NCBI GenBank assembly: GCA_965205525.1 | Contig: OZ242171.1 | Location: 1,869,098 to 1,933,097, forward strand | Direction of reading: 5' to 3' | Source of the DNA: Gammaproteobacteria bacterium | GTDB taxonomy: Bacteria; Pseudomonadota; Gammaproteobacteria; JABABF01 | Length of the DNA: 64,000 nt | Shown here: in pieces, positions 1-64,000 of the stretch | Layout of the letters: each line of letters starts with the position of its first letter | Numbering within the stretch: the stretch's first letter is position 1 | The notes under the pieces: model-generated | What the model saw: the letters and a program-made list of their open reading frames with translations, nothing else | Told to the model about the DNA's origin: nothing | The model's database searches: none | Program-made: the position numbers and the translations under genes

Positions 1-2283
1 CACAATCCCCAGCGGACCACGCCTCCAGTCAAAGGCCAGAGTAGCCCGGTTATGGGGCTGGAAATCCTCAATGATTGAGCGCGCCTCCCGGTTATAGAAT
101 CCCTCCGGGTCAATGCCGCCCGGGGCGCTCAGTTTTTCTATATTGGTGTTGGTATAGGAATACGCTAGCGAAGATTTCAAAATACCCTTGAACAATTCTC
201 CATCCATGGAGATCACCAAGTCAATCCCATTGGTTTCGGTTTCAATCGCATTGAAGAAGACTGAGGCTTGGTCCAGGCCGCGCTCGGCCAGCGAGTCCGC
301 TGCCATATCCAAGTTCAATCCGCGCAAGCTGGCAATGCCCAATCTTCCGCTGAGGGCAATGCGGTCATCAATATCAATGCGATAGACATCTGCCGTTATG
401 GAAACATTGTTCCATGGATTCAGGACAAAACCGAGGCTGTAGTTATTAGAGGTCTCAAAGTCCAAGTCATCAATGCCTAAGGCCGCAGAAAACGGATCCT
501 CTGTGCTGGCAATGAGTGTCTGCGCCAGTTCAACACCATCGGCCGCCGACTGGGTCACGATAGAGGTAAAGCCGAGCTGCGGCAGAGAAGGCGCCCGGAA
601 ACCAGTGGAAAATGCGCCGCGCAGAGCAAGGACTTCATCAATGATTTGTATTCGGGAGCTCAGCTTGCCGGTGAGCCGCTGGCCGACATCCTCGTAGTCC
701 TCGTAGCGCAGAGCTGCTCCCGCCAGCCAGCGCTCCGTAAAATTCTTTTCAAAGTCCACATACAGCCCGAAACTGGCGCGATCAAGGTCGGTCTCCACGG
801 CGGGGCTGTAACCGGGGAATGCCTGAAAGCCGCAGTCTGCCGCAACTGCGGAATTGACGATAGAGGAAAACGGTGTTGTGCCATTGCCTAGACCACAGGA
901 ATAGGAAGCTTTATCGCCGGCCTCAAGTTCATAGTTCTCGTCGCGGTATTCGGCGCCGAAGGCGATATGAAGCGGAAAGCTCCCCCATAGATCCAGCTCG
1001 CCGATGACATCATAGTTAAACGTCAGCTGCCCAAGCCTTACTGTCCCGGAATCGCCGGACGTAGGCCCCGCATTAGCAGCGATATCCGCATCTGCTGCCC
1101 CCGGATTATTGGCTAAATACTCTGCTGCGATGGATGCGTTTATAGTGTTTTCTGCACCGAAGGAAAATTCATTCACACCGTAATTGGCACTGAAATCCCA
1201 GCTCCAGCCGTCGGCGATCTCTCCTCGGAAACCGGTAACGATAAACCAGTCTTCGCTGTCCGTGTTCTGCAGCGGCAGGAAGCCATTCGGATGCACTTGC
1301 GGCACGGCACGGTTTGCCTGAAACGGGAAGCGATAAAAACCAGTGGACTGTCCTTCACGCTCGCTGTACTTGGCCATGAGATAAAACGCCAGAGTGTCGG
1401 TTATCGGAATCATGCCGTTGGCCATAAACAGCCAGTTTTCGTCATCGCCGTCACCAAAACGATAAATAGTTTGTCCGGCAGTGGGTCGCGCCTCAATGCC
1501 AGCATTGCGGTAAGTGGTCTGCCCGGTGCCCGATATATCCGGAGTGCCCGCCACAGTGCGGTTGGATCTCTCCGCCCGATTGGTGAAATCCCTTTCACGC
1601 GCTTCAAAGCTAAGGTTCAGGAAGCCGCTGTTTGGCAATGAAAAGCCCTGGTTCAGGGACACCGAGTATGTATCGCCATCGCCCTCGTAGGTAGAGCCCC
1701 AAAGGGCTCTTATGCTGGTGCCTTCGGAGTTTTCTTTCAGTATCAGGTTAACTACCCCCGCTATGGCATCGGAGCCGTACTGGGAGGATGCGCCATCGCG
1801 CAATACTTCTATGCGATCTATGGCCGCCACGGGAATAGTGTTGAAGTCAACACCGGTCGCCCCCCGGCCCAAGGATTCGGTAACATTCATCCACGCCTGG
1901 CCGACATGCCGCTTGCCGTTCACCAGCACCAGCACGTGGTCCGGTCCCAAGCCGCGCAGTGTTGCCGGGCGTGCCGAATCAGAGCCGTCAGATATGTTGT
2001 TGGTGCCGAAATTAAAAGATGGGGCAAGCTGCTGCAGCAGGCGTGCGGTTTCAATGTGGCCCGTATTGCCCAGCAGCTCAGAATTGAATACATCCACTGG
2101 CACCGCGGTCTCTTCCGCCGTGCGGCCAGCGACGCGAGTGCCTATGGTGACAACTTCTTCAATCCTCAGGTCCTGGGCCTGCACATCCGCCGAATGCGGC
2201 CAAAGGACTGCGAGCAGCAGGGCGATAGCGGCTGCCAGGGATTGTTTTTCAGAAGAATATCGGGATGGTATCAATTGGATCAT
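1..2283 (-). CDS. TonB-dependent outer-membrane receptor, 5' end in window and C-terminus beyond position 1 (partial)
   Basis: Reverse-strand translation from ATG at 2283 gives MIQLIPSRYSSEKQSLAAAIALLLAVLWPHSADVQAQDLRIEEVVTIGTRVAGRTAEETAVPVDVFNSELLGNTGH...LRGLGPDHVLVLVNGKRH, a signal peptide plus TonB box/plug domain. No reported minus-strand ORF shares this frame, consistent with an open frame running off the edge. Starts 22 bp after the stop of the upstream decarboxylase gene, so an operon is likely. Confidence 0.7.
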   Translation of the reverse strand, partial: MIQLIPSRYSSEKQSLAAAIALLLAVLWPHSADVQAQDLRIEEVVTIGTRVAGRTAEETAVPVDVFNSELLGNTGHIETARLLQQLAPSFNFGTNNISDGSDSARPATLRGLGPDHVLVLVNGKRHVGQAWMNVTESLGRGATGVDFNTIPVAAIDRIEVLRDGASSQYGSDAIAGVVNLILKENSEGTSIRALWGSTYEGDGDTYSVSLNQGFSLPNSGFLNLSFEARERDFTNRAERSNRTVAGTPDISGTGQTTYRNAGIEARPTAGQTIYRFGDGDDENWLFMANGMIPITDTLAFYLMAKYSEREGQSTGFYRFPFQANRAVPQVHPNGFLPLQNTDSEDWFIVTGFRGEIADGWSWDFSANYGVNEFSFGAENTINASIAAEYLANNPGAADADIAANAGPTSGDSGTVRLGQLTFNYDVIGELDLWGSFPLHIAFGAEYRDENYELEAGDKASYSCGLGNGTTPFSSIVNSAVAADCGFQAFPGYSPAVETDLDRASFGLYVDFEKNFTERWLAGAALRYEDYEDVGQRLTGKLSSRIQIIDEVLALRGAFSTGFRAPSLPQLGFTSIVTQSAADGVELAQTLIASTEDPFSAALGIDDLDFETSNNYSLGFVLNPWNNVSITADVYRIDIDDRIALSGRLGIASLRGLNLDMAADSLAERGLDQASVFFNAIETETNGIDLVISMDGELFKGILKSSLAYSYTNTNIEKLSAPGGIDPEGFYNREARSIIEDFQPHNRATLAFDWRRGPLGIV

Positions 2284-2305
2284 GCTGAAACTTCTGTGGA
2301 CTATA

Positions 2306-3667
2306 TCAGTGCAAAGAATATAGGATTTTTCTAATTTTGGGAAGCCAGTCTCCGTGCTCTGGCTTTAACAGGCAGGAGCGCAGACACTGCACCGTAGCCT
2401 CGTCACATTCCACCGAGGGCTGGTGGTGCGCCATCACGGACGCCGGCAGAGTGATCAGTGCCAAATGCAAATTCCGCTCTGCCGCCTTCTTGTAATACTG
2501 AGCAGAAGCGGCAGAAATTTCGGAGATCTTTTGGCGGTTTGGCACCCAGACCAGTATATCCAGCTCGGGCTCCATCAGCGTCAGGTAGCCCTCATCCTCC
2601 AAGAGGTGCCGGTACAGCCTTAATGCAGCGGCGCGTGATTTGGACAGCTCCTCTGCAAACTTGCCGCCTTTTTCCATAGGCAGCAGCTGCAGAGTCGCCC
2701 ACAGGGCGACAGCGGAGGCACCGGCCCGAGAGCATTCCAAGCTGATTTTTCCCATGTGCATATCGGGATTGGCAGAACTGAAAAAAGTATAGGGAGAGTC
2801 GTATTGAAAAATAGAGCTGACAGACGAATCGCGAAACAGTATGCAGCCACAGCCATAGGGCTGCAGACCGTGCTTATGCGGATCCACAACTATAGAATCG
2901 ACCTTGTGCAAAGCATGGAACGCCTGGCGGGCATTTTCTCCCAAATTGTCTGCCAGCAGAAAATAGCCGCCGTAGGCAGCATCCACATGTACACGAAAAT
3001 GGTATTTATCCCGCAGCTCAAGGATGCGATGCAGCGGGTCTATTGCACCCACGCCGGTAGTGCCCAAGGTTGCAACCACTGTGCCCACCTTGCCCGACTG
3101 CAGGATCTCCTCCAATGCGGCGATCTCCATCTGTGCATTCACATCGGCTGGAACCGACTGGAATGGCAGCTGCAGCACATCAGAGATGCGTGCATGAGTA
3201 AAGTGCGCCTGCGCGGAGGCAACTATTTTCTTGCCAGGATGCACCTTGCCGGCGGCCCACAGGGCTTCCATGTTGGCGATGGTGCCGGAAGTGCTCAAGT
3301 GGCCGATATATCCATCCTGCCAGCCGTACAGCCTGGCAATATCGGCAACCGCTTCTTTTTCCATCATGGAGCTGGCACGACCGCCCTCGTAGGCATGATT
3401 ATTGGGGTTAATCCACATGGCCATGGTATAGGCCAGGCGCGCTAAGGGGTGGGCCGGCTTATTCATATGCCCCGCATACAGAGGGTGCGGATATGGGTAG
3501 TTGTCGCGCATCCTCTCTGCGGCCTGCAGTAACACCCGCCTGATACCCGGCAGATCTGTGTCGGTTTCAAAGGCCGGCAGATCTTCGAAACCAGCTTCAA
3601 GGGTGTCCAAGGCTTCGCTCAGCAAAGAAAGACTTTTTTTCTCCAGCATATGTCTGTGCAAACTCAT
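2306..3667 (-). CDS. PLP-dependent group II amino-acid decarboxylase (DOPA/diaminobutyrate/lysine decarboxylase-like)
   Basis: 453-aa ORF with group II decarboxylase hallmarks: STSGTIANMEAL, DAAYGG, and the PLP-lysine region VVDPHKHGLQPYGCG. Confidence 0.8.
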   Translation of the reverse strand: MSLHRHMLEKKSLSLLSEALDTLEAGFEDLPAFETDTDLPGIRRVLLQAAERMRDNYPYPHPLYAGHMNKPAHPLARLAYTMAMWINPNNHAYEGGRASSMMEKEAVADIARLYGWQDGYIGHLSTSGTIANMEALWAAGKVHPGKKIVASAQAHFTHARISDVLQLPFQSVPADVNAQMEIAALEEILQSGKVGTVVATLGTTGVGAIDPLHRILELRDKYHFRVHVDAAYGGYFLLADNLGENARQAFHALHKVDSIVVDPHKHGLQPYGCGCILFRDSSVSSIFQYDSPYTFFSSANPDMHMGKISLECSRAGASAVALWATLQLLPMEKGGKFAEELSKSRAAALRLYRHLLEDEGYLTLMEPELDILVWVPNRQKISEISAASAQYYKKAAERNLHLALITLPASVMAHHQPSVECDEATVQCLRSCLLKPEHGDWLPKIRKILYSLH

Positions 3668-3901
3668 ACTCGCCGATATTATAAGTCCAGATCAGTTCAC
3701 CAAATTTTCTGCCGGAAAGCAGCAAATGTTCCGCTATTGATATGCTCGGCTTACAGAAATAATACTAAAACCGCACTTTGCGCCAAAAGCCAGTTCGGTG
3801 GGATACTCTGCTGCTCTTCTCGCAAAGGCGGGTATGCTAAATGGCAGATATCTGTGCACATGCCGCCAGCAGCATATACATTTAACTGAGGGGAGAATAA
3901 A

Positions 3902-4522
3902 GTGGCCGTTTTGAAAAGAGCAGTCTTTAATGACGGCAAGCTGCGCTGCGAGTGGGCAGCTAAGAGTGCCCTGCTCGCCTGCTATCACGACCGTGAATGG
4001 GGCGAGCCCCTGCATGACGACCAAGTGCATTTTGAATTCCTGCTGTTAGACGGTGCCCAGGCGGGGCTGAGCTGGCGGACCATCTTGGAAAAGCGTGAAA
4101 ACTATCGCACTGCTTTTGATGGCTTTGATCCGCGCAAGATCGCCCGTTACGATGCCAGAAAGGTGCGCTCACTGCTCAAAAACGCAGGCATTGTTCGCAA
4201 TCGTCTCAAGATCCGCTCCTCCATTGTCAATGCGCAGGTATTCCTGGCCATTCAGGAGGAGTTCGGCAGCTTTAATAAATATGTGTGGAAATTTGTCGGT
4301 GGCAAAACCATTCAGAACAGGTGGAAAACTGCCAGCAAGGTTCCGGCGTCCACCGCCAAAAGTGACGCACTGGCCGCCGACCTGAAAAAGCGCGGCATGT
4401 CCTTTGTCGGCACGACAATCATTTATGCCTATATGCAATCTGCCGGAATGGTGAACGACCATACCATCAACTGCTTCCGCCATGCCGAGCTGACCCGGAG
4501 CCGTCGCCGCTCGCGTTCCTGA
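3902..4522 (+). CDS. tag: DNA-3-methyladenine glycosylase I
   Basis: CEW...YHDREWGEP..D..FEFL.L.GAQAGLSW.TIL.KRE.YR.AF..FD..KIA...VRSLL.NAGIVRNRLKI...NAQ.FL.IQEEFGSF..YVW.FV is near-canonical Tag. GTG start at 3902 is preceded by GGGGAG. Confidence 0.85.
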   Translation: MAVLKRAVFNDGKLRCEWAAKSALLACYHDREWGEPLHDDQVHFEFLLLDGAQAGLSWRTILEKRENYRTAFDGFDPRKIARYDARKVRSLLKNAGIVRNRLKIRSSIVNAQVFLAIQEEFGSFNKYVWKFVGGKTIQNRWKTASKVPASTAKSDALAADLKKRGMSFVGTTIIYAYMQSAGMVNDHTINCFRHAELTRSRRRSRS

Positions 4523-4577
4523 TTACAATGAGGGGCTGCTGAAGCAAAATCACCGCCAGATACCGAGGGGGGTGCAA

Positions 4578-5999
4578 ATGTCCGATTATTCCATGCTCAT
4601 TGACGGCAAGGCTGTTGCCGCCGACAAAACCTTTGAGGTGAAAAATCCAGCTACCGGCGAGATCGTCGGACGCTGTCCCATCGCTTCCAGAGATCACCTG
4701 GATCAGGCGGTGGCCGCCGCACAGAGAGCTTTTGCCGCCTGGTCCCGCACATCGGACGAGGAGCGGGCCGAGACTTGCCGCAAGATGGCAGGCGCGGTTG
4801 CAGCGCATGCAGAGGAGCTGGCCCGGCTGCTGACCCAAGAGCAGGGCAAACCCCTCAAGGGGGTTGGCTCCGAGGCGGAGGTAAGCGGCTGCAGTACTTG
4901 GGCAATGCATACCGCTGACCTGACTCTGCCGGTTAAGGTTATTCAGGATGACGAACAGGCACGCGTTGAGCAGCACCGCAAACCGCTGGGAGTGGTCGGC
5001 TCCATCACCCCCTGGAATTGGCCTCTGATGATCGCCACCTGGCATGTGACACCGGCCATCCGCACCGGCAATACTGCTGTTATCAAGCCTTCCCCCTACA
5101 CGCCGCTCAGCACCATACGTCTGGTAGAGATCTTCAATGAGGTGCTGCCGCCGGGGGTGCTGAACTTGGTCACCGGGCAGGACTCGCTGGGACAGTGGAT
5201 GACGGAGCATCCGGGTATTCAGAAGATCATCTTCACCGGTTCAAGTCCAACCGGCAAAAAGGTGATGAGCAGCGCCGCTTCAAACCTGAAACGTCTCACC
5301 TTGGAGCTGGGGGGCAACGATGCCGGCATCGTGCTGAAGGACGCAGAACCAAAAGCTATTGCTGAGAAGATTATCCACAGTGCCTTTATCAACAACGGCC
5401 AGACCTGCGCGGCGCTGAAGCGCCTGTATGTGCACGAAGATATCTATGATGCCATGTGCGAGGTGCTGGTAAAAGCCGCCTCAGGAGTGGCGATGGGCAA
5501 CGGCCTGGATGAAAACAACAGGCAGGGGCCGATACAGAATGATATGCAGTACAAGAAAGTCCTGGCACTGCTGGAAGATGCGAAAAAATCTGGGGCAACT
5601 GTGCTATGCGGCGGCGAAGCACCGGAGGGACCGGGATACTTTCTGCCCTACACGCTGGTGTCCGACATCAGTGATGGCACCCGACTCGTAGATGAAGAAC
5701 AGTTCGGTCCAGTGCTGCCCATCATCAGATATAGCGATGAAGAAGATGTTATCAGGCGCGCCAATAACTCCGAGAACGGCCTCGGCGGCTCTGTCTGGTC
5801 TGCTGATATTGAACATGCTGCCGATCTGGCCTCGCGCCTGGAATGCGGCACCGCCTGGGTAAACGCCCATGGCAACATCATGCCGCATGTGCCTTTCGGC
5901 GGCGTGAAGTCATCCGGCTTCGGCGTTGAGTTTGCCGAAGAAGGACTGGAGGAATATACCTCTATTCAGATAGTGAATGTGAACAAGGGTGGCGGATAG
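4578..5999 (+). CDS. NAD(P)-dependent aldehyde dehydrogenase
   Basis: ALDH family motifs ITPWNWPL, ELGGNDAGIV, FINNGQTCAA, EEQFGPV and GGVKSSGFG. ATG at 4578 is preceded by GAGGGGGG; the ORF track starts 6 nt earlier at a GTG. Confidence 0.85.
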   Translation: MSDYSMLIDGKAVAADKTFEVKNPATGEIVGRCPIASRDHLDQAVAAAQRAFAAWSRTSDEERAETCRKMAGAVAAHAEELARLLTQEQGKPLKGVGSEAEVSGCSTWAMHTADLTLPVKVIQDDEQARVEQHRKPLGVVGSITPWNWPLMIATWHVTPAIRTGNTAVIKPSPYTPLSTIRLVEIFNEVLPPGVLNLVTGQDSLGQWMTEHPGIQKIIFTGSSPTGKKVMSSAASNLKRLTLELGGNDAGIVLKDAEPKAIAEKIIHSAFINNGQTCAALKRLYVHEDIYDAMCEVLVKAASGVAMGNGLDENNRQGPIQNDMQYKKVLALLEDAKKSGATVLCGGEAPEGPGYFLPYTLVSDISDGTRLVDEEQFGPVLPIIRYSDEEDVIRRANNSENGLGGSVWSADIEHAADLASRLECGTAWVNAHGNIMPHVPFGGVKSSGFGVEFAEEGLEEYTSIQIVNVNKGGG

Positions 6000-6038
6000 G
6001 CATTTTTCGCACTGTCCGCTGCATAAAAGTTTTGCGAA

Positions 6039-6971
6039 ATGGAGTACCTGCGCTACCTGTCATGCTGCGCATTTCTTATCTTGTCGGGATGTGAAATGCA
6101 TGGCCTCCCCTCTGCCGGCACGGTATCCCCCGCCTCAGGCAGTGACGCTGCCACAGAAAAATCACCCGCGCCATGCACTGCCGACGCACTTCCTGAACAT
6201 ATCGTCCGAGCCATGCAGGAAGGCAGGCGCATGGCAGCCTGTTTTATCCCATACCTTATCACTCTAGACCAGGGCACAGAAGTGCAGAAGCAGGTGGTGG
6301 CTTTGCTCGCCCGGGAGCGGGAGCGGGTGGGATACAAGCTGGCGGCTGCGGGCAGGCAAGCCCAGGATCGTCTTGCGATCAATGCCCCCCTAACCGGCGT
6401 GCTGTTCCGGGACATGCTGCTGCCCAGCGGTGCGAGCATTCCGGCGACAGCAGGCGCCGAATTGGTTTATGAAGCCGATCTGCTGGCAGAGGTCGGCGAT
6501 GAAGCCATCAATGAAGCGCACTCCCTGCAGCATGCCGCTCGGAGCCTGCGCAGGATCATTGCTTTCCTGGAAGTCGCGGACCTTATGATGCCAGCGGGTG
6601 TGCCGAATAACGGTCCACAGCTGCTTGCGGTCAATACCAGCGCCCGTTTCGGCGTGACTGGCGATAGCACAGCAGTCCGGAATGACACAGCGTTTGTCGC
6701 TGCACTCGCCGCAATGAAAGTGACACTGCACAACGGGACTGGCGAAGTATTGGCAGAAGCTCTCGGTGCTCAGCTGCTGGGAAATCCACTGCAGGCGGTA
6801 CTGCATCTGCGCGATGAAGTTCAGCGGCGAGGTGAACGGCTGCGCTCTGGAGACCTGCTGAGCCTTGGCACATTTACTGTGCCCCGCCGCGTTCGGGCAG
6901 GAGAGCAGGTAACCGCAACCTATTCTATTCCCGGCGAAGGCACCCTGCGGGTGCAGGCGGCTTTTGAATAA
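6039..6971 (+). CDS. putative lipoprotein with 2-keto-4-pentenoate hydratase (MhpD/HpcG)-like domain
   Basis: N-terminus MEYLRYLSCCAFLILSGC has a lipobox LSGC. C-terminal half aligns to MhpD-type hydratases: LEVADLM, LLGNPLQAVLHLRDEVQRRGERLRSGDLLSLGTFT, VRAGEQVTATYSIPGEGTLRVQAAF. Confidence 0.55.
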   Translation: MEYLRYLSCCAFLILSGCEMHGLPSAGTVSPASGSDAATEKSPAPCTADALPEHIVRAMQEGRRMAACFIPYLITLDQGTEVQKQVVALLARERERVGYKLAAAGRQAQDRLAINAPLTGVLFRDMLLPSGASIPATAGAELVYEADLLAEVGDEAINEAHSLQHAARSLRRIIAFLEVADLMMPAGVPNNGPQLLAVNTSARFGVTGDSTAVRNDTAFVAALAAMKVTLHNGTGEVLAEALGAQLLGNPLQAVLHLRDEVQRRGERLRSGDLLSLGTFTVPRRVRAGEQVTATYSIPGEGTLRVQAAFE

Positions 6972-7131
6972 AAATTGGCTCACTGCAGTGGGGCACGCAG
7001 TCTACTGCTGACTTCTCTTTATCCTGTCATGCCGCAGTCTTGAATAATGGCCTTTTTAATGAGTTTCGTCCGCATTGACTAAAACAGCAGCAGATGGCGG
7101 ACTAACCAATGATTGGAGGCAGGCGACAGAT

Positions 7132-7890
7132 CTACTCTCCAAAAGAATAGTTGAACTTTTCTATTTCCCACTTCGCAAATTCTGCAACCAAGTCACGCGA
7201 TTCGTTATCATAATACTCAGAATAATGATATTCCCCTTGTGTACGCTCTATATGCTCTATCAGAGGAAGCTTCTTCCCAATCTCTGGATAATTAATCTTT
7301 TCCCCGATATAGGCAAGATCCTCCTGCCAGTTTTCATGTTTTGCAACAAAATCTACAATCATATCTCCATCTTCATCAAGCAGGTATTCTCTTGCAGGCC
7401 TAATGGAAAATTTCTCCTCCTTTTCCTCCTCCAAAAGTATATACGCCAGCCAATGCCCAAACATCGGCTTTAAGACAATAGGAGGCGGCAAGATTATACA
7501 ATCAAATATGTTTTTATGATGAAGGAAGAAAAACGATAAATACCAGCTCCATGGGTTTCTTACCATACTAAAAGTGAAGATTTTCTGCCACAGCTGATCT
7601 CCCAGACACATGTGCATCTGTTGCGCTGTGCTATGGTCTGCTATAAATGGCAGAATGCGCCGCCTCAAAAGACCAGTTCTATGAATAAAATCATTCCTCC
7701 CGTAAGGCCAGCCAAATTGCCCCCATAACTCCTGCTTAATAGAGGGGGAACCTGTGCAAGGAATGTCTACAAACCAGCAGTCTGCTTTGGAAATTCTACT
7801 GCGAATGGAATACCAGACAATTTGCTTAATAGTAGACAGCGGCAAATACTTCGCCCAACGCGCATAGCGCGGACTATACCATAAGGACAT
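7132..7890 (-). CDS. sulfotransferase family 2-like protein (copy A, motif-degenerate)
   Basis: 252 aa in a low-GC segment. 5'-PSB-like motif is DIPCTGSPS (expected IPKTGGTS) and the 3'-PB region is FTFSMVRNPWSWYLS (expected RNPxDR). C-terminal ~110 aa are ~85% identical to copy B. Confidence 0.55.
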   Translation of the reverse strand: MSLWYSPRYARWAKYLPLSTIKQIVWYSIRSRISKADCWFVDIPCTGSPSIKQELWGQFGWPYGRNDFIHRTGLLRRRILPFIADHSTAQQMHMCLGDQLWQKIFTFSMVRNPWSWYLSFFFLHHKNIFDCIILPPPIVLKPMFGHWLAYILLEEEKEEKFSIRPAREYLLDEDGDMIVDFVAKHENWQEDLAYIGEKINYPEIGKKLPLIEHIERTQGEYHYSEYYDNESRDLVAEFAKWEIEKFNYSFGE

Positions 7891-8002
7891 AACACACCTC
7901 TCTTAGAAAAAGAATTTCATGCCGGCACACAGTAGTCCCCTCCCACACCTGCAAGCTTAGCCGGTGGTGGACTGGTAAATGATTGGAATGCAGGCGACAA
8001 GT

Positions 8003-8767
8003 CTACTCTCCAAAAGAATAGTTGAACTTTTCTATTTCCCACCTCGCGATCTCTGCAACCAAGTCACGCGACTCGCTATCATAATATTCGGAATAATGGT
8101 GTTTCTTAGGTGTGTATTGTTCCAGATGCAGCGATTCCCCAAGTTCCGGATAATTAATCTTTTCACTAATGTAAGCAAGATCCTCCTGCCGATTTTCATA
8201 TTTTGCAACAAAATCTACAATCATATCTCCATCTTCATCAAGCAAGAATTCCGCTATAGGTACTATAGGTACTGCACATTTTTCTGTAAGCCTATACATT
8301 AGCTGATACTTAAAAATTGATCTTATCTCATCAAGAAGGTAAGGGACCGGAGGAAAAGATTTACATTTGTAAAAGAAGTCTGATACATATCTGTCCCATG
8401 GATTTCTTACTATACTGAAAGTGAAGGTTTTCTGCCACAGCTGATGTCCCAGACACATACGCATCTGCCGCGCTGTGACATGGCGGTTTACAAATGGAAG
8501 AAGGAAGTCCAACGAAGAATTATATCTATGCCTAATCGGATTCGTCCTTTTATAATTGCTAGTCAAGTAAGGCCAGCCAAATTGCTGACTTAATTCAAAC
8601 CTAGTAGATGTAGAGGATGTGCGAGGTATATCTATAAACCAGAAACCTGCCTTAGAGATTCTATTGCCAGCGATATGCCAGACTATCTGGTCCAGAGAAA
8701 ACCGCTCCAGCAACCTTTCTAAATCTAAAAAAGGATGGACTTTGCCTTGTCTGTAGTGTAAAAGCAT
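8003..8767 (-). CDS. sulfotransferase family 2-like protein (copy B)
   Basis: 254 aa with DIPRTSSTS and FTFSIVRNPWDRYVSDFF motifs. Paralogous to the 7132..7890 gene; low GC. Confidence 0.6.
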   Translation of the reverse strand: MLLHYRQGKVHPFLDLERLLERFSLDQIVWHIAGNRISKAGFWFIDIPRTSSTSTRFELSQQFGWPYLTSNYKRTNPIRHRYNSSLDFLLPFVNRHVTARQMRMCLGHQLWQKTFTFSIVRNPWDRYVSDFFYKCKSFPPVPYLLDEIRSIFKYQLMYRLTEKCAVPIVPIAEFLLDEDGDMIVDFVAKYENRQEDLAYISEKINYPELGESLHLEQYTPKKHHYSEYYDSESRDLVAEIARWEIEKFNYSFGE

Positions 8768-9072
8768 ACAATCGCACCCTAATGTCTACTCTAATGCTAT
8801 TCTCAGGGGTGGAGAAGGCATATTGTATATGCAACCAGCCGGACATTGCCCTCAGAGCTGCCTTCTACCTAGCATGGCATGGCATCGGGCTGCGTTCCAG
8901 GTCTCTGCGGACCTTCTAATCTGTCGCCAGATACCGATCATGCCAACGGTAAACGCCCCCTCCTTGACAAGTACAATCTTCATTGTATTATAGTTGCCGT
9001 ATGATTAACCGATGTCTGTTTAGCTCTTCACAATAAAGAGTCTTCTCAGGCTTACCCTTTGGGGAACCCAGC

Positions 9073-9104
9073 GCCTTGGCCGGCTTGCCGGTCAAGGCGT
9101 TTTT
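9073..9104 (+). terminator. rho-independent terminator-like hairpin with no obvious upstream plus-strand gene
   Basis: gccttggccgg cttg ccggtcaaggc forms an 11-bp stem with one mismatch, followed by GTTTTT. Confidence 0.3.
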
Positions 9105-9139
9105 ACATCTCCAGAATCAAATGCTTAGCTGAAGGGATA

Positions 9140-9635
9140 CTACTTAATGCCCGGCCATCCTGCTCCAAAGAACTGCGGCACAACCCTCGTGGCCGGGCCG
9201 TGATGAACTTCGTCAAAGACATCGCTGCCAGCTGAAGGCTCTAGGTTGAGCTCTACCGTGCGGGCGCCCGCTGTCTTCGCTATTCGCACGAAATCAGAGG
9301 CGGGGCTTACATTGCCCGAGGTGCCGATGGAGACGAAGATCTCGCATTGGGCCAAGGCTTCATAGACGCATTCCAGCTGCAGGGGCATTTCGCCAAACCA
9401 GACCACATAGGGTCGCAGACTAGTCATGGAGCGGCAATCGGGGCAGCGGTCTTCGGGCAAGATTTCCTCGGCGGATGGGGAAATGCCGCCACAGGCCGTC
9501 GCTGGCACGGAAGGTCGCCACCCCTGACTCAGCAGATACGCCGGCACCGGTAAGAACTGCAATCCTTGATGGGGAGAAACTCATAGGGGAGAAAAGCCGA
9601 GCAATAGAAGACGGCGAGAGTCTATCGTATAACAA
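9140..9635 (-). pseudogene. cobB: NAD-dependent deacylase CobB/Sir2 remnant (frameshift plus internal deletion)
   Basis: N-terminal Sir2 segment IAVLTGAGVSAESGVATFRASDGLW lies in one frame (ORF 9420..9635). The C-terminal segment CPDC...PYVVWFGEMP...IGTSGNVSPA...TVELNLEPS...GPA..VVP lies in another (ORF 9140..9562). Only ~13 codons separate them, where ~100 aa including the QNID.LH catalytic core are expected. Confidence 0.65.
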
Positions 9636-9784
9636 TGTGCGTCAGCTGCAGGAGTATTGTCAGAAGTGCCAGTGGCCAGACCGGCCGGATCACAGCGGGC
9701 AAAGCCGGCTTACCCAGAACATTGACCCGCACTCGCCGCTCCCCTACACTTCCTTGTCCGAACAGCACCACCAAGAGAACAGAT

Positions 9785-11674
9785 ATGTGCGCACAGCAGG
9801 TACAGCAACAGGGAGACTGGGACATGCTGATACGCGGCGCCCTGGTATTTGACGGACGCGGCGGTGCGCCGGCAAAAGAGGATGTGGCGCTGCGGGACGG
9901 ATGCATTGCCGCCCGGGGCGCCAACCTTGCGCCGGAAGGGGCGCGGGAGACAGTGGATGCCGCCGGCTGCTGGCTGATGCCGGGACTCCTGGACATTCAC
10001 ACTCACCTGGATCTGGAGGTGGAGGTTAATCCGGGTCTCGGCGAGGCAGTGCGCCACGGCAGCACCACGGCGGTGGTAGGCAACTGCTCTATCGGCACCG
10101 CTTTCGGCCCCCAGCGGAAGAATGGCGAGGACCCCATCCTGGACTGCTTCACCCGGGTGGAGAATATGCCCAAGCGGGTTCTCAGGAAGTGTGTGGACAA
10201 AATGGACTGGGACAACACCGGCGACTACCTGGAGCACTTCAGCCGTATTCCTTTGGGCCCCAACATCGCCCCCCTGCTGCCCCACTCCATGCTGCGGGCA
10301 GAGGTGATGGGTGTGGATGGCGCGGTCCGGCGAGAGCCCACCGCAGAGGAGACCGAGCGTATGAAGGGCATTCTGCGGGAGGCGCTGGAGCAGGGCTACA
10401 TCGGCATGTCCTCCGACGGCATCGTCTTTCACTACCTGGCCAACGACCCGCACAAGGACAAGCGGCTGCCCACTCAGTTCGCCGGCCAGGGGGAGATGAA
10501 AAGCCTGGTGGACCTGCTGCGCAAGTACAGCCGCGTATGGCAGGTGACCCCAGATGGTGCAGACATGCGCACCACCTTCCGCCGCTTTCTGTGGACCAGC
10601 GGGCGGCTGCACGGCAAGCCGCTGCGGATCTCGGCGCTCACGGCAATGGATTTCAAGCCCAAGCCCGGCGCCTGGCGGGGGCTGCTTATGATGTCCTGGT
10701 TCCTCAACTCCTTCCTGGTGAAGGGACACTTTCACTTGCAGGCACTGGCCACCAACTTCCGCATATGGAGCAACGGGGTCACGACACCGGTATTGGAGGA
10801 GCTGGAATCTACCCGCGCCCTCATCGCCTGTGAAGCAGAGGATCGGGAGGGGCGTATGCGCCTGCTGAACGACCCCGCTTGGCAGGAGCAATTTCGCCGC
10901 GACTGGCAGGGGGTATCCGCTGCCGCTGCCGGTGCCGCTCGCAATCGCCATGCTACTTTTGAGCTGGATCCTGCGGACATCATCATTGATGACGGCTGCT
11001 CTATCCGCTGCTGGCGTGACCAGAAGCTGGTGTCCATCGTGGAGCGTTTTGCTGCCTACCGGGAGGGGGATCGGGAGGCAGCGAGATCGCCGGAAGAGGA
11101 GGCTCTGTTCAGAAGCGCGCCGGCAGACTGCGAAGGGGTAGCGGATTTCTTCATGCACTGCCTGAGGCAGATGGATCTGGATTTTCGCTGGTGGATGGAT
11201 GTGGGCAACCTGCGGCCCGATGTGCTGAAGAAGCTGGTGTTCAGCAAGTACACCCTGCCGGGTTTCAACGACAGCGGCGCCCATATCACCAATATGGCCT
11301 TTTATGACGGCAATCTGCTGACCCTGAAGATGGCCCAGGAAGATGGTCTCGGGCGGGTAGCAGAGGCTGTGCGCCGGCTGACGCGAGAGCCGGCAGATTT
11401 CTTCGGGCTGGATGTCGGGGGGATGGAGATGGGAGATCGGGCAGACCTGGTGCTGCTAAACCCTGATCAGCTGCGGGAATATGACACCAACACCAACCGG
11501 CAGCTTATCTATAACCCGCTGTTTGAGCACGATGTGATGGTGAACCGCTCCGACGGTGTGGTAGAGCAGGTGTACATTCGCGGCACGCGGGTATGGGAGG
11601 ATGGGTGCCGCTACACAGAGGCCCTGGGACGGGATACTCTGGGGCGAGTGCTGACTACTGCGCGGAGCGTATAG
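9785..11674 (+). CDS. N-acyl-D-amino-acid deacylase family amidohydrolase (D-aminoacylase-like)
   Basis: Motifs LIRGALVFDG, GLLDIHTHLD, GFNDSGAH and ADLVLLNP match amidohydrolase-3/D-aminoacylase. An alternative start is ATG 9824 (MLIRGA...), preceded by GGGAG. The 28-50 aa upstream extension in the ORF track is probably untranslated. Confidence 0.75.
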   Translation: MCAQQVQQQGDWDMLIRGALVFDGRGGAPAKEDVALRDGCIAARGANLAPEGARETVDAAGCWLMPGLLDIHTHLDLEVEVNPGLGEAVRHGSTTAVVGNCSIGTAFGPQRKNGEDPILDCFTRVENMPKRVLRKCVDKMDWDNTGDYLEHFSRIPLGPNIAPLLPHSMLRAEVMGVDGAVRREPTAEETERMKGILREALEQGYIGMSSDGIVFHYLANDPHKDKRLPTQFAGQGEMKSLVDLLRKYSRVWQVTPDGADMRTTFRRFLWTSGRLHGKPLRISALTAMDFKPKPGAWRGLLMMSWFLNSFLVKGHFHLQALATNFRIWSNGVTTPVLEELESTRALIACEAEDREGRMRLLNDPAWQEQFRRDWQGVSAAAAGAARNRHATFELDPADIIIDDGCSIRCWRDQKLVSIVERFAAYREGDREAARSPEEEALFRSAPADCEGVADFFMHCLRQMDLDFRWWMDVGNLRPDVLKKLVFSKYTLPGFNDSGAHITNMAFYDGNLLTLKMAQEDGLGRVAEAVRRLTREPADFFGLDVGGMEMGDRADLVLLNPDQLREYDTNTNRQLIYNPLFEHDVMVNRSDGVVEQVYIRGTRVWEDGCRYTEALGRDTLGRVLTTARSV

Positions 11675-11911
11675 CCTCTATGCTTAGAGGGGGGACACAC
11701 CGCTAGCCGTGTGATTTGGGTTCATACATCTATAACCCCACTTAAACTGCTACTCACTTTGCGATTGGAATAACGAAATTTGTGGGATATTGCCGGTGCG
11801 GTAATAGCATCAACGATTCCAAAGTCCAGGAATACCGCACTTGCGACGATTTTTGCACCCATGGTGCTGGCAATTGATCCAACCGCCTGTCGACCGTCGT
11901 TTGTTTTGCAT

Positions 11912-12805
11912 TCACACCCCCTTCTCATTCATCCCTATTCTCTCCAAGATGCCCTCCAATTCGCCGGTGCTGCTGTAGCGGACGACGATGCGGCCCCGGC
12001 CCCGGGTTGTATGCTGCACCTGCACCGGCGCACCTAAATGCTCTGCAAGCTCGCGCTCTAAGCGCTGCACATCCGGGTCTTCTCTGCCGCTGCTTACAGA
12101 CTTGCGCTTCTCGCGCTTCCCCGATGCCGTTATACGGCGCACCCGCTCCTCGGTCTGCCGCACGGACCAGCCCTCCGCCGCGACCTGCCGAGCCATCTTT
12201 GTCCGGAACTCCGGAAGCAAGCCCAAAAGCGCTCGGGCGTGCCCCATCTCCAGTTTGCCGCTGATTAGGAGCTCCCGTGCTTCCTCCGGCAGGCTCAGCA
12301 GCCGCAGCAGGTTGGTCACCGCACTGCGGGATATGCCAGTCATCTCTGCCGCCTCCTTCTGCTGCAAGCCAAATTCCTGGATGAGACGCTGCAGACCCTC
12401 TGCCTGCTCAATGGCGTTCAGGTCCTGCCGTTGAAGGTTCTCGGTCAAGGCCAGCACAGAGGTGCTGCGGTCGTCCAATTCCCGCACCACGGCGGGAATG
12501 GTCCGCTGCTCTGCCAGCCGGGAAGCGCGCCAGCGGCGCTCTCCCGCCACCAGCTCGTAACCGCCGTTGGTCCGGGGGCGCACTACCACCGGCTGGATTA
12601 CACCGCCAGCACGGATGGAGTTGGCCAGCTCCGCCAGGCTTTCCTCGTCAAAGTGCCGACGCGGCTGGCGCGGATTTTGGTGCACCTGGTCCAGAGGCAG
12701 ATTGTGAAAACCCGCCGCCCCTGCAGAAACTGCCGCCGTCGTGCCGCCCTGTCCGAGCAGAGCATCCAGCCCTCGGCCTAATCCGCGTTTTTTCCTCGCT
12801 GTCAT
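11912..12805 (-). CDS. parB: chromosome partitioning protein ParB
   Basis: From the internal Met: MTARKKRGLGRGLDALL...LPLDQV..NP.QPR..F....L.ELA.SI...GVIQPVVVR......YELVAGERRWRAS.LA. Canonical ParB N-terminus plus HTH. The ORF-track 5' extension is non-coding. Confidence 0.85.
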   Translation of the reverse strand: MTARKKRGLGRGLDALLGQGGTTAAVSAGAAGFHNLPLDQVHQNPRQPRRHFDEESLAELANSIRAGGVIQPVVVRPRTNGGYELVAGERRWRASRLAEQRTIPAVVRELDDRSTSVLALTENLQRQDLNAIEQAEGLQRLIQEFGLQQKEAAEMTGISRSAVTNLLRLLSLPEEARELLISGKLEMGHARALLGLLPEFRTKMARQVAAEGWSVRQTEERVRRITASGKREKRKSVSSGREDPDVQRLERELAEHLGAPVQVQHTTRGRGRIVVRYSSTGELEGILERIGMNEKGV

Positions 12806-12896
12806 TGTGCTTCTTCTTCTGCCGCTGTCTCTTTGTGCTTCGGAACTGCCTTCACCGCTCTGCTTTGCGGGCAGTCGGCATCCCCTGCGACTTTCA

Positions 12897-13670
12897 TCAC
12901 CCTGCGGACCCGGGGCTGGAGTTCGCCCGCCCCAGCACCTCCCCCGCCAGCTCTTGATAAGCCTGTGCGCCCCGACACAGCTGGTCGTAGGCCAAGGCGG
13001 GCATGCCATGGCTCGGAGCCTCGGCAAGACGCACATTGCGAGGAATAATCGTATGGTACAGCCTGTCTCCAAAATGCACCCGCAGCTGCTCTGAAACCTC
13101 CTGGGCCAGACTGTTGCGGCTGTCGTACATGGTGCGCAAAACGCCGGCTATGTGCAGGGGAGGATGCCGCTCCTGCAGTCGCTCCACGGTCTGCACCAGG
13201 GCGGACAGGCCCTCCAAGGCATAGTACTCGCACTGCACCGGCACTATCAGACCGTCTGCGGCCATCATGGCGTTCACTGTCAAGGGATTCAGGGCGGGGG
13301 GGGAGTCGATAAGAATGTAATCGTAGTCGTTTCCCAGCGGCGCCAGCCTTTCCCGCAGACAGTACTCCTTCCCGGGAAGCTGCGCCTCCGCGGCCGTGAG
13401 ATCGCCGTCTGCCGGCAGCACATCGTAGCCCCCCGATTCACTTCTCTGCATCAGCGCTCCGGCTGGCATATCCTCCAGCAACAGGTGATACATGCTGTGC
13501 TCAAGAGAATTTTTTTCAATGCCGCTGCCTATGGTTGCATTCCCCTGAGGGTCCAGATCCACCAGCAGCACCCGGCGACGGGCAGCAGCCAGGCAGGCAG
13601 CAAGATTGATCGCAGTGGTGGTTTTCCCCACCCCTCCCTTCTGATTGGTAAGTGCAAAAATTCTTGCCAT
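12897..13670 (-). CDS. parA: chromosome partitioning ATPase ParA/Soj
   Basis: MARIFALTNQKGGVGKTTTAINLAA...VLLVDLDPQGNAT is the Walker A' of the ParA family. Start placed at the Met before IFAL. Confidence 0.9.
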   Translation of the reverse strand: MARIFALTNQKGGVGKTTTAINLAACLAAARRRVLLVDLDPQGNATIGSGIEKNSLEHSMYHLLLEDMPAGALMQRSESGGYDVLPADGDLTAAEAQLPGKEYCLRERLAPLGNDYDYILIDSPPALNPLTVNAMMAADGLIVPVQCEYYALEGLSALVQTVERLQERHPPLHIAGVLRTMYDSRNSLAQEVSEQLRVHFGDRLYHTIIPRNVRLAEAPSHGMPALAYDQLCRGAQAYQELAGEVLGRANSSPGSAG

Positions 13671-13678
13671 CTCTTCTC

Positions 13679-14311
13679 TCAGCCAGCCCAGCGGCATACC
13701 ACAAGGTGGCGCTCAGCATCCACCCCCGGCACCTGCAGCGGCAGGCAGTACTCTACGACAATTTCCGGCGGCAGCTCCCCCAGCTCTCTCTCGGGGTTGC
13801 GACCCCTGGGAAACAGCAGGCAAGTTCCGGCCCGACAAAGATGTGAGAACATCTGCAGCAGCAGGGCTGGCGGCTTTACCGCTCGGGCTGTAATAATATC
13901 CGGCAGCTGCGCCGGGTGATATCGCTCCACCTCTGCCTCCGCCACCTCCGCTCCCTCTATCTCCAGTTCCGCCTTTGCCTGGCGCAGAAATCGGGCCTGA
14001 TTTGCCCCCCGGTCCAGCAGCACAACCCGCCGCTCCGGGCAGGCGATGGCAATCGGCAGACCAGGCAGACCGGCACCGCTTCCCACATCCAGCAGGATTT
14101 CTCCCGCAGGCAAGTGGTGCACCAAGCTTAGGCTGTCCAGCAGCAGTTTTCGCACCATCTCTTCAGGTTCCCGGACCCCAGTAAGGGAGAAACGCCTGTT
14201 CCAGCGCTCCAAAAGCTGCACATAGGCCAGCAATCTTTCCAAGGCGGTCTCCGGCAGGTGAAGGTCCATTTCCTGCAAGCCTGCTTTCAGGATCTCAGCG
14301 GGGTTGTCCAC
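13679..14311 (-). CDS. rsmG: 16S rRNA (guanine527-N7)-methyltransferase RsmG (GidB)
   Basis: LLDVGSGAGLPGLPIAI SAM-binding motif and GidB-like length, located directly downstream of mnmG. Confidence 0.85.
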   Translation of the reverse strand: MDNPAEILKAGLQEMDLHLPETALERLLAYVQLLERWNRRFSLTGVREPEEMVRKLLLDSLSLVHHLPAGEILLDVGSGAGLPGLPIAIACPERRVVLLDRGANQARFLRQAKAELEIEGAEVAEAEVERYHPAQLPDIITARAVKPPALLLQMFSHLCRAGTCLLFPRGRNPERELGELPPEIVVEYCLPLQVPGVDAERHLVVCRWAG

Positions 14312-14458
14312 GGGGTTCCGACTCTTGCCCGGTTCTCAGCAGGAAAGCCGAGCAGCAGTCCCGGCGGCTCTTCCCAGTACCCGCTGCTGCTTGCCCAGCA
14401 GAGCACGCGTGGGTTGTAGGGAGCTTTCCTGCCGGCAATGGATGTTCCGAGGCCCAGG

Positions 14459-16351
14459 TCAGGCCTGGCGGCGGTCAGCGGCGAAGCCGCCGCGCTTTTT
14501 GAGATGAACAAGCAGCAGCGAGAGGGCGACAGGAGTGACCCCGGGAATACGGCCTGCCTGGCCCAAGGTGACCGGGCGGCCAGCATCCAGTTTCTGGCGG
14601 ATTTCGGTGGAAAGCCCGGTTACCTGGCCGTAATCCATGCTGTCGGGAAGGATCTCCTCCTCGTGCCTTCGCAGCCGCTCAATCTCTGCCTGCTGTCGGG
14701 CGGCATAGCCGGCATATTTGATCTCTGCCTCTATCGCGCGGGCTGCCTGGGCTTCCATTACGGCATCCGTGGATTCTGCCTGAAGGTGGCGATAGCTCAG
14801 TTCGGGGCGCCGCAGAAGGCTGGCCAGCTTCTGCTCACGGCAAAGAGGTTCTTTCAAGTACCGCTCAAGACCGGATGCCAGGGCTGTGCCGGGACGAATA
14901 GAGGTGTGCTCCAGCCGCTGAATCTCGCGCTCTATAAGCTCTTTCTTCTCGCAGAATTTCCGCCAGCGAGCCTCGCCGACCAGGCCGAGCTCCCGCCCTT
15001 TTTCTGTCAGCCGCAGATCCGCATTGTCCTCCCGCAGCAAAAGGCGGTACTCGGCCCGGCTGGTGAACATGCGATAGGGCTCCGGTGCACCCTGGGTGAT
15101 AAGGTCATCCGTCAGCACGCCCAAGTAGGCCTGGTCCCGGTACGGGTGCCAGGCAGGACTGCCCTGCACCAGCCGCGCCGCGTTGAGCCCGGCCAAAATT
15201 CCCTGGGCAGCCGCCTCCTCGTAGCCAGTGGTGCCATTGATCTGGCCAGCAAAGAAAAGCCCTCGCACAAAGCGGGTTTCCAAAGAAGGCCGGAGATCCC
15301 GGGGGTCAAAGTAGTCGTACTCTATGGCGTAGCCGGGCTGTGTGATGCGGGCGTTCTCAAAGCCAGCGATAGAGCGGACCATTGCCTCCTGCACGGCCAG
15401 AGGCAGGCTGGTGGAAATCCCGTTGGGATAAATCTCAGAGCTTGTCAGCCCCTCCGGCTCAACAAATATCTGGTGGGAATCCCGCTCGGCAAAGCGCACG
15501 ACCTTGTCCTCAATGGAGGGGCAGTATCTTGGGCCACGCCCCTCAATGGCTCCCGAATGCATGGGCGACTGGTCCAGAGCGCCGCGAATAATCTCGTGGG
15601 TCTTCTGGCTGGTGCGGGTGATAAAACAGCTCACCTGATGCGGATGCTCTTCCGGCAGACCCAGATAGGACATCACTGGGACGGGGATGTCTCCGGGCTG
15701 CTCCTCCATTTTGCCAAAGTCCACTGTGTTCCCATCCAGCCTAGGGGGAGTGCCTGTTTTCAAGCGACCGACCCGAAAGGGCATCTCTCTCAGCCGGGCG
15801 GCCAGCGCCAAGGAAGAAGCCTCCCCCGCCCGACCGCCGCTCTTGCTCCGCAGCCCAATATGAATGCGACCGCCCAGGAAAGTGCCTGCGGTCAGCACTA
15901 CCGCAGAGGCCGAAAAGTGCTCTCCCGCGTCGGTAATCACCCCCTGAACACTTTCCCCGGATACCCGCAAATCCTCTACCGAGCCGGCCAAGAGAGAAAG
16001 ATTGGGCTGAGAGTGCACCAAAGCCTGCACCGAGGAGCGATACAGGGAGCGATCTGTCTGGGCCCGGGTAGCCTGCACCGCGGCACCCCGGCTGGCATTC
16101 AGCACACGAAAATGAATTCCAGCACGGTCGGCAGCACGGGCCATGATGCCATCCAACGCATCCACCTCGCACACCAAATGGCTCTTACCGATACCCCCTA
16201 CCGCCGGATTGCAGGACATCTGTCCAATTGTCTCCAAGCGCTGGGTCAGCAGAAGTGTCTTACAGCCTACTCGCGCGGCGGCAGAAGCCGCTTCAACGCC
16301 AGCATGGCCGCCGCCGATGACAATCACATCAAAAGTGCTAAGAGACTTCAC
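14459..16351 (-). CDS. mnmG: tRNA uridine 5-carboxymethylaminomethyl modification enzyme MnmG (GidA)
   Basis: [19 protein letters not shown]-binding N-terminus, full GidA-like length and a conserved C-terminus. A GTG start at 16351 ([15 protein letters not shown]) gives 630 aa like E. coli MnmG. The ORF-track ATG at 16465 would add an atypical 38-aa Cys-rich extension. Confidence 0.88.
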
Positions 16352-16819
16352 AAGCTGAGAATAGAAAATACAGAGAGAGCAAATTATAACGGTGCGCCGC
16401 CTGCACACCAAGACAGCCTGCAGACTGTCTCCGCTAGAACAGCAGATGCCGAAGTGTAGGTGCATCCTTTCCTCGGCATGATCAAAGATTTAAGATTCAG
16501 CAGTCTCTCCCTACTTCTATTAATTAATCATGTTCCAATTGGATATATAAGAATTAATAGCAGTAGTAGTAGGGCCTTCCCTTGGGCCTTGCATGAAGGT
16601 GGGTAACTTTTTTCTTCGTAGGAAAAGCAGCAGCTTGCCGATGCCATCTCAAGTGGATCTGTATGGGAAGTATATGTTGCTGAGCCTGGGAATGAAGGAT
16701 GTTTGACCTAGGGATAAGTGTGGATGAGATTTCTCTCTATCTATTGGAGAAGAAAATCATCCACATCTATGCACACTTTTCCTTTGGGTTCTCCTCATGT
16801 GCGGGAGTTGGCCTGGGAG
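16352..16819. promoter_or_regulatory. mnmE-mnmG intergenic region with AT-rich block and DnaA-box-like 9-mers (candidate oriC/DUE or mnmG promoter region)
   Basis: AT-rich stretch tacttctattaattaatcatgttccaattggatatataagaattaatag. Two inverted DnaA-box-like 9-mers, TGTGGATGA and TCATCCACA (each one mismatch to TTATCCACA), lie ~40 bp apart. GATC sites are also present. Confidence 0.35.
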
Positions 16820-18223
16820 TTATTTGCCGATACAAAAGCTGGAGAATATTTCTCCTAGCAGTTCGTCGTTGCTCACTTCCCCGACAATCTCTCCCAGGGC
16901 TCTCTGGCAGGTCCGCAGTTCCTCTGCTGAGATTTCTCCCCTGCCGGATGCCAGGGCATCCTTGGCCTGAACGAGGGCACTTTCAGCCTGGGTCAATGCA
17001 TTCAGATGCCGGCGTCTGGCGGTGAATAAACCCGCGCTCTCACCAGGGGAGCGCAATACCTCCCGCAGCCTGGTCCGCAGCAAATCCAAGCCTTCACCCG
17101 TCTGGCCGGACAGGGTGATGCTGGTGATTTCCTTCTTTTCCCCTGAGGCCGGCAATTGCTCCTTGGCAATTGCAGGTTTTTCTTGGCGCAGGTCACATTT
17201 GCTGTACAGAAGGGTTATCTCCTCTGGCCGCCGCTCTGCCAGTGCCCCTTGAGCAGTGCTGCCCAAAAACTGCACTAGTCGGCTGGGCTTCCAGTCTTTG
17301 TCTATTACCAAGAGCACATGGTCTGCCTGTCGCAGAGCCTCCGCCGCCCGGCGCATGCCCTCCTGTTCTACAGGATTGGCGCTGTCTCGCAGGCCCGCTG
17401 TATCTGCCAGCTGCACGAGCATGCCGCCTAGCAGGATTTCTTCACGCAGGATATCCCGAGTGGTGCCGGGCTCTTCGCTGACGATCGCCGCGCCGCGCCC
17501 AGACAAGGCATTCAGAAGAGTAGACTTGCCGGCATTGGGAGGACCTGCCAGAACGGCTGCCCGGCTTTCCCGCAATACAGCGCCTTTCTCGGTTTCTTTA
17601 AGAATATGCCGAAGGTCCTGCTGCAGGTTCTCCAGTTCTTCCGCGATGATTTTGTCGGCTAGGAAATCCACCCCCTCCTCCTCCGGGAAATCCATCGCTG
17701 CTTCCACGTGGACCCGAAGCTGAACCAGGGAGGCGGATAGACTGCGCACGTGCTCGGAAAAAGCGCCTTCCAGGGAGCGCAGTGCGCCCCGGGCCGCCTC
17801 CCGGCTGCTGCTTGCGATCAGGTCTGCAACCGCCTCTGCCTGGGAGAGATCCATCTTGCCATTCAGAAAAGCCCGTTCGGAAAACTCCCCGGCCCGCGCC
17901 GGCCTTGCACCGTGCCGGCACACTGTCTCCAGCAGCAAGTCCAGCAGCACCGGCCCGCCGTGGGCGTGCAGTTCTAGGATGTCCTCCCCGGTGAAGGAGC
18001 GGGGAGCGGGGAAAAACAGGGCGATGCCATGGTCAAGCACTTCTCCTTCCGGCGCTGATTCTCGGAAAGCGGAAAACTCCGCCTGCCTGGGAGCGGGCAC
18101 CGAGCCCAGCATCTGGCCTGCGATGTGCCGGACATTGGGACCAGAAATGCGGATGATCCCGATGCCGCCGATGCCCGGAGGGGTGGCAATGCCAGCGATG
18201 GTGTCTATGCTGAGGGTGGCCAT
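16820..18223 (-). CDS. mnmE: tRNA modification GTPase MnmE (TrmE)
   Basis: N-terminus MATLSIDTIAGIATPPGIGGIGIIRISG, G-domain GPPNAGKSTLLNAL and C-terminal CIGK. Confidence 0.9.
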   Translation of the reverse strand: MATLSIDTIAGIATPPGIGGIGIIRISGPNVRHIAGQMLGSVPAPRQAEFSAFRESAPEGEVLDHGIALFFPAPRSFTGEDILELHAHGGPVLLDLLLETVCRHGARPARAGEFSERAFLNGKMDLSQAEAVADLIASSSREAARGALRSLEGAFSEHVRSLSASLVQLRVHVEAAMDFPEEEGVDFLADKIIAEELENLQQDLRHILKETEKGAVLRESRAAVLAGPPNAGKSTLLNALSGRGAAIVSEEPGTTRDILREEILLGGMLVQLADTAGLRDSANPVEQEGMRRAAEALRQADHVLLVIDKDWKPSRLVQFLGSTAQGALAERRPEEITLLYSKCDLRQEKPAIAKEQLPASGEKKEITSITLSGQTGEGLDLLRTRLREVLRSPGESAGLFTARRRHLNALTQAESALVQAKDALASGRGEISAEELRTCQRALGEIVGEVSNDELLGEIFSSFCIGK

Positions 18224-18246
18224 GCCATGCAGAGACCGCCGGCAGT

Positions 18247-20052
18247 TTAGGAGGAGGGCTTAGCGGCGCTGCTCACTTGGCGCGTGATCAGCCACTGCTG
18301 CAATATGGACAGTACATTATTGACCAGCCAGTACAGCACCAGCCCGGCGGGAAAGAACAGGAAAAAGACAGTAAAGATAACTGGCATCCACTGCATGATG
18401 CGGGCCTGCATGGGGTCTGGCGGCTGGGGGCTCAGCTTCTGCTGAGCAAACATGGATACACCCATCAGAAGCGGCAGCACAAACCAGGGATCCATAGCGG
18501 ACAGGTCTCGGATCCAGCCGAAGAAAGGCGCATGACGCAGCTCCACGCTTTCCAGCAGCACCCAGTACAGAGCTAGGAATACGGGCATCTGGATCAGCAT
18601 GGGCAGGCAGCCGCCCATCGGATTGACTTTCTCTCGCCGGTACAGGCTCATCATCTCTTGGGACAATTTCTGCCGGTCCTGCGCGTACAGATCCTGCAGC
18701 GAGCGGACCTTCGGCTGCAGTACGCGCATCTTGGCCATGGAGCGGTAGCCGATGGCGGACAGCGGATAAAAGGCTGCCTTCACCAGCACGGTGAGCAGAA
18801 TAATTGCAGCGCCCCAGTTGCCGACCAGACCGTGCAGCCAGGACAGGAGGCGGAACAGCGGTTGCGACATCCACCACAGCCAGCCGTAATCTACGGTCAG
18901 CTCAAGACCGGGGGACAGGGCGGCCAGGTTCGGCTGATCTTTCGGGCCCAGGTACAGGGTGGCTTGGGTCAGACCGCTCTCCCCGGGGGCCAGGTGCAGG
19001 GGCGGGCTTACAAAATCTGCCAGGTGCAGACTGCTTGTGCGACCGGCGCGGATGCGGTAGTGATGGGTCTGCTCGGGTTCAGGCACCCAGGCGCTGAGAA
19101 AATAATGCTGCACTGCGGCCACCCAGCCGCCGGGCAGATGTGCATCAAAGGGCTTTTCCTGAAGATCCTCGAAGTCCATCTTCTCGTAGGGCTGCTCCGG
19201 AGTATGCACGGCAAAGCCGAGAAAAGAGGCAGAGCGAAAGGTTGCTCCCTCCGTATGCGGGTCAACGCTGCCGTCTCGGCGCAGCTGGCCGAACAGGCTG
19301 GCCTGCCAGGGCTCCCGGCTCCGGTTGTGCACGATGTATTCTATTTTTACCTGGTAGTCTCCGCGCCGCAGGCTGAGACGCTTGGTGATCTCAGTGCCGT
19401 TTTTATCGACAAAAAGCAGGTTCACCTGCATCTCTTCCGCATCCGGCGGCAGGGTATAGCGAGCCGCATGGCTCCAGTACAGGGGGCGGTCCTCCCGGCT
19501 GTCGGGACCGCTGGGGCCGATGAGACCGCTGCGGGCTACGAATTTTCTGCGGGAGTTGTTCTCAAGGAGAATAAAAGGCTGCTCGGGGGTTTTCAGGGAG
19601 ACGGGATAGGCCGGCAGGCCAGCGTAGAAAATGTCGCCGCCTCGCCGATTAACAGACAGCTGCAAGACATCGGTCTCAATGTGCACCAGCTCGCTTTCAT
19701 CTGCGGACGAGCTGGCGGGGGCTGCCTGCCCCTCCTCGGCGGATTCGGCGTAGGGCACCAGGCTGGGCAGGTCTTCCATGCTGTTTTGTCTTGCCGTTTC
19801 CCCTTGGCGATCCTCGTTCCCGCTGGTCAGCGCTGCTGCATCGCCGGGGCCATCCGGGCTGAGAGTTGGCAGCCCTGTATCGGGAGGCTCTTGTATCGCT
19901 GGACTGTCTATCGGAGCGGCGGCGAAGGTGCCGCTGGAAGTGGCGGCAGGAGGGCGCAGAGCCTGCTCTTCGCGGAACTTTACCCACTCCCCGAGAAGCA
20001 TCGCCCCCACCAGGGCGATGGAGACGAAAAGAAGTATGCGCTGCCAGTCCAT
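18247..20052 (-). CDS. yidC: membrane protein insertase YidC
   Basis: 601 aa, N-terminal TM segment MDWQRILLFVSIALVGAMLL and the conserved C-terminal 5-TM YidC core (PLFRLLSWLH, GCLPMLIQMPVFLALY). Confidence 0.9.
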   Translation of the reverse strand: MDWQRILLFVSIALVGAMLLGEWVKFREEQALRPPAATSSGTFAAAPIDSPAIQEPPDTGLPTLSPDGPGDAAALTSGNEDRQGETARQNSMEDLPSLVPYAESAEEGQAAPASSSADESELVHIETDVLQLSVNRRGGDIFYAGLPAYPVSLKTPEQPFILLENNSRRKFVARSGLIGPSGPDSREDRPLYWSHAARYTLPPDAEEMQVNLLFVDKNGTEITKRLSLRRGDYQVKIEYIVHNRSREPWQASLFGQLRRDGSVDPHTEGATFRSASFLGFAVHTPEQPYEKMDFEDLQEKPFDAHLPGGWVAAVQHYFLSAWVPEPEQTHHYRIRAGRTSSLHLADFVSPPLHLAPGESGLTQATLYLGPKDQPNLAALSPGLELTVDYGWLWWMSQPLFRLLSWLHGLVGNWGAAIILLTVLVKAAFYPLSAIGYRSMAKMRVLQPKVRSLQDLYAQDRQKLSQEMMSLYRREKVNPMGGCLPMLIQMPVFLALYWVLLESVELRHAPFFGWIRDLSAMDPWFVLPLLMGVSMFAQQKLSPQPPDPMQARIMQWMPVIFTVFFLFFPAGLVLYWLVNNVLSILQQWLITRQVSSAAKPSS

Positions 20053-20058
20053 GGCCGG

Positions 20059-20442
20059 TTATCCGGGCTGGCCGGGGGGCGCTTCAGCGCCAGGGCGCTC
20101 CGGCACCGGATCCACTCCGCCCGGATGCCAGGGATGACAGCGGAACAGGCGAAGCAGGGCGAGACGCATACCGGCCAGTGCGCCGTGCTGCCGCACCGCC
20201 TCTTCAGCGTAGGCGGAGCAGGTGGGATAAAAGCGACAGGAGGGGGCGGACAGGGAGCTGAGGAGAAGCTGGTACCCTCTAATCAGAAGCAGCAGAGTCC
20301 TCTGGACCGCTGTCGCGAAGGCTCCCTGGCGGGTGCCCAGCCTGCTTGGCGATGGCCCGCCATTGCCCGGCGAGAGCGGTGCGGATGTCTGCAGAGGAAG
20401 TTTCACAGGTGTTTTTGCGAGCCAGTACGACGATGTCCGCAT
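20059..20442 (-). CDS. yidD: membrane protein insertion efficiency factor YidD
   Basis: [61 protein letters not shown] matches YidD. Start is uncertain (ATG 20442 or GTG 20406). Overlaps the 3' end of rnpA, as is common. Confidence 0.7.
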
Positions 20443-20704
20443 TGGGAAGCTGATGCTGATGAAGGCGGAAGGATTCTCGGATCAGGCGTTTTAGGCAATT
20501 GCGCTGCACGGCGCGCTGCGCTGCCCGGCGGCCGACCACCATGCCGAGGCGCGGATGATTGAGAGAGTTGGGCAGTCCCAGCAGCACCAGATGCTGGCCG
20601 TGGATACGGAGGGAGGCCCGTTGCAGAATTTTGCGAAATTCCCTTGTGCTCCGCAGGCGTCGCTGCTTTGGCAGGCCAAAGCCGGATATGTGCCAGTCGG
20701 ACAC
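20279..20704 (-). CDS. rnpA: ribonuclease P protein component
   Basis: [13 protein letters not shown]...[48 protein letters not shown] is the RnpA family signature. Starts 27 nt after the rpmH stop. Confidence 0.8.
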
Positions 20705-20731
20705 ACCGCTCGGAAGAAGGTGCCCGCCGCC

Positions 20732-20866
20732 TCAGGGGGCAAGCCTTTTGCGCCCTTTCTGCCGCCGCCGGCTGAGAATCTGACGACCGCTGCGGGTGGC
20801 CATCCGCGCCCGGAAGCCGTGGGTGCGCTTGCGCCGAATTACGCTCGGCTGATAGGTGCGTTTCAT
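20732..20866 (-). CDS. rpmH: 50S ribosomal protein L34
   Basis: The reverse strand encodes [44 protein letters not shown] (44 aa). Not in the ORF track because it is under 60 aa. Confidence 0.9.
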
Positions 20867-21692
20867 GGTGTCGTTCTGCTAAAGCGGCTTTAGGGCAGCA
20901 GGCCATTGTAAGGCAGGATGGTGTAGGGGTCAAAAGGACGGGCGGCGGTAAAGCAGTGTTTTCCAATGCTGAAACGCTGTGGGCGAGCTTTGCCAGAAGG
21001 GGTGTGAGCGGTTTGTCTGCCGAGTTTTTTGCGGGGGGAAGGACGGGCGGCGGTGAAGCAGTGTTTTTCAATGCTGAAACGTTGGGGACGAGCTTTGCCA
21101 GAAGGGGTGTGAGCGATTTGTCTGCCGAGTTTTTTGCGGGGGGCTCGCCCCCCGTGGGTCCCCTGCCCTCGCCTGGCAGCACTTGCCAAGGGGGCGGCCC
21201 TCCCTGTGGTCTTCGACCACTGCTCTCCCTTGGCGGATCTTCCCAAATTCCGCTCTGACATCCCCTCCTGTGGAAAACCAAATCCGGCTATGAAGCTTTA
21301 ATTTCCTGTCTTAGAGAGGTGGAGCGCGATAGCCAAGATGCCGAATTTTGCTGTCTTTTGCACAACTTGTCCACACCTCATGATAAATTTTTTCCTTATG
21401 CTGCAAGGAGAAATGGACAATAGGCCCTATTTGCACAAATTTCACACATATATTTCAAACGCCTGTTAATAAATGGCCTTGCCTCCTTGCCTAGGGAGTA
21501 ATCCGGCACTAGGATTTTCTCTTGTTGAGGGGGCAAAAAAAATTCCTCTTGGCGCTGGTGAATTTTATCGTCATCTAAAGAGTACAAGGATACAGGGCAG
21601 CTCGTACGATGTTGCTAGGATCCGCTTCCCTTCTGGGTTGCGGGAAGCCCGGGAGTAGTGTTTTGGGCATCCGACAAAGAGGGGAATCGCCT
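20867..21692. promoter_or_regulatory. rpmH-dnaA intergenic region (dnaA/rpmH promoters; candidate oriC as in Pseudomonas-type gene order)
   Basis: 826 bp non-coding. DnaA-box-like TTGTCCACA (~21405) and TGTGGAAAA (~21263), an AT-richer block at 21410-21510, and the 105-bp tandem repeats. Confidence 0.4.
20936..21145. repeat. perfect-register tandem direct repeat, 2 x 105 bp (~93% identity), upstream of rpmH
   Basis: ggacgggcggcggtaaagcagtgttttccaatgctgaaacgctgtgggcgagctttgccagaaggggtgtgagcggtttgtctgccgagttttttgcgggggg repeats immediately with about 7 substitutions. Confidence 0.8.
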
Positions 21693-23288
21693 GTGAATCC
21701 AGAAATATGGCAAAGTTGCTTGCAGCATCTGAAAGGCAGCCTGAGTTCTTCTGAATTCAGTACTTGGATACATCCGCTGCTGGCTGAGACAGACCCATCG
21801 GGTCTGACTCTGTTCGCCCCCAACGCCATAATCCGGGACCGGGTCAGCAGCCATTATCACGCCTGCATAGAGGATGCCCTGCGCGCCTCTGGGGGCGACG
21901 GTTTCTTTATCCGGGTGGAGGTGGTGGGCGCGCCTGCTTTGGCGCCGCTGCCAGCCCGGTCGGCAGGGACTGCGGCTACAGGCATGAATGGCAGCTCCGC
22001 TGCTGTTTCGGAGGCTAAAGCCGCCCTCAAGGGAGTGAAAGCGAATGCTGTATCCGCTGAGGTACCTATTGGGAGAGACACCCCTCTCCGCATGAGCGGC
22101 GCATCCGCTGCAGTGCAGCGGAGCGGCACCGCCCCCCCTCTGGGGGCCGGGCGCACCGCTCCCGCCGGGATGAACGGCAGGCCGGCAAAGGCTCCGCTGA
22201 ACGGCTATGCCCCCGCTGCAAGAAGGGTGGGTGCAGCCTTGCCTCCTCGGCAGACGACCGAGAGGGCCTTAGCCCCCGAGTTCACATTTGAAAACTTTGT
22301 GCAGGGGCCTTCCAATCGCCAGGCATTTTCCTATGCGAAGCAGATTGCGAAAGCAGATTCGCGCATGAACAGCAGTCACAGCCCGCTGGTGATCTACGGC
22401 GGCGTCGGCCTCGGCAAGACACACCTGATGCATGCGGCGGGCAACGAGCTGCGCCGCAGCCAGCCGGACATGAATATCGTTTACTGCTGTGCGGAGGATT
22501 TTGTAAACAGCATGACGAATTCCCTGCGAATGAGCGGGATGCCCGAGTTCAAGCGTTACTATCGTTCGGCGCAGGTGCTGCTTATAGATGACATCCAGTT
22601 CTTTGCCGACAAGAAAACATCCCAGGAGGAGCTGCTTCATACCATTGATACACTGCAGCAGCGAGGCCAGAAGATCATCATCACCTGCGATCGGCAGCCG
22701 CAGGAAATGGAGGGCCTGCATGCGCGCCTGTGCTCCCGCTTCGGTCGCGGGCTGACCATCGTCATCGACCCGCCGGACCTTGAAACCCGCACTGCAATCC
22801 TGAAACACAAGGCCGCCGCCATGAAGCTGGAGCTGCCGGAGGACTGTGCGCTGTTCATCGCCCAGAAGCTGCGCTCCAATGTGCGCGAGCTGGAAGGCGC
22901 GCTGAATCGCGTTTCCGCAAGCGCAGGCTTTTATGAGCGCCCGATCAACTTGGGCCTTGTGCAGGAAGCGCTGGCAGACATGCTTGTCGCGCATAATCGC
23001 CAGGTGCGCATAAAGGACATCAAGATAAAAGTGGCGGAATATTTTAATATGCAGGTTTCTCTTCTCCATGCGCGCACCCGTGTTCGCAACGTAGTGCGTG
23101 CCCGCCAAGTGGCGATGGCCCTGGCCCGGGAGCTCACCAGTGAGAGTCTGCCGAGCATCGGTTATACCTTCGGCCGGCGCGACCACACGACGGTGATGCA
23201 TGCCTGCAAGAAGATCAAAGAACTGCGCTGCAAGAACCAGGAAATTGAGCGGGCCTACAGCACTCTGCACCGTCAGTTGACGACCTGA
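21693..23288 (+). CDS. dnaA: chromosomal replication initiator DnaA
   Basis: GTG at 21693 is preceded by AGAGGGG. N-terminus NPEIWQSCLQHLKGSLSSSEFSTWIHPL; AAA+ region GGVGLGKTHLMHAAGNEL...LLIDDIQFF; DNA-binding domain ...TSESLPSIGYTFGRRDHTTVMHACKKI. A long Ala/Gly/Pro-rich domain II linker is present. Confidence 0.9.
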   Translation: MNPEIWQSCLQHLKGSLSSSEFSTWIHPLLAETDPSGLTLFAPNAIIRDRVSSHYHACIEDALRASGGDGFFIRVEVVGAPALAPLPARSAGTAATGMNGSSAAVSEAKAALKGVKANAVSAEVPIGRDTPLRMSGASAAVQRSGTAPPLGAGRTAPAGMNGRPAKAPLNGYAPAARRVGAALPPRQTTERALAPEFTFENFVQGPSNRQAFSYAKQIAKADSRMNSSHSPLVIYGGVGLGKTHLMHAAGNELRRSQPDMNIVYCCAEDFVNSMTNSLRMSGMPEFKRYYRSAQVLLIDDIQFFADKKTSQEELLHTIDTLQQRGQKIIITCDRQPQEMEGLHARLCSRFGRGLTIVIDPPDLETRTAILKHKAAAMKLELPEDCALFIAQKLRSNVRELEGALNRVSASAGFYERPINLGLVQEALADMLVAHNRQVRIKDIKIKVAEYFNMQVSLLHARTRVRNVVRARQVAMALARELTSESLPSIGYTFGRRDHTTVMHACKKIKELRCKNQEIERAYSTLHRQLTT

Positions 23289-23844
23289 GTGTCTGCTCTC
23301 ATCAGCGGAAGCAGTGTGCCTGCTGTTTAAATTTAATGGATACTTTGCCTGTCCCTTGCATAAGCTTTGCATGCCGAATCATCGCCGCTGCAGGGCTGCG
23401 CAGCAGGTTTCGCGACACAATTTTTTTGCGCGGTTTTTTCCTGTCGGTGAGCTTTTTGTGAAAGATTTTTTCCGACTGAATCTTTCTGCACATGCTGCGG
23501 GTGCCGCCGCGCTAAAGACGGGACATCTGCGACACGGAGCTGCCCTTGGTCCGCTTCGCTTCCCGCCGCTCTCTCCGGTGCCAGAGGAAGCGCAATGCGG
23601 CGGCCAGAGGGCTCCGTGCCGATGAACCGCATAGGATCAATCCTGCATCAGGGGTGCAATGTGAGGGCTGAAGGCACTACAATACTGTCATCCGCTCCGC
23701 AGCTTGTCAGCAGAGTGCTATCGCTCTGGCGGAGACTCCCCTCCCGGAGCTTTTGCGGCGTAGCCCAACGCCTTGGGAGAGGCCTTTGAGAAGCCCCCTC
23801 GGTGCTGGGAAAGGAAGCAACCGATATATGAGAGACCTGTCGAA

Positions 23845-24984
23845 ATGAAACTGAAAATTACTCGCGAAACTCTGCTGAAACCATTGCAGACCACCGCCAA
23901 CATTGCCGCCAATCGTGTCAATGACAGCGGCCAGATTCGGGGCGGAGTGCTGCTGCGCCTGAAGGACGAGCATTTGCAGCTGACCGGCACCGGCAATCGC
24001 CTTCAGCTCCTTGGCGTGTCGGACCTCCCTGGAGTGAAGGGCAGCAGCGGAGAGATCGCCATGAGCGGCACGAAACTGCTAGATATATGCAATAAGCTGC
24101 CTAATGACAGCGAGTTAGCGATAGAAGCCGACAAAGAATGGGTTGTTCTCAAGTCCGGCCGGAGCCGTTTCAAGCTGGCTGTCTTCCAAGCTGCGGAATA
24201 TCCGGTCATCGCCGAGATGGAGGACGACTTGGAAACCTCCGTCAAACTGTCGGCAAAGGACCTTATTCGCCTGATTCGCAGAACGGTTTATGCCATGGCC
24301 ACGGAGCAGGATGTGCGGGATTACCTGCGCGGCGTCTTGCTGGAGGCCCGAGATGGCCAGCTGCGCTCCGTTGCCACAGATGGCCACAGGCTGGCCATGT
24401 GCTCCATGAAGGCCAGTGTTTCGGTGAAGGAGCCCCAGCAGGCCATAGTGCCCCGGGCCAGCGCTCAGGAGATGCTGTCCCGCCTGGACACCTTGGATGA
24501 CAAAGATGTGGAGGTGGAGCTGACCTTGGGGCAGAAATATATCCGCCTGGTCACCCCATCGCATCGCATTGTGTCTATGCTCGTAGATGCGAAATATCCC
24601 GACTACGAGCGTGTCATACCCCGGGACGGCAACAACGAAGCCGTCTTCTCCAGAAAGAATTTTGAGCAGATGCTGAGCCGAATCAATACTGTCCTTGTGG
24701 AAGAAGATGTTCCGGTGGTGCGCCTGGCCTTCTCTGAAAATATGCTGCGCATGCTGGCGCGCAACTATCAGAATGAGGAGGCGGAAGAGGATATGGAGGT
24801 GGAATATAAGGGGGAGTCGCTGGAAATAGGTTTTAATATCCGCTATATGCACGACCTTATGCATGCCTTTGGGCATGAGGAAGCAGTGCGGATCACCATG
24901 ACTGATGCCAACAGCAGCGCCCTGATTCAGAGTGCAGACAAGAATCCGGACACGCTGCATGTGATTATGCCGATGCGCTTTTGA
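23845..24984 (+). CDS. dnaN: DNA polymerase III beta sliding clamp
   Basis: MKLKITRETLLKPLQTTANI...; three-domain clamp length (379 aa); C-terminal MPMRF. Confidence 0.85.
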   Translation: MKLKITRETLLKPLQTTANIAANRVNDSGQIRGGVLLRLKDEHLQLTGTGNRLQLLGVSDLPGVKGSSGEIAMSGTKLLDICNKLPNDSELAIEADKEWVVLKSGRSRFKLAVFQAAEYPVIAEMEDDLETSVKLSAKDLIRLIRRTVYAMATEQDVRDYLRGVLLEARDGQLRSVATDGHRLAMCSMKASVSVKEPQQAIVPRASAQEMLSRLDTLDDKDVEVELTLGQKYIRLVTPSHRIVSMLVDAKYPDYERVIPRDGNNEAVFSRKNFEQMLSRINTVLVEEDVPVVRLAFSENMLRMLARNYQNEEAEEDMEVEYKGESLEIGFNIRYMHDLMHAFGHEEAVRITMTDANSSALIQSADKNPDTLHVIMPMRF

Positions 24985-25028
24985 ATGAGGTCTCGGAAAA
25001 CTCCCTTGGCAATTTCTGCACATCGGCG

Positions 25029-28687
<3,659 letters not shown>

Positions 28688-28880
28688 AGTCCAGGCCTGT
28701 CTTCCGCCGCCGGCTGAAGACCTGCCCGGCTGACTTGCAAGATACTCCCTGTGCGCAAAGAGCCGGGTGCTCAGCCCCGCGCCTGGGATTATGCGCGACA
28801 CATGACAGGGCTCTGTTTTGTGATGAGAAGGACGCGCCAAGGTCGGCTTCCGACACTCTGCCAGAGGGCCGCATAACCTT

Positions 28881-29684
28881 TCAAAGCGCTTTCGCCTTCG
28901 CTGCCGGCAGCTTCTCCATCTCTGCTCGCACCCACTCCTCTGCCCGCCGGTTGATTTCTTTTGCATCGCCCGCGTCCGGCGGTATCGGCTGTCCCAGGCT
29001 CACGGTAATTTCGCCCGGATATTTCAAAAAGCGATGGGCTGGCCAGCATTCTCCGGCATTGTGCGCGATAGGCACCGCCGGCACCTCTGCGGTCTGCGCC
29101 AGCATGGAGCCGCCGCGCGAAAATTTGCGCATCTGTCCCGGGGGTACGCGGGTGCCCTCTGGGAAGATAAGCACGCTGAAACCCTTCTTGATGCGGGCGG
29201 ATCCTCTTTCCAGTATCTGCTGAAGTGCCCGCTGGGAAGATCTCCGGTCAATCGGGATCTGCCTGGCCAGAAGCAGTCCCCAGCCAAAAATTGGAATCCA
29301 GAGCAGCTCTCTTTTTACCACCACTATCGTCGGCGGAGGCTTGAGGCAGCACAGGAACATCGTTTCCCAAGGGCTCTGGTGCCGGCTTAGAAATACGCAG
29401 GGACCCTCTGGCACATGCTCCGAGCCCAGTATGCGATAGCGTACCCCGCAACAGAAGCGCAGCCAGCGGATGACCAGCAAGTGCCAGAGAAAGATGTATT
29501 TGCAGCAGCGCCGAAAGCCGAGCAGCGGATAAAGCAGAGGCCCGGTGAGTCCAAACCAGATGGTGAGACTGACATAGCCGATATAAAAGATCAGCGAGCG
29601 CAAGCCGAGGAGCAGGGGAGAAGACAAGGGCGGATTTCTTGGAGCAGCGAAGAGCCTAATTTTAGACTGCTCCCCGGGCAGCAT
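28881..29684 (-). CDS. plsC: 1-acyl-sn-glycerol-3-phosphate acyltransferase family protein
   Basis: HQSPWE and FPEGTR acyltransferase motifs. Start placed at the internal Met (MLPGEQSKIRLF...). Confidence 0.7.
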   Translation of the reverse strand: MLPGEQSKIRLFAAPRNPPLSSPLLLGLRSLIFYIGYVSLTIWFGLTGPLLYPLLGFRRCCKYIFLWHLLVIRWLRFCCGVRYRILGSEHVPEGPCVFLSRHQSPWETMFLCCLKPPPTIVVVKRELLWIPIFGWGLLLARQIPIDRRSSQRALQQILERGSARIKKGFSVLIFPEGTRVPPGQMRKFSRGGSMLAQTAEVPAVPIAHNAGECWPAHRFLKYPGEITVSLGQPIPPDAGDAKEINRRAEEWVRAEMEKLPAAKAKAL

Positions 29685-30185
29685 GTTGACCGCGCTCCGG
29701 ATCTCACACCGACCGATGGTCGTGACCGCCAGGAAGCATCCGCTGCCATTCAAAGATGCGGGGCAGCGGCTGAACATAGCCGGTCACATCGGCAATGGCC
29801 AGACGCTTCGGGTCCAGCAGCTTTGCTTTGAGAAGAATATTCTGGCCTGACAGCTCTCCCAGGCGATAGACATAGGTGCCGCTGGCGGTCGGTGTCATAT
29901 TCGGCTATGTGTATATGCAGCTTTTCGGCATCTCAGGTGTGCCCCAGATTGCGGCCGCTCAAGGGGTTCAGGCGCGTCTACTGGGGCGGGGGCCAATGTG
30001 CTGGGAAGTATCGCAGTGAATTGAATAAAGCGAAAAGACTGCCCCATGCTGGTCTCCTGACTGTCGTCGCCGCTATAAGCGTGGCGCGGGGCCCAGCCGT
30101 CAGCAGAGGCAATATAATGCATTTAAGGGTGTGTCTGCAGTATCTGTCGGCATCTGCCCGTGCTCTTTGTCACCGGCGAGTGGGG

Positions 30186-32096
30186 ATGACTCTGAATTTG
30201 CTTCTTCGGCACAAAACTTTAGGCCTGCTTTTCCCAAGGGGATTTGCGGCCATTGCTTTCTGCTGTCTATGGCTGGCATTTGCGCCCGCCTCTGCGCAAT
30301 GGATATCCACCCCTTTGCAGGACGGGCCCGCACCTGCGGACACGAAGTCCGTCCCCGAAGACAGGAAGCCCGCCTCTTCAGCTGCGAAACCTGCCTCGTC
30401 TTCTGCCCCCGCTTTCCCGGCCCCCTCACGCACAGTGCGCACATCGCCGGTTTCGGGCCGTACCCCTCCGGTTTCTGCACGCGTGCCCCCGGTTTCAGTC
30501 CGCACTCCTCCGGTCTCAGCTCGCACTCCTCCAGTTTCCGCCCGCACACCGCCGGTTTCGGGCCGAATTCCGCCGGTCAATGTGCGCACCCCCCCGGTTT
30601 CAGTCCGTACCCCTCCGGTTTCTGCACGTGTGCCTCCAGTCTCGGCTCGCACTCCTCCAGTTTCTGCACGTGTGCCTCCGGTCTCAGCTCGCACGCCTCC
30701 AGTTTCCGTCGCCACACCGCCGGTTTCGGGCCGAATTCCGCCGGTCAATGTGCGTACGCCCCCCGTTTCAGTCCGTACCCATCCGGTTCCTGCACGTAAG
30801 AAGCGCGTTCAAGGCAGAAGGCAACAATTTTACCGAAATACACCGCCATTCTCTGCAAAGATGCCTCCCATTTCCCTGCCCTTGGTCCCCCCTGTTTCCG
30901 GCAGGCCGGACCCGCTCTCTGTGCGCTTGGGCACTCCCCCCATGCAGAAGATATCTCGGGCCTCTGCTGACATGCAGCGGAGCTTTTCCCCGAGACCCGC
31001 TCCCCTTATGCAGCTAGCCTTTGCCTACCCCCAGAAGCCTGTGAGGGCATCCGCATATCCGGCCCTGGCACAATCATCCCCCGCACCTGCACCTGTGTCC
31101 GCCCCTGCGCCACCGAAATCAGCTCCTGGCTGTGAGGGCGGATCTTCTGCTCTGGCGGAGATGATCCCTGTAAAAGGCGGCTCTTTCAAAATGGGAGACG
31201 AGCATTTTTATCCAGAGGAAGGGCCGTCGCGCCGCGCTCATGTAAAGCCTTTTCTAATTCGGCGATTTGAAGTCACCAACGCCGAGTTTGCCGAGTTTGC
31301 CGATGCCGCCGGCTATCGCACATTGGCCGAGCGCGGCCTGGCTGCAAAGGACTACCCCCAAGTGCCGCCGGAAATGCGAGTCCCTGGATCAGCGGTTTTC
31401 ATACCCCCCGCCGCACCCGAGACTGCCAGCCCGTCCCGCTGGTGGCGTTTCGTGCCCGGGGCGAATTGGCGACATCCTCAGGGGCCGGATAGCAGCGTTC
31501 AGGACAAGCTTTACCATCCGGTCGTTCATATCGCCTATGAGGATGCCCTCGCCTATGCCCGCTGGAAGAAACAGCGACTGCCCACGGAGGCGGAGTGGGA
31601 ATATGCTGCTCGCAATGCCAGTGCCCAAACCCCGCCGCCAAAAGCATCCGAGCAGAGGAAAGCGCCCCGGGATGCCAATGTCTGGCAGGGGCACTTCCCC
31701 GACAGGAACACCTTGGAGGATGGCTATGCCGGCACTGCCCCGGTCGGCTGTTTTCCGCCGAAGGGTGCCGGACTGCACGACATGATCGGCAATGTCTGGG
31801 AATGGACATCAAGCTGGTACTACCCGCACCACAGCAAAGAGCACAGTCGGGCCCAGCCTTCGCCCGGCTTTGACCCGAACCAGGCGGGTGCGCCGGTTCG
31901 GGTGGTGAAGGGCGGCTCCTACCTGTGTGCGGAGAACTACTGCATGCGTTTTAGACCGTCGGCGCGGATTGCCCAGGAGGTTGGGCTCGGCACTTCGCAT
32001 ATCGGCTTTAGGACGGTCGCCGACATTCCGGCAGAGCATGCGTCTGGCACCGGGAGCTCTGACAGCAAACCGAAGGCTCCCTCACGCAAAAAATGA
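30186..32096 (+). CDS. secreted formylglycine-generating-enzyme (FGE/SUMF1)-domain protein with N-terminal Pro-rich heptad-repeat region
   Basis: Signal peptide MTLNLLLRHKTLGLLFPRGFAAIAFCCLWLAFAPASAQ; about 18 RTPPVSA heptads; C-terminal FGE-sulfatase domain (GGSFKMGDE, RLPTEAEWEYAARN, GNVWEWTSSWY, RVVKGGSY). The ORF-track start at 29892 adds 98 aa of non-signal sequence and is unlikely. Confidence 0.7.
   Translation: MTLNLLLRHKTLGLLFPRGFAAIAFCCLWLAFAPASAQWISTPLQDGPAPADTKSVPEDRKPASSAAKPASSSAPAFPAPSRTVRTSPVSGRTPPVSARVPPVSVRTPPVSARTPPVSARTPPVSGRIPPVNVRTPPVSVRTPPVSARVPPVSARTPPVSARVPPVSARTPPVSVATPPVSGRIPPVNVRTPPVSVRTHPVPARKKRVQGRRQQFYRNTPPFSAKMPPISLPLVPPVSGRPDPLSVRLGTPPMQKISRASADMQRSFSPRPAPLMQLAFAYPQKPVRASAYPALAQSSPAPAPVSAPAPPKSAPGCEGGSSALAEMIPVKGGSFKMGDEHFYPEEGPSRRAHVKPFLIRRFEVTNAEFAEFADAAGYRTLAERGLAAKDYPQVPPEMRVPGSAVFIPPAAPETASPSRWWRFVPGANWRHPQGPDSSVQDKLYHPVVHIAYEDALAYARWKKQRLPTEAEWEYAARNASAQTPPPKASEQRKAPRDANVWQGHFPDRNTLEDGYAGTAPVGCFPPKGAGLHDMIGNVWEWTSSWYYPHHSKEHSRAQPSPGFDPNQAGAPVRVVKGGSYLCAENYCMRFRPSARIAQEVGLGTSHIGFRTVADIPAEHASGTGSSDSKPKAPSRKK
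30429..30797 (+). repeat. 21-bp (7-aa) tandem repeat array, ~18 copies, consensus RTPPVSA; contains a higher-order duplication
   Basis: ccggtttc[ag]g[ct]ccg[tc]acccctccggtttctgcacg... repeated. The segment SGRIPPVNVRTPPVSVRT occurs twice about 190 bp apart. Confidence 0.8.
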
Positions 32097-32348
32097 CATT
32101 CTATAAAAATATAAAAAACAACTAGTTGATGCTATTTTTGCATTCTGGGCGTCCCCTTCACGCCGGATACTTGGGTTTTAAGCACCTTTTGTCTCTTGCC
32201 CCTCCATTGATGATCAGTGCCTGTATGGAATAACAGCTAAAAGCGTTATCTGAGTTGACAAAAGGCCGTCATCTATTAAACTTTAAGGCCTAAGTATTAA
32301 TGTTTGGCCGGACTATACCCAAAATGCTTAACAGAGTTTTGACCAGTC

Positions 32349-33524
32349 ATGAAACGCAGTCAGAGTGATACGGGCAGTTATAAGACTGTCGCGACTGCAG
32401 GCGAGCGGTTTCAAGCGTTCGTGCCAGCCCCCTTGCCGCCAAACCCTGCTTTAGTTTTGGATGGCCCTATTGTGCAGTTGCTTGAGGGTGCAGCACATGC
32501 CCTCGGACGCCTCAACAATGCCCGGGATAATCTGCCGTACCCGTATTTCCTGTATAGCTATGTCCGGAAGGAAGCAGTGCTCTCTTCACGGGTAGAGGGG
32601 ACCGAGTCGACACTGTCGGACCTCCTGCTCCATGACCTGAATGGGCCTTTCGGAGTCCCGTTTGATGATGTGAAAGAGACCTCGCTGTATGCTGAAGCGC
32701 TAGAGTATGGCCTGCGCCGTCTGCAAGACATTCCGCCGTCAAACCGATTGATCCGCGAGGTTCATGAAAAGCTGCTTTCTCATGGGCGCGGGAACGATCA
32801 AAATCCTGGTGAGTTTCGTCGCTCGCAGAATTGGATTGGCGGCGGCCAGCCTAGCAATGCTGATTTTGTGCCGCCGCCCCACATTGATGTGCCCGACTGC
32901 ATGGCGGCGCTTGAGAGATTTATTCATGCTACGGATGACGGGCTGCCCATCTTGATTCGGGTGGGACTTGCACACGCGCAGTTTGAAACCATTCATCCCT
33001 TCCTTGACGGAAACGGACGAGTGGGAAGGCTGCTTATCTCCTTGCTGCTGTCTCATTTCAAGATGTTGCAGCAACCGCTTCTGTACCTGAGTCTGTATTT
33101 CAAGGAGAACCGCGATAGTTACTATGATCTGCTCAACCGCATACGCCGCGACGGTGACTGGGAAGAGTGGCTTAAGTTCTTCCTTAGAGGAGTGCAGGAT
33201 ACAGCGGATAGTGCGGTCTCAGATGTGCAAGAAATCATCCGTATATTTTCGGATGACCAATCTAAAATTAAAAAAGAGGCTGGTCGTCGCACTGGAACAG
33301 CATTGCAGGTGCATACGGCATTTCAAAAGAGGCCGATTCTATCCCGCGGCGAAGCCAGCCGTAAGACGAAGCTTTCTTATCCCGCGGTCGCATCAGCAAT
33401 AAAGCTTCTTGTTGAGAAAGGAATTGTGCACGAGCTTCCTATGACGGCGCCGCCAAAGCGCAACATGCCGCAGTTCTTCGTTTACACAAAATACTTTTCC
33501 ATCCTTAACAAAGGCGATGAATAG
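32349..33524 (+). CDS. Fic family protein (probable AMPylator), class II with N-terminal inhibitory motif
   Basis: Fic core motif HPFLDGNGRVGRLL; an inhibitory-helix-like (S/T)xxxE(G/N) motif SRVEG upstream; C-terminal winged-helix-like tail. Preceded by a 250-bp AT-rich spacer. Confidence 0.8.
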   Translation: MKRSQSDTGSYKTVATAGERFQAFVPAPLPPNPALVLDGPIVQLLEGAAHALGRLNNARDNLPYPYFLYSYVRKEAVLSSRVEGTESTLSDLLLHDLNGPFGVPFDDVKETSLYAEALEYGLRRLQDIPPSNRLIREVHEKLLSHGRGNDQNPGEFRRSQNWIGGGQPSNADFVPPPHIDVPDCMAALERFIHATDDGLPILIRVGLAHAQFETIHPFLDGNGRVGRLLISLLLSHFKMLQQPLLYLSLYFKENRDSYYDLLNRIRRDGDWEEWLKFFLRGVQDTADSAVSDVQEIIRIFSDDQSKIKKEAGRRTGTALQVHTAFQKRPILSRGEASRKTKLSYPAVASAIKLLVEKGIVHELPMTAPPKRNMPQFFVYTKYFSILNKGDE

Positions 33525-33664
33525 TCATCAATAAATCTGAGCTTTAATACGGGCACAGGGTTAACCGAAAACCTCCAACACTTGACAGGCCTCAGGATTT
33601 CCCGCTGATCTGTCTGCGCTTTCGGCCCGTGATATACATTTACCAGGCTCTTAGGCGCAGGCTC

Positions 33665-34858
33665 TTAGGCGGCCCTATCTTTTAACTGGGCGGTGAACCA
33701 GTAGATGCCCGCGCACGCCGCTGCGCCAGACAGCATTGTGGCTGCCATGGGTATCATGCCGCCGCTTTCTGCCGTGCCCACCAGGCCGCCTGCGAGGCCC
33801 CCCGCGCCGAGACCGATAGCGCCGAATAGCGCAGACACTGTGCCGGATATACGAGGGAAATACTGCATTCCGCTGGCCATCAGGTTGGCGCGCACCATGA
33901 TCATCGGGCTGAAGTTGATCATTAGCGCAAGGATGATCAGCCTAAGGTCTTGAATGCCGGCCAGGGCGACCGCGAACACGAGGCCAGCTCCTGCCAGCAT
34001 CACGGCGATACCGACACATAACAGTGTTTGGACTCCGGCCCGGGTCACCCAGTAGCTGTTGATTGCCGCCCCTGCTGCCAGGCCGGCCGCATTCAATGCG
34101 AATACTATGCCGAAAGCCTGCGGTGAAATTCCCAAGTATTCAATAAACACGAATGGCGCAGTGATGATATAGGAAAACATGCCTATGGATGTCGCCGCTT
34201 CGCAGGCCAGGTAGCCGAAGATTTTTTGATGAGACAGGGCTTGGCGATAGTTGGCAAGCATCCTTCGCAGCGCAAAGGGCTGGCGATGCTCCGGCGCATG
34301 CGATTCCTCCAGGATAAATATCGCCGCCAGCAGGCCGACCGCGCCGAGCAGCACCATAGCCCAGAAGATTGCACGCCATCCGGCCCACAGCAGTATGTAG
34401 CCCCCGAGGGTCGGCGCGATGATAGGCCCGATAAGCATGATGCTCATAATCAGGGAGAAAGCTCTTGCAGCCGGGGCGCCCTCCAGCTGGTCGCGGATGA
34501 TGGCGCGCGACAGGACTACGCCTGCAGAGCCCCCCAGCGCCTGCAGGAAGCGCCCAAGCAGCATTATCTCTATGGAGTCTGTAACTGCGCAAAGCACGCT
34601 GGTCAGCAGGTAGAGCGTGAAGCCGCCAATCAATACCGGCTTGCGCCCTAAAATATCGGACAGAGGCCCGTGCATGAGCTGACCGAGGGCGAGGCCGAAA
34701 AAGAACACGCTTAGGGAAAACTGAATCTCCGCCTGCCCGACGGCGAACTCTCGGGCCATGCTCGGCATGCTCGGCAGATAGATATCCACCGATATCGGAG
34801 CCACGGCTGTCAGCGCGGCCAGCAGGAGCAGAGATCCTGTGCTGATGCTTGCGGCCAT
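33665..34858 (-). CDS. MFS transporter, Bcr/CflA drug-resistance subfamily
   Basis: 12-TM profile; motifs GPLSDILGRKPVLIGG and LGRFLQALGGSAGVVLSRAIIRD. Confidence 0.8.
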   Translation of the reverse strand: MAASISTGSLLLLAALTAVAPISVDIYLPSMPSMAREFAVGQAEIQFSLSVFFFGLALGQLMHGPLSDILGRKPVLIGGFTLYLLTSVLCAVTDSIEIMLLGRFLQALGGSAGVVLSRAIIRDQLEGAPAARAFSLIMSIMLIGPIIAPTLGGYILLWAGWRAIFWAMVLLGAVGLLAAIFILEESHAPEHRQPFALRRMLANYRQALSHQKIFGYLACEAATSIGMFSYIITAPFVFIEYLGISPQAFGIVFALNAAGLAAGAAINSYWVTRAGVQTLLCVGIAVMLAGAGLVFAVALAGIQDLRLIILALMINFSPMIMVRANLMASGMQYFPRISGTVSALFGAIGLGAGGLAGGLVGTAESGGMIPMAATMLSGAAACAGIYWFTAQLKDRAA

Positions 34859-35025
34859 GCTCAGCCGACAGCCTTCTGCTTTCCGAGGCTGTCAATCCCG
34901 CCGGCAAGATCTGGTTCCCGAAGAATTTCCGCCATACTTTCGCTCGGGGCGGGGAAGCTCCTGCAGCAGGGGATGATGTGCTGCCGACCCTCCGGTACAG
35001 GGCGGGGCCCCCTCCGCCTCTCTGC

Positions 35026-36231
35026 TCAGCCGATAACCTGCTGCTTTCTCAGCTCGTCAATCTCGTCGGCCAGGCCCAGTTCCCGCAGGATTTCCTCTGT
35101 GTGCTCGCCCAGGGACGGAGAGGGATCTGCGATACGGGAGGGGGTCCCGTCAAACTCCGGCGCATAGCGGGGCTCTAGCAGACGGCCCGCCTTCGGATGC
35201 AGGGTTTCCTGAAAGGTGCCGTTCGCCTGAAGCTGGGGATGCTCCGGCAGCTCCTCCAGCCTCATCGCCTTGGCACAGGGCACATCTTCTGCTTCAAGCC
35301 GGGCAATTGCCTCATCCACATCCATCTCCGCCGCCTTGGCGTAGGCTTTCTGAACCGTTTTCGCAGACTCCTCCCGGTTTTCCATCCGGTCCGCCACAGT
35401 CGCGATTTTGGGATTGCTCTTGGAATCGATGCCGAAAGCTCTGCACATGCCGTGATACTCTGAATCCGACAGCGGAGCAGCCTGGCCATAGCCATTTTTA
35501 AAGCGCACCAGGGAAACACCCTTGGCAACAGTGGTTCCGATGTCGGCCCCCTCCTCTAAGAATGTCGCGGTCCCGCTGGCATCCATCCACAGGAAATGCA
35601 CAAGGCTGTCCACCATGTTCAGATGGATCTGCTGACCGCCCCGGCCTTTGGATCGGGCATAAAGCGCCGATGTAATCGCCTGGCAGGCGGTCACTGCAGT
35701 CAGCTTATCGGCGATTGCCTGATAGTTCTGCACCGGCTCGCCGGTTTCAATATCTGCCTGGTTGTAGGCGAGCCCGGCAAACGCCTGGATCACATTGTCG
35801 TAGGCCCGCTTGCCCGCATAGGGGCCGGTGTGGCCGAAACCATGGACAGATATGTAAATGAGCTCCGGATTTACCTTGCGCATGGTTTCGTAATCTATGC
35901 CGAGACGCTCCGCCACGCCCTGGCGGAAGTTGTGCATCAGCACATCGTGCTCGGCCGCCAGGCTCTTCAGTATTTCCACGCCCTTCTCGGTCTTCAGGTT
36001 GAGGGCGATGGAGCGCTTGCCGCGATTGGTCAGTTGGAAAATGGCGCTCACCCCATTCCGATGGGCACCGAGATAGCGCAGGATATCGCCTATCCCCGGG
36101 GCCTCCACCTTGGTTACCTCTGCCCCCTGGTCCGCCAGTATGGAACCCGCGAAAGGGCCCGCAATCGCTGTGGCGATGTCCAGCATCTTCACCCCCCGAA
36201 GGGGACCCGTGTTTTTGCTTTTCTCAGTCAT
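35026..36231 (-). CDS. CoA-transferase family III protein (CaiB/BaiF-like)
   Basis: LRGVKMLDIATAIAGPFAGSILADQGAEVTKVE..PGIGD and a later HG..HTGPY-type region. Start at the internal Met overlaps the upstream gene stop (ATGACTGA). Confidence 0.8.
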   Translation of the reverse strand: MTEKSKNTGPLRGVKMLDIATAIAGPFAGSILADQGAEVTKVEAPGIGDILRYLGAHRNGVSAIFQLTNRGKRSIALNLKTEKGVEILKSLAAEHDVLMHNFRQGVAERLGIDYETMRKVNPELIYISVHGFGHTGPYAGKRAYDNVIQAFAGLAYNQADIETGEPVQNYQAIADKLTAVTACQAITSALYARSKGRGGQQIHLNMVDSLVHFLWMDASGTATFLEEGADIGTTVAKGVSLVRFKNGYGQAAPLSDSEYHGMCRAFGIDSKSNPKIATVADRMENREESAKTVQKAYAKAAEMDVDEAIARLEAEDVPCAKAMRLEELPEHPQLQANGTFQETLHPKAGRLLEPRYAPEFDGTPSRIADPSPSLGEHTEEILRELGLADEIDELRKQQVIG

Positions 36232-37336
36232 CGTAGTTCTTATGCATGCGTGTCCGCCCACCCGGGCCGCTGTAGGATAGCGTAAATCCCGGCTCGGAGC
36301 GGAACTCGACTGAAGGCATATCTGAAAGGACCTTTTCCCATGCTTTTGCCAGCCGCTCTTCTGCGTCGTAATCAAAGGGGTCTTGCAGCACCATTTCCTC
36401 TGCCCCCCCTGGACTGGGCGGATGTTCTATCAGCCAGCGGGCGGTCCGTGCCAGGGCCTCCGCCGGCGGGACAGCATCCCGATAGCCCAGCTCTCCCTTC
36501 AGCTTGCCGATATCCACCACCCGGTGGGTGGTCAGGGGCTGCATGACCAGGGGCCGGGCGGGCGTGGCCAGGGACCAGGGCATAGAGATAATCTCCCATC
36601 GGTGCCCGAGGGCTTCTGCAATGATTTCCGTCACCTGGCGCAGGCTCAGCGCTGTTTCATCTGCGCAGTTGTAGATCTGCCCGGCGGCGATCTCGGGCTT
36701 GTCTATCGCCAGCAGCACCGCGCGGGCCATGTTTTCCGCGTAGCCGAAGCTGTGCAGGGTCAGACCGTCCTCCGGCAGTATGATGAAAGGCCGCTTATCC
36801 ATAATGCGCCGGACGATGCACCACTCTCTTGGCACTGGCTGGTAGGGGCCGTACACATAGGGATAGCGAAAGTGCACCGCTGCCGGATGATGTTCAAATA
36901 CCGACTGCTCTGTGCGGACAATGCGGTAGCCCTTTTCATCCTGCGCCTGCTCGCTGACCAGCGGGGCATCTTCTGGGGTAGGCACCGGCAGACCCGCCGG
37001 CCGGAACAGGCTGGGGTTCATATAGCCCAGGTAGGCAGGCTGTCCGCCGATGGAGATGAACTGCCCGGTTCGGCCCTTCATAATTTCAGCGATGCTCCGC
37101 AGCCGGCCGTAGGCGGCAATGCAGACATCAAATCTTCTTTTGCCGAGAGCGTCCCGCAGAGCATCGGCATCATAGGGGTCGGTATGAATATGCAAAATGC
37201 CCGCCGGGGTCTCTGGGATTTCATGCTCGCCCCGGTGCAGAATAACCACCGCATGCCCCCGGCGATGCAGCTCGCTGACCATGAAATGACCGGTCGGACC
37301 GGTGCCGCCGATGACCAGGATGCTTGTGCTGGGCAT
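36224..37336 (-). CDS. NAD-dependent epimerase/dehydratase family protein (extended SDR)
   Basis: ILVIGGTGPTGHFMVSEL Rossmann motif; 370 aa. Overlaps the downstream CoA-transferase start by 8 nt, consistent with an operon. Confidence 0.7.
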   Translation of the reverse strand: MPSTSILVIGGTGPTGHFMVSELHRRGHAVVILHRGEHEIPETPAGILHIHTDPYDADALRDALGKRRFDVCIAAYGRLRSIAEIMKGRTGQFISIGGQPAYLGYMNPSLFRPAGLPVPTPEDAPLVSEQAQDEKGYRIVRTEQSVFEHHPAAVHFRYPYVYGPYQPVPREWCIVRRIMDKRPFIILPEDGLTLHSFGYAENMARAVLLAIDKPEIAAGQIYNCADETALSLRQVTEIIAEALGHRWEIISMPWSLATPARPLVMQPLTTHRVVDIGKLKGELGYRDAVPPAEALARTARWLIEHPPSPGGAEEMVLQDPFDYDAEERLAKAWEKVLSDMPSVEFRSEPGFTLSYSGPGGRTRMHKNYDD

Positions 37337-37548
37337 ATGTCTGTTTTCGGTTGAGCTCTCTGGTGTGCTGAGGGATAATCTCCGCCGGGCCGCCTATGCA
37401 GCTTTAGCAGTGGGAGCCCGCAGCCCATATCCTCAGCAAGACGATGAGATGGAGTCTGGATTTATATTGACTCAAATTCTGGCGAGGGAAAGAGTGCCGA
37501 GGGCATCTGCGATTGCGACACTCCCGCTGACGCTGGCTCTGCCCTCCG

Positions 37549-38670
37549 CTAACTTTTTGCCAAGTCTTTCAGCGGCACCACTTTGCCTTCAGGTTTTTCA
37601 ATGTCTCCCTCCGGCAGCATGAAACGCCAGAAGACGAGGCCGAGGGAACGTCCCTCGGTGTCAATCCAATTGGGCACTCCAGGGTCCTCGTGGGCCAGCA
37701 CCATGCGAAAACTGCCGTCCGGCGCCAGCTGGGTCTGTGCGCGGTTCAGGGAAATGCGGCGGTTGGCGTAATCGTAGGTCTGCTGCTGGCGGTTCCACAG
37801 GCTGACATTGGCACAGCGGCATTCCGGCCAGCGGCCAGTCATGACTAGAGCCTCGTCAGGGCCGAGCATATAGGGTGCCATGGAATAGGCGGCATCAAAG
37901 GCGGCCAAGCCCAAATTCCCTGGCTTTGCCGGTGCGGGGAACTCGTTGGGAGTGAGGCCGACAAAGGAAGGAAGCTCCTGCCCGCCCGTCATCGGCGGCA
38001 TCTCCAGTGTGCGACTGCGAACGAATTGGGCTGCCCGCCGAATTCCCGCCGCAATCGCGGCATCATCGGGCACAGGAGGAGGCGGTCCCTGGTTCAGGCG
38101 CTTGATAGAGAGAAACGGCTGCCGCGCCGGGTTTGCGGCGGCGCTTTCATTTTCCTCGTAGTAATGCCGGGTTGTCAGACGAGAAGACCCCTCTTCCAGC
38201 GGCAGCCAGTTGGGCTTGCGGGCTTTGCCCCCCAAATGGATTGCAAAATTGCCGTCCTTGTCCACATCAAATTCGGTGTCGTTGATCACGCCGCCGGTTT
38301 TGCTTGCCATGCCGCCGTTCTCGGTGCCGATCTCCACTGTGATGGACACATAGATAGCACCGCTCATATTGCCCTGCACTAGGTAGGAATGGTCTGCGCT
38401 TACCGAGGTATCAAAATAAATGGCATCGGCGTTGTCGCCGCTGAATTTTCGCGAGGGCGTGACAATACGACGAAAATAGGGAGCAGCAGGGTCGCTTTCA
38501 AACATGCCCGCAAGCCCCCCCTCTAGCATATGCATGAGAGCGCGATGACCCTCCGCCACGTCCGCCTCGCTATTCATGTTCCAATCGGGACTGGTCCAGC
38601 GGTTATCAATTTCGGTCAGCAGGTCTATCAGCTCCCGCAGAGCGGTCCTTGATTCGGTCTTGATACTCAT
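37549..38670 (-). CDS. conserved hypothetical protein (possibly DUF1214-like)
   Basis: 373-aa ORF with normal codon usage and no recognisable catalytic motif. Confidence 0.45.
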   Translation of the reverse strand: MSIKTESRTALRELIDLLTEIDNRWTSPDWNMNSEADVAEGHRALMHMLEGGLAGMFESDPAAPYFRRIVTPSRKFSGDNADAIYFDTSVSADHSYLVQGNMSGAIYVSITVEIGTENGGMASKTGGVINDTEFDVDKDGNFAIHLGGKARKPNWLPLEEGSSRLTTRHYYEENESAAANPARQPFLSIKRLNQGPPPPVPDDAAIAAGIRRAAQFVRSRTLEMPPMTGGQELPSFVGLTPNEFPAPAKPGNLGLAAFDAAYSMAPYMLGPDEALVMTGRWPECRCANVSLWNRQQQTYDYANRRISLNRAQTQLAPDGSFRMVLAHEDPGVPNWIDTEGRSLGLVFWRFMLPEGDIEKPEGKVVPLKDLAKS

Positions 38671-38870
38671 GGTTTTAATGCTCTCCCACAGATTACGCAG
38701 CAGGCCGTAGTATACAGAGACAGTAGTGCTGTAAAAGGACAGCGAAGGAGATTCTCCGCCTCCACGCTCTGTAATCCTCTATAATCTGCAGCCTTGCATG
38801 CGCTCATCCTTCCGATATGTATTCTGCTGGGGAGGGGCGGAGCGGAACTAGACTTGAGGAGGCTGTACGA

Positions 38871-39482
38871 ATGCTATTTTATGAAGATGCCCTGACCCCC
38901 AATGCCCGCCGGGTGAATATCTTTCTTGCCGAAAAGGGCATAACAGATATACCGAGAGAGCATGTCCCTGTTATGGAGGGCAAGCACAAAACCCCCGAAT
39001 TTCGCAAAATTAATCCCTTTGCCCAAGTGCCTGCCCTAGCCGTAGATGACAGCCATACGCTGGCAGAAAGTGTAGCCATCTGCCGCTATTTTGAGGAAAA
39101 ACACCCTGAACCACCGCTAATGGGCCGCGATCCTTTTGACCGGGCCGAGATTGAGATGTGGCAGAGGCGGGTTGAACTCGGCCTTTTTAATCCTGTCGCC
39201 ATGGCTTTTCGCCATACACACCCGATAATGAGCAAGAATGAGAACCAGATCAAGGAATGGGGCGAGCTGAACCTTAGGCGGGCTATCAAAATGCTGCACC
39301 TCCTGAATGAGGAGCTGGAAGGGCGGGAATACCTTGCAGAGAGCGGCTTTTCGATTGCCGACATTACCGGCCTTATCACCTTGGATTTTGCCGCGCTTCC
39401 AAAGATTGAAATTCCCGAAGACTGCAAGAACGTAAAAGCCTGGCATGAGCGCTTGGCTGCCCGGCCCAGCGCCAAGGCGTAG
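38871..39482 (+). CDS. glutathione S-transferase
   Basis: MLFYEDALTPNARRVNIFLAEKGI...FAQVPALAVDD..LAESVAICRYF is an N-terminal thioredoxin-like GST domain. GAGGAGG lies 6 nt upstream of the ATG. Confidence 0.8.
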   Translation: MLFYEDALTPNARRVNIFLAEKGITDIPREHVPVMEGKHKTPEFRKINPFAQVPALAVDDSHTLAESVAICRYFEEKHPEPPLMGRDPFDRAEIEMWQRRVELGLFNPVAMAFRHTHPIMSKNENQIKEWGELNLRRAIKMLHLLNEELEGREYLAESGFSIADITGLITLDFAALPKIEIPEDCKNVKAWHERLAARPSAKA

Positions 39483-39510
39483 TCGGCGAGCCTATTTTTC
39501 GTCCAGGCTT

Positions 39511-40353
39511 ATGGCCCAGCCTGAAAAGATTGCCCTTATTACCGGGGCCAGCCGCGGCATTGGCCGGGCGGCAGCTATCAGCCTGGCCCGCCAGGGTGTC
39601 GCCGTTGCTGTCACCGCTCGCACCATGAAAGAGGGAGAGGGTCAGGCCGTCACTCCCTTCAAGCGTGACCAGCGCACCGTTCCGGTGCCCGGCAGCGTGG
39701 CTTCCACCTTGGCGGCGGTGCGGGAATGCGGTGCCGAGGGTCTCGGTCTCCGCCTAGACATCATGGACCGTGACAGCATCAGCGCGGCGGTGGAGAAAAT
39801 ACTTGCGCACTTCGGGCGCATAGATATCCTAGTGAATAATGCCATCTACCAGGGGCCGGGGCTGATGTACTTGCTAGGGGATGTGACTCAGGAGCACCTG
39901 GAGTCCAGTGTTACCGGCAACCTGTTCAACCAGTTCTACCTGACGCAGAAAGTCCTGCCGGGCATGCTAGAGAGGGGGAGCGGCGTAATTATCAACATGA
40001 GCTCCGGTTCCGCTCTGATGGCGCCGCCGGCACCGGCGGACCGGGGCGGCTGGGGTTTTGCCTACGCTGCCGCCAAGAGCGGCTTTCACCGTCTGGCAGA
40101 ATGTCTGCATGTGGAGCACAGGGACGACGGCATCCTCGCTTTCAATGTGGAGCCCGGGTTTACTATCACAGAAACGACCCGAGCTATTTTTGAGGACACC
40201 TCCGATTTGGAAAAGAATATGCCGAACGCCAAACCGGAGACCACCGGCGATGTCATCACCTGGCTGTCAATCCGTCCGGAAGCGGAGCGTTTTGCCGGCA
40301 AACTCATCAGCTCGCCGAGTTTTTTTGAGAAGCAGAGTATTTCCTTTCCCTGA
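39511..40353 (+). CDS. short-chain dehydrogenase/reductase (SDR)
   Basis: IALITGASRGIGRAAA, NNAI and YAAAKSG (YxxxK) motifs. Confidence 0.8.
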   Translation: MAQPEKIALITGASRGIGRAAAISLARQGVAVAVTARTMKEGEGQAVTPFKRDQRTVPVPGSVASTLAAVRECGAEGLGLRLDIMDRDSISAAVEKILAHFGRIDILVNNAIYQGPGLMYLLGDVTQEHLESSVTGNLFNQFYLTQKVLPGMLERGSGVIINMSSGSALMAPPAPADRGGWGFAYAAAKSGFHRLAECLHVEHRDDGILAFNVEPGFTITETTRAIFEDTSDLEKNMPNAKPETTGDVITWLSIRPEAERFAGKLISSPSFFEKQSISFP

Positions 40354-40391
40354 AGAAAGATAACCCGGCGGCAGACGGCAGGTTTTCGCGA

Positions 40392-40736
40392 ATAAAAAAA
40401 ACGACGATAGCGGATGTTGCAAGGAAAGCGGGCGTCTCCATCAAGACCGTATCCCGGGTGATTAACAACGAGCCCAACGTCCGTCCGGAGAAGCAGAAAA
40501 AAGTTAAAGCAGTTGCGAAGGATGTCTCTATTGTCGGTTTTGACGATACGCAGGTCGCAAGGCAGGTGTGGCCGCGTCTTGCCACGGTGCGGCAGCCGAT
40601 TCGAAAGCTGTCGGCCGCTGCATCTTTTTCCCTGATTACGCATCTGCGCGGCCATCCGGTGGAAAAGGCCCGGGAGATGATTGAGTGCGAAATAATTCTG
40701 CGGGAATCTGCGGTAACGACGTCGCTTAATCCTTAG
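40392..40736 (+). pseudogene. LacI-family transcriptional regulator remnant (start codon lost, ~230-aa internal deletion)
   Basis: Frame reads (ATA)KKTTIADVARKAGVSIKTVSRVINNEPNVRPEKQKKVKAVAKD, a complete LacI HTH, fused directly to VSIVGFDDTQVARQVWPRLATVRQP (C-terminal subdomain). The sugar-binding core is missing. Only a GTG within the HTH is available as a start. Confidence 0.6.
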
Positions 40737-40749
40737 TCTCTGCTCCTCA

Positions 40750-42752
<2,003 letters not shown>

Positions 42753-42902
42753 TTATAAGCACTAGCGACATTGACATTGCGCCATATTGCGATATGATTT
42801 ATCCGGTTTTATGTCACAGAATTTCCCATTGTTTTAAGATTTTCATGCCGCTCTTATCCAAAGACTGGATGCGGATTTGAAAGGGTTGGGGAAGAGGAGG
42901 CT

Positions 42903-45900
42903 TTGTATTTGAAAATCCGCTTACTACTTAATACAACTGCCAGAAAGCCCGATGCGGGCAATCAGAGGCATGGAATAAGGGGATATCTTGCAGGAATCCT
43001 GCTGTTTTCACTTTCTCTGGCGGTCGTCCCTGTCGGTGCGCAGGAGCCTGTGCCGGCGCTGAGTTTGGAAGTGACCGGGCTGCCAGCGGGCAGCGGAGCC
43101 ATCCCCGAGCGGCTTCAGCTTTTCCTTGACTGTACCGAGGGGGAAGAAAACGATAATTGTTTCCAAGGACTTAAAGGACCCTCTACAGCCTTTGGCGGCA
43201 TTGCCCTCAGCCCGGACGGCAGGCTGCTGGCAGTTCTGGGGGCGGGCGATAATGCTCTCAGTCTGTGGCAGGTGGATACTGCCTCTGACACTATCAGCCG
43301 GAGTGCTCTTTATTGCAGTTCTGTGGGTTCTTGCCCAGGAGGCACGGATGTAGAGTATGGCCTTGAAGCGCCAAACGATCTCACTTTCAGCCATGATGGC
43401 GAGCTGCTGATGGTTGCTAATCTTGAATCAAGATCTTTAAGCGTCTGGCAGGTGAATGCAGAAGCTGGAACGCTCACTCGGAGCGCAGTCTACTGGGATA
43501 GCGGCACCACAGGCAGAGGCAACTGTCAAGACGTTTTCAGGGACATAGACCAGTGCTCTGCTAGGGAGAACAGTGACGGTGCAAGAATAGGATTAGTTGA
43601 AAACGGCGGGTATCTCGCCGACGGGCTGAACGGAGCTTTTGATGTCGCGGCCAGCCCGACTCATGATCTGCTGTTCATTACAGGCAGGAGTGATAGAGCT
43701 CTCAGTGTGTGGGCAATAGATGCGCAGGCCGGCACTCTCACCCAGATTGCACTTTACAAGGGCGGCAGTTCAGGGGCAACGGCTTGCTCAGGCACAGGCT
43801 TCAGCGGGGCAAACTGTGAGGACGAGCTGAGCGGATTGCAGGGAGTGCGCGGTCTCACAGTGAGTCCGGACGGCAGGTTGGTATTGGTTGCGGGCTCTGG
43901 CGAAAATGCTCTGAGCGTCTGGCGGGTGAACCCGGAAGCCAGCGGTACTGCAGTCTTGACGCAAACCGATATTTATGAAGATGGGGCAAATGGCATTGAC
44001 GGTCTTGGCGGTGTGCAGGATATTGCAGTGAGCCCGAATGGTCGCCTCGCATTTGCCACAGGTACTGACGAAAATGCACTCAGCGTATGGCGGGTGAATG
44101 CGGCGGCTGGCACCCTCACCCAGACCGCCCTTTATTGGGATATTAATGCTGAGAACTGCACAGATGCCGAGGAAGCTCAGGGAAACTGCTTTGATGGTCT
44201 CACATCGGTTCGCAATCTCACCCTCAGCCCGGACGGCAGACTGCTGTTTGTGACCGCGGTAACCGATGATTCCCTCAGTGCCTTTGAGGTGGATGATTCC
44301 AGCAGCACCCTTCGGCAGACTGCTCTCAGCCGGATAAGGTCCAATGTGCTTGTCGGGTTAAACACTGCAGCCGATGTCATTTTCGGGCCCCTCAGCGCGC
44401 CCGATGCCGCTGTCGGATTGGGCAACCCGGCCGGTGTTGTCGTCAGCGCCGCCGGCACAGTATTTCTTAAGGCGGGTGCGGGCACTGCCGTAGGCGCTCT
44501 TTCCACTTGGCGGGTGACACCTCTTGTGCCGACATACAGCTCAGTTGTGCTGACCGTGGAGACGGATAGGGTGCTGTCTACGCCGACAACAGCAGCGGTG
44601 AAATTGATATCACGGCGGGACATGCGAGAGTTGCTGCTGCCAGTGACTCTGTCCAGCGCGTCGGTTGAGGCGACGATTCCGGCAGGCATGCTGACCCCGG
44701 GCCTGTGGGATATTACTGTGCAAACGGAGCCGGGTGCGGCGGACGTGACAGGGGCACAGGGACTCTTGAGGGTGGCGCCGCTGTCTTTGCGTCTGCAGAG
44801 AGAGCAGCAGGGAGACCAGGTGAATCTTCGTGCCACAACTACAGAAGGCCCGCCGATTGCGGCGATTACAGTTACAGTGCAGGTGACGGATACCGACGTA
44901 AGTACAGCGGTCACTTTTACGCTCACTCCCGAGAATTTCCAAGATGTTCTCGTTCCGTTTCCGGCGGGTGCCCTGCCCTCGGGACGTTACAGTGTCTCTT
45001 TAACGAGCTCGCCGACCGGCACTATAAACACGGTTTCAACGAGAGCTGCGTTGATGGTGCGTGATTACACTCTGAGCTTGGAGGCACCGGCCGAGACTCT
45101 GACAGCTAACGAATTCTCGGTCACGGTGAGCGCAGCGCCCTCCCTGGAGACGACACTTAGGGTTACAGTAACACTGCGAAATGACGGAGTGGCGCTACAG
45201 ACGCGCCTGGCAATCTTAACGGCGGCCACTCCCTCACAGGCTGTGGCTTTCACGGCACCCGATGCTTCCTCCCCCATAACCGTGATGCTGGATACGGAGA
45301 CTATGGCCGAGGATGAGTCTGTGACAGTGGTGGAGGCAAGTATCGCGAATGTGCTTATTCTGCCGTTGCCGGCCGTTCGCCTTGTGTTCAGTGAGAACAC
45401 AGCGCGTATCGGCATGGATGTCAGTGTGAATGGTGTGCGTATTATGGTGGACAGCATGCCATTGACGGCTGCGATTGTGACAGTCAAGGCGACACTGCGG
45501 AATAGCCGCCAGACGAGCATAACGGCGTCGGTTGAAGTGGGGCCGGATAATTTTGAGAACCTCCGCGCTATGTTTTCGGTGGTCGGCGTGCCGGCAGGGC
45601 TCTGGGACTTGTCGGCGAGCTCTTCACCCCCCAATGCTCTGGATACCACTGGCTTCACCGGCACATTGCGACTAAACGCATTACCGTTCTTGGTGTTGCC
45701 AGAAGATAATATGCCGGCGGGGCGCAGCCTGAAGGTTTCATTGCGGACCGTTCTTCTTGTGACAGAGGAATTCAGGCTCAGCGCGATAAGGCAGGGAAGC
45801 AGCCCAGAAGTGCGGATAGAAGCAGATACGCCCATCACCTTCACAAATACAGACGCCGGTACGGCGACGTTTGCAGCGGGCTTAGATTCAGGAGTGTGGA

Positions 45901-48900
45901 GATTTCGGCTGTCGCCAAGACCGGGTGAGAACTTCGTGGAAATTTTCTCTTCAGGCTTTCCCATGCTGACGGTATCGCAGCGGCTTCTGACGCTGACACC
46001 GACCCAAGAGGGCGCCCAAGTGCAGGTTCACTTAGCGGCTATAGGAGGAGCGCCGGCGACGCCGGTGACAGCGATGGTGGTGGCAGAGGGTGGCGCAACG
46101 AGCAGGACACTGGAAATCACTCTTGGGCCAGATGCTGCTGAGAGTGTCTCTGCATTCCCGCCAGGCGTTCTGCCGCCAGGTGTCTATGATTTTTCAGTGG
46201 TTTCTTTATTGCCGCCCGACATCGCAATGATTGATAATGAAACAGGCACAACTACGCTGACAGTGGTATCGGGACTGAGTTTCATGCTGCCGACGGGCTC
46301 AACGCTGCCGGCGGGAAGCACAGTGATGGTTACGGTAATACGCAACAGCTTGGGAAGTGCGCTTCTGGATATTGATGCATATACTGGGGATGGAGACATT
46401 GAAGACAGCACGATAGTGTCAGCCAACGAAGTCGTTTCTTTTCCTGAGGATATGCTTACTGGGATGGCGGTATTTTCTGCGGGGAGTTTGCTTCCCAACA
46501 TATGGAGATTTAGGAGTAGTAATGATCTGAATATTGGGAGCAATGATAGGGTCACTGCATTGACCATAGAAGATCGGGTCCAGGTAACCCTGACCCCCGA
46601 TGCATCTGCGGTGTCGGCAGGGGGGGCGGTCCGCCTGGTTGCGACCGCGGTGCCTTCGCTGGCTGAAAGCCTCGGCAGGGTGCTCATTACGGTTACGGCG
46701 ACCGGAAGCAGTGGCCTCGCCTCTGGGCAATCAGAGGAGCAGATGGTCACTCTGTCATCGGAGCTGAATGCTGAACCAGTGATATTCCCGCGCCTGGCTT
46801 CGGGCGTCTGGATGATTAACGGGACGGACGCAAGAAACGCTGTGACCATTCCTGAAACAGAAGTCACCGTAGTGCTGTCAGCGGTAATTTTTGAGTCGAC
46901 AGCGTCACTGACCGATATAGATGGCGCCATGCGGCGGGCGGTGGCAGTGGGCAGCGATGTGCGCCTTGGACTGACGGCAGACCCTGCACCGGGCACGTCG
47001 GTGACGGTCACGGTGAGTGCTGTAGATGGCGATACGGGGGAGACGACAACGACAGAGGTCATGCTCTCGTCGAGCGCACCTGCGGCTGAAGCGCTATTCA
47101 GCGGGGCGAATGCCCTGGGTGTGGGCACATGGGGGTTTACCGCTGTGGCGAACCCGACTGATACAGTGGTATTTCAAGCAGCACCGATGGTGGTTGTGCT
47201 GGTGCCGACAATAATTCTCACATCGGACAGCGATGGAGAGACTGTGCGCGTAACCCAGCCGGTGCGCTTGACGGTAGCCTCAATGCCGTTTGCGCCAGGC
47301 ATGCCTGTAGAGATCAGTGTCCTTGCATCTCTTGGAGATAGAGAAAGCACGCAAATGGTCACCCTGTCGCCAGAAATGAGCTCGGCGTCGGTCGAATTTA
47401 CGCCGGACGTGCTGGGCCGGGTGGTGGGTGATTGGACCTTTACAGCAACAGCAGAGCCGGAGGGATTGGCAGATGTATCCGGGGCGGCGGTGACCGTGCC
47501 GGTAGGGCTGCCTGCAGTGCTTCTGACGCCGGTGGGAACAAGCTTAGACACAGGCAGCAGCGTGGTGCTGACAGTGAGCACAGATGCTCCGATAGAGGGC
47601 GAAGTCAGCATCACGGTGACAGGTATGTCAGAGGCAGGTCCGTTGCCACCCATGGCGGTTGTGCTGAGCCCGGGTGATACTGAAGAGACGGTAGATTTTG
47701 GTGTACTGCCCGAAGGCGAATACACCTTTACGGCAACATCCACGCCGACAGGCACTGTAGAGACCGTTTTTTCGACAGTGACGGTGATCATCGCCCCGGG
47801 CGGGAACCTATTGGACAGCCTTTCTCTGACACCGAGACAAATCGTGCAGGGCACTGTCGCCATCCTGAGGGTGGAGAAGGTCAGGTCGGCAGACAGTGCG
47901 CAGACTGTGACCGTTCTAAGAGATGGGGTGCCAGAGGGGGATCTGGTTATTCCTGCTGATTCACCCTCTGCCGAGGCAATGGTGCGGGGAGACGGTATCG
48001 GCGCATACACCTACTCTTTGGGAGACCCGAACAGCGAGCTGGCCAACGAAGAAGAGGAGCGTTTCCGACAGCCGCTGCGCGTGGTGGCCGATGTGCAGCT
48101 TAGCTTCGGGTTAAGTTTTGGCTATGTTGGTCAGTCTGTGGGCATCCGTGCAGCCTTGGTGGATGCAGACGGAAGCGCCGAAAGCCTGGACACGAGCGTG
48201 ACGCTGACCCTGCGGGCTGAGGAAGAAACGAGCGGGATGGTTTTGGATGACATCTCGCTGACAATCCCTGCAACAACGATATCCGGCAGCGCCGTATTCC
48301 TGCCGTCCATAGCCACTACTTGGACAATAACCGTAAGCGAGATAAGTCCGCCGGATGCCCTGCTGGTGCCGGCGGTCAGTATTGCACCGGCAGCAATAGC
48401 TATCAGGGAGCCGCTGCAGCTGGTGCTTATGCCGACTATTTCTTCGGTGCTTATCGGCAGTCCGATTGAACTGATGATAACTGCTGGCAACGCAGCAGAT
48501 GTGGAGGTGACGGCACTGACGGTAAGAGCCGTGCGGGGAGAAAATGGGCGATCAGACAGCCTGAGTCTGCCCACAGAAAATGAGGTGACAGTACAGCTAG
48601 ACAGCCTGAGTCTGCCCACAAATGTGGTGTTCAGGGCGGGCGATTTGGGGATCGGTGAATGGCAGTTTGAATTAATTGCAGAGCCCGCCTTTGCAATATC
48701 AGTTTCAGCGCCGGCGACAGTGACCCTGCTGGATGCAAACCTGGACCTCAGCTTGCCGGACGGGGACGGGGTAGGTGCGGATGATTTGATATTGCTATTG
48801 CGCTACCAGATATTGTGTGTCAGGCGGGTGCGGCCGGAATTTGACTGTGCAGACGGCCGGAATCTTACGCGCAACTTGAGCGCCGCCGACTATGATCTGC

Positions 48901-49091
48901 CGAGGCTGGTTGACCTGCGTGTGCCGGATGTGGCGAGCGACGGCATCGATCGAGTGAGGGCAGACATTTTTATATTGATGAGTTATCTGCAGGGGGTTGA
49001 AGGAGAGGAAATTTTCCCTCCCTTTGTGGCGCAAGAAGGTCGGGCGGGACTTCTGCGTGTCGTTCGGCACCTGCTGGACAGAGGGCAGTAA
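42903..49091 (+). CDS. giant secreted/cell-surface protein (2062 aa): signal peptide, 6 lactonase-type beta-propeller repeats, ~15 Ig-like ~100-aa repeats, dockerin/EF-hand-like C-terminus
   Basis: Signal peptide LLFSLSLAVVPVGAQEP. Six repeats of the form SPDGRLL.V.G..DNALSVW.V....GTLT. A long T/V/S/A-rich array of beta-sandwich-like repeats. The C-terminus has LPDGDGVGADDLILLLRYQIL and DVASDGIDRVRADIFILMSYLQG, resembling paired dockerin Ca-binding repeats. TTG start with GAGGAGG. Confidence 0.75.
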   Translation: MYLKIRLLLNTTARKPDAGNQRHGIRGYLAGILLFSLSLAVVPVGAQEPVPALSLEVTGLPAGSGAIPERLQLFLDCTEGEENDNCFQGLKGPSTAFGGIALSPDGRLLAVLGAGDNALSLWQVDTASDTISRSALYCSSVGSCPGGTDVEYGLEAPNDLTFSHDGELLMVANLESRSLSVWQVNAEAGTLTRSAVYWDSGTTGRGNCQDVFRDIDQCSARENSDGARIGLVENGGYLADGLNGAFDVAASPTHDLLFITGRSDRALSVWAIDAQAGTLTQIALYKGGSSGATACSGTGFSGANCEDELSGLQGVRGLTVSPDGRLVLVAGSGENALSVWRVNPEASGTAVLTQTDIYEDGANGIDGLGGVQDIAVSPNGRLAFATGTDENALSVWRVNAAAGTLTQTALYWDINAENCTDAEEAQGNCFDGLTSVRNLTLSPDGRLLFVTAVTDDSLSAFEVDDSSSTLRQTALSRIRSNVLVGLNTAADVIFGPLSAPDAAVGLGNPAGVVVSAAGTVFLKAGAGTAVGALSTWRVTPLVPTYSSVVLTVETDRVLSTPTTAAVKLISRRDMRELLLPVTLSSASVEATIPAGMLTPGLWDITVQTEPGAADVTGAQGLLRVAPLSLRLQREQQGDQVNLRATTTEGPPIAAITVTVQVTDTDVSTAVTFTLTPENFQDVLVPFPAGALPSGRYSVSLTSSPTGTINTVSTRAALMVRDYTLSLEAPAETLTANEFSVTVSAAPSLETTLRVTVTLRNDGVALQTRLAILTAATPSQAVAFTAPDASSPITVMLDTETMAEDESVTVVEASIANVLILPLPAVRLVFSENTARIGMDVSVNGVRIMVDSMPLTAAIVTVKATLRNSRQTSITASVEVGPDNFENLRAMFSVVGVPAGLWDLSASSSPPNALDTTGFTGTLRLNALPFLVLPEDNMPAGRSLKVSLRTVLLVTEEFRLSAIRQGSSPEVRIEADTPITFTNTDAGTATFAAGLDSGVWRFRLSPRPGENFVEIFSSGFPMLTVSQRLLTLTPTQEGAQVQVHLAAIGGAPATPVTAMVVAEGGATSRTLEITLGPDAAESVSAFPPGVLPPGVYDFSVVSLLPPDIAMIDNETGTTTLTVVSGLSFMLPTGSTLPAGSTVMVTVIRNSLGSALLDIDAYTGDGDIEDSTIVSANEVVSFPEDMLTGMAVFSAGSLLPNIWRFRSSNDLNIGSNDRVTALTIEDRVQVTLTPDASAVSAGGAVRLVATAVPSLAESLGRVLITVTATGSSGLASGQSEEQMVTLSSELNAEPVIFPRLASGVWMINGTDARNAVTIPETEVTVVLSAVIFESTASLTDIDGAMRRAVAVGSDVRLGLTADPAPGTSVTVTVSAVDGDTGETTTTEVMLSSSAPAAEALFSGANALGVGTWGFTAVANPTDTVVFQAAPMVVVLVPTIILTSDSDGETVRVTQPVRLTVASMPFAPGMPVEISVLASLGDRESTQMVTLSPEMSSASVEFTPDVLGRVVGDWTFTATAEPEGLADVSGAAVTVPVGLPAVLLTPVGTSLDTGSSVVLTVSTDAPIEGEVSITVTGMSEAGPLPPMAVVLSPGDTEETVDFGVLPEGEYTFTATSTPTGTVETVFSTVTVIIAPGGNLLDSLSLTPRQIVQGTVAILRVEKVRSADSAQTVTVLRDGVPEGDLVIPADSPSAEAMVRGDGIGAYTYSLGDPNSELANEEEERFRQPLRVVADVQLSFGLSFGYVGQSVGIRAALVDADGSAESLDTSVTLTLRAEEETSGMVLDDISLTIPATTISGSAVFLPSIATTWTITVSEISPPDALLVPAVSIAPAAIAIREPLQLVLMPTISSVLIGSPIELMITAGNAADVEVTALTVRAVRGENGRSDSLSLPTENEVTVQLDSLSLPTNVVFRAGDLGIGEWQFELIAEPAFAISVSAPATVTLLDANLDLSLPDGDGVGADDLILLLRYQILCVRRVRPEFDCADGRNLTRNLSAADYDLPRLVDLRVPDVASDGIDRVRADIFILMSYLQGVEGEEIFPPFVAQEGRAGLLRVVRHLLDRGQ

Positions 49092-49102
49092 CCCCTGTCC
49101 CC

Positions 49103-49963
49103 GTGAGCAGGCAAACCCCTGGGCTTCTTCTCGGCGGACTGCAATTCTGCGAATGCCCCCGCTGGCGCGACGGGCGCCTGTGGTTTTCTGACATGACCGC
49201 CGGGCGCATACTGGCGACGGACATGGCGGGGCATGCCGAGGAAATCGCCCGCTGGGAAGGCAGACCCGCCGGTCTCGGCTGGCTGCCGGACGGACGGCTT
49301 CTGGCGGTATCCATGCTGGACTGCCGGCTGATGTGCCTGGACAAAGAGAACTGGCGCGAGCTCGCTGACCTCAGTTCCTGGTGCGGCGGTCACGCCAATG
49401 ATATGGTGGTGGACAGCGAGGGACGCGCCTATGTGGGCAATATCGGCTTTGACCTTGAAGCCGAACCCTTTGAGCCCCGGCCCACAGTGCTCCTGTGTAT
49501 TGCGCCGGATGGACAGGTGCAGGTGGCGGCGGAGGAGCTCATTGCTCCCAATGGCATGGCCCTCTCTCCCTCCGGGAAGCAGCTGATACTGGCTGAATCC
49601 GGAGCGTATCGCCTGCTGTCCTACGACATTGCCGCCGATGGCAGTCTCAGCAATCGGCGGGTCTTCGCCGAACTGCCGGAGGGTGCTGCCCCGGATGGCA
49701 TCTGCCTGGATGCGGAAGGAGCGGTATGGGCCGCCAGTCCCACCTCGGGGGAGTTCCTGCGCCTGGCGGAAGGGGGCGATGTGCTGCAGCGTATTTCCTG
49801 CCCCGGCCGTGCACCGGTGGCGGTTGCTCTGGGCGGTGAGCAGGGACGCACTCTGTTCTGCCTCAGTGCTCCCCGCATGAGCATGAGGGAATCCGCCATG
49901 CTCAGCGATGCGCGCATTGAAACCGTGCAGGTAGAATCTCCAGGAGCAGGCCTTCCTTGCTAG
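49103..49963 (+). CDS. SMP-30/gluconolactonase/LRE-like (SGL) family protein
   Basis: CECPRWRDGRLWFSDM...LPDGRLL...DSEGRAYVGN...PNGMALSPSGKQLILAES...PDGICLDAEGAVW is the typical SGL six-blade propeller pattern. Starts 12 bp after the giant protein stop. Confidence 0.7.
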   Translation: MSRQTPGLLLGGLQFCECPRWRDGRLWFSDMTAGRILATDMAGHAEEIARWEGRPAGLGWLPDGRLLAVSMLDCRLMCLDKENWRELADLSSWCGGHANDMVVDSEGRAYVGNIGFDLEAEPFEPRPTVLLCIAPDGQVQVAAEELIAPNGMALSPSGKQLILAESGAYRLLSYDIAADGSLSNRRVFAELPEGAAPDGICLDAEGAVWAASPTSGEFLRLAEGGDVLQRISCPGRAPVAVALGGEQGRTLFCLSAPRMSMRESAMLSDARIETVQVESPGAGLPC

Positions 49964-50087
49964 AGCGAAAGCGGCAGCGCCTGGGGGGAGCAGCCCATGG
50001 GCAGACGCTCGGGCATGTCCTGCCCCTGAGCAGGCAGCCCGCATCTGTGTATAATTCCGTTTCCAGCTGGCGAGAGCAGTCTTTCCG

Positions 50088-50483
50088 GTGAACAGCGGAC
50101 GACGGATTCCGAGTATTCCCGGCAGGCAGGCCGCCTTCCGCATCCTCTTCGGTCTCGGTGCGGCGGCTCTTCTGGCATCAGCCTTTCTGGCATCGGTGGA
50201 TTTTGCTGCTGCCCGATCGGTATTTGCGGGATGCATGCTTTGTGTGCTGCCGAGTCTGTGGGCCGCCTTTGTCGCCTTTCGTCCGGCGCGGGCATCTGAG
50301 CCGGGGCGAATCGTGGGGCACATGTTCCGCGCCCAGTTCGGCAAATGGCTGCTCACTGCGGCGCTGATGCTCTTGGCTATCGCTGGAATACAGTCTGGCA
50401 GCTTGACCGCAGGTATTTTTTTTGCGGCCTATGGTGTGGCACTGGCGACCTACCTGGCACTCAGTGCACGGTGGAGCCTTTGA
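50088..50483 (+). CDS. atpI: ATP synthase protein I
   Basis: Small hydrophobic protein (131 aa, 3-4 TM) immediately upstream of atpB; start uncertain. Confidence 0.55.
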   Translation: MNSGRRIPSIPGRQAAFRILFGLGAAALLASAFLASVDFAAARSVFAGCMLCVLPSLWAAFVAFRPARASEPGRIVGHMFRAQFGKWLLTAALMLLAIAGIQSGSLTAGIFFAAYGVALATYLALSARWSL

Positions 50484-50491
50484 ACCGATAA

Positions 50492-51658
<1,167 letters not shown>

Positions 51659-51691
51659 AGCGAGAGCGGAGCGCCCGCAGGGGGGCTGACC

Positions 51692-52162
51692 ATGAACATC
51701 AACATGACGATGCTCGGGCAGGCGCTGGCCTTTGCCTTCTTCGTCTGGTTCTGTATGCGCTACGTATGGCCGCCGATTATCGCGGCCCTGCGGGAGCGTC
51801 AGGCCACGATTGCAGAGGGTTTAGATGCAGCGGAGCGCGGACAGCGCAGCCTGGAAGATGCTGGGCAGAAGGTGCAGGAATTGACCCAGGAGGCCAAGCG
51901 GCAGGCCGCAGCTATTCTGGAGCAGGCCAATCGCCGGGCGGATCAGGTGGTAGAGGAGGCCAAAGAGCAGGCCCGGACCGAGGGCGAGCGTCTGAAAGCC
52001 GCCGCCCGGGCCGAAGTGGAGCAGGAGGCGAGCCGCGCCCGGGAAAGCTTGCGCCGGGAAGTCGGGGCCTTGGCCCTCGCCGGTGCAGAGAAGGTGCTGG
52101 GCCGGGTGGTGGACCGCAATGCCCACCAGGATCTAGTGGCAGAGCTCGCTAAAGAGCTCTGA
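51692..52162 (+). CDS. atpF: F0F1 ATP synthase subunit b
   Basis: N-terminal TM segment followed by a long charged coiled coil; position in the operon. Confidence 0.85.
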
Positions 52163-52167
52163 GCGAT

Positions 52168-52704
52168 ATGGCGGAGCTGAGCACCCTGGCGCGCCCCTAC
52201 GCAAAGGCGGCTTTCGCCTTTGCCCGGGAGCACCGTGCGCTGCCCGCCTGGAGTGCCATGCTGGCAATGGCGGCGACGGTGGCAGAGGAGCCCCAAGTGG
52301 CGCAAAAGATAAATACTCCGAGCCTCAGCGCGACAGACCGGGCGACGCTGCTGATTGAGCTGTGCGGGGATGCGCTGGACCAGGCCGGTCGCAATTTTCT
52401 GCACATTCTCGCCGAGAATCTTCGCCTGCCGCTCTTGGGAGAGGTCGCCCGTCTTTTTGAAGAGCTGAAGGCGGCGGCAGAAAAAGAGGCGGCAGTGGAA
52501 ATTATCTCGGCGATGCCCTTGGAGGAAGAGATGACTGCACGCCTCACTCAGGCCCTGGGCGCACGGCTCGGGCAAGAGGTGAGCGTTCGTGTTCGGATAG
52601 ATGAGAATCTGCTCGGCGGTGCGGTGGTGCGTGCCGGGGACATGGTGATTGACGGTTCTGTGCAGGGTCGCTTGCAGCGTCTTGCAGAAGCGATAAAAAG
52701 CTGA
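52168..52704 (+). CDS. atpH: F0F1 ATP synthase subunit delta
   Basis: LARPYAKAAFAFA N-terminus (OSCP family); position in the operon. Confidence 0.85.
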   Translation: MAELSTLARPYAKAAFAFAREHRALPAWSAMLAMAATVAEEPQVAQKINTPSLSATDRATLLIELCGDALDQAGRNFLHILAENLRLPLLGEVARLFEELKAAAEKEAAVEIISAMPLEEEMTARLTQALGARLGQEVSVRVRIDENLLGGAVVRAGDMVIDGSVQGRLQRLAEAIKS

Positions 52705-52731
52705 AGCAATTAATTTTCGGGAGAGCAGTGC

Positions 52732-54276
52732 ATGCAGCAGTTAAATCCATCTGAGATCAGCGACATTATTCGTCAGCGAATAGATCAGCTGGAGGTGCGG
52801 GCGGAAGCGCGCACCGAGGGTGTGCTGGTCAGTGTGCAGGACGGCATTGTCCGCATTCATGGCCTGCGCGATGTCATGTACGGCGAAATGATTGAATTTG
52901 AGGGCGGCAGTTACGGAATGGCCCTCAACTTGGAAAGAGATTCGGTGGGCGCCGTGGTGCTGGGGGACTACCTCGGCCTGAAAGAGGGGCAGAGCTGCCG
53001 CTGCACCGGCCGCATTCTGGAAGTGCCGGTGGGCCCGGCGCTGCTGGGCCGGGTGGTAGATGCCCTCGGAAATCCGGTGGACGGCAGGGGACCCCTCGCC
53101 GACTGCGAGACCTCCCCCCTGGAGAAAGTCGCCCCCGGCGTTATCAGCCGCCAGTCGGTGAGCCAGCCGGTGCAGACCGGCCTGAAGGCCATTGACTCCA
53201 TGGTGCCGGTGGGCCGGGGCCAGCGGGAGCTCATCATCGGCGACCGCCAGGTGGGCAAGACGGCGGTGGCGATTGACACCATCATCAACCAGCAGGGCGG
53301 TGACCTGAAATGCATTTATGTGGCAGTGGGGCAGAAGCAATCTTCAATTGTCGGCGTGGTGCGCAAGCTGGAGGAGCACGGCGCAATGGAGCACACTATC
53401 GTGGTGGCGGCCGGGGCGGCCGACCCCGCTTCAATGCAGTTTCTCGCGCCCTTCGCCGGCTGCAGCATGGGCGAGTACTATCGCGACCGGGGCGAGGATG
53501 CCCTCATCATCTACGACGATTTAACCAAGCAGGCGTGGGCCTATCGGCAGATCTCCCTGCTGCTGCGCCGCCCGCCCGGCCGGGAGGCCTATCCCGGAGA
53601 TGTGTTCTACCTGCACTCGCGCCTGTTGGAACGGGCTGCCCGGGTGAATGCAGAGCACGTGGAAAAAATTACGGATGGCGCGGTCAAGGGCCGTACCGGC
53701 TCCCTGACGGCGCTGCCCATCATTGAAACTCAGGCTGGCGATGTCTCCGCCTTTGTGCCTACCAATGTGATCTCCATCACCGATGGACAGATCTTTTTGG
53801 AAACCGATTTATTCAACGCCGGCATCCGTCCTGCCATGAATTCGGGGCTGTCCGTTTCCAGGGTGGGCGGCGCTGCCCAGACCAGCATCATCAAGAAGCT
53901 GGGGGGCGGCATCCGTCTTGCCATGGCCCAGTACCGGGAGCTGGAAGCGTTTGCACAGTTTGCCTCGGACTTGGATGAGACCACCCGGGCGCAGCTGGAG
54001 CATGGCCAGCGGGTGACGGAGCTGATGAAACAGAGGCAGTACTCGCCGCTGTCGGTGGCGGAGATGGCGATCGGCCTGTTTGCTGCCAACGAGGGCTACC
54101 TGAAGGAGGTGCCGGTAAAGAAAGTGGGGGACTACGAGGCCGCACTCCTTTCCTACATGAACAGCGAGTACACCAAGCTGATGGCAGAGGTCAACAAGAC
54201 CGGCAAGTACGACGACGACATCACAAAAGCCTTTCGGGAAGCGCTGGACCAGTTTCAGGCGACACAGGGATGGTAG
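52732..54276 (+). CDS. atpA: F0F1 ATP synthase subunit alpha
   Basis: [18 protein letters not shown] Walker A; 514 aa. Confidence 0.95.
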
Positions 54277-54326
54277 CCATGGCGATATTCCCGACATCCC
54301 CCCGCGGCTGACAGGGAGAGCGCAGC

Positions 54327-55190
54327 ATGGCCGCCGGCAAAGAGATCCGCACCAAGATCGCGAGCATTTCCAGCACGCAGAAAATTACCAGCGCGATGGA
54401 AATGGTCGCGGCGAGCAAAATGCGCCGTGCTCAGGAGCGCATGGCCCGGGGCAAGCCCTATTCCGGCCACATCCGCAGCGTTATCGGTCATATCGCCTGT
54501 GCAACACCGGAGCACCAGCATTTCTACATGGACGAGCGCGAGCCGAAGCGGGTGGGGCTTATCGTGGTCTCTACTGACAGGGGGCTGTGCGGCGGCTTGA
54601 ATATTTCCCTGTTCAAGGCAGTGGTCGGACACATGCGCCAGTGGAATGAGCAGGGCATTGAGGTGGAGCTGTGTCTCATCGGCGCTAAGGCTGGCGCCTT
54701 TTTCAAAAGTGTCGGCGGGAAAGCGGTCTCCCAGGTGCGCGGTCTTGGTGAGAAGCCGTCGGTGGAGGATCTGATAGGCACTGTGAAGATAATGCTGGAC
54801 GGCTTTGAAGAGCAGCGCTTAGATCGTCTGTTCCTGGCCGGCAATGATTTTGTCAATACCATGACCCAGAGCCCGCAGGTCAAGCAGTTGCTGCCGCTGC
54901 CGGCGGACGAGACAGCGGACTACCAGCACCACTGGGACTACATCTATGAGCCGGACGAAGCGGGACCGCTGCTCTCCGGCCTCCTGGCACGCTACATAGA
55001 GGCCTTGGTGTACCAGGCGGTGGTGGAAAACGGCGCCTGCGAGCAGGCGGCGCGGATGGTGGCAATGAAAAGCGCTACGGAGAATGCGGGCGAGCTGATA
55101 GATGAGCTGCAGCTGGCCTACAACAAGAGTCGCCAGGCTGCCATCACGCAGGAGCTGTCAGAAATTGTCAGCGGTGCGGCGGCGGTATAG
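54327..55190 (+). CDS. atpG: F0F1 ATP synthase subunit gamma
   Basis: [36 protein letters not shown]. Confidence 0.9.
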
Positions 55191-55204
55191 ACTGGAGCGG
55201 TGCC

Positions 55205-55675
55205 ATGCGGAATTTGTTCAGCACCGGGCCATGCCGAGTCAGCAGAACTCCCCGCAACTTGGATTTCCAAATGATGCATGTTCAGAAAACCGGGCGGGAA
55301 GATGGCTTTCCCAAGCTGCTGGATGAATACCTGCCCCCGCCATCGCCAGATGCCGAGCCCCCGGTCCGCGAAGTCTTGGATCTTCACGGCTTTTATCTGG
55401 AGGAGGCCCTGGAGAAAGTGCGCAGCCATGTCATCGCGGCGGCCAGAAGCGGCATGGAGCAGGTGCGCATTGTCTATGGTCGGGGGCGGCACTCCCCGGA
55501 CGGCCAGCCAGTGCTTCGGGAAGAGGTGCAGAAGCTCCTGCAAAAGGAGCTGCGACCCTATGTACAGAGATTTAAATCTGCGCCGCGCAAACAGGGCGGA
55601 GAAGGCGTGGCCATCGTCTATCTCTCCCTCGGTGACAGTCGCCAGCGGCTGGCGGCACAGCGGCATGAATCATGA
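55205..55675 (+). CDS. Smr (small MutS-related) domain protein inserted between atpG and atpD
   Basis: LDLHGFYLEEALEKV...VRIVYGRGRHSPDGQPVLREEVQKLLQ...GGEGVAIVYL is an Smr domain. Translation may begin at an internal Met (MMHVQ...). Confidence 0.7.
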   Translation: MRNLFSTGPCRVSRTPRNLDFQMMHVQKTGREDGFPKLLDEYLPPPSPDAEPPVREVLDLHGFYLEEALEKVRSHVIAAARSGMEQVRIVYGRGRHSPDGQPVLREEVQKLLQKELRPYVQRFKSAPRKQGGEGVAIVYLSLGDSRQRLAAQRHES

Positions 55676-57091
<1,416 letters not shown>

Positions 57092-57121
57092 GCGCATGCC
57101 CGCAGAGTACCGAGCCCGGAC

Positions 57122-57550
57122 ATGAGCCAAGCCAGAGTGCGCTGTGAAATCGTCAGCGCAGAACAGCAGATTTTCTCCGGCGAGGTGGAGATGCTGCTGG
57201 TCACCGGCGCGCTGGGAGACCTCGGTATCGCACCCGGACATGCACCGCTCCTGACCGAGCTGAAACCCGGCCCGATAGAAATCCGCCAGGGCGAGGGCAA
57301 CACCCAGGTGTTTTATGTCTCCGGGGGCTACTTGGAAGTGCAGCCCAACTGCATCACCGTGCTAGCCGATACCGCGCTTCGGGCTGCGGACATAGATGAG
57401 GCGGCGGCAGAGGAGGCGCGCCAGGCGGCGGAGCGGGAGCTGGGCGACCGCAAGGGCGATATGGATTACACAAAAGCTGCCGCGCAACTGGCGGAGGCGG
57501 CGGCGCAGCTGCGGACTCTGCGACAGCTGAGGAATAAGCGCAGCGGATGA
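57122..57550 (+). CDS. atpC: F0F1 ATP synthase subunit epsilon
   Basis: Beta-sandwich N-terminus plus helical C-terminus typical of epsilon; follows atpD. Confidence 0.9.
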
Positions 57551-58590
57551 CCGCACAGCCTGAGTTCCGGGGCAGCGCCTTGGATTATTTCGGGATCTGG
57601 AGCACCAACCTATTTCTAGTAATTCTGACCTTGGGCTTGTACTCCCCCTGGGCCACCGTTCGCAAGCGCAAGTATCTGTACGGCAGCACCTGCCTGCTGA
57701 ACTCGCCGCTGGACTACCATGCCCGGCCGCTGGCAATATTGAATGGCCGCTTGGTGGCTATCCTGCTGCTAGTGCTGATCAGCTTGCTTTCCTTTTTCCC
57801 GATAGCGGAAATATTGTTTTTACCCCTATTCGTTCTAGCAACGCCTTTCTTGGTAGCGCTTGCCTACAGGTTCAGTCTTCGCAATACTTCTTGGCGACAG
57901 GTGCGATTTGATTTCCGGGGCAGCGGCAAAAGTGCTTTCGCTCCCTATTTTTTCTGGCCTTCCCTAGCCATTATGACGCTCGGGCTGCTGCTCCCCTATA
58001 TGCGCTTTCGCCAGCTGCAATACACCACCGACAACATGGAATTCTGCGGGCAGCGCTTTCGTTTCAGCGGCAGGGCCGCCACTCTCTACAAGTTTTATAT
58101 ATTGGCTCTTATCGCTTTTTTTCTGGTTATCTCTGCGTATTTTTTCTTCTTTGCAAACTTTAGAGGTTTCGGCTTTGGCCCGCAGTCACTCCCTACGATT
58201 GCGCAGTCTATTTTAGGATACTGGGGAGATATCCTTGCATTTTTTGCAATAGTTTTCGTCATTCCCACTGCCGTCTATGTGGCCGAACTGCGATACCGAT
58301 ATAACCACACCAGTTTTGGTCCGGACATCGCCCGCTTCAGCAGCGACATCAGCACCGGCGGAATGCTGTGGCTCTCTATGACCAACCTGCTGGCAATTAT
58401 TCTCACCTTGGGTCTGGCCATCCCGTGGGCCGCTATCCGGGTGCTCCGCTATCGTCTCGCCCACATTCAAGTGCACTGCGAGTCCGAAGAGCGCATTGAC
58501 GCGATGATAGGCGAAGCCAAAGGGGAGGCCAGCGCCATTGGCGAGGAGATAGTGGAGGGCTTGGATGTCGGCACGGGCATAGGGATATGA
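57547..58590 (+). CDS. DUF898 (YjgN-like) family inner-membrane protein
   Basis: F.G...[22 protein letters not shown] pattern repeated twice (internal duplication typical of DUF898). ATGA overlap with the atpC stop. Confidence 0.7.
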
Positions 58591-59675
58591 GCAAGACAGA
58601 GGGCCTTCTTTTTGATGGCCGCTCTGCGAAGGGACAGCCTGTTTCACTGGAATGGGACGGCAGCTGCCTGCACATTAATGGAGAACATGGCAGCAGCGTT
58701 TGCAGCCGTGAGTCCCTGCGCGTCAGTGCCGATATCGGCGGCATTTCCCGCTGGATCTACCTGCCCAGCGGCCTGAGCTGCGAGGTGCGGAATTCGGCCT
58801 TCGCCGATGCCCTCTCTCCGCCGCCCCTGCGCCACCGCATCTTGCGAACATTTGAATCCCGCATCGGTCTCAGTATGGTCGCCGCCGTTTTGGTGCTGGC
58901 TGCGGTGGCTTGGGTGATGGCCCGGGGAGTGCCACTGCTGGCAGAGGCTGTAGCTGAGCGCTTGCCGGAGGAGACCCGTGCCGCTGCCGGCGAAGTTGCC
59001 TTGCTGGCAATGAATCAGCTGACCCGCCCCACCAGCCTCGGCACTGCAGAGCAGGCCCGGCTTGCCGCGCTGTTCAGTCGGGTAAAGGAGATGGCCGACC
59101 GGCCCGATGCCACCCTGTACATGCGAGACGGCTGGAGTATCGGCGCAAATGCGATTGCCATACCAGGCGAGCGCCTGGTCATCACCGACCAGCTGGTGCA
59201 GCTTGCAGAAAACGAGGACGAGCTGCTCGGCGTGATGGCGCATGAATTCGGTCATTTTGAATATCAGCACAGCATAAGAATGCTTTTTCTTTCAACCGGC
59301 ATCACGATAATGATGGCGGTTCTGCTCGGCGATATCAGCGCACTCTTTGACCAGGCAGGAGGCTTGCCCGTCCTGCTGGTATACAACGGCTACTCCCGCG
59401 AATTTGAGCAGGAGGCAGACGCCTATGCAATCGCACTCATGCAGGAGGACGGCATAGAACCATGGCATCTGTCCGCACTCCTCAGCCGACTGACCTCTGC
59501 AGCAGAACCCGGCCTGGACTATTTCTCCAGCCACCCGGCCACCGACAAAAGAATAAGAGCAATAGGATGTCCGCCGCTTTCACCAGCGGCAGACTTGCCA
59601 GAAACCGACCTCCTCCGCACCGCATGCATGCCGCAGGACAAGGCTGAAGACCCTGCCGTATTAATACGAAACTAA
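58587..59675 (+). CDS. M48-family zinc metallopeptidase with N-terminal domain and one TM segment
   Basis: HEFGHFEYQH (HExxH) with a downstream EQEADAYA third ligand region. ATGA overlap with the DUF898 stop. Confidence 0.75.
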   Translation: MSKTEGLLFDGRSAKGQPVSLEWDGSCLHINGEHGSSVCSRESLRVSADIGGISRWIYLPSGLSCEVRNSAFADALSPPPLRHRILRTFESRIGLSMVAAVLVLAAVAWVMARGVPLLAEAVAERLPEETRAAAGEVALLAMNQLTRPTSLGTAEQARLAALFSRVKEMADRPDATLYMRDGWSIGANAIAIPGERLVITDQLVQLAENEDELLGVMAHEFGHFEYQHSIRMLFLSTGITIMMAVLLGDISALFDQAGGLPVLLVYNGYSREFEQEADAYAIALMQEDGIEPWHLSALLSRLTSAAEPGLDYFSSHPATDKRIRAIGCPPLSPAADLPETDLLRTACMPQDKAEDPAVLIRN

Positions 59676-59697
59676 CATATTCTGTTTTAGCCTAGTA

Positions 59698-59725
59698 GAC
59701 GAATTCGCCACCCGTCAAAATCGCC
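59698..59725 (+). repeat. 28-bp direct repeat copy 1 (gacGAATTCGCCACCCGTCAAAATCGCC), 120 bp upstream of the GIY-YIG gene
   Basis: Identical 25-mer recurs at 60823-60847. Confidence 0.7.
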
Positions 59726-59844
59726 CCAGACACGGGTCTCCCCCTCCGTGGAGCAGGTCGCTAAGAACTTATTATAATGAAAATCCATGTCATAATCGAT
59801 TATGGTAATTAGTCAGAGTTGCCTTAATTTAATAGGAAAAAATC

Positions 59845-60675
59845 ATGAGTTCAATCCCAATTACAGATATCCTTGATATTGACAAACCAAGTGCATACAA
59901 ACTTCATGCCGCTCGGTATAATCGAGTCGATGAACCACTTTCTGTGTATGTTAGAGACAAGGATGAGTGGGTTGGCTGGAATAAGTGGAGAGGGGAAAGG
60001 CATGATTTCAATCGGCGATATATATTTTCATTGATTGATTTTTATCATGAAGCAAACACGTGGTTATTTGGTGGAATATTCAAAGTGATGGAAGAAAAGA
60101 AAGGTGAAAATTATAAGATAAAAAAGCTTAGTCAATATTCTAATTATGTTGGTAGATTGAAAGTTAAATGGACTCCCCCCAGTAGAAACCGGGCCTTTAA
60201 ATTGGAGAAGTATTTGGAAGAAATGATAGTCTCTGAGATTCTGAAACTGCGATATTCAGGAGAAAGTTTTCCCGGGTACGAAAACATAAATCATCGCTTC
60301 AGCACCCTAGAACCTATATTCAAAAATGAAGTCGCTGGGTGGAAAGCCGCATTAGAGAACGTTAAAGGGGTTTATGTGGTTATGGATGACTCCAATGGAA
60401 AAAAATATGTTGGATCTGCATATGGAGAAGATGGCGTTTGGTCTCGCTGGGGTTGTTACATCGGAACAGGCGGGCATGCGTGGAATGATGAGCTTGAAAA
60501 ACTAATTAAGAAGAAAGGGCCCGACTACGCACATAATCATTTCACGCTATCATTGCTTGAGCATTACCCAATGAAGGTAGATGACAGCGTGATTATAGGC
60601 AAGGAGGGCAGGGAGAATTACTGGAAAAAAGTATTTCTCTCAAGCTCAAAAAAGTTTGGCTACAACAAAAACTAG
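59845..60675 (+). CDS. GIY-YIG nuclease-domain protein (N-terminal domain unknown), low-GC
   Basis: C-terminal GVYVVMDDSNGKKYVGSAYGEDGVWSRW...H matches the GIY-YIG catalytic motif. Gene GC is far below the genome average. Confidence 0.6.
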   Translation: MSSIPITDILDIDKPSAYKLHAARYNRVDEPLSVYVRDKDEWVGWNKWRGERHDFNRRYIFSLIDFYHEANTWLFGGIFKVMEEKKGENYKIKKLSQYSNYVGRLKVKWTPPSRNRAFKLEKYLEEMIVSEILKLRYSGESFPGYENINHRFSTLEPIFKNEVAGWKAALENVKGVYVVMDDSNGKKYVGSAYGEDGVWSRWGCYIGTGGHAWNDELEKLIKKKGPDYAHNHFTLSLLEHYPMKVDDSVIIGKEGRENYWKKVFLSSSKKFGYNKN

Positions 60676-60819
60676 AGATTTAGGGAATATCTGATTAATA
60701 CGCGAAAACTTTGTGGTCAATGCGAAACTCTCTTTTATTATTCAGATATGCGGCATTGGTGCCGATGAAACTGCGGCACTTTTCACCACTTCAGCAACAA
60801 ACACATGCTATGCTGTAAA

Positions 60820-60847
60820 GATGAATTCGCCACCCGTCAAAATCGCC
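60820..60847 (+). repeat. 28-bp direct repeat copy 2 (gatGAATTCGCCACCCGTCAAAATCGCC), 37 bp upstream of the methyltransferase gene
   Basis: Identical 25-mer to 59701-59725. Confidence 0.7.
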
Positions 60848-60883
60848 GTGGCAAGCTGGGTTGCAGCAACCTAATCGGAGAAC

Positions 60884-61648
60884 ATGCCAATGCCTAGACC
60901 AGTTGCCAAACGGATTGAACCGATCAATGCGTCATCCGATACGCTGACCGCCAGCGTGTTCTCAAGTGTTCGGACTGTCCAACTGCCGGCGATAGAAATA
61001 CCCGCCGGCTTGAAGCTGAACAAGCGTATGAAAATGGACGGCTTGAAATTCCTTTCCAAACTGCCGGACAGCGCCATACCGGTCGCGTTCTTTGACCCGC
61101 AATATCGGGGGATACTCGACAAAATGTCGTATGGTAACGAGGGTATCGGACGCAGCCAGCGCCGCTGCGCTTTGCAGCAAATGACCGAGCCGACTATCGC
61201 CGAGTTTATTCGTGAGATTGATCGGGCACTGATACCAAGCGGGCATCTATTCCTATGGATGGATAAATTCCATCTTTGCAACGGCTTCCGTGGATGGCTG
61301 GACGCAACCGACCTTGATATTGTCGATCTGGTGAATTGGGATAAAGGCAAAATCGGCATGGGATATAGAAGCCGCCGGACTACCGAATACTGCGTCGTGC
61401 TGCAAAAGAAACCCCGCAAGGCCAAAGGCGTATGGAAAGTACACAATATCCCGGACACCTGGCGAGAGAAAACAAACAACGGAAACGGGCACCCGCATAA
61501 AAAACCGTTGGACTTGCAAGGCGAGCTAATCGCCGCCGTGAGCAATGAAGGTGATATTGTGATCGACCCGGCGGCCGGTGGTTTTACAGTGCTAGAAGCG
61601 GCAAAGCTGCAGCGTCGTAACTTTCTAGGCTGCGACCTAAACGGGTAA
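60884..61648 (+). CDS. beta-class N6-adenine/N4-cytosine DNA methyltransferase
   Basis: Motif IV FFDPQY (DPPY variant) precedes motif I IVIDPAAGGFTVLEAAKLQRRNFLGCDL; conserved HPHKKPLDLQGELI. Confidence 0.75.
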   Translation: MPMPRPVAKRIEPINASSDTLTASVFSSVRTVQLPAIEIPAGLKLNKRMKMDGLKFLSKLPDSAIPVAFFDPQYRGILDKMSYGNEGIGRSQRRCALQQMTEPTIAEFIREIDRALIPSGHLFLWMDKFHLCNGFRGWLDATDLDIVDLVNWDKGKIGMGYRSRRTTEYCVVLQKKPRKAKGVWKVHNIPDTWREKTNNGNGHPHKKPLDLQGELIAAVSNEGDIVIDPAAGGFTVLEAAKLQRRNFLGCDLNG

Positions 61649-61719
61649 TAGTGCAGGAACGGAAGCAAGAGCAGCCGGCAAATGTCCAGTTTTTCCTGTT
61701 CCTTTCTTCCCGCACTAGT

Positions 61720-62832
61720 TTAATCAACAACTAAACTATAAGAAGGCAGCAAGTCGCGTAACACGTATGTGCGGTGAATTGCCGCAGCACGATAAAACTG
61801 CCAAACTGGAGATTTTATGGCTTTAAAATAGTTTTCTTGGTTGTTAAACGCTTCCCATTCTTCATTCCAAGATTCGCCATCGTAGTCAGGTATCTGCTCA
61901 CCACTTTCAGTGCCAAATATCTTTCCCGATTCAGCAGCATCTTTCCAGACTTGGATTCGTCCTTCCTTGTTGGCCTGTGTTGCTAAAATGTTTATTACAC
62001 TGTCTCTGATGCTAGAGAATGGACGTCCATCTCCAGAATTATACTGCCCATTGGCTTGGGAAAATTTCCCAAATACTCTGTGTAAAGCTTGGCATCCCTC
62101 AAGAAAAGTTTCAGGATTATTTCTCTCACTCAACCGATTTTCTGCTTCAGCATCATCTTCATCATATTTGAAACTCCATTTCAAAAAGGGGCGGTCCGGG
62201 AAGGTTGCGGCAGCACCATGCCCCAAAGCGCCAGAGGCTATTTCGGCAACTATGCCTCCCAACGTGCTTTTTATATTTTTTATAGAGAAAGCATTTTCCT
62301 TTTTTTTGAAAAACTCTTTTTCTTTAGCACGAACATAGTCCTTAATTTTTTGGTCAAGGCCTTCATCAATATAAATTGAGGAATGCTTAATCTTGTTTCC
62401 ACGGGAGCTAATACCAGAAAAACCGTAGTGCGAAAAGGTATCAGCGTAAACATGTGCGCCAATCCCTATCAACTCACGAGCGAATCCGCGGCCTGCAAAA
62501 CCAAGATGGTGCTCGATCATCTCTCTTGCTGGTTTGCTGTCTTTTCGGCATTTCATCCTATCTCTATAGCTTTCACCAATATTGCCTGGAATAAAATGGA
62601 AAGGCACCCATACCCTACGCTGATCGTGTGGATCCAGATTCGCTAGCGTCATAGGGTGATGAGCAGTAGCTTCACTATCTATTCTTGATCCGTCTTCAAA
62701 TTCAAGAGCTTCCTTTGCCACATTGTCGTCTACAAATTGAGCACAGGTCGCAATAATTATTGCGGCATCCTGACTAAGGCCAGCGGCTCTCGCCATCGAG
62801 TAAGTGCCATGGTAATGCATGTCTAATTGCAT
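61720..62832 (-). CDS. hypothetical His-rich protein (possible metal-dependent hydrolase/nuclease-like), low-GC
   Basis: 370 aa. MQLDMHYHGTYSMARAAG...HHPMTL...HHLGFAGRG...GAHVYADTFSHYGF form clusters of His/Asp suggestive of metal binding. No confident family assignment. Confidence 0.45.
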   Translation of the reverse strand: MQLDMHYHGTYSMARAAGLSQDAAIIIATCAQFVDDNVAKEALEFEDGSRIDSEATAHHPMTLANLDPHDQRRVWVPFHFIPGNIGESYRDRMKCRKDSKPAREMIEHHLGFAGRGFARELIGIGAHVYADTFSHYGFSGISSRGNKIKHSSIYIDEGLDQKIKDYVRAKEKEFFKKKENAFSIKNIKSTLGGIVAEIASGALGHGAAATFPDRPFLKWSFKYDEDDAEAENRLSERNNPETFLEGCQALHRVFGKFSQANGQYNSGDGRPFSSIRDSVINILATQANKEGRIQVWKDAAESGKIFGTESGEQIPDYDGESWNEEWEAFNNQENYFKAIKSPVWQFYRAAAIHRTYVLRDLLPSYSLVVD

Positions 62833-63124
62833 GACATTGCTCCTTTTTGTAAAATTCCAGTTTGCCTTATAAAACTAAGGCCACCATCAAATATATACCA
62901 TGCTCTATTCTTCATGTTCAGTCAACCCCACTAAATTATACGCCGCGCTGAATGCTGGCGCAGGCCGATGGAGATCGCTGGATAAGTGAGTTATAGGTTT
63001 CACGGCAAATAAACTGTATGAAATACGGATACCCGCCCGATATTGTGTATATCCTCTCCACCGATGCATCATCCAACTTCACCTTTTCGGTTAAAATCAC
63101 TCGGCTTTGTCACGCAGATCGGAT

Positions 63125-64000
63125 ATGCAAACAGAAGACGAATGGAGAAAAGCGCTTGACGTGCTGCGCGGGACTTTCGGGTTTTCGGAGTTCCGCCCCC
63201 ACCAGGGAGAGGTCATACGGACGCTGCTGGCCGGCAGGGATGCGATTGCGGTGATGCCCACCGGCGGCGGCAAGTCGCTTTGCTATCAGATTCCGTCGAT
63301 CGTGCGCCGGGGGACCGGGGTGGTGGTTTCGCCGCTGATTGCACTGATGAAAGACCAGGTCGATGCCCTGCGCCAATACGGGGTTCGTGCGGCGTTTTTG
63401 AATTCCAGCCTGTCGTATGGCGAGCGCCTCGATACCGAGCAGACTTTCCTGCGCGGCGGTTTTGATTTGATCTATATGGCGCCGGAGGGCCTGCTCAGCG
63501 AGCCGATGCTGCAGCTGCTGGAAAAGGTCGATATTGCGCTGTTTGCAGTTGACGAGGCGCACTGCGTATCGCGCTGGGGGCACGATTTTCGGCGGGAGTA
63601 TCTGGGGCTTTCGGTGCTGGCGGAGCTGTTTCCCGAGGTGCCGCGGGTGGCGCTCACCGCCACCGCCGACGAGATGACGCAGCGCGAGATCACCGAGCAG
63701 CTGCGGCTGCGCAGCGCGGACAGGCATATCGCCGGCTACGACCGCCCCAACATCCGCTACATGATCAGCGAATCGGCCAACGCCCGGCAGTCGCTGCTCA
63801 ATTTCATCACCGAAAACCATGCCGGCGACAGCGGCATTGTCTATTGCATGTCGCGCAACGGCGTCGAGAAAACCGCCGAGTGGCTGGCCGCAAAAGGATT
63901 TTCGGCAGTTGCCTATCACGCCGGCATGACGCCCTCGGAGCGCGAGCATAATCACAACCGCTTCTTGAACGAGGCCGGCATCATCGTCGTGGCGACGATC
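63125..64000 (+). CDS. recQ: ATP-dependent DNA helicase RecQ (N-terminal 292 aa; continues beyond window)
   Basis: MQTEDEWRKALDVLRGTFGFSEFRPHQGEVIRTLLAGRDAIAVMPTGGGKSLCYQIP...DEAHCVSRWGHDFR...LTATAD. Not in the ORF track because it runs off the edge. Confidence 0.9.
   Translation, partial: MQTEDEWRKALDVLRGTFGFSEFRPHQGEVIRTLLAGRDAIAVMPTGGGKSLCYQIPSIVRRGTGVVVSPLIALMKDQVDALRQYGVRAAFLNSSLSYGERLDTEQTFLRGGFDLIYMAPEGLLSEPMLQLLEKVDIALFAVDEAHCVSRWGHDFRREYLGLSVLAELFPEVPRVALTATADEMTQREITEQLRLRSADRHIAGYDRPNIRYMISESANARQSLLNFITENHAGDSGIVYCMSRNGVEKTAEWLAAKGFSAVAYHAGMTPSEREHNHNRFLNEAGIIVVATI

Follow-up and report, generated by a model that had tools for sequence, protein, structure and literature searches.

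A two-gene sulfotransferase islet as the likely small form of a tandem array at a conserved gammaproteobacterial site

We favour, with moderate confidence, the reading that the low-GC islet described here is one form, with two copies, of a tandem array of PAPS-type sulfotransferases that is specific to the lineage and differs in size from genome to genome; copy B would be active and copy A impaired. The islet lies in a 64,000-nucleotide stretch of DNA (the window), and its features are listed in Table 1. The array site is a conserved hotspot between hydratase and cobB/amidohydrolase genes, near oriC of an uncultured gammaproteobacterium with a genome of ~2 Mb. GyrB puts the organism no more precisely than among deep gammaproteobacteria, and a scan of genome contigs gave no species closer than 43% identity. 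A literature search found no description of such sulfotransferase arrays.

Table 1. Features of the islet and its flanks (window coordinates)
Feature	Position	Strand	Remarks
Aldehyde dehydrogenase gene	4572-5999		Upstream of the hydratase gene
Hydratase gene, HpaH/MhpD-like family	6039..6971	plus	Left flank of the islet
31-nt motif	7012..7042	none	Just past the hydratase gene; recurs at unit boundaries of the relatives' arrays
Low-GC islet with two sulfotransferase genes	7043..8955	none	GC 0.40-0.45 against ~0.6 outside
Copy A	7132..7890	minus	252 aa; sulfotransferase-fold paralog
A-B spacer	7891..8002	none	7959-8002 (B side) repeats the A 3' flank, 7089-7131 (repeat families D3 and D4)
Copy B	8003..8767	minus	254 aa; sulfotransferase, complete for the subfamily motifs
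tracrRNA-like relic	8956..9104	plus	Right islet edge; without cas genes
cobB pseudogene (Sir2-family deacylase)	9140..9635	minus	SIR2 matches (NCBIfam, Pfam) cover the C-terminal part only

A preliminary description of this DNA had reported two minus-strand genes of ~250 aa in a low-GC islet; its observations were confirmed, and its interpretation was right only in part. Both open reading frames are present, and both are poorer in GC (A 0.42, B 0.40) and in GC3 (0.45 and 0.39) than the neighbouring genes (GC 0.55-0.64, GC3 0.61-0.76). The islet edges come from an alignment with the relative L063, in which backbone homology stops at 7042 on the left and restarts at 8956 on the right. The 31-nt motif at the left edge has matches of 84-87% in L063 (9269-9299, 13404-13434 and 16981-17011) and in L064 (8384-8411). 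Scans of the window against Rfam and for tRNA genes gave no matches, and a search for terminator-like sites in 6900-9300 came up empty.

The Pfam profile PF03567 (Sulfotransfer_2) matches both proteins. B scores 30.2 bits, above the cut-off of 22, while A, at 20.7 bits (E=5e-4), falls slightly under it, yet is 56% identical to B and groups with the same homologs. Both have the sulfotransferase alpha/beta P-loop fold; AF2 models are alignment-driven, and loss of activity is not visible in them. A homolog search returned 131 proteins, and all those named in their source were labelled sulfotransferase family 2. The subfamily has ~1,600 cluster representatives (50% identity clusters) at E<=1e-30. 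Neither protein is covered by an NCBIfam model, and a single-sequence PDB search gave nothing useful.

Residue conservation was counted over 113 homologs, with positions in B numbering. B carries the full motif set, namely FWFIDIPRTSSTS (5'-PSB), His96 and RNPWDRYVS (3'-PB), and its 5'-PSB consists of a strand (42-45), the loop DIPRTSSTS and a helix (52-63). The motifs had been read correctly at the outset (IPRTSSTS and RNPWDR in B, IPCTGSPS and RNPWSW in A), including a B loop that was taken to be degenerate. DIPRTSSTS is in fact the subfamily consensus, with Arg49 in 108/113 homologs and an Arg here also in tyrosylprotein sulfotransferases, so that an Arg where textbooks give Lys, a common trap for annotation, is no defect in this subfamily. 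The 3'-phosphate-binding R121, and S129 eight residues on, occur in all 113 homologs and in both copies, and the 3'-PB motif aligns with RNPKDxxxS of solved SULT structures. His96 is likewise kept in both (112 of the 113 homologs). The conserved YGK lysine of the family is missing in B and the array copies as aligned, in a low-confidence loop.

A and B most likely belong to an uncharacterised Sulfotransfer_2 subfamily of bacteria with a P-loop Arg, as PAPS-type sulfotransferases that are cytoplasmic and stand-alone, and B, in which every subfamily motif is present, is most likely an active, PAPS-using enzyme. B would hold PAPS through the DIPRTSSTS strand-loop-helix and R121/S129, with His96 as the putative general base. 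The probable acceptor of B is a surface-glycan sugar: domains fused to subfamily members include GT2, a nucleotide-diphospho-sugar transferase, an FkbM methyltransferase and NKWYS capsule domains, which suggests glycans as the acceptor class. The genomic context of distant homologs is varied; they stand alone amid housekeeping genes, lie beside a mannosyltransferase-like gene, or have T9SS cargo genes and another sulfotransferase as neighbours. When the 64-kb window was searched for PAPS-synthesis genes and for glycan genes, none was found.

Copy A deviates at five near-invariant positions (G41D, R49C, D125S, R126W and R193W), each conserved in 106-111 of the 113 homologs, and retains N122 and P123 as well as His96, R121 and S129. 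Its P-loop Cys stems from a single CGC to TGC change that the ortholog in the sister strain L001 shares. The claim of damaged motifs in A therefore holds insofar as conserved cofactor-site residues are altered; the residue lost is an Arg, not a Lys, and RNPWSW, listed alongside it, leaves the 3'-phosphate-binding residues intact and differs at the family-specific D125 and R126. With the P-loop Arg and four other near-invariant residues gone, A would probably be unable to transfer sulfate by the standard mechanism. It is most likely an old, retained paralog, catalytically impaired, with fold, His and 3'-phosphate site preserved, and it may persist as a non-catalytic or altered-function partner, or be heading to decay.

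Could A still be a working transferase, with another basic residue or the Cys itself replacing Arg, or with a different donor or acceptor chemistry? The same pair of changes, R49C and G41D, arose independently in the array copy L65_1 through identical nucleotide changes (CGC to TGC and GGC to GAC), and family members without Arg49 tend to lack G41 as well (Fisher p=1.4e-4, from few independent events), which together with the retained His96, R121 and S129 would fit such an enzyme. We nevertheless consider it quite unlikely. The basic residue of the 5'-PSB is catalytic in sulfotransferases that have been studied; in TPST1 and TPST2 it is an Arg, and Arg-to-Ala mutants lose most of their activity (PMC5562738, PMC10951654). 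A has, moreover, lost D125, R126 and R193, and position 49, which is C, A or S among different paralogs, looks unconstrained. Among the copies in relatives the P-loop Arg has been lost several times. Branch values of omega, obtained by least-squares arithmetic on distances, are ~0.75 for A and ~0.3 for B, which suggests that constraint on A is relaxed; by Tajima-type counts A is not faster than B overall (26 vs 20 unique changes, p=0.46).

That A and B are tandem paralogs was borne out by an amino-acid identity of 56% (136/245, E=5e-84), far above chance, and by a DNA repeat spacing of 847-871 bp. Their 3' thirds and flanks had been called near-identical, which overstates the case: the last 114 nt, 13 of them beyond the stop codon, agree at 89% in DNA, the stretches further inward at 85% and 79%, and another 29 nt of 3' flank match at 76%. 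Overall dS between the copies is 0.63, and therefore the duplication is old. Because the 3' third (dS 0.55) has diverged at synonymous sites no less than the 5' part (0.52), the likeness of the 3' thirds reflects constraint at the protein level, and gene conversion is ruled out as its cause.

Sulfotransferase copies occupy the same site in relatives, with two in L001, eight in L063, four in L064 and three in L065. The hydratase and aldehyde dehydrogenase genes, which are syntenic in these four genomes, form a conserved anchor of the hotspot. Since the site is filled in all four, A and B belong to a resident family and not to an insertion. The repeat units of L063 contain hydratase fragments; a fragment of this kind was sought in the window islet and is absent there.

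The preliminary description had instead proposed a foreign islet, recently acquired, whose insertion broke cobB. We give this next to no credence, as it is already contradicted by the relatives with an occupied site, whose flanking genes are at dS 0.6-1.0. A broken cobB does adjoin the islet, split into two reading frames that are out of register with each other. Alignment with the intact L001 gene, however, places the lesion in a separate, internal, out-of-frame deletion of 284 bp (junction at window 9488/9489), more than 700 bp away from B, and since cobB is whole (247 aa) in L001, which carries the same two-gene islet, the islet is not what disrupted it. Low GC and GC3 are what speaks for recent acquisition, and deviant composition is the sole feature of a recent genomic island that is present; the neighbouring genes include no integrase and no IS element, and neither a tRNA gene nor direct repeats flanking the islet were found. 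A 23-nt inverted repeat that brackets it is weak (78% complementary) and was treated as chance. Homologs in several other high-GC symbiont genomes also sit in low-GC islets (in L011, for example, 0.36 vs 0.59), and this, with the low GC and GC3 here, makes a foreign origin at some past time plausible.

Another possibility is that A and B go back to an old acquisition and are both decaying in a shrinking genome, neither of them functional and A further gone. Between the window and L001, dN/dS is 0.77 for both genes, not distinguishable from neutrality, and their dN is 10-40 times that of the flanking genes. The L001 ortholog of B has an in-frame stop, on a contig with only 5x coverage, and the cobB deletion and the cas-less tracrRNA relic indicate ongoing gene loss at the locus. 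Selection within the proteins argues the other way. In A and B alone, constraint on the C-terminal third is marginal (pN/pS 0.40, p=0.069); pooled over nine independent ortholog pairs, this third has a pN/pS of 0.25 (p=3e-11 against neutrality) and is under purifying selection, compared with 0.89 in the N-terminal part and 1.25 in the middle part of the same pairs. All eight L063 copies are full-length ORFs, 20 of the 21 copies compared in five genomes are free of stops in the aligned region, and the A genes of the two strains align over 756 bp without an indel. A third paralog of the same genome, P0003, shares S125 and the loss of Arg49 with A, and both are intact at 58% identity. Decay of both genes thus appears unlikely.

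The middle part evolves differently. Two central loops diverge almost solely by amino-acid changes, with the excess at B residues 76-106 and 132-153, and the middle loops of the array copies L63_6 and L63_7 differ by 28.5 nonsynonymous and 0.5 synonymous changes (p=0.0012). DGR-type mutagenesis was considered for these hypervariable loops and rejected, as the changes show no adenine specificity and the scanned ORFs include no reverse transcriptase.

Beside the arrays lie CRISPR-Cas genes, of type II in L063 and type I-E in L064, and a Cas1 gene in L065. In the window, the tracrRNA-like relic abuts the B side of the islet; within it, a promoter-like site (8964-8991) is followed by a stretch resembling a CRISPR repeat (8999-9033) and by a terminator hairpin that runs into TTTTT (~9072-9104). 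Promoter-like sites in 6900-9300 are no more frequent than in shuffled sequence, and the single strong one fits the relic. A block homologous to the relic sits directly upstream of cas9 in L063. These positions, the excess of amino-acid changes in the putative acceptor loops and the fusions indicating glycan acceptors would suit an array in a phage-interaction hotspot, whose sulfotransferases vary a surface receptor glycan against phage or host immunity alongside CRISPR-Cas. We think this improbable: neither A nor B matches a PADLOC model at E<=0.01, the link to defence is positional only, and roles in host recognition or nutrition would fit copy-number variation and fast evolution too.

Several known systems resemble parts of this picture. 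SULT4A1 is a sulfotransferase-fold protein without demonstrated activity that is highly conserved in vertebrates; A, in contrast, is fast-evolving and lies beside an apparently intact paralog, and the parallel would be an analogy. The rhizobial carbohydrate sulfotransferases NodH, NoeE and LpsS likewise work in the bacterial cytoplasm with PAPS, sulfating glycans that serve symbiosis. Their genes lie in nod or LPS clusters, not in tandem arrays. Among the closest known proteins are the carbohydrate enzymes of PF03567, such as heparan sulfate 2-O-sulfotransferase (PDB 3F5F/4NDZ), although A and B, which have only 10-14% identity to any solved structure, are predicted to be soluble, stand-alone bacterial proteins of ~250 aa from a subfamily with Arg and not Lys in the 5'-PSB. 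TPST1 and TPST2 (PDB 5WRI, 3AP3) share that Arg; they use a Glu base on protein tyrosines, whereas here a conserved His would take the place of the base and the domain fusions suggest glycan acceptors, and no closer sequence relationship of A or B to the TPSTs was detected.

Taken alone, the feature in the window is unremarkable, a pair of old sulfotransferase paralogs from a large uncharacterised subfamily, with the cofactor site damaged in one of them. The comparison with relatives adds interest, with 2 to 8 copies at one conserved site, a constrained cofactor-binding half alongside loops in which nearly every change alters an amino acid, and repeated loss of the catalytic Arg. As a tentative and rather speculative extension, the hotspot might be a module that diversifies surface-glycan sulfation in a host-associated lineage, in a phage- or host-interaction island beside CRISPR-Cas; copies would change by unequal recombination, acceptor loops would be positively selected, and Arg-less copies would be kept as non-catalytic glycan- or PAPS-binding partners. 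If the acceptor is indeed a surface glycan, the arrays would offer a compact natural system for bacterial variation of sulfation patterns, and would also show the origin of a pseudoenzyme inside an enzyme array.

Both sulfotransferase copies were recovered as open reading frames where the preliminary description had placed them (A and B; see the table), and the peptide motifs quoted for them matched the translations. The proteins are 56% identical across 245 residues (E=5e-84), and the DNA of the two copies aligns in register with a repeat spacing of 847-871 bp. The 3' parts had been called near-identical, which is too strong, because identity is 89% over the final 114 nt (including 13 nt past the stop codon), 85% over the adjoining 129 nt, 79% over the 130 nt beyond that and 76% over an extra 29 nt of 3' flank. 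The low-GC islet described earlier was confirmed: GC drops from ~0.59-0.61 outside to 0.40-0.45 within ~7000-9000. A and B have GC contents of 0.42 and 0.40 and GC3 values of 0.45 and 0.39, respectively, compared to 0.61-0.76 for GC3 in their neighbours. The preliminary interpretation of the two genes held in part.

Features of the sulfotransferase islet and of the rest of the window (window coordinates)
Feature	Position	Strand	Description
PLP-dependent decarboxylase gene	2306-3667		complete
A	7132..7890	-	ORF, 252 aa
B	8003..8767	-	ORF, 254 aa
tracrRNA-like gene	8956-9104	+	promoter-like site, repeat-like stretch, terminator hairpin
promoter-like site	8964-8991	+	only strong one in region
CRISPR-repeat-like stretch	8999-9033	+	26/35 positions match type II repeat of L063
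cobB pseudogene (Sir2-family deacylase)	9140-9635	-	internal deletion compared to L001
GC dip	16250-17000		GC 0.47; spacer between gidA-like and mnmE-like genes
FGE-sulfatase gene	29892-32096	+	734 aa, C-terminal FGE-sulfatase (SUMF1-like) domain
Fic-domain gene	32349-33524		
repeat-protein ORF	42903-49091	+	2,062 aa, WD40 and lactonase-type beta-propeller repeats, eukaryote-like
UzuA-like gene	59845-60675	+	276 aa, GC 0.40
DUF6765 gene	61720-62832	-	370 aa, GC 0.43

Profile searches supported the assignment as sulfotransferases. B scored 30.2 bits against Pfam Sulfotransfer_2 (PF03567; cut-off 22), and A fell slightly under the cut-off with 20.7 bits. With B as query, a database search returned 131 homologs, mostly with PF03567, of which the named ones are labelled 'sulfotransferase family 2 domain-containing protein'. 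AlphaFold models of both proteins were confident (pLDDT 86.5 for B, 87.9 for A), and Foldseek recovered the same families, weakly (E=7e-4). In a profile alignment, iVRNPWDRvlS of the family corresponds to the canonical 3'-phosphate-binding motif (3'-PB), which reads IVRNPKDTAVS in SULT7A1. The Arg-type Sulfotransfer_2 subfamily is large and uncharacterised: a full profile search yielded 1,639 cluster representatives with E<=1e-30 and ~20,000 with E<=1e-10.

Motif states were scored on an alignment of 113 homologs, in B numbering. The 5'-phosphosulfate-binding loop (5'-PSB) has the subfamily consensus FWFIDIPRTSSTS, and its basic residue is Arg in 108/113 homologs and Lys in only one. The loop of B, previously thought degenerate, is not, because it matches this consensus exactly. 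The YGK lysine (104/113 homologs) is absent from B as aligned, but it falls in a loop of variable length and low model confidence, and the absence was therefore given no weight. By its motifs, B is a canonical member of the Arg-type subfamily. In tyrosylprotein sulfotransferases the Arg at the equivalent position (R78 in TPST2, R79 in TPST1) is the catalytic residue, and its replacement by Ala greatly reduces activity (PMC5562738, PMC10951654).

A has Cys at this position, through a single change (CGC to TGC). A has indeed lost the basic residue of this loop, an Arg and not the Lys that had been supposed. Further changes in A are G41D, D125S, R126W and R193W, at positions where the family residue is found in 106, 106, 111 and 107 of the 113 homologs, respectively. 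D125S and R126W lie in the RNPWSW motif, which had been read as a defective 3'-PB. However, A retains R121, N122, P123 and S129, all invariant in the homologs, and as R121 and S129 are kept, both classical 3'-phosphate ligands are intact. His96 (112/113 homologs), the probable general base, is also retained. A is an old paralog in which the cofactor and catalytic site is damaged.

Loss of the P-loop Arg is recurrent and confined to this clade. It is replaced by Cys in A and in L65_1/P0002, by Ala in P0003 and by Ser in L63_2/L64_1/P0006 (L63, L64 and L65 denote array copies of more distant relatives, and P numbers denote homologs). In L65_1, R49C and G41D both arose separately from those in A, and across the family G41 loss is associated with R49 loss (p=1.4e-4, with few independent events). 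P0003, with the motif IPATSSSS, is a third paralog in the same genome, on the same contig as A and B. It shares S125 and the loss of Arg49 with A; the two are 58% identical, and both are intact, which argues that Arg-less copies can be retained for long. The numbers of lineage-specific amino-acid changes in A and B did not differ (26 compared to 20, p=0.46). A rough least-squares split of distances gave omega values of ~0.75 and ~0.3 for the branches leading to A and B, respectively.

The duplication that separates A and B is old, with a dS of 0.63 between them, and a neighbour-joining tree did not recover them as a supported pair (A+B in 9/100 bootstraps, A+P0003 in 40/100). The GyrB of the organism is only 57% identical to those of named Gammaproteobacteria and 76% to one contig group; in a scan of the genome collection the closest sulfotransferase in any species was 43% identical. 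A sister-strain contig (L001, ENA ERZ25069326), collinear over window 3341-17076 and 97.6-99% identical in DNA, carries both A and B. The strains diverge at window 1-3341 (L001 14549-15700), where L001 has only the 3' part of the decarboxylase gene and, after it, a third sulfotransferase paralog with a frameshift. In L064 and L065, an intact ortholog of this paralog is found at the corresponding position.

Three more distant relatives (L063, L064 and L065; flanking-gene dS 0.6-1.0) also hold copies at this site, 8, 4 and 3 in tandem, respectively, between common anchor genes (adenine glycosylase, aldehyde dehydrogenase and hydratase, with an amidohydrolase in L063). All eight copies in L063 are full-length ORFs (241-289 aa). 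The last three units there (13400-17000) have a period of 1,194 bp and each carries ~280 bp of hydratase-gene fragments, so the array grew by local tandem duplication, with a piece of the adjacent gene in the duplicated unit. As copies lie between the same anchors in these relatives, the family is an old resident of the lineage at this site, a conserved hotspot with a variable tandem array of which the islet is the minimal, local version. The AT-richness had been taken as a sign of horizontal origin; the arrival was not recent, although acquisition from a foreign source at some earlier time is plausible. Homologs form low-GC islets in several other high-GC genomes (0.36 compared to 0.59 in L011, 0.38 compared to 0.51 in L068). 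L068 belongs to another gammaproteobacterium (genome of 2.57 Mb) in the metagenome that yielded L001. It has one stand-alone homolog (8001-8807), with 39% identity to B, and this low-GC gene lies amid housekeeping genes, which would fit exchange of the family between bacteria that share a habitat.

The gene next to the islet is a cobB remnant, as the preliminary description reported. In L001 the Sir2-family gene beside the same islet is intact (247 aa); in the window 284 bp of its interior (L001 8137-8420) are missing out of frame, with the junction at 9488/9489, which takes out the catalytic core, and a further ~190 bp are missing upstream of cobB. Insertion of the islet had been proposed as the cause. 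However, L001 carries the islet together with an intact cobB, and the lesion is >700 bp away from B; cobB was therefore broken independently of the islet.

The arrays of the relatives abut CRISPR-Cas genes: a type II system with ~20 repeats in L063, a type I-E system with a CRISPR array in L064 and a Cas1 gene in L065. The tracrRNA-like gene of the window is homologous (80% identity) to the L063 block directly upstream of cas9. Its repeat-like stretch (35 nt) is the best local match to the L063 CRISPR repeat in the whole window, and its L063 counterpart shows complementarity to that repeat across 36 columns of the alignment. The terminator hairpin is conserved, with three compensatory pairs. 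The window contains no cas9, cas1, cas2 or CRISPR array, and by homology this element looks like a tracrRNA gene remaining after loss of the cas operon.

Elsewhere in the window, the UzuA-like gene matched PADLOC UzuA (Uzume anti-phage defence, E=5e-45) without a Pfam match, and with the adjoining DUF6765 gene it forms a second AT-rich islet. Eukaryote-like repeat proteins, such as the large ORF in the table, are frequent in host-associated bacteria. The GC dip may be origin-related; it is near a dnaA-dnaN-recF-gyrB cluster, assigned by position and length only.

How does selection act on the sulfotransferases? Between the window and L001, flanking genes had dS of 0.009-0.036 and dN/dS of 0.12-0.29, compared to ~0.06 and 0.77 for A and B, the latter indistinguishable from neutrality. 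The L001 ortholog of B lacks 6 bp and contains an in-frame stop codon, in a contig with just 5x coverage. When pN/pS was calculated jointly for nine ortholog pairs that are phylogenetically independent (B numbering), the N-terminal part (24-130; 0.89, p=0.51) and the middle part (131-172; 1.25, p=0.58) did not depart from neutrality, in contrast to the C-terminal third (173-254; 0.25, p=3e-11), which differed from both (Fisher p=6.5e-5 and 1.5e-5, respectively). For A and B of the window alone, the C-terminal third gave 0.40 (p=0.069). Local peaks >1.5 occurred at residues 76-106 and 132-153. In the 42-codon middle segment, L63_6 and L63_7 differ by 28.5 nonsynonymous and 0.5 synonymous changes (p=0.0012), distributed 14/12/6 over codon positions 1/2/3 of an ungapped alignment and not specific to adenines. 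An old unconverted segment was ruled out as the source, because dS would then be high, and it is not. The variable stretches lie on either side of His96 and after the 3'-PB helix; the presumed equivalent loops form the acceptor pocket in cytosolic SULTs, and the constrained half corresponds to the nucleotide-binding part of sulfotransferases.

The window contains no genes for synthesis of the cofactor PAPS or for glycan assembly within its 64 kb, and the FGE-sulfatase gene is its sole other sulfur-ester-related gene. Gene neighbourhoods of distant homologs were mixed. Subfamily members with extra domains are fused to GT2, nucleotide-diphospho-sugar transferase, FkbM methyltransferase or NKWYS capsule-synthesis domains, and these sugar-related partners point to carbohydrates as probable acceptors. 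The array might be a module that diversifies glycan sulfation and in which pseudoenzymes arise repeatedly, a reading that we consider rather unlikely.

Follow-up and report, generated by a model that had tools for sequence, protein, structure and literature searches.

The closest described counterparts of the locus studied here are the origins of Pseudomonas aeruginosa. This species has two functional origins 5.2 kb apart, oriC1 in the rpmH-dnaA spacer and oriC2 upstream of mnmG (bioRxiv 10.1101/2025.08.05.668638, citing Yee & Smith 1990 and Jiang et al. 2006). According to the same preprint, the oriC1/oriC2 pair is predicted in most Halomonadaceae, where oriC1 repeatedly loses its unwinding element (DUE) or disappears (Weigel 2025, bioRxiv 10.1101/2025.08.05.668638). 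The signature that it describes as diagnostic of gammaproteobacterial origins consists of a left gene transcribed away from the origin, a DUE, DnaA-trios, an R1 box and an IHF site whose conserved C lies 21 bp downstream of R1. DnaA-trios are defined in a further study, in which the search program BUS limits the trio-to-box spacer to 16 bp (PMC8287927).

We analysed a 64-kb stretch of DNA (64,000 nucleotides, hereafter the window) that contains a gene order of this type. An earlier note had placed the origin between rpmH and dnaA and drawn attention to a 105-bp unit present twice in that spacer. We describe both the repeat and the origin-like features around it, which are listed in Table 1.

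Gene order and relatives of the origin region

The window carries parB-parA-rsmG-mnmG-mnmE-yidC-yidD-rnpA-rpmH on one side and dnaA-dnaN-recF-gyrB on the other; Pfam agrees with this order, which is of the Pseudomonas type, as had been proposed. The translation of dnaA is 100% identical to a database protein (P0001). Searches with DnaA found a sister clade with 67% identity (P0002 plus eight cluster members) and a single genome with 57% (P0003), all other DnaA proteins being at most 46% identical over their full length, with the best named matches in Halieaceae. A scan of a genome collection returned distant DnaA genes alone (31-46% identity). We compared five related loci: four from the sister clade (L010, L011, L016 and L017) and one from the more distant genome (L013). 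The synteny of the origin region is common to all five. One of the sister-clade contigs comes from JGI sample 3300000051, 'Botbay15'.

The sigma-70-like promoter of rpmH matches 10 of the 12 consensus positions, and TTGACC-17-TACAAT/TATAAT is found at the equivalent position in L010 and L013. Its conservation in three species, together with the consensus match, indicates that this promoter is very probably genuine.

Table 1. Coordinates of the features of the origin region, in positions of the window.
Feature	Position	Strand	Remarks
mnmG	14459-16465	-	Pfam gene order
mnmG-mnmE spacer, second origin-like module (oriC2/E. coli-type)	16466-16819		43% GC
AT-rich stretch, putative unwinding type	16510-16559		22% GC; based on composition
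DnaA-trio run TAATAGCAGTAGTAGTAG	16555-16572		six units (NAR x6)
GC cluster GGGCC			after the trio run
R1-like box GGTGGGTAA	16598-16606	reverse-oriented	degenerate
IHF-like site AAGCAGCAGCTTG	16625-16637		1-2 mismatches to WATCARNNNNTTR across species
Further DnaA boxes of the mnmG-mnmE spacer	16709, 16719, 16757, 16767		
rpmH (ribosomal protein L34, 44 aa)	20732-20866	-	translation; orthologues in relatives are PF00468 Ribosomal_L34
rpmH-dnaA spacer	20867-21692		826 bp
Sigma-70-like rpmH promoter, very probable	20905-20933	-	-35 TTGACC 20933-20928, 17-nt spacer, -10 TACAAT 20910-20905
Copy 1 of the 105-bp unit	20934-21038		starts at the base adjoining the rpmH -35 hexamer
Copy 2 of the 105-bp unit	21039-21143		99/105 identical to copy 1
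G6/C6 hairpin GCGGGGGG-CTCG-CCCCCCGT	21136-21155		straddles the right end of copy 2; centroid fold
Weakly conserved GC-rich stretch, repeat to first DnaA box	21144-21268		GC ~60%
DnaA-box cluster and AT-rich block	21269-21472		six boxes in 204 bp, TTWTNCACA with at most 1 mismatch
DnaA boxes of the cluster	21269, 21356, 21367, 21429, 21440, 21464		TGTGGAAAA, TTTTGCACA, TTGTCCACA, ATTTGCACA, TTTCACACA, TGTTAATAA, in this order
Strongly conserved dnaA upstream/leader region	21473-21692	+	long invariant blocks in three species
dnaA (531 aa, GTG start, long Ala/Pro/Gly-rich linker)	21693-23288	+	translation

Two origin-like spacers

The cumulative G-C minimum of the window lies at 17,959, ~3 kb from the rpmH-dnaA spacer, which is consistent, as far as 64 kb shows, with the earlier proposal of an origin in this region. 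As in P. aeruginosa, the gene order includes two long spacers, here ~4.5-4.6 kb apart (5.2 kb in PAO1), and the elements of the diagnostic signature are distributed unequally between them.

By sequence, the more complete gammaproteobacterial oriC signature appears to be that of the mnmG-mnmE spacer, and it is conserved in all three species. Transcription of mnmG runs away from the spacer, the AT-rich stretch is near the mnmG side, and moving away from mnmG one finds this stretch, the trios, the GC cluster, the R1-like box, the IHF-like site and the further boxes. The stretch equivalent to the AT-rich one has 20-22% GC in L010 and L013. Only seven runs of at least five NAR units occur in the window. 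The trio run is one of them, and it is conserved in both L010 (TAATAGTAGTAGTAGTAGTAG) and L013; its distance to the R1-like box (25 bp) is longer than the limit used by BUS (PMC8287927). The R1-like box is the element that differs from a P. aeruginosa-type oriC2: it is degenerate in the window, in L010 (GAGGGATAA) and in L013 (GGGGGATAA), with 2-3 mismatches to TGTGNAWAA, and its position and GGrTAAC core are kept in the three species. The putative DUE, trios, R1-like box, 21-bp interval, IHF-like C and further boxes otherwise follow the oriC2 pattern in their order. Counted from the end of the R1-like box, the C of the IHF-like site is base 22 in 3/3 species, and when the sites are compared (AAGCAGCAGCTTG in the window, AAGCATTGGCTTG in L010, AAGCAGGGAGTTG in L013) the consensus positions are conserved and the four free positions (NNNN) vary. 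Searched with blastn against E. coli genomes, the spacer gave no match.

The gene rpmH is transcribed away from the rpmH-dnaA spacer, as the oriC1 layout requires, and the DnaA-box cluster of this spacer is the densest of the 64-kb window (background of 1.5 boxes per kb), with the boxes at 21269, 21356, 21367 and 21464 conserved in position in L010 and L013. The boxes had been described as weak: the motifs quoted are there, but the scan with TTWTNCACA places them in the densest cluster of the window. The box at 21269 is a reverse-oriented R1-type box with 0 mismatches to TGTGNAWAA (TGTGGAAAA also in L010, TGTGGACAA in L013), and both this consensus box and the box array are shared with a P. 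aeruginosa-type oriC1. The cluster may serve as an oriC1-type assembly region for DnaA, as a set of dnaA autoregulatory sites, or as both.

Other oriC1 elements are missing from their positions. By composition, the rpmH side has no AT-rich unwinding element at ~2 helical turns upstream of R1: the interval 21100-21299 has 61.5% GC, and with a rpmH-facing side of ~60% GC there is no unwinding element where a Pseudomonas-type oriC1 has one. The AT-rich block (21290-21480, lowest 50-bp GC of 30%) lies beyond the box, and likewise in L010 and L013. No IHF site with the conserved C 21 bp downstream of R1 was found at up to 1 mismatch to WATCARNNNNTTR, and the only conserved IHF-like site of this spacer is on the opposite strand (21456-21468). 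The rpmH-proximal part is GC-rich and unconserved, unlike that of oriC1, and is filled here by the 210-bp repeat. Given the absence of DUE and IHF site and this GC-rich part, the spacer resembles the class described as 'DUE-less / downgraded oriC1' (bioRxiv 10.1101/2025.08.05.668638).

The locus therefore seems to fit the known dual-origin pattern, with a complete oriC2-type module at mnmG and rpmH-dnaA boxes devoid of a rpmH-side DUE. The assignment of oriC to the rpmH-dnaA spacer agrees with the gene order, the G-C minimum and the box cluster, but not with the missing rpmH-side unwinding element; as the assignment of a single origin, it overlooked the fuller signature of the mnmG-mnmE spacer. 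We also considered the dnaA-dnaN spacer (23289-23845) as a third origin; it has two relaxed boxes, a minimum of 36% GC and a conserved dnaN promoter-like block, and is not favoured.

A two-copy tandem repeat upstream of rpmH

Tandem Repeats Finder detected one tandem array (20934-21143; period 105, 2.0 copies, 94% matches, 0% indels, score 378), and a second repeat search returned the identical pair of 105-bp copies. Compared base by base, the copies are identical at 94.3% of the positions and differ by five transitions and one transversion, without indels. The register is lost at once on both flanks, hence there are exactly 2.0 copies, head-to-tail. The earlier report of a 2 x 105-bp tandem repeat is thus confirmed by both the program and the direct comparison, although the coordinates that it gives (20936-21040 and 21041-21145) are shifted by 2 bp and its identity (~93%) is slightly below the measured one. 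All the motifs that it quoted are present (gccgagttttttgcgggggg, gctgaaacg, TTGTCCACA at 21367 and TGTGGAAAA at 21269).

The array, which is GC-rich (57-64%), starts 67 bp from the rpmH ATG on its upstream side and extends from about -36 to -245 with respect to the inferred rpmH start site. Each unit includes an imperfect dyad (CAGTGTTTTC-N7-GAAACGCTG) that is degraded in copy 2 (CAGTGTTTTTC...GAAACGTTG), with 3/6 substitutions in or beside it. The G-run of the hairpin at the right end of the array comes from copy 2, and its 3' arm (the C-run) is outside the repeat; neither strand has a T-run after it, and the terminator scan did not call it. The two copies have equal length and the same T6 and G6 homopolymer runs despite the six substitutions, which is a point against neutral drift.

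We found no recognisable functional motif in the unit. The array has no DnaA box (none at up to 2 mismatches to TTATCCACA, none at up to 1 to TTWTNCACA), the unit has no short internal repeats beyond the 105-bp register, and none of its motifs recurs elsewhere in the 64-kb window beyond chance. The promoter and terminator scan gave no sigma-70-like promoter or terminator within the units, nor any terminator in the rpmH direction, which contradicts the suggestion of a duplicated promoter or attenuator. Rfam returned nothing at gathering thresholds and chance-level hits only in a permissive search (E > 0.28), and the folding energy of the array is no better than that of shuffled sequences on either strand (z = +0.50 and +1.22). 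A coding reading was discarded: two frames run through the unit without a stop, but 5/6 and 6/6 of the differences between copies are non-synonymous in them, and Pfam gave a chance AP2 match alone (E = 0.016). A literature search on tandem repeats in rpmH-dnaA spacers gave nothing relevant.

The repeat is specific to the window among the loci compared. No tandem repeat is present upstream of rpmH in L010, L011, L016, L017 or L013, and no homologue of the unit was found by blastn-short or with a two-copy nhmmer profile in the five related loci (~85 kb) or in the rest of the window. In the alignment with the relatives the 210 bp of the array are extra sequence; when they are removed, 127 bp separate the -35 from the first DnaA box, compared with 120 bp in L010. 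At the equivalent position L010 has a sequence (AAGGGCGGGCA) that matches the initial ~12 nt of copy 1 (AAGGACGGGCGG), indicating that local sequence was duplicated in place rather than inserted from elsewhere.

The patterns of variation among the relatives show in which part of the spacer the array lies. The spacers of the four sister-clade strains all have 720 bp, without indels. Across rpmH and the spacer these strains have 12 variable columns, 8 of which are in the ~125 bp that separate the -35 from the first DnaA box, i.e., at the location of the repeat, the others being in the remaining ~595 bp of the spacer (4) and none in rpmH. In L013 the equivalent stretch is ~640 bp long and unalignable, and in the window the part that follows the array (21144-21268) aligns with L010 in patches only, e.g., TGGTCTTCG. 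The sister-clade variation and the unalignable L013 stretch indicate that the repeat occupies the one freely evolving part of the spacer. The divergence between copies (5.7%) is of about the same order as the strain-level variation of that stretch.

Origin and possible roles of the repeat

We consider that the array most probably (with a probability of roughly 0.6) arose by a lineage-specific tandem duplication in situ, followed by drift, and has no specific function. Replication slippage or unequal recombination would have produced it in place, in what appears to be the least constrained part of the spacer, from the rpmH promoter to the first DnaA box, and point substitutions would then have gathered in each copy to give the six differences. 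The array would have no sequence-specific role in the initiation of replication or in the expression of rpmH, and its only likely effect would be an extra 105 bp between the rpmH -35 and the DNA upstream of it. Among the options listed in the earlier note, slippage is the best supported, but not as a recent event: six substitutions between the copies imply that the duplication is not very recent. The array has much in common with VNTR or minisatellite-type loci, namely two copies in perfect register, moderate divergence, a location in variable non-coding DNA and the lack of a recognisable functional motif. The hallmark of VNTR loci is copy-number variation between strains.

The DNA adjoining a -35 hexamer is the contact zone of activators and of the alpha subunit of RNA polymerase, so an array in this position could have a regulatory effect. 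Each unit could be the site of a transcription factor or nucleoid protein acting on the rpmH-rnpA promoter or on the divergent dnaA, in which case the duplication would double the number of sites. The contact with the -35, the imperfect dyad and the preservation of length and register in both copies speak for such a cis-regulatory module. Yet the dyad is degraded in copy 2, the motifs of the unit do not recur in the window beyond chance, and nothing like the unit is found upstream of the conserved rpmH promoter in the relatives. We find this explanation unlikely.

The 210 bp of extra sequence relative to the sister species could also represent the insertion, upstream of rpmH, of a dispersed repeat or a small MITE- or REP-like mobile element, now in two copies. 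A 14-mer made of the unit end and its flank (TTTGCGGGGGGCTC) recurs in a L010-specific insertion near dnaA, a match equalled in 5/300 shuffles. However, the ends of the unit (AAGGACGGGCGG... and ...TTTTTTGCGGGGGG) are not complementary, so there are no terminal inverted repeats, the flanks differ (GGTCAA and CTCGCC), so there is no target-site duplication, and the left end of the unit corresponds to ancestral local sequence. Further copies are absent from the window and from the ~85 kb of related loci. The array had no blastn match in plasmid and phage collections, viral contigs scanned with 20-24-mers of the unit gave none, and two 20-mers searched in JGI metagenome contigs gave zero and two matches, both attributable to chance and limited to the 20-mer. 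A mobile origin is thus quite improbable. Homology of the unit to the rpmH-proximal DNA of the relatives or to the L010 insertion was also considered and rejected, the shared 14-mer being a single, marginal match.

A more speculative proposal, which we regard as decidedly improbable, sees the array as a lineage-specific protein-binding module set against the rpmH -35, which would insulate or silence the rpmH-dnaA origin or couple the transcription of rpmH and rnpA to origin activity. The array does sit where a Pseudomonas-type oriC1 would hold its unwinding element, and if the insulating or silencing role were true, the mnmG-side module would be left as the firing origin.

Iterons are ~17-22 bp long, occur in several copies, usually three or more, beside an AT-rich region, and serve as binding sites for a cognate Rep initiator whose gene is nearby. 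The array resembles the iterons of plasmid and secondary-chromosome origins in consisting of direct head-to-tail repeats in origin-proximal intergenic DNA, and its position, 126 bp from the densest DnaA-box cluster and ~3 kb from the local G-C skew minimum, would suit iteron-like or other initiator or regulator repeats of an oriC1. But it has only two copies, each of 105 bp rather than ~20 bp, without sub-repeats, internal periodicity or DnaA boxes, in GC-rich DNA and outside the box cluster. It is also absent from relatives that keep the DnaA boxes, the AT-rich block and the mnmG-side module. There is no plasmid-type Rep gene nearby: no Rep-like ORF was found, the neighbours being rpmH, rnpA, yidD and yidC on one side and dnaA, dnaN, recF and gyrB on the other. 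The iteron-like reading of the earlier note does not withstand these observations, and a role of the array as a replication element is highly improbable. Finally, an assembly artefact, in which a repeat was collapsed or expanded in a metagenome-assembled genome (apparently one ~2.0-Mb metagenome contig), is scarcely credible given copies that differ by substitutions only and have identical homopolymer runs, because assembly or long-read errors would rather give identical copies or homopolymer indels.

If the in-place duplication is the right explanation, the repeat alone matters little: it would be an ordinary intergenic tandem duplication, at most a useful strain marker. The corrected picture of the origin region is more useful, and it is a warning against relying on gene order alone to assign oriC. 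The organism, a deep-branching and uncultivated gammaproteobacterium, has a ~2-Mb genome; its nearest DnaA relatives are only 67% and 57% identical, and its origin region would extend the pattern of a kept oriC2 and a downgraded oriC1 to a distant lineage.

Origin-type elements between mnmG and mnmE

Judged by sequence elements, the spacer between mnmG and mnmE is a complete candidate for the oriC2, or E. coli-type, origin layout, and the same signature is kept by both the sister-clade locus L010 and the more distant L013. The earlier note does not mention it. The elements are listed in the table, together with the hairpins of the rpmH-dnaA spacer and two repeat-bearing reading frames.

Positions and properties of selected features (window coordinates unless a locus is named)
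Feature	Position	Strand	Detail
22%-GC stretch	mnmG-mnmE spacer, 16466-16819		part of oriC2/E. coli-type signature
DnaA-trio run	mnmG-mnmE spacer, 16466-16819		TAATAGCAGTAGTAGTAG; part of signature
R1-like box	mnmG-mnmE spacer, 16466-16819		part of signature
IHF-like site	mnmG-mnmE spacer, 16466-16819		C 22 nt after R1-like box
Additional DnaA boxes	mnmG-mnmE spacer, 16466-16819		part of signature
Window hairpin	21385-21412		CCTTATGCTGCAAGG
L010 counterpart	L010 9590-9614		CCCTTGTGCCGCAAGGG
L013 counterpart	L013 ~9700-9725		CCCTTTGATAGCAGGG
734-aa ORF	29892-32096	+	contains 21-bp periodic repeat
2062-aa ORF	42903-49091		beta-propeller (Lactonase/WD40-like) repeats near N-terminus

Sequences flanking and within dnaA

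Between rpmH and dnaA, the AT-rich block of the spacer includes a small hairpin bordered by A- and T-runs. Its stem is conserved and its loop varies among the window, L010 and L013; the L010 copy is called as a minus-strand terminator by a terminator scan. Nearer to dnaA, the sister-clade loci (L010, at 9735-9870, and also L011, L016 and L017) carry an insertion of ~130 bp that is missing from both the window and L013. It contains GAGTTTCTTCTTTGCGGG and GAATTTCTCTTTGCGGGGGGCTC, similar to the end of the window's tandemly repeated 105-bp unit (GAGTTTTTTGCGGGGGGCTC), and the 14-mer common to insertion and unit exceeds chance only marginally (5/300 shuffles).

On the other side of dnaA, the spacer to dnaN (23289-23845) is unusually long, at ~557 bp versus 481 bp in L010. 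This spacer, where some other bacteria have oriC, includes several T-tracts (23420-23475), a conserved -10-like block (GCACTACAATACTG, near 23675) and few DnaA boxes. DnaA itself (21693-23288) reaches 531 aa because domain II, roughly codons 95-215, is a long low-complexity linker rich in Ala, Pro, Gly and Ser. Linker length varies among relatives (proteins of 501 and 589 aa), and the L013 dnaA contains a 27-bp tandem repeat in eight copies (L013 10285-10500).

Repeats and low-GC islands elsewhere in the window

The 734-aa frame has at least 12 units of a 21-bp (7-codon) repeat at 30412-30810 (62-80% identity) and an FGE-sulfatase domain as its C-terminal half; in relatives, too, genes for FGE-sulfatase proteins lie near gyrB. 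The 2062-aa frame has 66-nt internal repeats at 43209, 43863 and 44226.

Two neighbouring minus-strand paralogues (7132-7890 and 8003-8767, 79-89% nucleotide identity; noted at 7119-7655 and 7990-8502), one with a weak Sulfotransfer_2 match, lie within a low-GC island where 50-bp windows fall as low as 20% GC. A second block, at 59600-62500, has 45-52% GC against a window average near 58%, with 50-bp windows as low as 18-20%, and may have been acquired horizontally.

Follow-up and report, generated by a model that had tools for sequence, protein, structure and literature searches.

A formylglycine-generating enzyme gene with a predicted Sec signal peptide and a long, selectively maintained proline-rich heptad extension in a gammaproteobacterium

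The 64,000-nucleotide stretch of gammaproteobacterial DNA analysed here (the window) encodes what is apparently an ordinary, active formylglycine-generating enzyme (FGE), an activator of sulfatases, which bears an unusual positively charged, proline-rich extension of 283 residues. This extension is lineage-restricted and selectively maintained, and the heptad units at its core are old and selectively constrained. As an explanation for the whole gene, we favour a catalytically competent FGE that leaves the cytoplasm through the Sec pathway and is joined to a functional polycationic stalk, and we regard this combination as reasonably probable.

The FGE coding sequence (30186 to 32096, on the forward strand like every feature described below) is complete. 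Its open reading frame runs from an ATG at 30186 to its end at 32096, and the translated product of 636 amino acids plus stop is laid out as a signal peptide, a polycationic proline-rich extension, an FGE catalytic domain and a short basic tail. The assigned start is supported because alignment with the protein of a sister species, whose GyrB is 77% identical, begins at residue 1-3 (MTLNL / GTG-TLNL), while the in-frame sequence upstream of the start is unrelated between the two species. This sister species is represented by nine sequences, comprising six ENA contigs, two further cluster-member proteins and one JGI scaffold that was found via the protein cluster, and it has the same architecture of signal peptide, stalk and FGE domain.

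One could propose instead that the N-terminal 325 residues are never translated, and that an internal start at M326 or M336 yields a cytoplasmic FGE. Indeed, the annotated length is 298 or 308 amino acids in seven of the 13 cluster members, and gene callers have placed an antisense open reading frame of 205-324 amino acids over the array. However, the roughly 960 nucleotides of the long frame remain open in all ten sequences (the window and the nine from the sister species) despite 40-50% amino-acid divergence, and this divergence tracks the codon positions of the long frame, with a dN/dS far under 1. Both the signal peptide and the mature N-terminus are conserved, the closest homologues are exported, and initiation at M336 would cost the protein the first strand of its Pfam domain, which begins at residue 324. 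We therefore consider an internal start to be extremely improbable.

The gene product is an FGE with an intact active site. Residues 324-611 (31155 to 32018) form an FGE-sulfatase (SUMF1-type) catalytic domain that matches PF03781 with 247.8 bits against a cutoff of 23.3 (E 1.8e-73) and spans profile positions 3-254 of 255. An initial sequence-only reading of this DNA had named this fold from three motifs, all of which are present: GGSFKMGDE at residues 331-339, RLPTEAEWEYAAR at 464-476 and GNVWEWT at 535-541. When phmmer was run against the PDB, the domain matched the FGEs of Thermomonospora curvata (5nxl/6s07, 1e-66), human (1y1e, 1e-65) and Streptomyces coelicolor (2q17, 4e-57). Alignment with the T. 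curvata enzyme (tcFGE) defines the active-site segment S578-Y-L-C581-A-E-N-Y585-C586-M-R588 (31917 to 31949), whose cysteine pair, C581 and C586, lies in GGSYLCAENYCMRFR, with GGSYMCHRSYCYRYR as the human counterpart and GGSFLCHESYCNRYR as that of T. curvata. These two residues align with human Cys336/Cys341 and with tcFGE Cys269/Cys274, which bind Cu(I) (PMC5324649, PMC6676471). In addition, S578, Y585 and R588 align with tcFGE Ser266, Tyr273 and Arg276, and pairwise alignment matches W538 and W419/W420 with Trp228 and Trp108/109, all of them second-shell or O2-pocket residues of that enzyme (PMC6676471).

Because the Cu-binding cysteine pair and the second-shell residues are kept, the domain is not SUMF2- or PvdO-like. 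A non-catalytic version of the fold, whether akin to SUMF2/pFGE, to PvdO or to structural lipoproteins such as GldJ, GldK and PorK, is barely conceivable here, even though these proteins share the fold and give secondary matches. The sequence-only reading had recognized that loss of the active-site cysteines would place the protein in such a group, but both are present, and across an alignment of 38 sequences S578, C581, C586 and R588 never vary. Bit scores against PDB entries are about 225-229 for true FGEs, compared with 149 for SUMF2, 63-65 for PorK and PvdO, and at most 57 for EgtB, OvoA and SenA. Scores for the NCBIfam models likewise fall far under every equivalog cutoff (GldK 95.4/350, GldJ 41.5/458, PvdO 66/500, EgtB 106/360, OvoA 54/400 and SenA 89/420; in the last three, the match is confined to the FGE-like part and leaves out the N-terminal DinB-like domain), and the protein lacks the lipobox of a lipoprotein.

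The first 37 residues (30186 to 30296; MTLNLLLRHKTLGLLFPRGFAAIAFCCLWLAFAPASA / QW) have the features of a Sec-type signal peptide, as the sequence-only reading had supposed, with a basic n-region, a hydrophobic core of 14-15 residues (FAAIAFCCLWLAFA), a proline at -4 and an A-x-A cleavage site (..APASA|QW, giving A-S-A|Q). The core at residues 19-33 is the sole strongly hydrophobic 15-mer in the whole protein, and the sister species retains A-x-A|QWI.TPL.D. No RR motif occurs in the signal peptide except in that of one sister strain. From these features, we predict that the protein is very probably exported by Sec and cleaved, although the signal peptide may instead stay as an uncleaved signal anchor. 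Such export is not unusual for this enzyme family, contrary to what had been suggested, because the closest homologues of about 350 amino acids likewise start with signal peptides. Nor do we find features that would favour the earlier proposal of a tethered, surface-displayed enzyme, since the protein has no lipobox (the sequence IAFC has Phe at -1), no second hydrophobic segment and no sorting domain, PF03781 being the only Pfam family detected in it.

The long proline-rich heptad region noted between the signal peptide and the FGE fold is indeed present. The complete extension of 283 residues is 23% proline, with a net charge of +31 and a pI of 12. Alignment and composition define a Pro/Ala/Ser-rich pre-repeat segment (residues 38-84; 30297 to 30437) whose mature N-terminus, QWISTPLQD, is conserved in the sister alignment, and in the sister species this segment holds a separate seven-residue motif, DAKPAP[TA], in one or two copies. 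Then follows the heptad array, 17 in-register units of R-[TV]-P-P-V-S-[AVG] at residues 85-203 (119 residues; 30438 to 30794) as delimited by TRF and a unit table. The array has a net charge of +16, is 28% proline and contains no acidic residues and one arginine per seven residues. Beyond it lie a basic break, RKKRVQGRRQQFYR, and three decayed heptads, NTPPFSA, KMPPISL and LVPPVSG (residues 204-245; 30795 to 30920; unit table and sister alignment), which align with EIPPVSA QPPPISL PMVAPVS in the sister species. A Pro/Ala/Gln-rich linker (residues 246-320; 30921 to 31145; by alignment) ends in a conserved cysteine, C316, just before the domain. After the domain, alignment to the sister species shows a Ser/Pro/Lys-rich C-terminal tail (residues 613-636; 32022 to 32093) that ends in -RKK; R634, K635 and K636 are invariant between the two species and the remainder of the tail is 30% identical. 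AlphaFold gives residues 33-319 a pLDDT below 50 and no secondary structure, but this is weak evidence for disorder because the model as a whole is of low quality (mean pLDDT 49.7, with domain residues 487-596 also low).

Several features of the array differ from its initial description as 18 copies of RTPPVSA encoded by near-perfect 21-bp repeats. The periodicity of seven residues and 21 bp is evident (TRF scores 121-258), and so the array itself stands. However, it comprises 17 in-register units with three degenerate ones beyond the break, and exact RTPPVSA occurs only five times. The 21-bp units are far from perfect copies, with TRF matches of 67-70%, mean pairwise identities of 67% for DNA and 74% for peptide, and only two identical unit pairs. 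A higher-order duplication is also present as described, because units eight apart (168 bp) are 81.5% identical compared with 64-70% at other lags, and TRF additionally gives a 105-bp period with 77% matches.

Comparison with the sister species argues that the array is ancient and under purifying selection, since the two species share the architecture and the dN/dS of the heptads (0.175) matches that of the FGE domain (0.168), with the linker at 0.37, although the value for the repeats is open to distortion by misalignment or gene conversion. Less exposed to this distortion is the comparison within the sister species, in which sequences are about 95% identical and unit numbers are mostly equal, and there pN/pS is 0.09 for the heptads, 0.12 for the FGE domain and 0.41 for the linker. 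Among the units of the window array, 604 of 934 differences (65%) fall at codon position 3, and codon differences are synonymous in 419 cases versus non-synonymous in 247. Units in the sister species are 66% identical to one another.

These observations bear on whether the array could simply be a recently expanded, length-variable and slippage-prone spacer for which only length and composition matter, if anything. Units have evidently turned over to some extent. One sister strain has 13 units rather than 14, unit types stand in a different order in the sister sequence P0132, the seven-residue motif upstream varies between one and two copies, the window carries 35 residues, or five unit lengths, that the sister species lacks, and the duplication of an eight-unit block remains visible. 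However, the units are only 67% identical at the DNA level and differ mostly synonymously, the array is older than the split of two species whose GyrB proteins are 77% identical, and pN/pS in the heptads is as low as in the domain and approximately fourfold below that of the linker. Copy number is also nearly fixed, with 14 units in eight of the nine sister sequences and 13 in the other, all in frame. Thus, the divergence at third codon positions and the retention of the array by a second species contradict the proposal of recent expansion, and the variability in length that was anticipated proves to be minimal. With units this diverged and a copy number this stable, the array does not behave as a contingency-type hypervariable repeat, and we judge a slippage-driven spacer to be highly improbable. 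An assembly artefact, raised as a concern by the sequence-only reading, can be set aside because the units are diverged enough to be unique and the array recurs in nine independent sister sequences.

Outside these two species, the stalk appears to have no relatives in the collections that were searched. The best 120 homologues are all 349-397 amino acids long apart from those of the one sister species, and among 67 FGE loci of other species the N-terminal extension has a median length of 34 residues and includes a proline-rich repeat in none. A scan of GTDB representative genomes yielded FGE-domain relatives of at most 55% identity with the stalk in none of them, and screening JGI metagenomes by N-terminal patterns confirmed no relative. 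A word-indexed search with the stalk alone produced no match. An exhaustive HMMER search returned 612 matches, but we rejected these as homologues because those inspected were unrelated low-complexity proteins with heptad periodicity; the best were heptad-repeat proteins resembling eukaryotic SEA-domain mucins (TTPPVNA and similar). No further PPVS arrays were found in the window or in the sister loci. We also rejected the stalk as a ligand of eukaryotic type, given that inspection of the heptad reveals none of the SH3 (PxxP), WW (PPxY) or EVH1 (FPPPP) motifs.

Under the explanation that we favour, the gene product would be an O2- and Cu(I)-dependent FGE that is exported by Sec, with its signal peptide cut off behind Ala37. 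Once in the periplasm, its C-terminal domain would oxidize the cysteine of C-x-P-x-R in still-unfolded sulfatase-type clients to formylglycine. The lineage-specific segment of 283 residues between the signal peptide and the enzyme would be intrinsically disordered. At its core is the ancient 17-unit array, in which selection maintains Arg1, Pro3, Pro4, Val5 and Ser6. The stalk would then be a functional, extended polycationic module that either positions a soluble enzyme on anionic envelope material or serves as a spacer of defined length, and would be neither a neutral product of slippage nor a covalent tether. The specific role in polyanion binding or positioning is a tentative suggestion, and one that we consider more doubtful than probable.

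Among the scanned open reading frames of at least 180 amino acids in the 64-kb window, there is no sulfatase (PF00884) and no gene for a C-x-P-x-R client. Two Sulfotransfer_2-like genes, one of which scores under the Pfam cutoff, lie 22 kb from the FGE gene, and so the hint of a sulfation context in the sequence-only reading is a weak one. Scanning the window with Rfam and for tRNAs found nothing, and predicted promoter and terminator sites around the FGE gene were no more numerous than in shuffled sequence. In sister strains, a gene matching RVT_1 and partial FGE copies lie downstream. A DGR, pairing a reverse transcriptase with an FGE-fold variable protein, was considered and rejected because differences between a copy and the gene are not adenine-specific and pN/pS in the FGE domain is low.

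A further possibility is that the protein is released and that its arginine-spaced stalk binds polyanions of the host or matrix, for instance sulfated polysaccharides, so that it would be a host-interaction factor whose FGE domain acts on, or is docked at, extracellular targets. The charge of the stalk (+31 overall, with one arginine per seven residues and an array free of acidic residues) would suit this function, as would the two Sulfotransfer_2-like genes. A Fic-family gene (32349 to 33524; Fic_N and Fic matches) adjoins the FGE gene in the window and is 63% identical to its orthologue, the Fic gene directly upstream of FGE in the sister loci, where the gene order is swapped and ankyrin-repeat genes are also found. 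The genome is small, given that the contig with an identical GyrB measures 1,998,239 bp and a sister contig 2,099,823 bp, and a metagenome from Botany Bay (JGI 3300000051, 'Botbay15') contains the sister species. However, host association is an extrapolation from such features, and BBAY15 is listed under coastal water (PMC3619665). Beyond the Sec signal, we detected no secretion-system signal or sorting domain in the protein. Moreover, extracellular catalysis is unlikely because FGE acts on unfolded clients and requires reduced Cu(I). Taken together, we find release for host interaction to be very unlikely.

Somewhat less improbable, but still unlikely, is that the array is a bacterial 'mucin-like' O-glycosylation module in which a periplasmic oligosaccharyltransferase of the PglL type modifies Ser (and Thr) to create a stiff, protease-resistant stalk. 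Ser6 is nearly invariant within P-P-V-S-A and has a further proline after it, and purifying selection acts on the peptide sequence beyond composition alone. PglL substrates carry serines in low-complexity Pro/Ala-rich segments such as the AniA AASAP repeats, a context like that of the heptad serine, although the optimum W-P-Xn-S-Xm-P places a proline at +2 whereas in the heptad the next proline is at +4 and an arginine occupies +2 (PMC4850263). The best HMMER matches of the stalk do resemble SEA-domain mucins, but they reflect shared periodicity and no homology, and no O-oligosaccharyltransferase (Wzy_C / PglL) is found among the scanned open reading frames of the window. A more elaborate proposal would make the array a sequence-specific functional module, O-glycosylated or binding polyanions or sulfated glycans, that localizes the FGE to a defined envelope or host-matrix site in a small-genome, probably host-associated gammaproteobacterium. 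This we hold to be distinctly unlikely.

FGE is well understood as an enzyme and finds wide use in bioconjugation. To our knowledge, how bacterial FGEs meet unfolded, Sec-exported clients in the periplasm has been much less studied. That the heptad stalk is as constrained as the catalytic part suggests that positioning or modification of the enzyme matters in this lineage. Were the stalk glycosylated, or able to bind polyanions of the envelope or host, it would offer a compact and testable targeting module, and if it proved to be a sequence-specific module, it would represent a new mode of spatially organizing formylglycine generation in bacteria. If it is only a linker, the protein would be an ordinary FGE and the finding would serve mainly as a caution for annotation, given that gene calling shortened the orthologue in most sister assemblies and set a spurious antisense open reading frame over the repeat.

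Among known systems, the aerobic FGEs (human SUMF1 1Y1E, T. curvata 5NXL/6S07 and S. coelicolor 2Q17) match the full length of the domain with E-values of approximately 1e-66 to 1e-57, and the equivalents of their Cu(I)-binding cysteine pair and of Ser266, Trp228, Tyr273, Arg276 and Trp108/109 are all conserved in the window protein. The heptad stalk of 283 residues sets this protein apart, being absent from the solved FGEs and from the best 120 homologues except those of the one sister species. Exported proteobacterial FGEs of about 350 amino acids (for example P0011 from Paraburkholderia and P0117 from Pseudolabrys) share 45-56% identity with the window protein across the domain and, like it, have a signal peptide and a conserved cysteine about 10-15 residues before the domain, but their signal peptides are separated from the domain by about 30 residues rather than 283. 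A common PF03781-type fold also links the protein to SUMF2/pFGE (1Y4J), PvdO (5HHA), GldK/PorK (9MZU) and EgtB/OvoA/SenA, families that lack the catalytic cysteine pair or depend on other domains. The window domain has this pair, and SUMF2, PvdO, GldK/PorK and EgtB/OvoA/SenA score 149, 63, 65 and at most 57 bits compared with 229 for true FGEs.

For the stalk itself, the parallels are looser. Neisseria AniA, with its AASAP repeats that are PglL substrates, and mucin-like heptad proteins similarly place Ser/Thr in Pro/Ala-rich tandem repeats, but the likeness to mucin-like repeats (e.g. TTPPVNA) is one of periodicity and composition rather than common descent. Typical mucin domains lack the strongly basic character of the stalk, and no glycosyltransferase or oligosaccharyltransferase was seen among the scanned open reading frames of the window. 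The (Glu-Pro)n(Lys-Pro)n region of TonB and the linker of LpoB are extended, charged, proline-rich, periplasm-spanning spacers that set a globular domain at a distance within the envelope, and both proteins are anchored, by a transmembrane helix or by lipid. The window protein differs in its predicted cleavable signal, in having no anchor motif and in its seven-residue unit with an invariant PPVS. Even so, the stalk may work much as these spacers do, although it has no sequence relationship to them.

The reading frame under study (30186-32096, plus strand) is a 636-residue formylglycine-generating enzyme (FGE) when called and translated from the ATG at 30186. This start is supported because the sister-species orthologue can be aligned from residues 1-3 (MTLNL, or V-TLNL where a GTG start is read) and because the in-frame sequence 5' of the ATG is unrelated between the two species. 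The signal peptide (aa 1-37) has a basic n-region, a proline at -4, an A-S-A/Q junction and the sole strongly hydrophobic stretch in the whole protein, FAAIAFCCLWLAFA. There follow a Pro/Ala/Ser-rich segment (aa 38-84) whose first residues, QWI.TPL.D, are conserved, an array of 17 in-register heptads of the form R-[TV]-P-P-V-S-[AVG] (aa 85-203), a basic break, RKKRVQGRRQQFYR, with three decayed heptads (aa 204-245), a Pro/Ala/Gln-rich linker (aa 246-320) and the FGE-sulfatase domain (aa 324-611; PF03781, E 1.8e-73). The extension between signal peptide and domain (aa 38-320), here called the stalk, has a net charge of +31, a pI of 12 and 23% proline, and its heptad array contains no acidic residues. 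A sequence-only reading of this locus had the coordinates, motifs and signal-peptide-like N-terminus right. The short C-terminal tail (32022-32093, plus strand) ends in a conserved RKK that is invariant in both species, in a tail otherwise poorly conserved, and basic C-terminal residues occur in only some of the ~350-aa homologues; this terminus may serve in retention or binding.

Of the solved structures, those matched best are genuine FGEs from T. curvata (5nxl/6s07), human (1y1e/2aii) and S. coelicolor (2q17), with E values of 1e-66 to 4e-57; in this comparison SUMF2 reaches 149 bits, and PorK, PvdO and EgtB no more than 65. Alignment of GGSYLCAENYCMRFR in the window protein with T. curvata GGSFLCHESYCNRYR and human GGSYMCHRSYCYRYR equates S578, C581, Y585, C586 and R588 with Ser266, Cys269, Tyr273, Cys274 and Arg276 of the T. 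curvata enzyme; W538 is the counterpart of its Trp228, and W419/W420 of Trp108/109. The matched positions are Cu(I) ligands, O2-pocket and substrate-contact residues (PMC6676471, PMC5324649). Loss of the active-site cysteines had been named earlier as the ground for placing the protein in a non-catalytic group, but both are kept, and C581, C586, S578, R588 and W538 are invariant in an alignment of 38 sequences. The NCBIfam models EgtB, GldK, SenA, PvdO, OvoA and GldJ all score far under their cutoffs. Since the cysteines are kept and these other FGE-fold models fall far short, we assign the protein to the SUMF1 type; the intact pair, the low bit scores and the sub-cutoff models argue strongly against a SUMF2-, PvdO-, GldK- or EgtB-type identity. 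Judged by its sequence, it is a canonical enzyme with an intact active site, and it is probably active.

The 21-bp periodicity of the array is real, as is a higher-order duplication: units eight apart are 81.5% identical, against 64-70% at the remaining lags, and TRF also returns a 105-bp period. The repeats are nevertheless far from the near-perfect 18 copies first described. TRF matches are 67-70%, mean pairwise identity among the 17 units is 67% for DNA and 74% for peptide, only two unit pairs are identical, and RTPPVSA is found in its exact form five times; the array has 17 units, with three degenerate ones in addition. Third codon positions in the FGE frame hold 604 of the 934 pairwise unit differences (65%), and codon differences among units comprise 419 synonymous versus 247 non-synonymous.

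The sister orthologue shares this layout, with heptads G-R-V-P-P-V-S / V-A-T-P-P-V-S, and the two arrays align position by position. The window protein is longer by 35 residues, or five unit lengths, of which two have decayed into the basic break. All nine sister sequences retain the long ORF, eight with 14 units and one with 13, and in one sister protein (P0132) the unit types are reordered at constant number. Upstream of the sister array a separate 7-aa motif, DAKPAP[TA], occurs once or twice. Because both species carry the same aligned array, with a near-fixed unit number and only 66% DNA identity among sister units, the array predates the species split and its length variation, although it exists, is minimal; the proposal of a recent, variable array is not supported.

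Nei-Gojobori comparison with the orthologue at sister locus L082 gives a dN/dS of 0.168 for the FGE domain, 0.37 for the post-repeat linker, 0.34 for the signal peptide and 0.175 for the heptads, this last value being exposed to misalignment within repeats. The within-species pN/pS is much less so; pooled over sister strains (~94-97% DNA identity), it is 0.09 for the heptads (219 synonymous and 40 non-synonymous changes), 0.12 for the domain (360 and 142) and 0.41 for the linker (140 and 145). Thus, the heptad peptide is constrained as strongly as the catalytic domain, and constraint on the low-complexity linker beside it is some three to four times weaker. These ratios argue against both a purely neutral spacer and a recently expanded product of slippage. 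These comparisons establish the stalk as old and constrained in sequence.

On several sister contigs, gene callers cut the FGE back to a product of 298 or 308 aa despite an intact long sense ORF and placed an antisense ORF of 205-324 aa across the GC-rich array (L082:9055-9801, L084:2004-2954, L085:2186-2803 and L086:2025-2999, all minus strand). The equivalent spurious ORF in the window (30170-30748, minus strand) has 192 aa with ETGGVRA repeats. This combination is an annotation pitfall, and we reject the short models because the low dN/dS and pN/pS in the long frame argue against them. Sister strains also carry partial, decayed copies of the FGE 3' part (91-95% DNA identity), located a few kb 3' of the intact gene (L001:12749-13391 and 15081-15492; L082:15290-15455; L083:15073-15177). 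The cargo between gene and relics varies by strain (DUF8426, RVT_1 and PhoD; AAA_13 and GmrSD; ankyrin and Fic), as if islands had integrated one after another at the FGE 3' end; the window holds no such relic. A DGR template/variable pair was rejected, as relic-versus-gene differences are not adenine-specific. On an older sister scaffold (JGI 3300000051 Botbay15_c001550), an ankyrin-repeat segment between two halves of the FGE gene (L087:4465-8312, with three 20-N gaps) is probably a scaffolding artefact, and the array there is intact at 14 units.

The window is a chromosomal replication-origin neighbourhood by ORF annotation (parAB, gidB, mnmE, yidC, dnaA, dnaN, recF and gyrB; 21609-28687, plus strand, and 11912-13697, minus strand). 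With parA and parB at its far upstream end, the order runs gidB, mnmE, yidC, dnaA, dnaN, recF, gyrB, a divergent PlsC-type acyltransferase and the FGE gene, then Fic, an MFS transporter and others, and finally pyruvate kinase, a 2062-aa beta-propeller protein and ATP synthase. Domain II of DnaA is long (~130 aa) and Ala/Pro-rich. The 2062-aa ORF (42903-49091, plus strand) begins with a signal-like segment and matches beta-propeller families (lactonase / WD40 / SGL) only weakly, and an SMP-30/gluconolactonase-like gene follows at 49103-49963. Given that GyrB is only ~58% identical to that of named gammaproteobacteria (Pseudomonadales, Cellvibrionales and similar groups), and that an identical GyrB lies on a 1,998,239-bp contig, the organism belongs to a deep-branching gammaproteobacterial lineage and has a genome of ~2 Mb. 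The sister species (GyrB 77% identical) is found in ENA long-read assemblies ERZ25068742, ERZ25068743 and ERZ25068762 and in JGI scaffold 3300000051 'Botbay15'; the BBAY15 metagenome comes from Botany Bay (PMC3619665).

The next gene 3' of the FGE gene is a Fic_N + Fic gene (32349-33524, plus strand; HPFLDGNGRVGR motif), orthologous in both species at 63% identity. The adjacency is kept with order swapped, FGE-Fic in the window and Fic-FGE in the sister, and Fic genes are numerous at these loci. Ankyrin-repeat genes and additional Fic genes are found at the sister loci as well, and the bacterium may plausibly be host-associated. The window does contain a pair of neighbouring, paralogous Sulfotransfer_2-like genes (7132-7890 and 8003-8767, both minus strand; 20.7 and 30.2 bits, cutoff 22), but at 22 kb from the FGE gene, and with one below cutoff, they hint at best weakly at sulfation biology. 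They lie in a lower-GC stretch (~51% versus ~58-60% elsewhere) beside an unannotated 310-aa ORF (6039-6971), and the pair and its surroundings may be an acquired island. No sulfatase gene was found among the ORFs of 180 aa or more scanned in the 64-kb window.

A word-indexed search found no stalk homologues, a metagenome scan with N-terminal patterns found no relative, and, of the 612 hits of an exhaustive HMMER search, those inspected were unrelated low-complexity proteins with a heptad period, many resembling eukaryotic SEA-domain mucins with TTPPVNA-type units. PxxP, PPxY and FPPPP ligand motifs are absent from the stalk by inspection. AlphaFold gives aa 33-319 a pLDDT below 50 and no secondary structure, weak evidence given a model that is poor overall, part of the domain included. 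We propose that Sec export and cleavage after A37 would yield a soluble periplasmic enzyme that uses Cu(I) and O2 to turn the cysteine of C-x-P-x-R clients into formylglycine. The structural description given earlier is largely sound. Tethered surface display, as earlier suggested, is not supported: sequence inspection and Pfam found no lipobox, second hydrophobic segment or recognisable sorting domain. Alternatively, the protein might be released from the cell, with its stalk binding host or matrix polyanions, or the invariant Ser/Thr of the heptads might be O-glycosylated, as PglL-type glycosylation occurs in low-complexity context (PMC4850263). For the periplasmic enzyme, we tentatively envisage the stalk as an extended polycationic module that could keep it on anionic envelope material or at a set distance from it; with a PPII-like rise of ~0.31 nm per residue, the 119 array residues would span an estimated ~37 nm. 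The finding is of modest interest, and would gain in interest only should the stalk turn out to serve in targeting or modification.

Export as such is not unusual for an FGE, to judge from predicted signal peptides. Its closest homologues, 349-397 aa long and 45-56% identical across the domain, likewise begin with one and share a conserved cysteine shortly N-terminal of the domain. The distance from signal peptide to domain is 283 residues here versus a median of 34 across FGE loci of other species (n = 67), all of which lack a Pro-rich repeat, and among the 120 best database matches the stalk architecture is common to one cluster only. The protein is a known enzyme in a new architecture, a canonical exported FGE with a lineage-restricted, selectively maintained polycationic heptad stalk.

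Follow-up and report, generated by a model that had tools for sequence, protein, structure and literature searches.

Dockerin- and cohesin-bearing proteins also occur in non-cellulolytic bacteria and archaea, as reported by Peer et al. 2009 and relayed in PMC9012536. In its classical form, the type I dockerin (PF00404; C. thermocellum Xyn10B, PDB 1OHZ_B / 2CCL_B) is a C-terminal module of ~60–70 aa with two tandem F-hand segments of ~22 residues, whose 12-residue Ca2+ loops follow the pattern D1, N/D3, D5, G6, D12. Two unrelated lactonase-propeller giants from other bacteria, P0060 and P0062, end in a canonical Dockerin_1, and the architecture discussed below therefore exists with a true dockerin. 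Gram-negative fibrillar adhesins, such as the CLIPPER-domain adhesin PDB 9IFR and V. cholerae RbmA, hold a globular head and an attachment element at opposite ends of a long stalk of divergent beta-sandwich domains. How does a giant gene of an uncultured gammaproteobacterium, located in the 64,000-nt stretch of contig that we refer to as the window, compare with these systems?

A giant propeller and stalk protein

A single intact reading frame of ~6.2 kb runs without interruption from 42903 to 49091 on the plus strand. Its best start is the second TTG, at 42909, a start also used by the identical public protein P0001 (2060 aa, on a 1,998,239-bp contig) and by P0003, which is 88% identical. An earlier interpretation made from the letters alone (the sequence-only reading) had given 2062 aa; the frame stands, with a length of 2060 aa.

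42771–42798, plus strand: candidate sigma-70-like promoter, TTGACA-16-TATGAT (consensus scan, 11/12 matches; a consensus match only), ~110 nt upstream of the start
42895–42911, plus strand: Shine-Dalgarno sequence AGGAGG (42895–42900) and start codon TTG (42909), 8 nt apart, read from the sequence
42909–49091, plus strand: coding sequence of the 2060-aa protein (ORF list and translation; stop 49089–49091), 100% identical to P0001
42909–43040, plus strand: putative Sec-type signal peptide, residues 1–44 (inspection and hydropathy scan; predicted cleavage VGA/QE)
43086–44528, plus strand: seven-bladed beta-propeller, residues ~60–540, whose inter-blade loops contain five close Cys pairs (Pfam PF10282, blade self-similarity)
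44529–48737, plus strand: stalk of ~13–14 divergent ~100-aa beta-sandwich repeats, residues 541–1943, acidic, T/V/A-rich and free of Cys
48738–49088, plus strand: 117-aa helical C-terminal module, divergent and dockerin-like, residues 1944–2060 (tail-family HMM E 7e-37; AF2)

The N-terminal head belongs to the Lactonase seven-bladed propellers: it scores 61.8 bits against PF10282 (Pfam; cutoff 21.7, E 8.4e-17) and contains seven blade motifs at 43209–44516 (residues 101–536), six of them clear and one degenerate, that match one another in self-comparison at E values down to 2e-23. The lactonase-type fold had been recognised from the letters, with six blades instead of seven. Close Cys pairs lie at residues 75/84, 136/142, 206/216, 293/303 and 417/427.

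Behind the propeller, self-comparison and an iterated HMM delineate 12 repeat cores of ~70 aa with a period of ~100 aa (residues 544–1927), a spacing that fits ~14 repeats. No Pfam family matches the repeat blocks. AF2 confidently modelled the last repeat together with the tail (pLDDT 86.8, pTM 0.82) as an Ig/macroglobulin-like beta-sandwich followed by helices; fold searches match the sandwich to MG, FN3, CARDB and adhesin stalk domains, which places the repeat unit, as modelled for the last repeat, among the Ig-like/macroglobulin/FN3-type beta-sandwich repeats. Of the ~1500-aa array of ~100-aa sandwiches described earlier, the repeats and the fold of the last one hold up, over ~1400 aa. The protein as a whole has a pI of 4.2 and six close Cys pairs, and none of its cysteines falls in the stalk.

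How would such a protein leave the cytoplasm? Its N-terminus combines a basic n-region with a hydrophobic stretch, YLAGILLFSLSLAVVPVGA (hydropathy peak at residues 25–42), and a VGA/QE site, after residue 44, at which cleavage is predicted; the signal peptide proposed earlier is thus borne out by inspection and by the hydropathy scan. Paralogs carry typical signal peptides ending in ...PAAA/Q. A lipoprotein was considered and rejected because the cleavage site has no Cys. Type I secretion signals, for which the sequence-only reading had advised a check, were looked for as the RTX nonapeptide motif GGxGxD, which is absent from the protein. Searches for an autotransporter barrel, LPXTG, a T9SS CTD and PEP-/GlyGly-CTERM yielded nothing at E<=1 in either Pfam or NCBIfam, and T1SS/RTX, autotransporter, T9SS and CTERM sorting were rejected on these grounds. 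Reading frame, Pfam propeller, repeats and tail together confirm a real giant secreted multi-domain protein.

The C-terminal module

The tail contains the two motifs that had drawn attention to it, separated by a pair of cysteines.

48759–48815, plus strand: first segment DGDGVGADDLILLLRYQIL (family motif G.VNADDLVLALRYL), residues 1951–1969, helix 1 and a degenerate loop (alignment of 70 tails)
48816–48848, plus strand: Cys1970...Cys1980 pair between helices, a putative disulfide loop (both columns, C139 and C149 in alignment A3, are invariant)
48924–48995, plus strand: second segment PDVASDGIDRVRADIFILMSYLQG, residues 2006–2029, F-hand-like loop and helix; in relatives, the dockerin matches fall here

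In the two-domain model (whole-model pLDDT 86.8) the tail forms helices at residues 1957–1971, 1997–2002, 2016–2027, 2032–2035 and 2042–2056. D-D-L..LRY of the first segment is invariant or nearly so across the family, while in its loop only G6 and positions 8–12 (V-N-A-D-D) are conserved; ligand positions 1/3/5 are lost family-wide in the 70-tail alignment. The second segment has the family consensus vPDvTGDGxGxxADIvxLLrYLsG, which aligns to dockerin repeats, and its loop is canonical in many relatives (PDLTGDGAGDMADLL), P0006 and P0137 among them. The window copy, PDVASDGIDRVRAD, is 13 residues long, with one extra residue, Ala at ligand position 3 and an acidic residue at position 13. A disulfide between Cys1970 and Cys1980, like those of the other close Cys pairs, is predicted.

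The family is rare, with 54 clusters among 1.84 billion representative proteins, and a literature search retrieved no description of it. Its position is constant: the tail forms the extreme C-terminus, 2–8 residues from the end, in 37/37 proteins with a tail in the initial set of matches, and again in all 70 non-redundant tails aligned, whose host proteins reach 7371 aa. An AF2 model of the tail alone, built from 19 sequences, was of low confidence (pLDDT 55), and because of this its Foldseek matches, which amounted to noise, are meaningless.

Is the tail a dockerin? Dockerin_1 is the only Pfam family that tails match repeatedly (4/35). P0137 passes the PF00404 threshold (22.9 bits) with a score of 24.0, and its match extends from profile position 7 to 56 of 57, across both dockerin repeats; P0138 (21.2 bits), P0153 (15.9) and P0143 (15.6) stay below it. 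When the tail sub-profile A4 was compared with the PDB, the top eight matches were all dockerins, and hhalign of tails against a small dockerin alignment gave probabilities of 47–78% over one loop-helix of ~20 columns. The broad tail profile A2 found no dockerin and nothing significant among PDB sequences, and aligned to a single dockerin with 5% probability. The window tail itself matches no Pfam family at E<=10, Dockerin_1 included, and no PDB dockerin; nothing but the tail-family HMM (E 7e-37) ties it to its dockerin-scoring relatives. Both helices expected of a dockerin are present in the AF2 model of the window tail, at the places that the dockerin fold would predict, while the fold searches were swamped by the beta-sandwich. 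Two tandem F-hand segments with 12-residue Ca2+ loops are not found. No Pfam cohesin domain appears in the precomputed domain lists of family members.

These comparisons partly support the tail as a divergent relative of dockerins, by a sequence similarity that is weak but consistent and resides at the family level only. The dockerin-like tail of the sequence-only reading accordingly holds for the family (P0137, the PDB matches of A4, hhalign), while the window copy has no dockerin match of its own. The pair of Ca-binding loops is not borne out, since the first loop has no ligands at 1/3/5 and the second is non-canonical; Ca2+ may be bound, perhaps, by relatives with a canonical F-hand loop.

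Two observations on the searches themselves should be added. Fold searches with the two-domain model are dominated by the attached beta-sandwich. The EF/F-hand type of motif can recur in other contexts; a true dockerin query also has calmodulin among its matches.

A modular and expanded family

Relatives combine the same parts in different numbers. P0003, although 88% identical, has no propeller and lacks 765 residues; P0002 has two propeller units, and P0126 and P0140 have many. Paralogs further reveal a second class of tail (type-2), ~105 aa long and of the form 'DISGDG...NPFAYLCG...RRVPQPP', which is swapped with the 117-aa tail among similar bodies. No Pfam family matches type-2 tails, and both classes each carry a dockerin-type F-hand.

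The gene family is hugely expanded, with tandem arrays, in a few uncultured marine bacteria with small genomes (~2 Mb); in one 2.1-Mb relative, dozens of giant propeller/Ig proteins take up >5% of the coding capacity. The locus adjoins the atp operon, an arrangement conserved in relatives. Among 80 gammaproteobacterial AtpA loci from GTDB (best 83% identity), 0/80 have a tail or giant gene adjoining the atp operon, and a whole-protein search of genome contigs found no relative. Rfam and tRNA scans of the 64-kb window were empty.

Proposed role and alternatives

We propose a giant adhesin-like protein, extracellular and fibrillar, that stays on the cell surface by means of its divergent dockerin-like module, and give this reading about an even chance. 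Sec would export the protein across the inner membrane via its N-terminal signal peptide, and folding would take place in an oxidising compartment, as six close Cys pairs suggest. The seven-bladed propeller would then be presented as a ligand-binding head on a stalk of ~14 Ig/macroglobulin-like repeats, with the 117-residue helical module, a putative dockerin relative, at the other end. The tail would be the constant part of a modular family, always the last domain, behind heads that vary from none to many propeller units. Its most likely role would be non-covalent attachment to some partner, either at the cell surface or in the matrix, and this attachment may need Ca2+ in those relatives that keep the canonical F-hand loop. 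Both the surface location of the window protein and the anchoring role of its tail are what we infer from this architecture. Of the interpretation that preceded ours, the architecture survives and the dockerin likeness is retained for the tail family, whereas the Ca-loop pair and the SMP-30 link discussed below are lost.

Could the tail instead be a lineage-specific sorting or secretion domain, read and perhaps removed by dedicated machinery, its likeness to dockerins incidental or a relic? A position so near the C-terminus in every member examined is typical of sorting signals, two tail classes are interchanged among paralogs with similar bodies, the similarity to dockerins is confined to ~20 columns, and a giant protein with a Sec signal alone still needs passage through the outer membrane. 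Set against these points, the AF2 model depicts a folded domain of ~115 aa with a putative disulfide and neither a short signal nor a transmembrane helix; NCBIfam, the home of known CTERM and T9SS sorting models, has no match, and RTX repeats are absent. No cohesin, outer-membrane partner, dedicated transporter or recurrent partner adjoins the six family loci examined, and one member exceeds the Dockerin_1 threshold across both repeats. We regard a sorting domain as unlikely. A broader proposal, that both interchangeable tails (117 aa and ~105 aa) are address tags of an undescribed, cohesin-independent surface-display system that exports and holds dozens of giant propeller/Ig proteins and is confined to a single clade of uncultured gammaproteobacteria with small genomes and, possibly, a life with hosts, is speculative and strikes us as distinctly unlikely.

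In X-module-dockerin pairs, the anchoring module packs on its neighbouring domain. The pTM of 0.82 of the two-domain model implies that the tail packs against the last repeat in a defined way, and a conserved LDF strand at the repeat-tail junction fits; both could mean that the tail is an intramolecular folding nucleus or cap that stabilises the end of the stalk and has no external partner. Such packing is, however, also compatible with anchoring, and a cap leaves unexplained why two tail classes are maintained, each with a dockerin-type F-hand, and why the module is never internal. It seems improbable to us.

Is the head an enzyme? The gene downstream invites this question.

49103–49963, plus strand: SMP-30/gluconolactonase-like (SGL) gene, 286 aa, GTG start (PF08450 E 4.7e-49, profile positions 2–245 of 246)

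Its full-length HMM match assigns it to the SMP-30/gluconolactonase/LRE-like family PF08450, as the sequence-only reading had proposed; the spacer, given there as 12 bp, measures 11 nt from the stop of the giant gene to GTG 49103, with no nearby Shine-Dalgarno sequence. The two genes are probably co-transcribed. A catalytic lactonase of the surface or periplasm that works with the SGL product, as enzyme scaffold or operon, would agree with the Lactonase and weak SGL matches of the propeller and with a neighbour 11 nt downstream on the same strand. The propeller, however, scores only 25 bits against the 6-phosphogluconolactonase equivalog NF008258 of NCBIfam (cutoff 370) and is missing altogether from the 88%-identical P0003, and tandem many-unit propellers, as in the paralogs, are more typical of binding modules. 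The SGL gene is absent at three orthologous loci in related genomes (L001, L084, L085); it is not a conserved partner, and we rejected it as a functional one. Its product has no signal peptide, and the two products would therefore sit in different compartments. The link implied earlier between the two genes finds no support in these results; the enzyme reading appears very improbable, and the propeller presumably binds rather than catalyses.

The out-of-frame-looking ends of paralogs P0042, P0053 and P0061 in related genomes and the 765 residues missing from P0003 might suggest that repetitive sequence was misassembled into the long frame, or that the frame is a pseudogene in decay. This reading is scarcely credible and was rejected. 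The 6.2-kb frame is unbroken and has a Shine-Dalgarno sequence and promoter-like site. Tandem or long direct DNA repeats are lacking within it, the blade motif (67–73% identity) being the sole repeat found, which also speaks against the fragment-merging artefact that the sequence-only reading had named as a danger. A public protein of identical sequence comes from a 2.0-Mb contig, and full-length syntenic orthologs exist at 38–55% identity.

Should the tail indeed serve as an anchor, the dockerin/F-hand superfamily gains a new branch of great divergence, and a large family of giant surface proteins, evolving fast in genomes of ~2 Mb, has the tail as its shared handle. An outlay of this size, with tandem arrays and a variable number of propeller heads, would then point to cell-cell or cell-host contact as central biology, and the tail would provide a practical bait for partner finding. 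What the finding contributes is a domain family so far without annotation, and better descriptions of proteins that are nameless in public records; nothing known on dockerins or adhesins is overturned by it.

Comparison with known systems

The head shares its family and blade number with the 6-phosphogluconolactonase/cycloisomerase-2 propellers (PF10282, YbhE). Unlike YbhE, it is not an equivalog, is secreted, disulfide-rich and fused to a stalk, and is of a type that is dispensable in the close relative P0003.

Like a type I dockerin, the tail is C-terminal and has loop-helix (F-hand) segments, the second of which (vPDvTGDGxGxxADIvxLLrYL in the family) aligns to dockerin repeats, while of the first the V-N-A-D-D-L...L-R-Y half is retained. 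The Pfam threshold is exceeded by one member of the family, whereas the window copy has no HMM match. At ~117 aa the tail is about twice as long as a dockerin; it has an insertion of 35–45 residues with an invariant Cys pair between the segments and an extra conserved C-terminal helix (R..L..IR..L). Its first loop has no Ca ligands, the second loop of the window copy has 13 residues and Ala3, and no cohesin is known for its uncultured gammaproteobacterial host.

With the fibrillar adhesins, the window protein shares a long stalk of divergent beta-sandwiches, a globular head at one end with an attachment element at the other, and a stalk domain that matches their structures. It differs in its N-terminal Sec signal and type of anchor, and has no RTX/T1SS, (inverse-)autotransporter barrel, LPXTG or CTERM.

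The noncellulosomal dockerin giants (P0060, P0062; PMC9012536) follow the same logic: secreted multi-domain proteins with a Lactonase-type propeller, beta-sandwich repeats and a dockerin-type end, from hosts not linked to cellulose degradation. Theirs is a canonical Dockerin_1 seen by Pfam, whereas the window tail belongs to a family of its own that is far rarer, and paralogs offer an alternative class of tail beside it. Giant surface proteins of this type are known; the window protein is a variant among them and does not constitute a new kind of system.

Architecture of the giant protein

The giant gene of the window is a single unbroken reading frame, and its product is identical over 2060 residues to P0001, a public protein encoded on a 1,998,239-bp contig. 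P0001 starts at the second TTG, the start codon also of its close relative P0003, which shortens the 2062 aa first proposed to 2060 aa and leaves the claim of an intact giant secreted protein standing.

Features at the start of the gene
42771-42798: promoter-like site, TTGACA-16-TATGAT, 11/12 matches
42895-42900: AGGAGG, 8 nt upstream of the start codon
42903-49091 (+): giant reading frame; start at the second TTG, 42909

By inspection, the N-terminus is a predicted Sec-type signal peptide, with a basic stretch ahead of a 19-residue hydrophobic core, and VGA-QE after residue 44; neither a lipobox cysteine nor a twin-arginine motif is present in it. The Pfam match is confined to the N-terminal part, where the Lactonase propeller family PF10282 scores 61.8 bits (cutoff 21.7), and self-comparison reveals blade-to-blade similarity down to E 2e-23. 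The sequence-only reading had recognized this lactonase-type propeller and counted six blades; a motif scan gives seven, the last of them (residues 513-536) degenerate and the others clear, a count that fits the seven-bladed propeller family. Could the propeller be a 6-phosphogluconolactonase? This candidate was rejected, since its score with the NCBIfam equivalog is 25 bits where the cutoff is 370, and the propeller is thus a member of the fold family, not that enzyme.

The stalk (residues 541-1943) has no match in Pfam. It is a repeat array with a period of ~100 residues, as had been proposed, in which an iterated HMM finds 12 cores with room for ~14 by spacing; its length is ~1400 aa, not ~1500. 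In its mature form the protein is acidic (pI 4.2), with T, V and A abundant. All 12 cysteines fall into six close pairs; five lie in propeller loops and one in the tail, and the 1400-residue stalk is free of cysteine, which is consistent with folding outside the cytoplasm. The last repeat and the tail were modelled together by AlphaFold2 from 35 diverse family sequences, with high confidence (pLDDT 86.8, pTM 0.82). Residues 1-110 of the model, the last repeat, form a beta-sandwich that most resembles FN3, CARDB and a Gram-negative fibrillar-adhesin domain; the remaining 117 residues, the tail, are helical (helices at protein residues 1957-1971, 1997-2002, 2016-2027, 2032-2035 and 2042-2056).

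A rare terminal module

In a first set of 123 proteins (120 listed homologs and three cluster members), the tail family, comprising the last ~113 residues, occurs in 37, without exception ending 2-8 residues short of the C-terminus. When 1.84 billion representative proteins were searched exhaustively with HMMER, a 13-sequence profile matched just 54 of them at E<=1e-3. In an alignment of 70 non-redundant tails, from proteins of up to 7371 residues, the match again reaches the C-terminus. This marks the tail as a rare terminal module, restricted to its lineage, and as no ordinary dockerin. Its consensus, with an invariant cysteine pair, is LDF..P..G.VNADDLVLALRYL.LC......C....L..NL....L...L.vPDvtGdG.....DI..LL.YL.G...ELLFP.....R..L.IIR.LL.

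Is this module related to dockerins at all? Pfam gives no match to the window tail at E<=10, a broad tail profile found nothing among PDB sequences, hhalign against a single dockerin yields a probability of 5%, and a tail-only structure model was too poor for use. Dockerin_1 (PF00404) is nevertheless the sole Pfam family matched more than once by tails (4 of 35 alignment members). The tail of the related protein P0137 reaches 24.0 bits against a cutoff of 22.9, over profile positions 7-56 of 57, spanning both dockerin repeats despite a long insertion; that of P0138 scores 21.2 bits. When a sub-profile was restricted to 12 tails with a PDxTGDG loop, its top eight PDB matches were dockerins, including 2CCL_B (E 0.003), 2Y3N_B, 6KG9_A, 4FL4_A and 1OHZ_B. 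Against an alignment of five dockerin sequences, P0057, P0060 and P0062 among them, hhalign gives 47% for the whole tail family and 78% for the sub-family.

A single loop-helix of ~20 columns, namely the second segment, carries all of these alignments. The first segment retains just the second half of the dockerin loop (G-x-V-N-A-D-D-L) and the helix, with ligand positions 1, 3 and 5 gone throughout the family. In the window tail, as in those of its closest orthologs, the second loop reads PDVASDGIDRVRAD, one residue longer and with Ala at position 3; P0006, an ortholog further removed, has a canonical loop, PDVSGDGEGEIQD. Of the paired calcium-binding loop and helix motifs that had been proposed, the helices are thus borne out and the loops are not, and Ca2+ binding by the window tail is doubtful. 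The dockerin likeness holds for the family, whereas the window protein has no Dockerin_1 match. As a whole, the tails are best seen as an enlarged and divergent dockerin relative, an undescribed domain family remotely related to dockerins, and the tail may reasonably be supposed to work like one. Alternatively, this invariably terminal module might be a lineage-specific sorting or secretion domain, which we consider unlikely. At six family loci, neither a transporter nor a cohesin-like gene was found, nor any other neighbour that recurs. Less probable still is a role as an intramolecular cap.

A modular and expanded family

Homologs of the giant protein come from a handful of ENA assemblies (contigs of 0.2-2.1 Mb), and the family is modular. 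P0003 (1294 aa, 18,451-bp ENA contig, 88% identical) has its signal peptide fused straight to residue ~819 of the protein encoded at window 42909-49088, so that the propeller and the three initial repeats are missing; this reflects either a genuine deletion or a collapse during short-read assembly. P0135 and P0152 likewise have no propeller, P0002 carries two head units, and P0126 and P0140 carry many. The C-termini of the paralogs P0042, P0053 and P0061 are Arg/Gly/Pro-rich and resemble out-of-frame translation, which suggests frameshifted copies or sequencing errors in related assemblies.

The family carrying the tail is strikingly expanded. A 2.10-Mb relative, ERZ25068742, encodes members of 2140, 1006, 2776, 2090 and 6176 aa consecutively, as a tandem array (contig_1, 1450422-1478752), and further members of 3923 and 2250 aa outside this row. 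All members listed for this relative sum to about 39,000 residues, roughly 5.6% of the genome. The window's own genome holds at least four additional members (P0040, P0041, P0046, P0064).

Paralogs with similar bodies (P0008, P0011-P0014, P0016, P0017, P0020, P0021, P0036, P0038, P0039 and P0047) bear a different C-terminal module of ~105 residues, F.DISGDGxLDIIDLIFLTRN...NPFAYLCG...C..I.SPHQNIT..GIRYEAIGEVLD.LRRVPQPP. It has no match in Pfam; its canonical F-hand points to dockerins, which make up most of its weak PDB matches (hhalign 83%). The two tail classes are alike at the F-hand motif only.

Genomic setting

Features beside the giant gene
42123-42641 (-): apparent gene remnant
49103-49963 (+): SMP-30/gluconolactonase-like gene (SGL)

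SGL is full-length (E 4.7e-49) and starts 11 nt beyond the giant-gene stop, with neither a signal peptide nor a nearby SD sequence. The adjacency noted initially is real. Orthologs P0005 and P0004 are likewise encoded immediately upstream of the atp operon, without SGL, which is not a conserved partner. The P0006 gene follows an intact ADP-ribosylglycohydrolase gene (354 aa); at the same place the window has a fragment only, matching the final ~60 residues of that protein and the final ~47 of GAPDH, overlapping the pyruvate kinase start and looking like a gene remnant. This synteny indicates an old, vertically inherited locus, with the SGL adjacency peculiar to the window genome. That the giant protein is an enzyme acting together with SGL, as their proximity might hint, is accordingly improbable. 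In one relative, the genes for tail-bearing P0137 and P0141 each immediately adjoin a PF01553 acyltransferase gene (L086, 14061-14819; L087, 8684-9874), which may be coincidence; none was seen beside the window giant gene.

An artefact of repetitive sequence, also raised initially, can be set aside as highly improbable, because the gene contains no tandem or long direct DNA repeats, its sole repeat family being the blade motif at 67-73% identity, and full-length orthologs exist at 38-55%.

When 15 billion proteins are clustered at 90% identity, the highly conserved AtpA, AtpG and AtpD (52732-57091) each remain singletons. The nearest AtpA sequences in GTDB, at 83% and 81%, belong to two uncultured gammaproteobacterial MAGs; Pseudohongiella and Pseudomonadales MAGs come next. 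Among 80 GTDB AtpA loci, not one carries the tail or a giant gene adjoining the atp operon. The window therefore comes from an uncultured gammaproteobacterium of a very sparsely sampled lineage, whose genome measures about 2.0 Mb.

Other features of the window
11912-28687: chromosome origin neighbourhood, with parB (-), mnmG/gidA 14459-16465 (-), mnmE and yidC, then dnaA 21609-23288, dnaN, recF and gyrB (+)
29892-32096 (+): 734-aa protein, ~420 residues without domain assignment, then a C-terminal FGE-sulfatase (formylglycine-generating enzyme-like) domain
32349-33524 (+): Fic/DOC protein
55205-55675 (+): 156-aa Smr-domain protein (PF01713, E 3e-20), between atpG and atpD

Cumulative GC skew is lowest at about 16-18 kb, and the giant gene lies ~21 kb from dnaA on the same strand. 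The Smr gene keeps its operon position in two related genomes (L001, 21228-21713; L084, 17217-17529), and a Fic gene lies near gyrB in L086 as well.

Interpretation

The initial observation stands with its length, blade count and stalk corrected, its interpretation in part only. The evidence best supports reading the product as a secreted, fibrillar adhesin-like protein, in which the propeller would serve as head, the Ig/MG-like repeats as stalk and the dockerin-like terminal module as an attachment handle common to the family. Two tail classes addressing an undescribed display system would, if true, be a finding of greater interest. Compared with dockerins, the tail family adds a putative disulfide-loop insertion and an additional C-terminal helix. 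According to PMC9012536, which cites Peer et al. 2009, dockerin and cohesin modules occur well beyond cellulosomes. P0060 and P0062, from other bacteria, share the architecture of the giant protein, but end in a canonical dockerin.

Follow-up and report, generated by a model that had tools for sequence, protein, structure and literature searches.

A DUF898 membrane protein and a DUF7092-M48 metallopeptidase encoded directly behind atpC in a gammaproteobacterial lineage

In the stretch of 64,000 nucleotides of a gammaproteobacterial contig analysed here (the window), the last gene of the ATP synthase (atp) operon, atpC, runs directly into a gene for a membrane protein of the DUF898/YjgN family, and this in turn into a gene for an M48 metallopeptidase (Table 1). 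A preliminary description had read this arrangement as an extension of the operon by two translationally coupled genes. The locus thus raises the question whether the pair is tied to the ATP synthase, or whether it is a unit of its own which happens to be located there.

Table 1 Features of the atp operon, the DUF898-M48 pair and its downstream boundary (positions in the window)
Feature	Position	Strand	Basis or remark
atpB	50501-51364	+	length and collinearity match to Pfam-labelled L087 genes
atpE	51425-51658	+	length and collinearity match to Pfam-labelled L087 genes
atpF	51692-52162	+	length and collinearity match to Pfam-labelled L087 genes
atpH	52168-52704	+	length and collinearity match to Pfam-labelled L087 genes
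atpA	52732-54276	+	Pfam
atpG	54327-55190	+	Pfam
Smr-domain ORF	55205-55675	+	NCBIfam
atpD	55712-57091	+	Pfam
atpC, F1 epsilon subunit, 142 aa	57122-57550	+	PF02823 E 9e-30, PF00401 E 1.5e-9
DUF898/YjgN-family polytopic membrane protein, 347 aa	57547-58590	+	PF05987 E 4.5e-90
Weak stem-loop, then UUAUUUCGGG, in the first DUF898 codons	57566-57584	+	terminator-like match
Acidic C-terminal tail of DUF898	58528-58587	+	motif conserved in paired homologues
DUF7092+M48 zinc metallopeptidase, 362 aa	58587-59675	+	PF23368 E 3e-14, PF01435 E 2e-27
PH-like domain, residues 1-76	58587-58814	+	DUF7092, AlphaFold2/Foldseek
Transmembrane helix, residues ~93-125	58863-58961	+	predicted
HEFGH motif, residues 219-223, in BepA/3c37-like catalytic domain	59241-59255	+
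Strain-specific low-GC insertion with UzuA, 1,072 nt	59695-60766	+	outside the module

The atp operon and two overlapping junctions

The identities proposed for atpC, DUF898 and the M48 peptidase were all confirmed by Pfam. The atpC product comprises the domains ATP-synt_DE_N and ATP-synt_DE and shows 85-94 % identity to its clade relatives and 63-69 % to the proteins of Zooshikella, Neptuniibacter and Endozoicomonas. All eight structural genes of the clade occur in the same order as in the canonical gammaproteobacterial arrangement atpIBEFHAGDC-glmUS, of which Zooshikella has the plain form (atpC-glmU-glmS, without the pair), and glmU and glmS are still located 3' in the clade relatives. Unlike the canonical order, the clade possesses a gene with an Smr domain between atpG and atpD and, between atpC and glmU, the DUF898-M48 pair, accompanied by several small genes or by a defence island. 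The gaps within the atp operon comprise 5-60 nt, and GGAG-type sites are found 5' of several of its genes (atpE, atpA, atpG and the Smr ORF).

Both overlaps that had been described are genuine according to the sequence and the ORF list. The ATGA at 57547-57550 combines the start codon of DUF898 (ATG, 57547-57549) with the stop codon of atpC (TGA, 57548-57550), the 3' end of atpC reading ...GCGGATGA. A second ATGA at 58587-58590 combines the start codon of the M48 gene (ATG, 58587-58589) with the stop codon of DUF898 (TGA, 58588-58590), whose gene ends with ...GGGATATGA. The DUF898 start at 57547 is the first in-frame start and lies six codons ahead of the family-invariant residues F7 and G9, and the M48 start at 58587 is the sole in-frame start 5' of the conserved N-terminus. 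Because of these positions relative to the conserved N-termini, neither start codon is an artefact of ORF extension. Overlaps of 4 nt are the commonest kind in bacteria. With crude gene calls they were counted in 3 of the 23 same-strand adjacent pairs of the whole window, and two of the three are the junctions described here; therefore two in succession are not the local norm.

A search for sigma-70-like sites between 55712 and 57550 (atpD-atpC) was negative, and a convincing conserved terminator was not found at the atpC/DUF898 junction. The stem-loop in the first DUF898 codons folds with -18.3 kcal/mol (z -2.4 in the window), and terminator-like matches numbered 11 versus 12.4 expected from shuffles. 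As an operon boundary this stem-loop was rejected, since it is weak, has no good U-tract and is not conserved, the structure being different or absent in the relatives L087 and L003; at most it may be a leaky attenuator. Shine-Dalgarno-like sequences are present but badly spaced, the distance to the start codon being 13 nt from the end of GAGGA for DUF898 and 1 nt from the end of AGGGA for M48. Since the genes leave no gap between them, atpC contains no sigma-70-like site and the Shine-Dalgarno sequences are poorly placed, the most economical reading for the window genome would be co-transcription of the pair with the atp genes and reinitiation after atpC. The atp genes (50501-57091) form the context of the pair and presumably supply its transcription. 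An Rfam scan of 49000-64000 and a tRNA scan over the whole window gave no match.

The membrane protein and its protease partner

The DUF898 protein of the window matches PF05987 only, with 302.6 bits (cut-off 28) over profile positions 5-335 of 336. It is predicted to be inserted into the membrane and possesses two long transmembrane hairpins as well as three internal repeats, each of which consists of a beta-hairpin and a short helical hairpin with the motif N..L..LTLG.Y.PWA.VR..RY. These repeats were seen in the alignment, in the AlphaFold model and by BLASTP against YjgN, and the model shows a confident three-repeat membrane fold without a counterpart among solved structures. YjgN of Escherichia coli belongs to the same Pfam family and its repeat 1 can be aligned with each of the three repeats found in the window protein; the identity of 28 % is restricted to the N-terminal 147 residues. 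The E. coli gene stands alone between yjgM and valS, without an M48 neighbour. Some DUF898 proteins carry N-terminal zinc-ribbon or GYF fusions (Pfam), which fit a cytoplasmic N-terminus of DUF898.

The motif [SA]A.G.E...D..D.D.G[ILF] of the acidic tail terminates every one of the 80 homologues paired with M48 as well as the window protein, and is missing from the solo YjgN of E. coli, the sole unpaired protein compared. From residue 338 onwards the AlphaFold model is of low confidence or disordered. We propose this tail as a candidate docking peptide for the M48 partner.

The downstream protein scores 96.5 bits with PF01435 (cut-off 20.3) and 53.7 bits with PF23368 (cut-off 24.5). H219, E220, H223, E274, E276 and D278 are invariant (alignment A2). 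The AlphaFold2 model has a pLDDT of 81.6, and by motif and model the protein can be assigned to family M48, with HExxH and a downstream Glu ligand within what is predicted to be an M48 fold. Its best solved-structure matches, both by profile (E 1.4e-29 and 1e-18, respectively) and by fold, are the soluble Geobacter M48 peptidase 3c37 and BepA (YfgC), with which it shares the HExxH and downstream E..EAD zinc/catalytic motifs; Foldseek added ZMPSTE24 for the C-terminal part. Some members of the DUF7092-M48 family furthermore carry BepA-like C-terminal TPR or Sel1 repeats. However, the window protein is not a BepA equivalog (NCBIfam 34.4 bits, cut-off 570): unlike BepA it has neither a signal peptide nor TPR, and it possesses an N-terminal PH-like domain, a membrane anchor and an obligate DUF898 partner gene. 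Like HtpX it is anchored in the membrane, carries the catalytic motif of M48 and could plausibly have a role of the quality-control type. Its HtpX equivalog scores are, however, far too low (15-20 bits, cut-offs 275-422), and the arrangement is not that of HtpX, a single transmembrane helix being predicted ahead of the catalytic domain. The active site is predicted to be periplasmic, whereas that of HtpX is cytoplasmic.

The N-terminal DUF7092 model, which has six strands and a helix, was matched by Foldseek to PH or talin-F3 domains (3rcp, 3voq, 5c79) with E values of 7e-3 to 9e-2 and a target-normalised TM-score of about 0.5 to stand-alone PH domains. PH/PTB-type domains can bind the cytoplasmic tails of membrane proteins, as talin F3 does with integrin beta tails. 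The strictly conserved short tail of DUF898 is predicted on the same membrane side as DUF7092, and the two may be likened to talin F3 and its tails, an analogy only, without sequence relationship. The topology of both proteins is predicted by the positive-inside rule and the secondary structure of the AlphaFold models.

Recurrence of the pair across species

Relatives were collected by an alignment-based scan of GTDB genomes; a single-protein scan of the same genomes gave no close relative, and an exact look-up of the DUF898 protein of the window matched no recorded contig. The sample consists of 80 loci, the ones most closely related to the query out of 585 or more, and hence is not a random sample of DUF898. 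In all 80 loci from other species, an M48 gene follows DUF898 directly 3' on the same strand, which bears out the recurrence claimed for the pair. The junctions overlap in 53 and are not longer than 10 nt in 73 of the 80 (31 at -4, 12 at -1, 8 at -11, 20 with a spacer of 0-10 nt, 6 longer), and the window, with its adjacent M48 gene and 4-nt overlap, falls within the range of overlap or spacers up to about 10 nt that defines the module. Tractable hosts of the pair include Sinorhizobium meliloti, Acinetobacter baumannii, Lysobacter and Methylotuvimicrobium. Clustering of the genes around the 80 loci revealed no third conserved neighbour, and none of these loci has atpA, atpG, atpD or atpC within 10 kb of the pair. 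Because the two genes are adjacent in 80/80 and near atp genes in 0/80, DUF898 and DUF7092-M48 are a self-contained module. A phmmer search with the 90-residue DUF7092 domain against 1.84 billion representatives gave 15 matches and is too insensitive for a census, although it brought to light the variants fused to TPR.

The pair had also been called functionally unassigned, and this holds: no functional literature was found on DUF898, yjgN, DUF7092, PF05987 or PF23368. One paper names the membrane domain of the urate oxidase PuuD 'DUF898'; a misprint for another DUF number is suspected and the paper was not used. PA0276/PA0277 of Pseudomonas aeruginosa may be a DUF898-M48 pair as well, which we take as a lead and not as evidence. 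PA0277 has been described as a Zn-dependent protease which is repressed by RsmA and responds to ppGpp.

The position behind atpC and its interpretation

Six further contigs belong to the clade of the window, and in each of them the pair sits behind atpC, with DUF898 identities down to 54 %; the 4-nt overlap between DUF898 and M48 is retained in every clade relative. The atpC/DUF898 junction is variable. An identical ATGA is found in L084, a near-identical strain (98.9 % over the block from atpD to M48), whereas L085, L087 and L001 have a 9-nt spacer instead of an overlap. Furthermore, DUF898 is duplicated behind atpC in L001, and in L003 an additional lipoprotein-like ORF and a 138-nt spacer separate the two genes, the spacer containing a perfect TATAAT about 40 nt 5' of the start as well as AGGAG. 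In the nearest outgroups atpC is followed directly by FAD-oxidoreductase/glmU/glmS or other genes, and the pair is absent there (for example atpC, FAD_binding_2 on the minus strand, glmU and glmS in L089/L090); in Endozoicomonas numazuensis the pair (L064) and atpC lie on different contigs. The extension of the atp operon therefore stands as a local, lineage-specific fact (6/6 clade contigs) and fails elsewhere, in the outgroups and in the 80 other species. The operon extension would be refuted if no relative had the pair close to its atp genes; this is the case everywhere outside the immediate clade and not within it, so that the association with atp genes is conserved in this clade only. Any functional tie to F1Fo that the preliminary description may imply was not supported, the linkage being confined to one narrow clade with a variable junction.

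Downstream, the homology between the window and L087 ends at 59693, 18 nt past the M48 stop codon. The insertion which then follows is missing in L084; it encodes UzuA (PADLOC, E 5e-45) and has a GC3 of 0.40, compared with 0.65-0.78 in the atp genes and the pair. The pair itself has a GC3 of 0.65-0.66, and because this is close to the value of the host it is not a recent import.

Most probably the two genes form a translationally coupled membrane protease module which is unrelated to the ATP synthase and which, through its position, hitch-hikes on a constitutive operon. The module would encode a membrane protease complex; it is widespread among Proteobacteria, occurs in some other phyla as well and was probably inserted between atpC and FAD-oxidoreductase/glmU/glmS in one Oceanospirillales-like gammaproteobacterial lineage with small genomes (about 2 Mb) and inherited behind atpC since then. 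In the window species the spacer would have been lost, so that DUF898 starts on the stop codon of atpC and is most likely expressed by read-through from atp and ribosome reinitiation. DUF898 would be a polytopic inner-membrane protein with a basic beta-sheet platform and the acidic tail on the cytoplasmic side, and the protease would span the membrane once, so that its N-terminal PH-like domain is cytoplasmic and its BepA-like M48 domain periplasmic. Docking of the PH-like domain on the platform or the tail could then give a 1:1 complex through which an envelope protease facing the periplasm is anchored or regulated; we infer both this physical complex and the class of its substrates. The model of the pair is testable in that it sets a 1:1 stoichiometry, names a candidate interface and predicts the topology. 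As counter-points to hitch-hiking, a non-consensus promoter inside atpC or atpD is conceivable, and so is selection for the position, the pair being located beside atpC in every clade contig examined.

That the overlaps reflect genome compaction, and that the pair is expressed mainly from its own promoter within atpD/atpC and regulated apart from atp, is unlikely. The genome is small (contig of about 2.0 Mb), the TATAAT and AGGAG in the spacer of L003 make an independent promoter plausible in this relative, and the hairpin at 57566-57584 could lower read-through. However, the hairpin has the weaknesses described above, the region from atpD to atpC contains no sigma-70-like site, and, the genes being contiguous, atp transcripts would run unhindered into DUF898. 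Less probable still is that the pair is functionally linked to the ATP synthase of this lineage. It could, for instance, remove unassembled or damaged Fo subunits or process an assembly factor, with DUF898 as adaptor and the coupling to atpC setting the stoichiometry. The place directly behind atpC is kept by every clade member found, and both the window and L084 have the overlapping stop and start codons; in E. coli, moreover, membrane protein quality control is carried out by proteases including the M48-family HtpX together with FtsH. Against this stand the 80 other pair-bearing species without atp genes nearby, the unlinked genes of E. numazuensis and the unconserved junction (extra ORF and spacer in L003, duplication in L001), as well as a protease which is BepA/3c37-like and not HtpX-like, with a catalytic domain predicted on the periplasmic side. 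For the biology of the ATP synthase the locus has little bearing, being more probably a positional accident than a new accessory factor, and it is a clean example that genes do not share a function with a housekeeping operon just because their start codon overlaps its last stop codon.

There is hardly any chance that the pair is part of the variable or defence island next to it and serves in phage defence or as mobile-element cargo, although the genes just 3' of it encode UzuA, a DNA methyltransferase, DUF6765, a RecQ-like helicase, a ThsB-like TIR protein, Nmad2 and MazG_C, an island which is also present in L084. Neither pair protein has a PADLOC match at E <= 0.01, and the pair occurs in 0 of 50,697 phage and 7 of 72,556 plasmid records, the latter mostly megaplasmids or chromosome-sized; on these grounds both the defence-system and the mobile-element reading were rejected. 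In addition, the pair is conserved in all clade species while the downstream island is entirely different, its GC3 is host-like, unlike that of UzuA and DUF6765, and no defence neighbour recurs among the 80 loci.

The main yield is the pair itself, an obligate coupled module in at least several hundred species. Going further, it could represent an unrecognised two-subunit class of envelope protease or signalling system, in which DUF898 controls the BepA-like protease through the grip of the PH-like domain on the tail and the wiring to atp sets the dosage; this we regard as rather doubtful. DUF898 may in such a system have a beta platform on the cytoplasmic side which bears three re-entrant hairpins in pseudo-symmetric arrangement, a fold not yet seen in solved structures. 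If this were true, the atp wiring in the reduced-genome lineage would set the dosage of the module by growth or energy state.

Junctions behind atpC and their variation in the clade

A complete F1Fo operon lies on the plus strand of the window; its last genes are atpD and atpC, followed directly by genes for a DUF898 protein and a DUF7092-M48 protease. The preliminary description had claimed an ATP synthase operon extended by translationally coupled DUF898 and M48 genes. Pfam assignments bear out the identities of atpC, DUF898 and M48, and both ATGA stop/start overlaps are real, since direct reading gives GCGGATGACC at 57543-57552 (atpC/DUF898) and GGGATATGAGC at 58582-58592 (DUF898/M48). Both start codons are secure: 57547 is the earliest start in the DUF898 frame, six codons ahead of the invariant F7/G9, and 58587 is the sole in-frame start 5' of the conserved M48 N-terminus. 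By crude gene calls over the whole window, 4-nt overlaps occur in just 3 of 23 co-directional neighbour pairs, two of which are these.

Features of the window
Feature	Position	Strand	Remarks
Giant ORF, 2,062 aa	42903-49091	+	directly 5' of atp operon
Smr-domain ORF, 156 aa	55205-55675	+	between atpG and atpD; own GGAG site
atpD	55712-57091	+	ORF list
atpC	57122-57550	+	Pfam ATP-synt_DE_N + ATP-synt_DE
DUF898 ORF, 347 aa	57547-58590	+	Pfam PF05987, E 4.5e-90, full length
DUF898 unit helices	residues 11-27/33-46, 127-143/149-162, 270-286/292-305		AlphaFold2 model
DUF898 long transmembrane hairpins	residues 61-81/85-112, 177-206/215-253		AlphaFold2 model; alternating with the three units
DUF7092-M48 ORF, 362 aa	58587-59675	+	Pfam PF23368 (DUF7092) + PF01435 (Peptidase_M48)
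Low-GC insertion, 1,072 nt	59695-60766		directly behind M48 stop
UzuA ORF (Uzume defence)	59845-60675	+	PADLOC E 5e-45; only gene of the insertion
N6/N4 DNA methyltransferase	60884-61648		downstream island
DUF6765	61720-62832	-	downstream island; GC3 0.37

By AtpC similarity the host, with a contig of about 2.0 Mb, is a gammaproteobacterium nearest to Zooshikella, Neptuniibacter and Endozoicomonas (only 63-69% identity). Six further contigs with 85-100% identical AtpC (L084, L085, L086, L087, L001, L003) served for comparison within the clade. The strain contig L084, 98.9% identical over the atpD-to-M48 block, has both overlaps as in the window. In L085, L086 and L087 a 9-nt spacer separates atpC from DUF898, followed by the 4-nt overlap with M48; L001 shows the same arrangement plus a tandem duplication that runs from the 3' end of atpC through DUF898 into a 5' fragment of M48. 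In L003 atpC is followed by a 208-aa ORF, a 138-nt spacer holding a perfect TATAAT and AGGAG, DUF898, the 4-nt overlap and M48. Within the clade, therefore, the DUF898/M48 overlap is invariant and the atpC/DUF898 junction varies. The window and L087 are homologous at the nucleotide level from atpI onward, up to a point 18 nt beyond the M48 stop where the homology ends.

The L001 duplication (8727-11002) includes the first ~22 codons of M48, and its two DUF898 copies share 65% and 72% identity with the window protein. The duplication may be genuine or an artefact of long-read assembly; L085, a sister contig from the same sample, has a single copy. The 208-aa ORF of L003, the most divergent clade member, lies at 9236-9862, carries a signal sequence of lipoprotein type (MGRALFVFSLLVLAAGC...) and gave no match in a Pfam search.

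A probable protease module and its place behind the atp operon

A scan that started from an alignment and covered one genome for each GTDB species found at least 585 loci. In the 80 closest, which were kept and come from Gamma-, Beta- and Alphaproteobacteria, Acidobacteria, Thermodesulfovibrio, Opitutales, Sulfurospirillum, Geomonas and Desulfobacteraceae, a tblastn search with the two proteins of the window placed the DUF7092-M48 gene directly downstream of DUF898 on the same strand in every case, so that the proposed recurrence of the pairing was confirmed. The DUF898 stop and M48 start overlap in 53 of them (31 by 4 nt, 12 by 1 nt, 8 by 11 nt), and 0-10 nt separate the genes in a further 20. 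All-against-all clustering of neighbouring ORFs at the 80 loci yielded no third recurrent family. Plasmids hardly ever carry the module: it occurs in 7 of 72,556 records, most of them megaplasmids or of chromosome size. It was found in none of 50,697 phage records and matches no PADLOC defence model. E. coli YjgN, from which the DUF898 family takes its name, is a distant member (28% identity, N-terminal part) whose gene stands solo between yjgM and valS.

That the pair helps to assemble the ATP synthase or to control its quality in this clade is conceivable but unlikely, although it does lie at the atp operon in all six clade contigs. Comparative support for such a role is nil: atpA, atpG, atpD or atpC occurs within 10 kb of the pair at none of the 80 loci, and the association does not extend to the outgroups. 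The nearest, L089/L090 (AtpC 66%), has the order atpBEFHAGDC, FAD_binding_2(-), glmU, glmS, with neither pair nor Smr gene; L088 has yjdM(-) directly after atpC; Zooshikella ganghwensis shows the canonical atpC-glmU-glmS; and Endozoicomonas numazuensis carries atpC on JOKH01000005 and the pair on JOKH01000001 (L064). The pair was therefore inserted between atpC and glmU in the window's clade only. Species of this clade other than that of the window and L084 have small unrelated genes downstream, then the FAD-oxidoreductase(-), glmU and glmS. With a GC3 of 0.65-0.66 the pair resembles the atp genes (0.68-0.78) and differs strongly from UzuA (0.40), hence it has long been resident. The findings agree with a protease module that stands on its own and that one lineage captured behind atpC, its attachment there being a local curiosity. 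In the window's species compaction would have proceeded until the module's own spacer was lost, and the pair would now be expressed as the end of the atp transcript. Less probably, it would be transcribed independently from a non-consensus internal promoter. In a consensus scan the stretch from atpD to DUF898 gave no sigma-70-like site, and terminator-like matches were no commoner than in shuffled sequence; a hairpin just within DUF898 (57566-57584) has a poor U-tract and is unconserved in L087 and L003. GGAG-type sites lie a few nt 5' of the atpE, atpA, atpG and Smr ORF starts; DUF898 and M48 are preceded only by badly spaced purine runs, which fits reinitiation after the upstream stop.

Predicted architecture of the two proteins

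The AlphaFold2 model of DUF898 (63-sequence alignment, pLDDT 92, pTM 0.86) shows three homologous units, each a beta-hairpin and a short helix-turn-helix with an invariant N..L..LTLG.Y.PWA.VR..RY motif, and ends in helix 314-339 and a low-confidence tail. Almost every Arg and Lys is found on the side of the beta-strands, and the loops facing the other way are tiny and carry no charge. The positive-inside rule would accordingly put the beta platform in the cytoplasm together with the tail and both termini; the short helical hairpins are probably re-entrant. Some homologues have a zinc ribbon or a GYF domain fused to the N-terminus, which fits a cytoplasmic position of that end. The tail motif [SA]A.G.E...D..D.D.G[ILF] forms the C-terminal end of all 80 paired homologues and of the variants with long acidic loop insertions, and is absent from E. 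coli YjgN.

The protease model (pLDDT 82) has four parts. Residues 1-76 form six strands and a helix that Foldseek relates to PH and talin-F3 folds, so that DUF7092 is, as modelled, PH-like. A long helix (93-125) follows, with RHRILRTFESR at its N-terminal side. The catalytic domain, with invariant HEFGH and downstream E..EAD motifs, has as best solved relatives the soluble Geobacter M48 peptidase 3c37 and periplasmic BepA; the protein falls far under the NCBIfam cut-offs for HtpX, BepA and LoiP. The C-terminal extension (59577-59675, residues ~331-362) bears two conserved cysteines (..IGCPP...C..), occurs only in the window's clade and is missing from 11 more distant aligned homologues. We infer an N-in, C-out topology with a cytoplasmic PH-like domain and a periplasmic M48 domain. 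In some family members TPR or Sel1 repeats follow at the C-terminus, as in the architecture of BepA. These TPR-bearing variants and the BepA-like catalytic domain suggest substrates in the periplasm or envelope. That the two proteins form a stoichiometric complex is suggested by their obligate pairing and by translational coupling across the family, and for this complex the conserved tail and the PH-like domain, both predicted to be cytoplasmic, are the obvious candidate interface.

Both families are already catalogued in Pfam and the locus is one more example of a widespread pair. Worth recording are how strictly the two genes are paired, the motif of the tail, the PH-like nature of DUF7092 and the fact that DUF898 is without any solved structural relative, which together open an uncharacterised module to experiment.

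Other genes around the operon

The Smr ORF, an unusual insertion inside atpIBEFHAGDC, has NCBIfam matches at E 5e-13 to 3e-5, namely to SmrA, SmrB and the C-terminal region of MutS2. The ORF occurs in all clade relatives (PF01713 in L001, L003, L085, L087) and is absent from the atp operons of L088, L089/L090, Zooshikella and Endozoicomonas. The UzuA insertion is a strain-level presence/absence polymorphism, because L084 lacks it despite flanking blocks that are 96-99% identical. Downstream of the pair the window and L084 enter a low-GC variable/defence island (window 60884-64000; L084 3649-13486), which continues in L084 with a RecQ-like helicase, a GIY-YIG protein, an M78 peptidase, a ThsB-like TIR protein, Nmad2, MazG_C and UDG; the other clade species have wholly different genes at this position. 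In L090 a DarT + Macro (DarTG-like) pair sits right behind glmS (13689-14770), missing in the otherwise collinear L089. Counterparts of the giant ORF in relatives measure 1,842-1,853 aa and match Pfam lactonase or WD40-like beta-propeller families.
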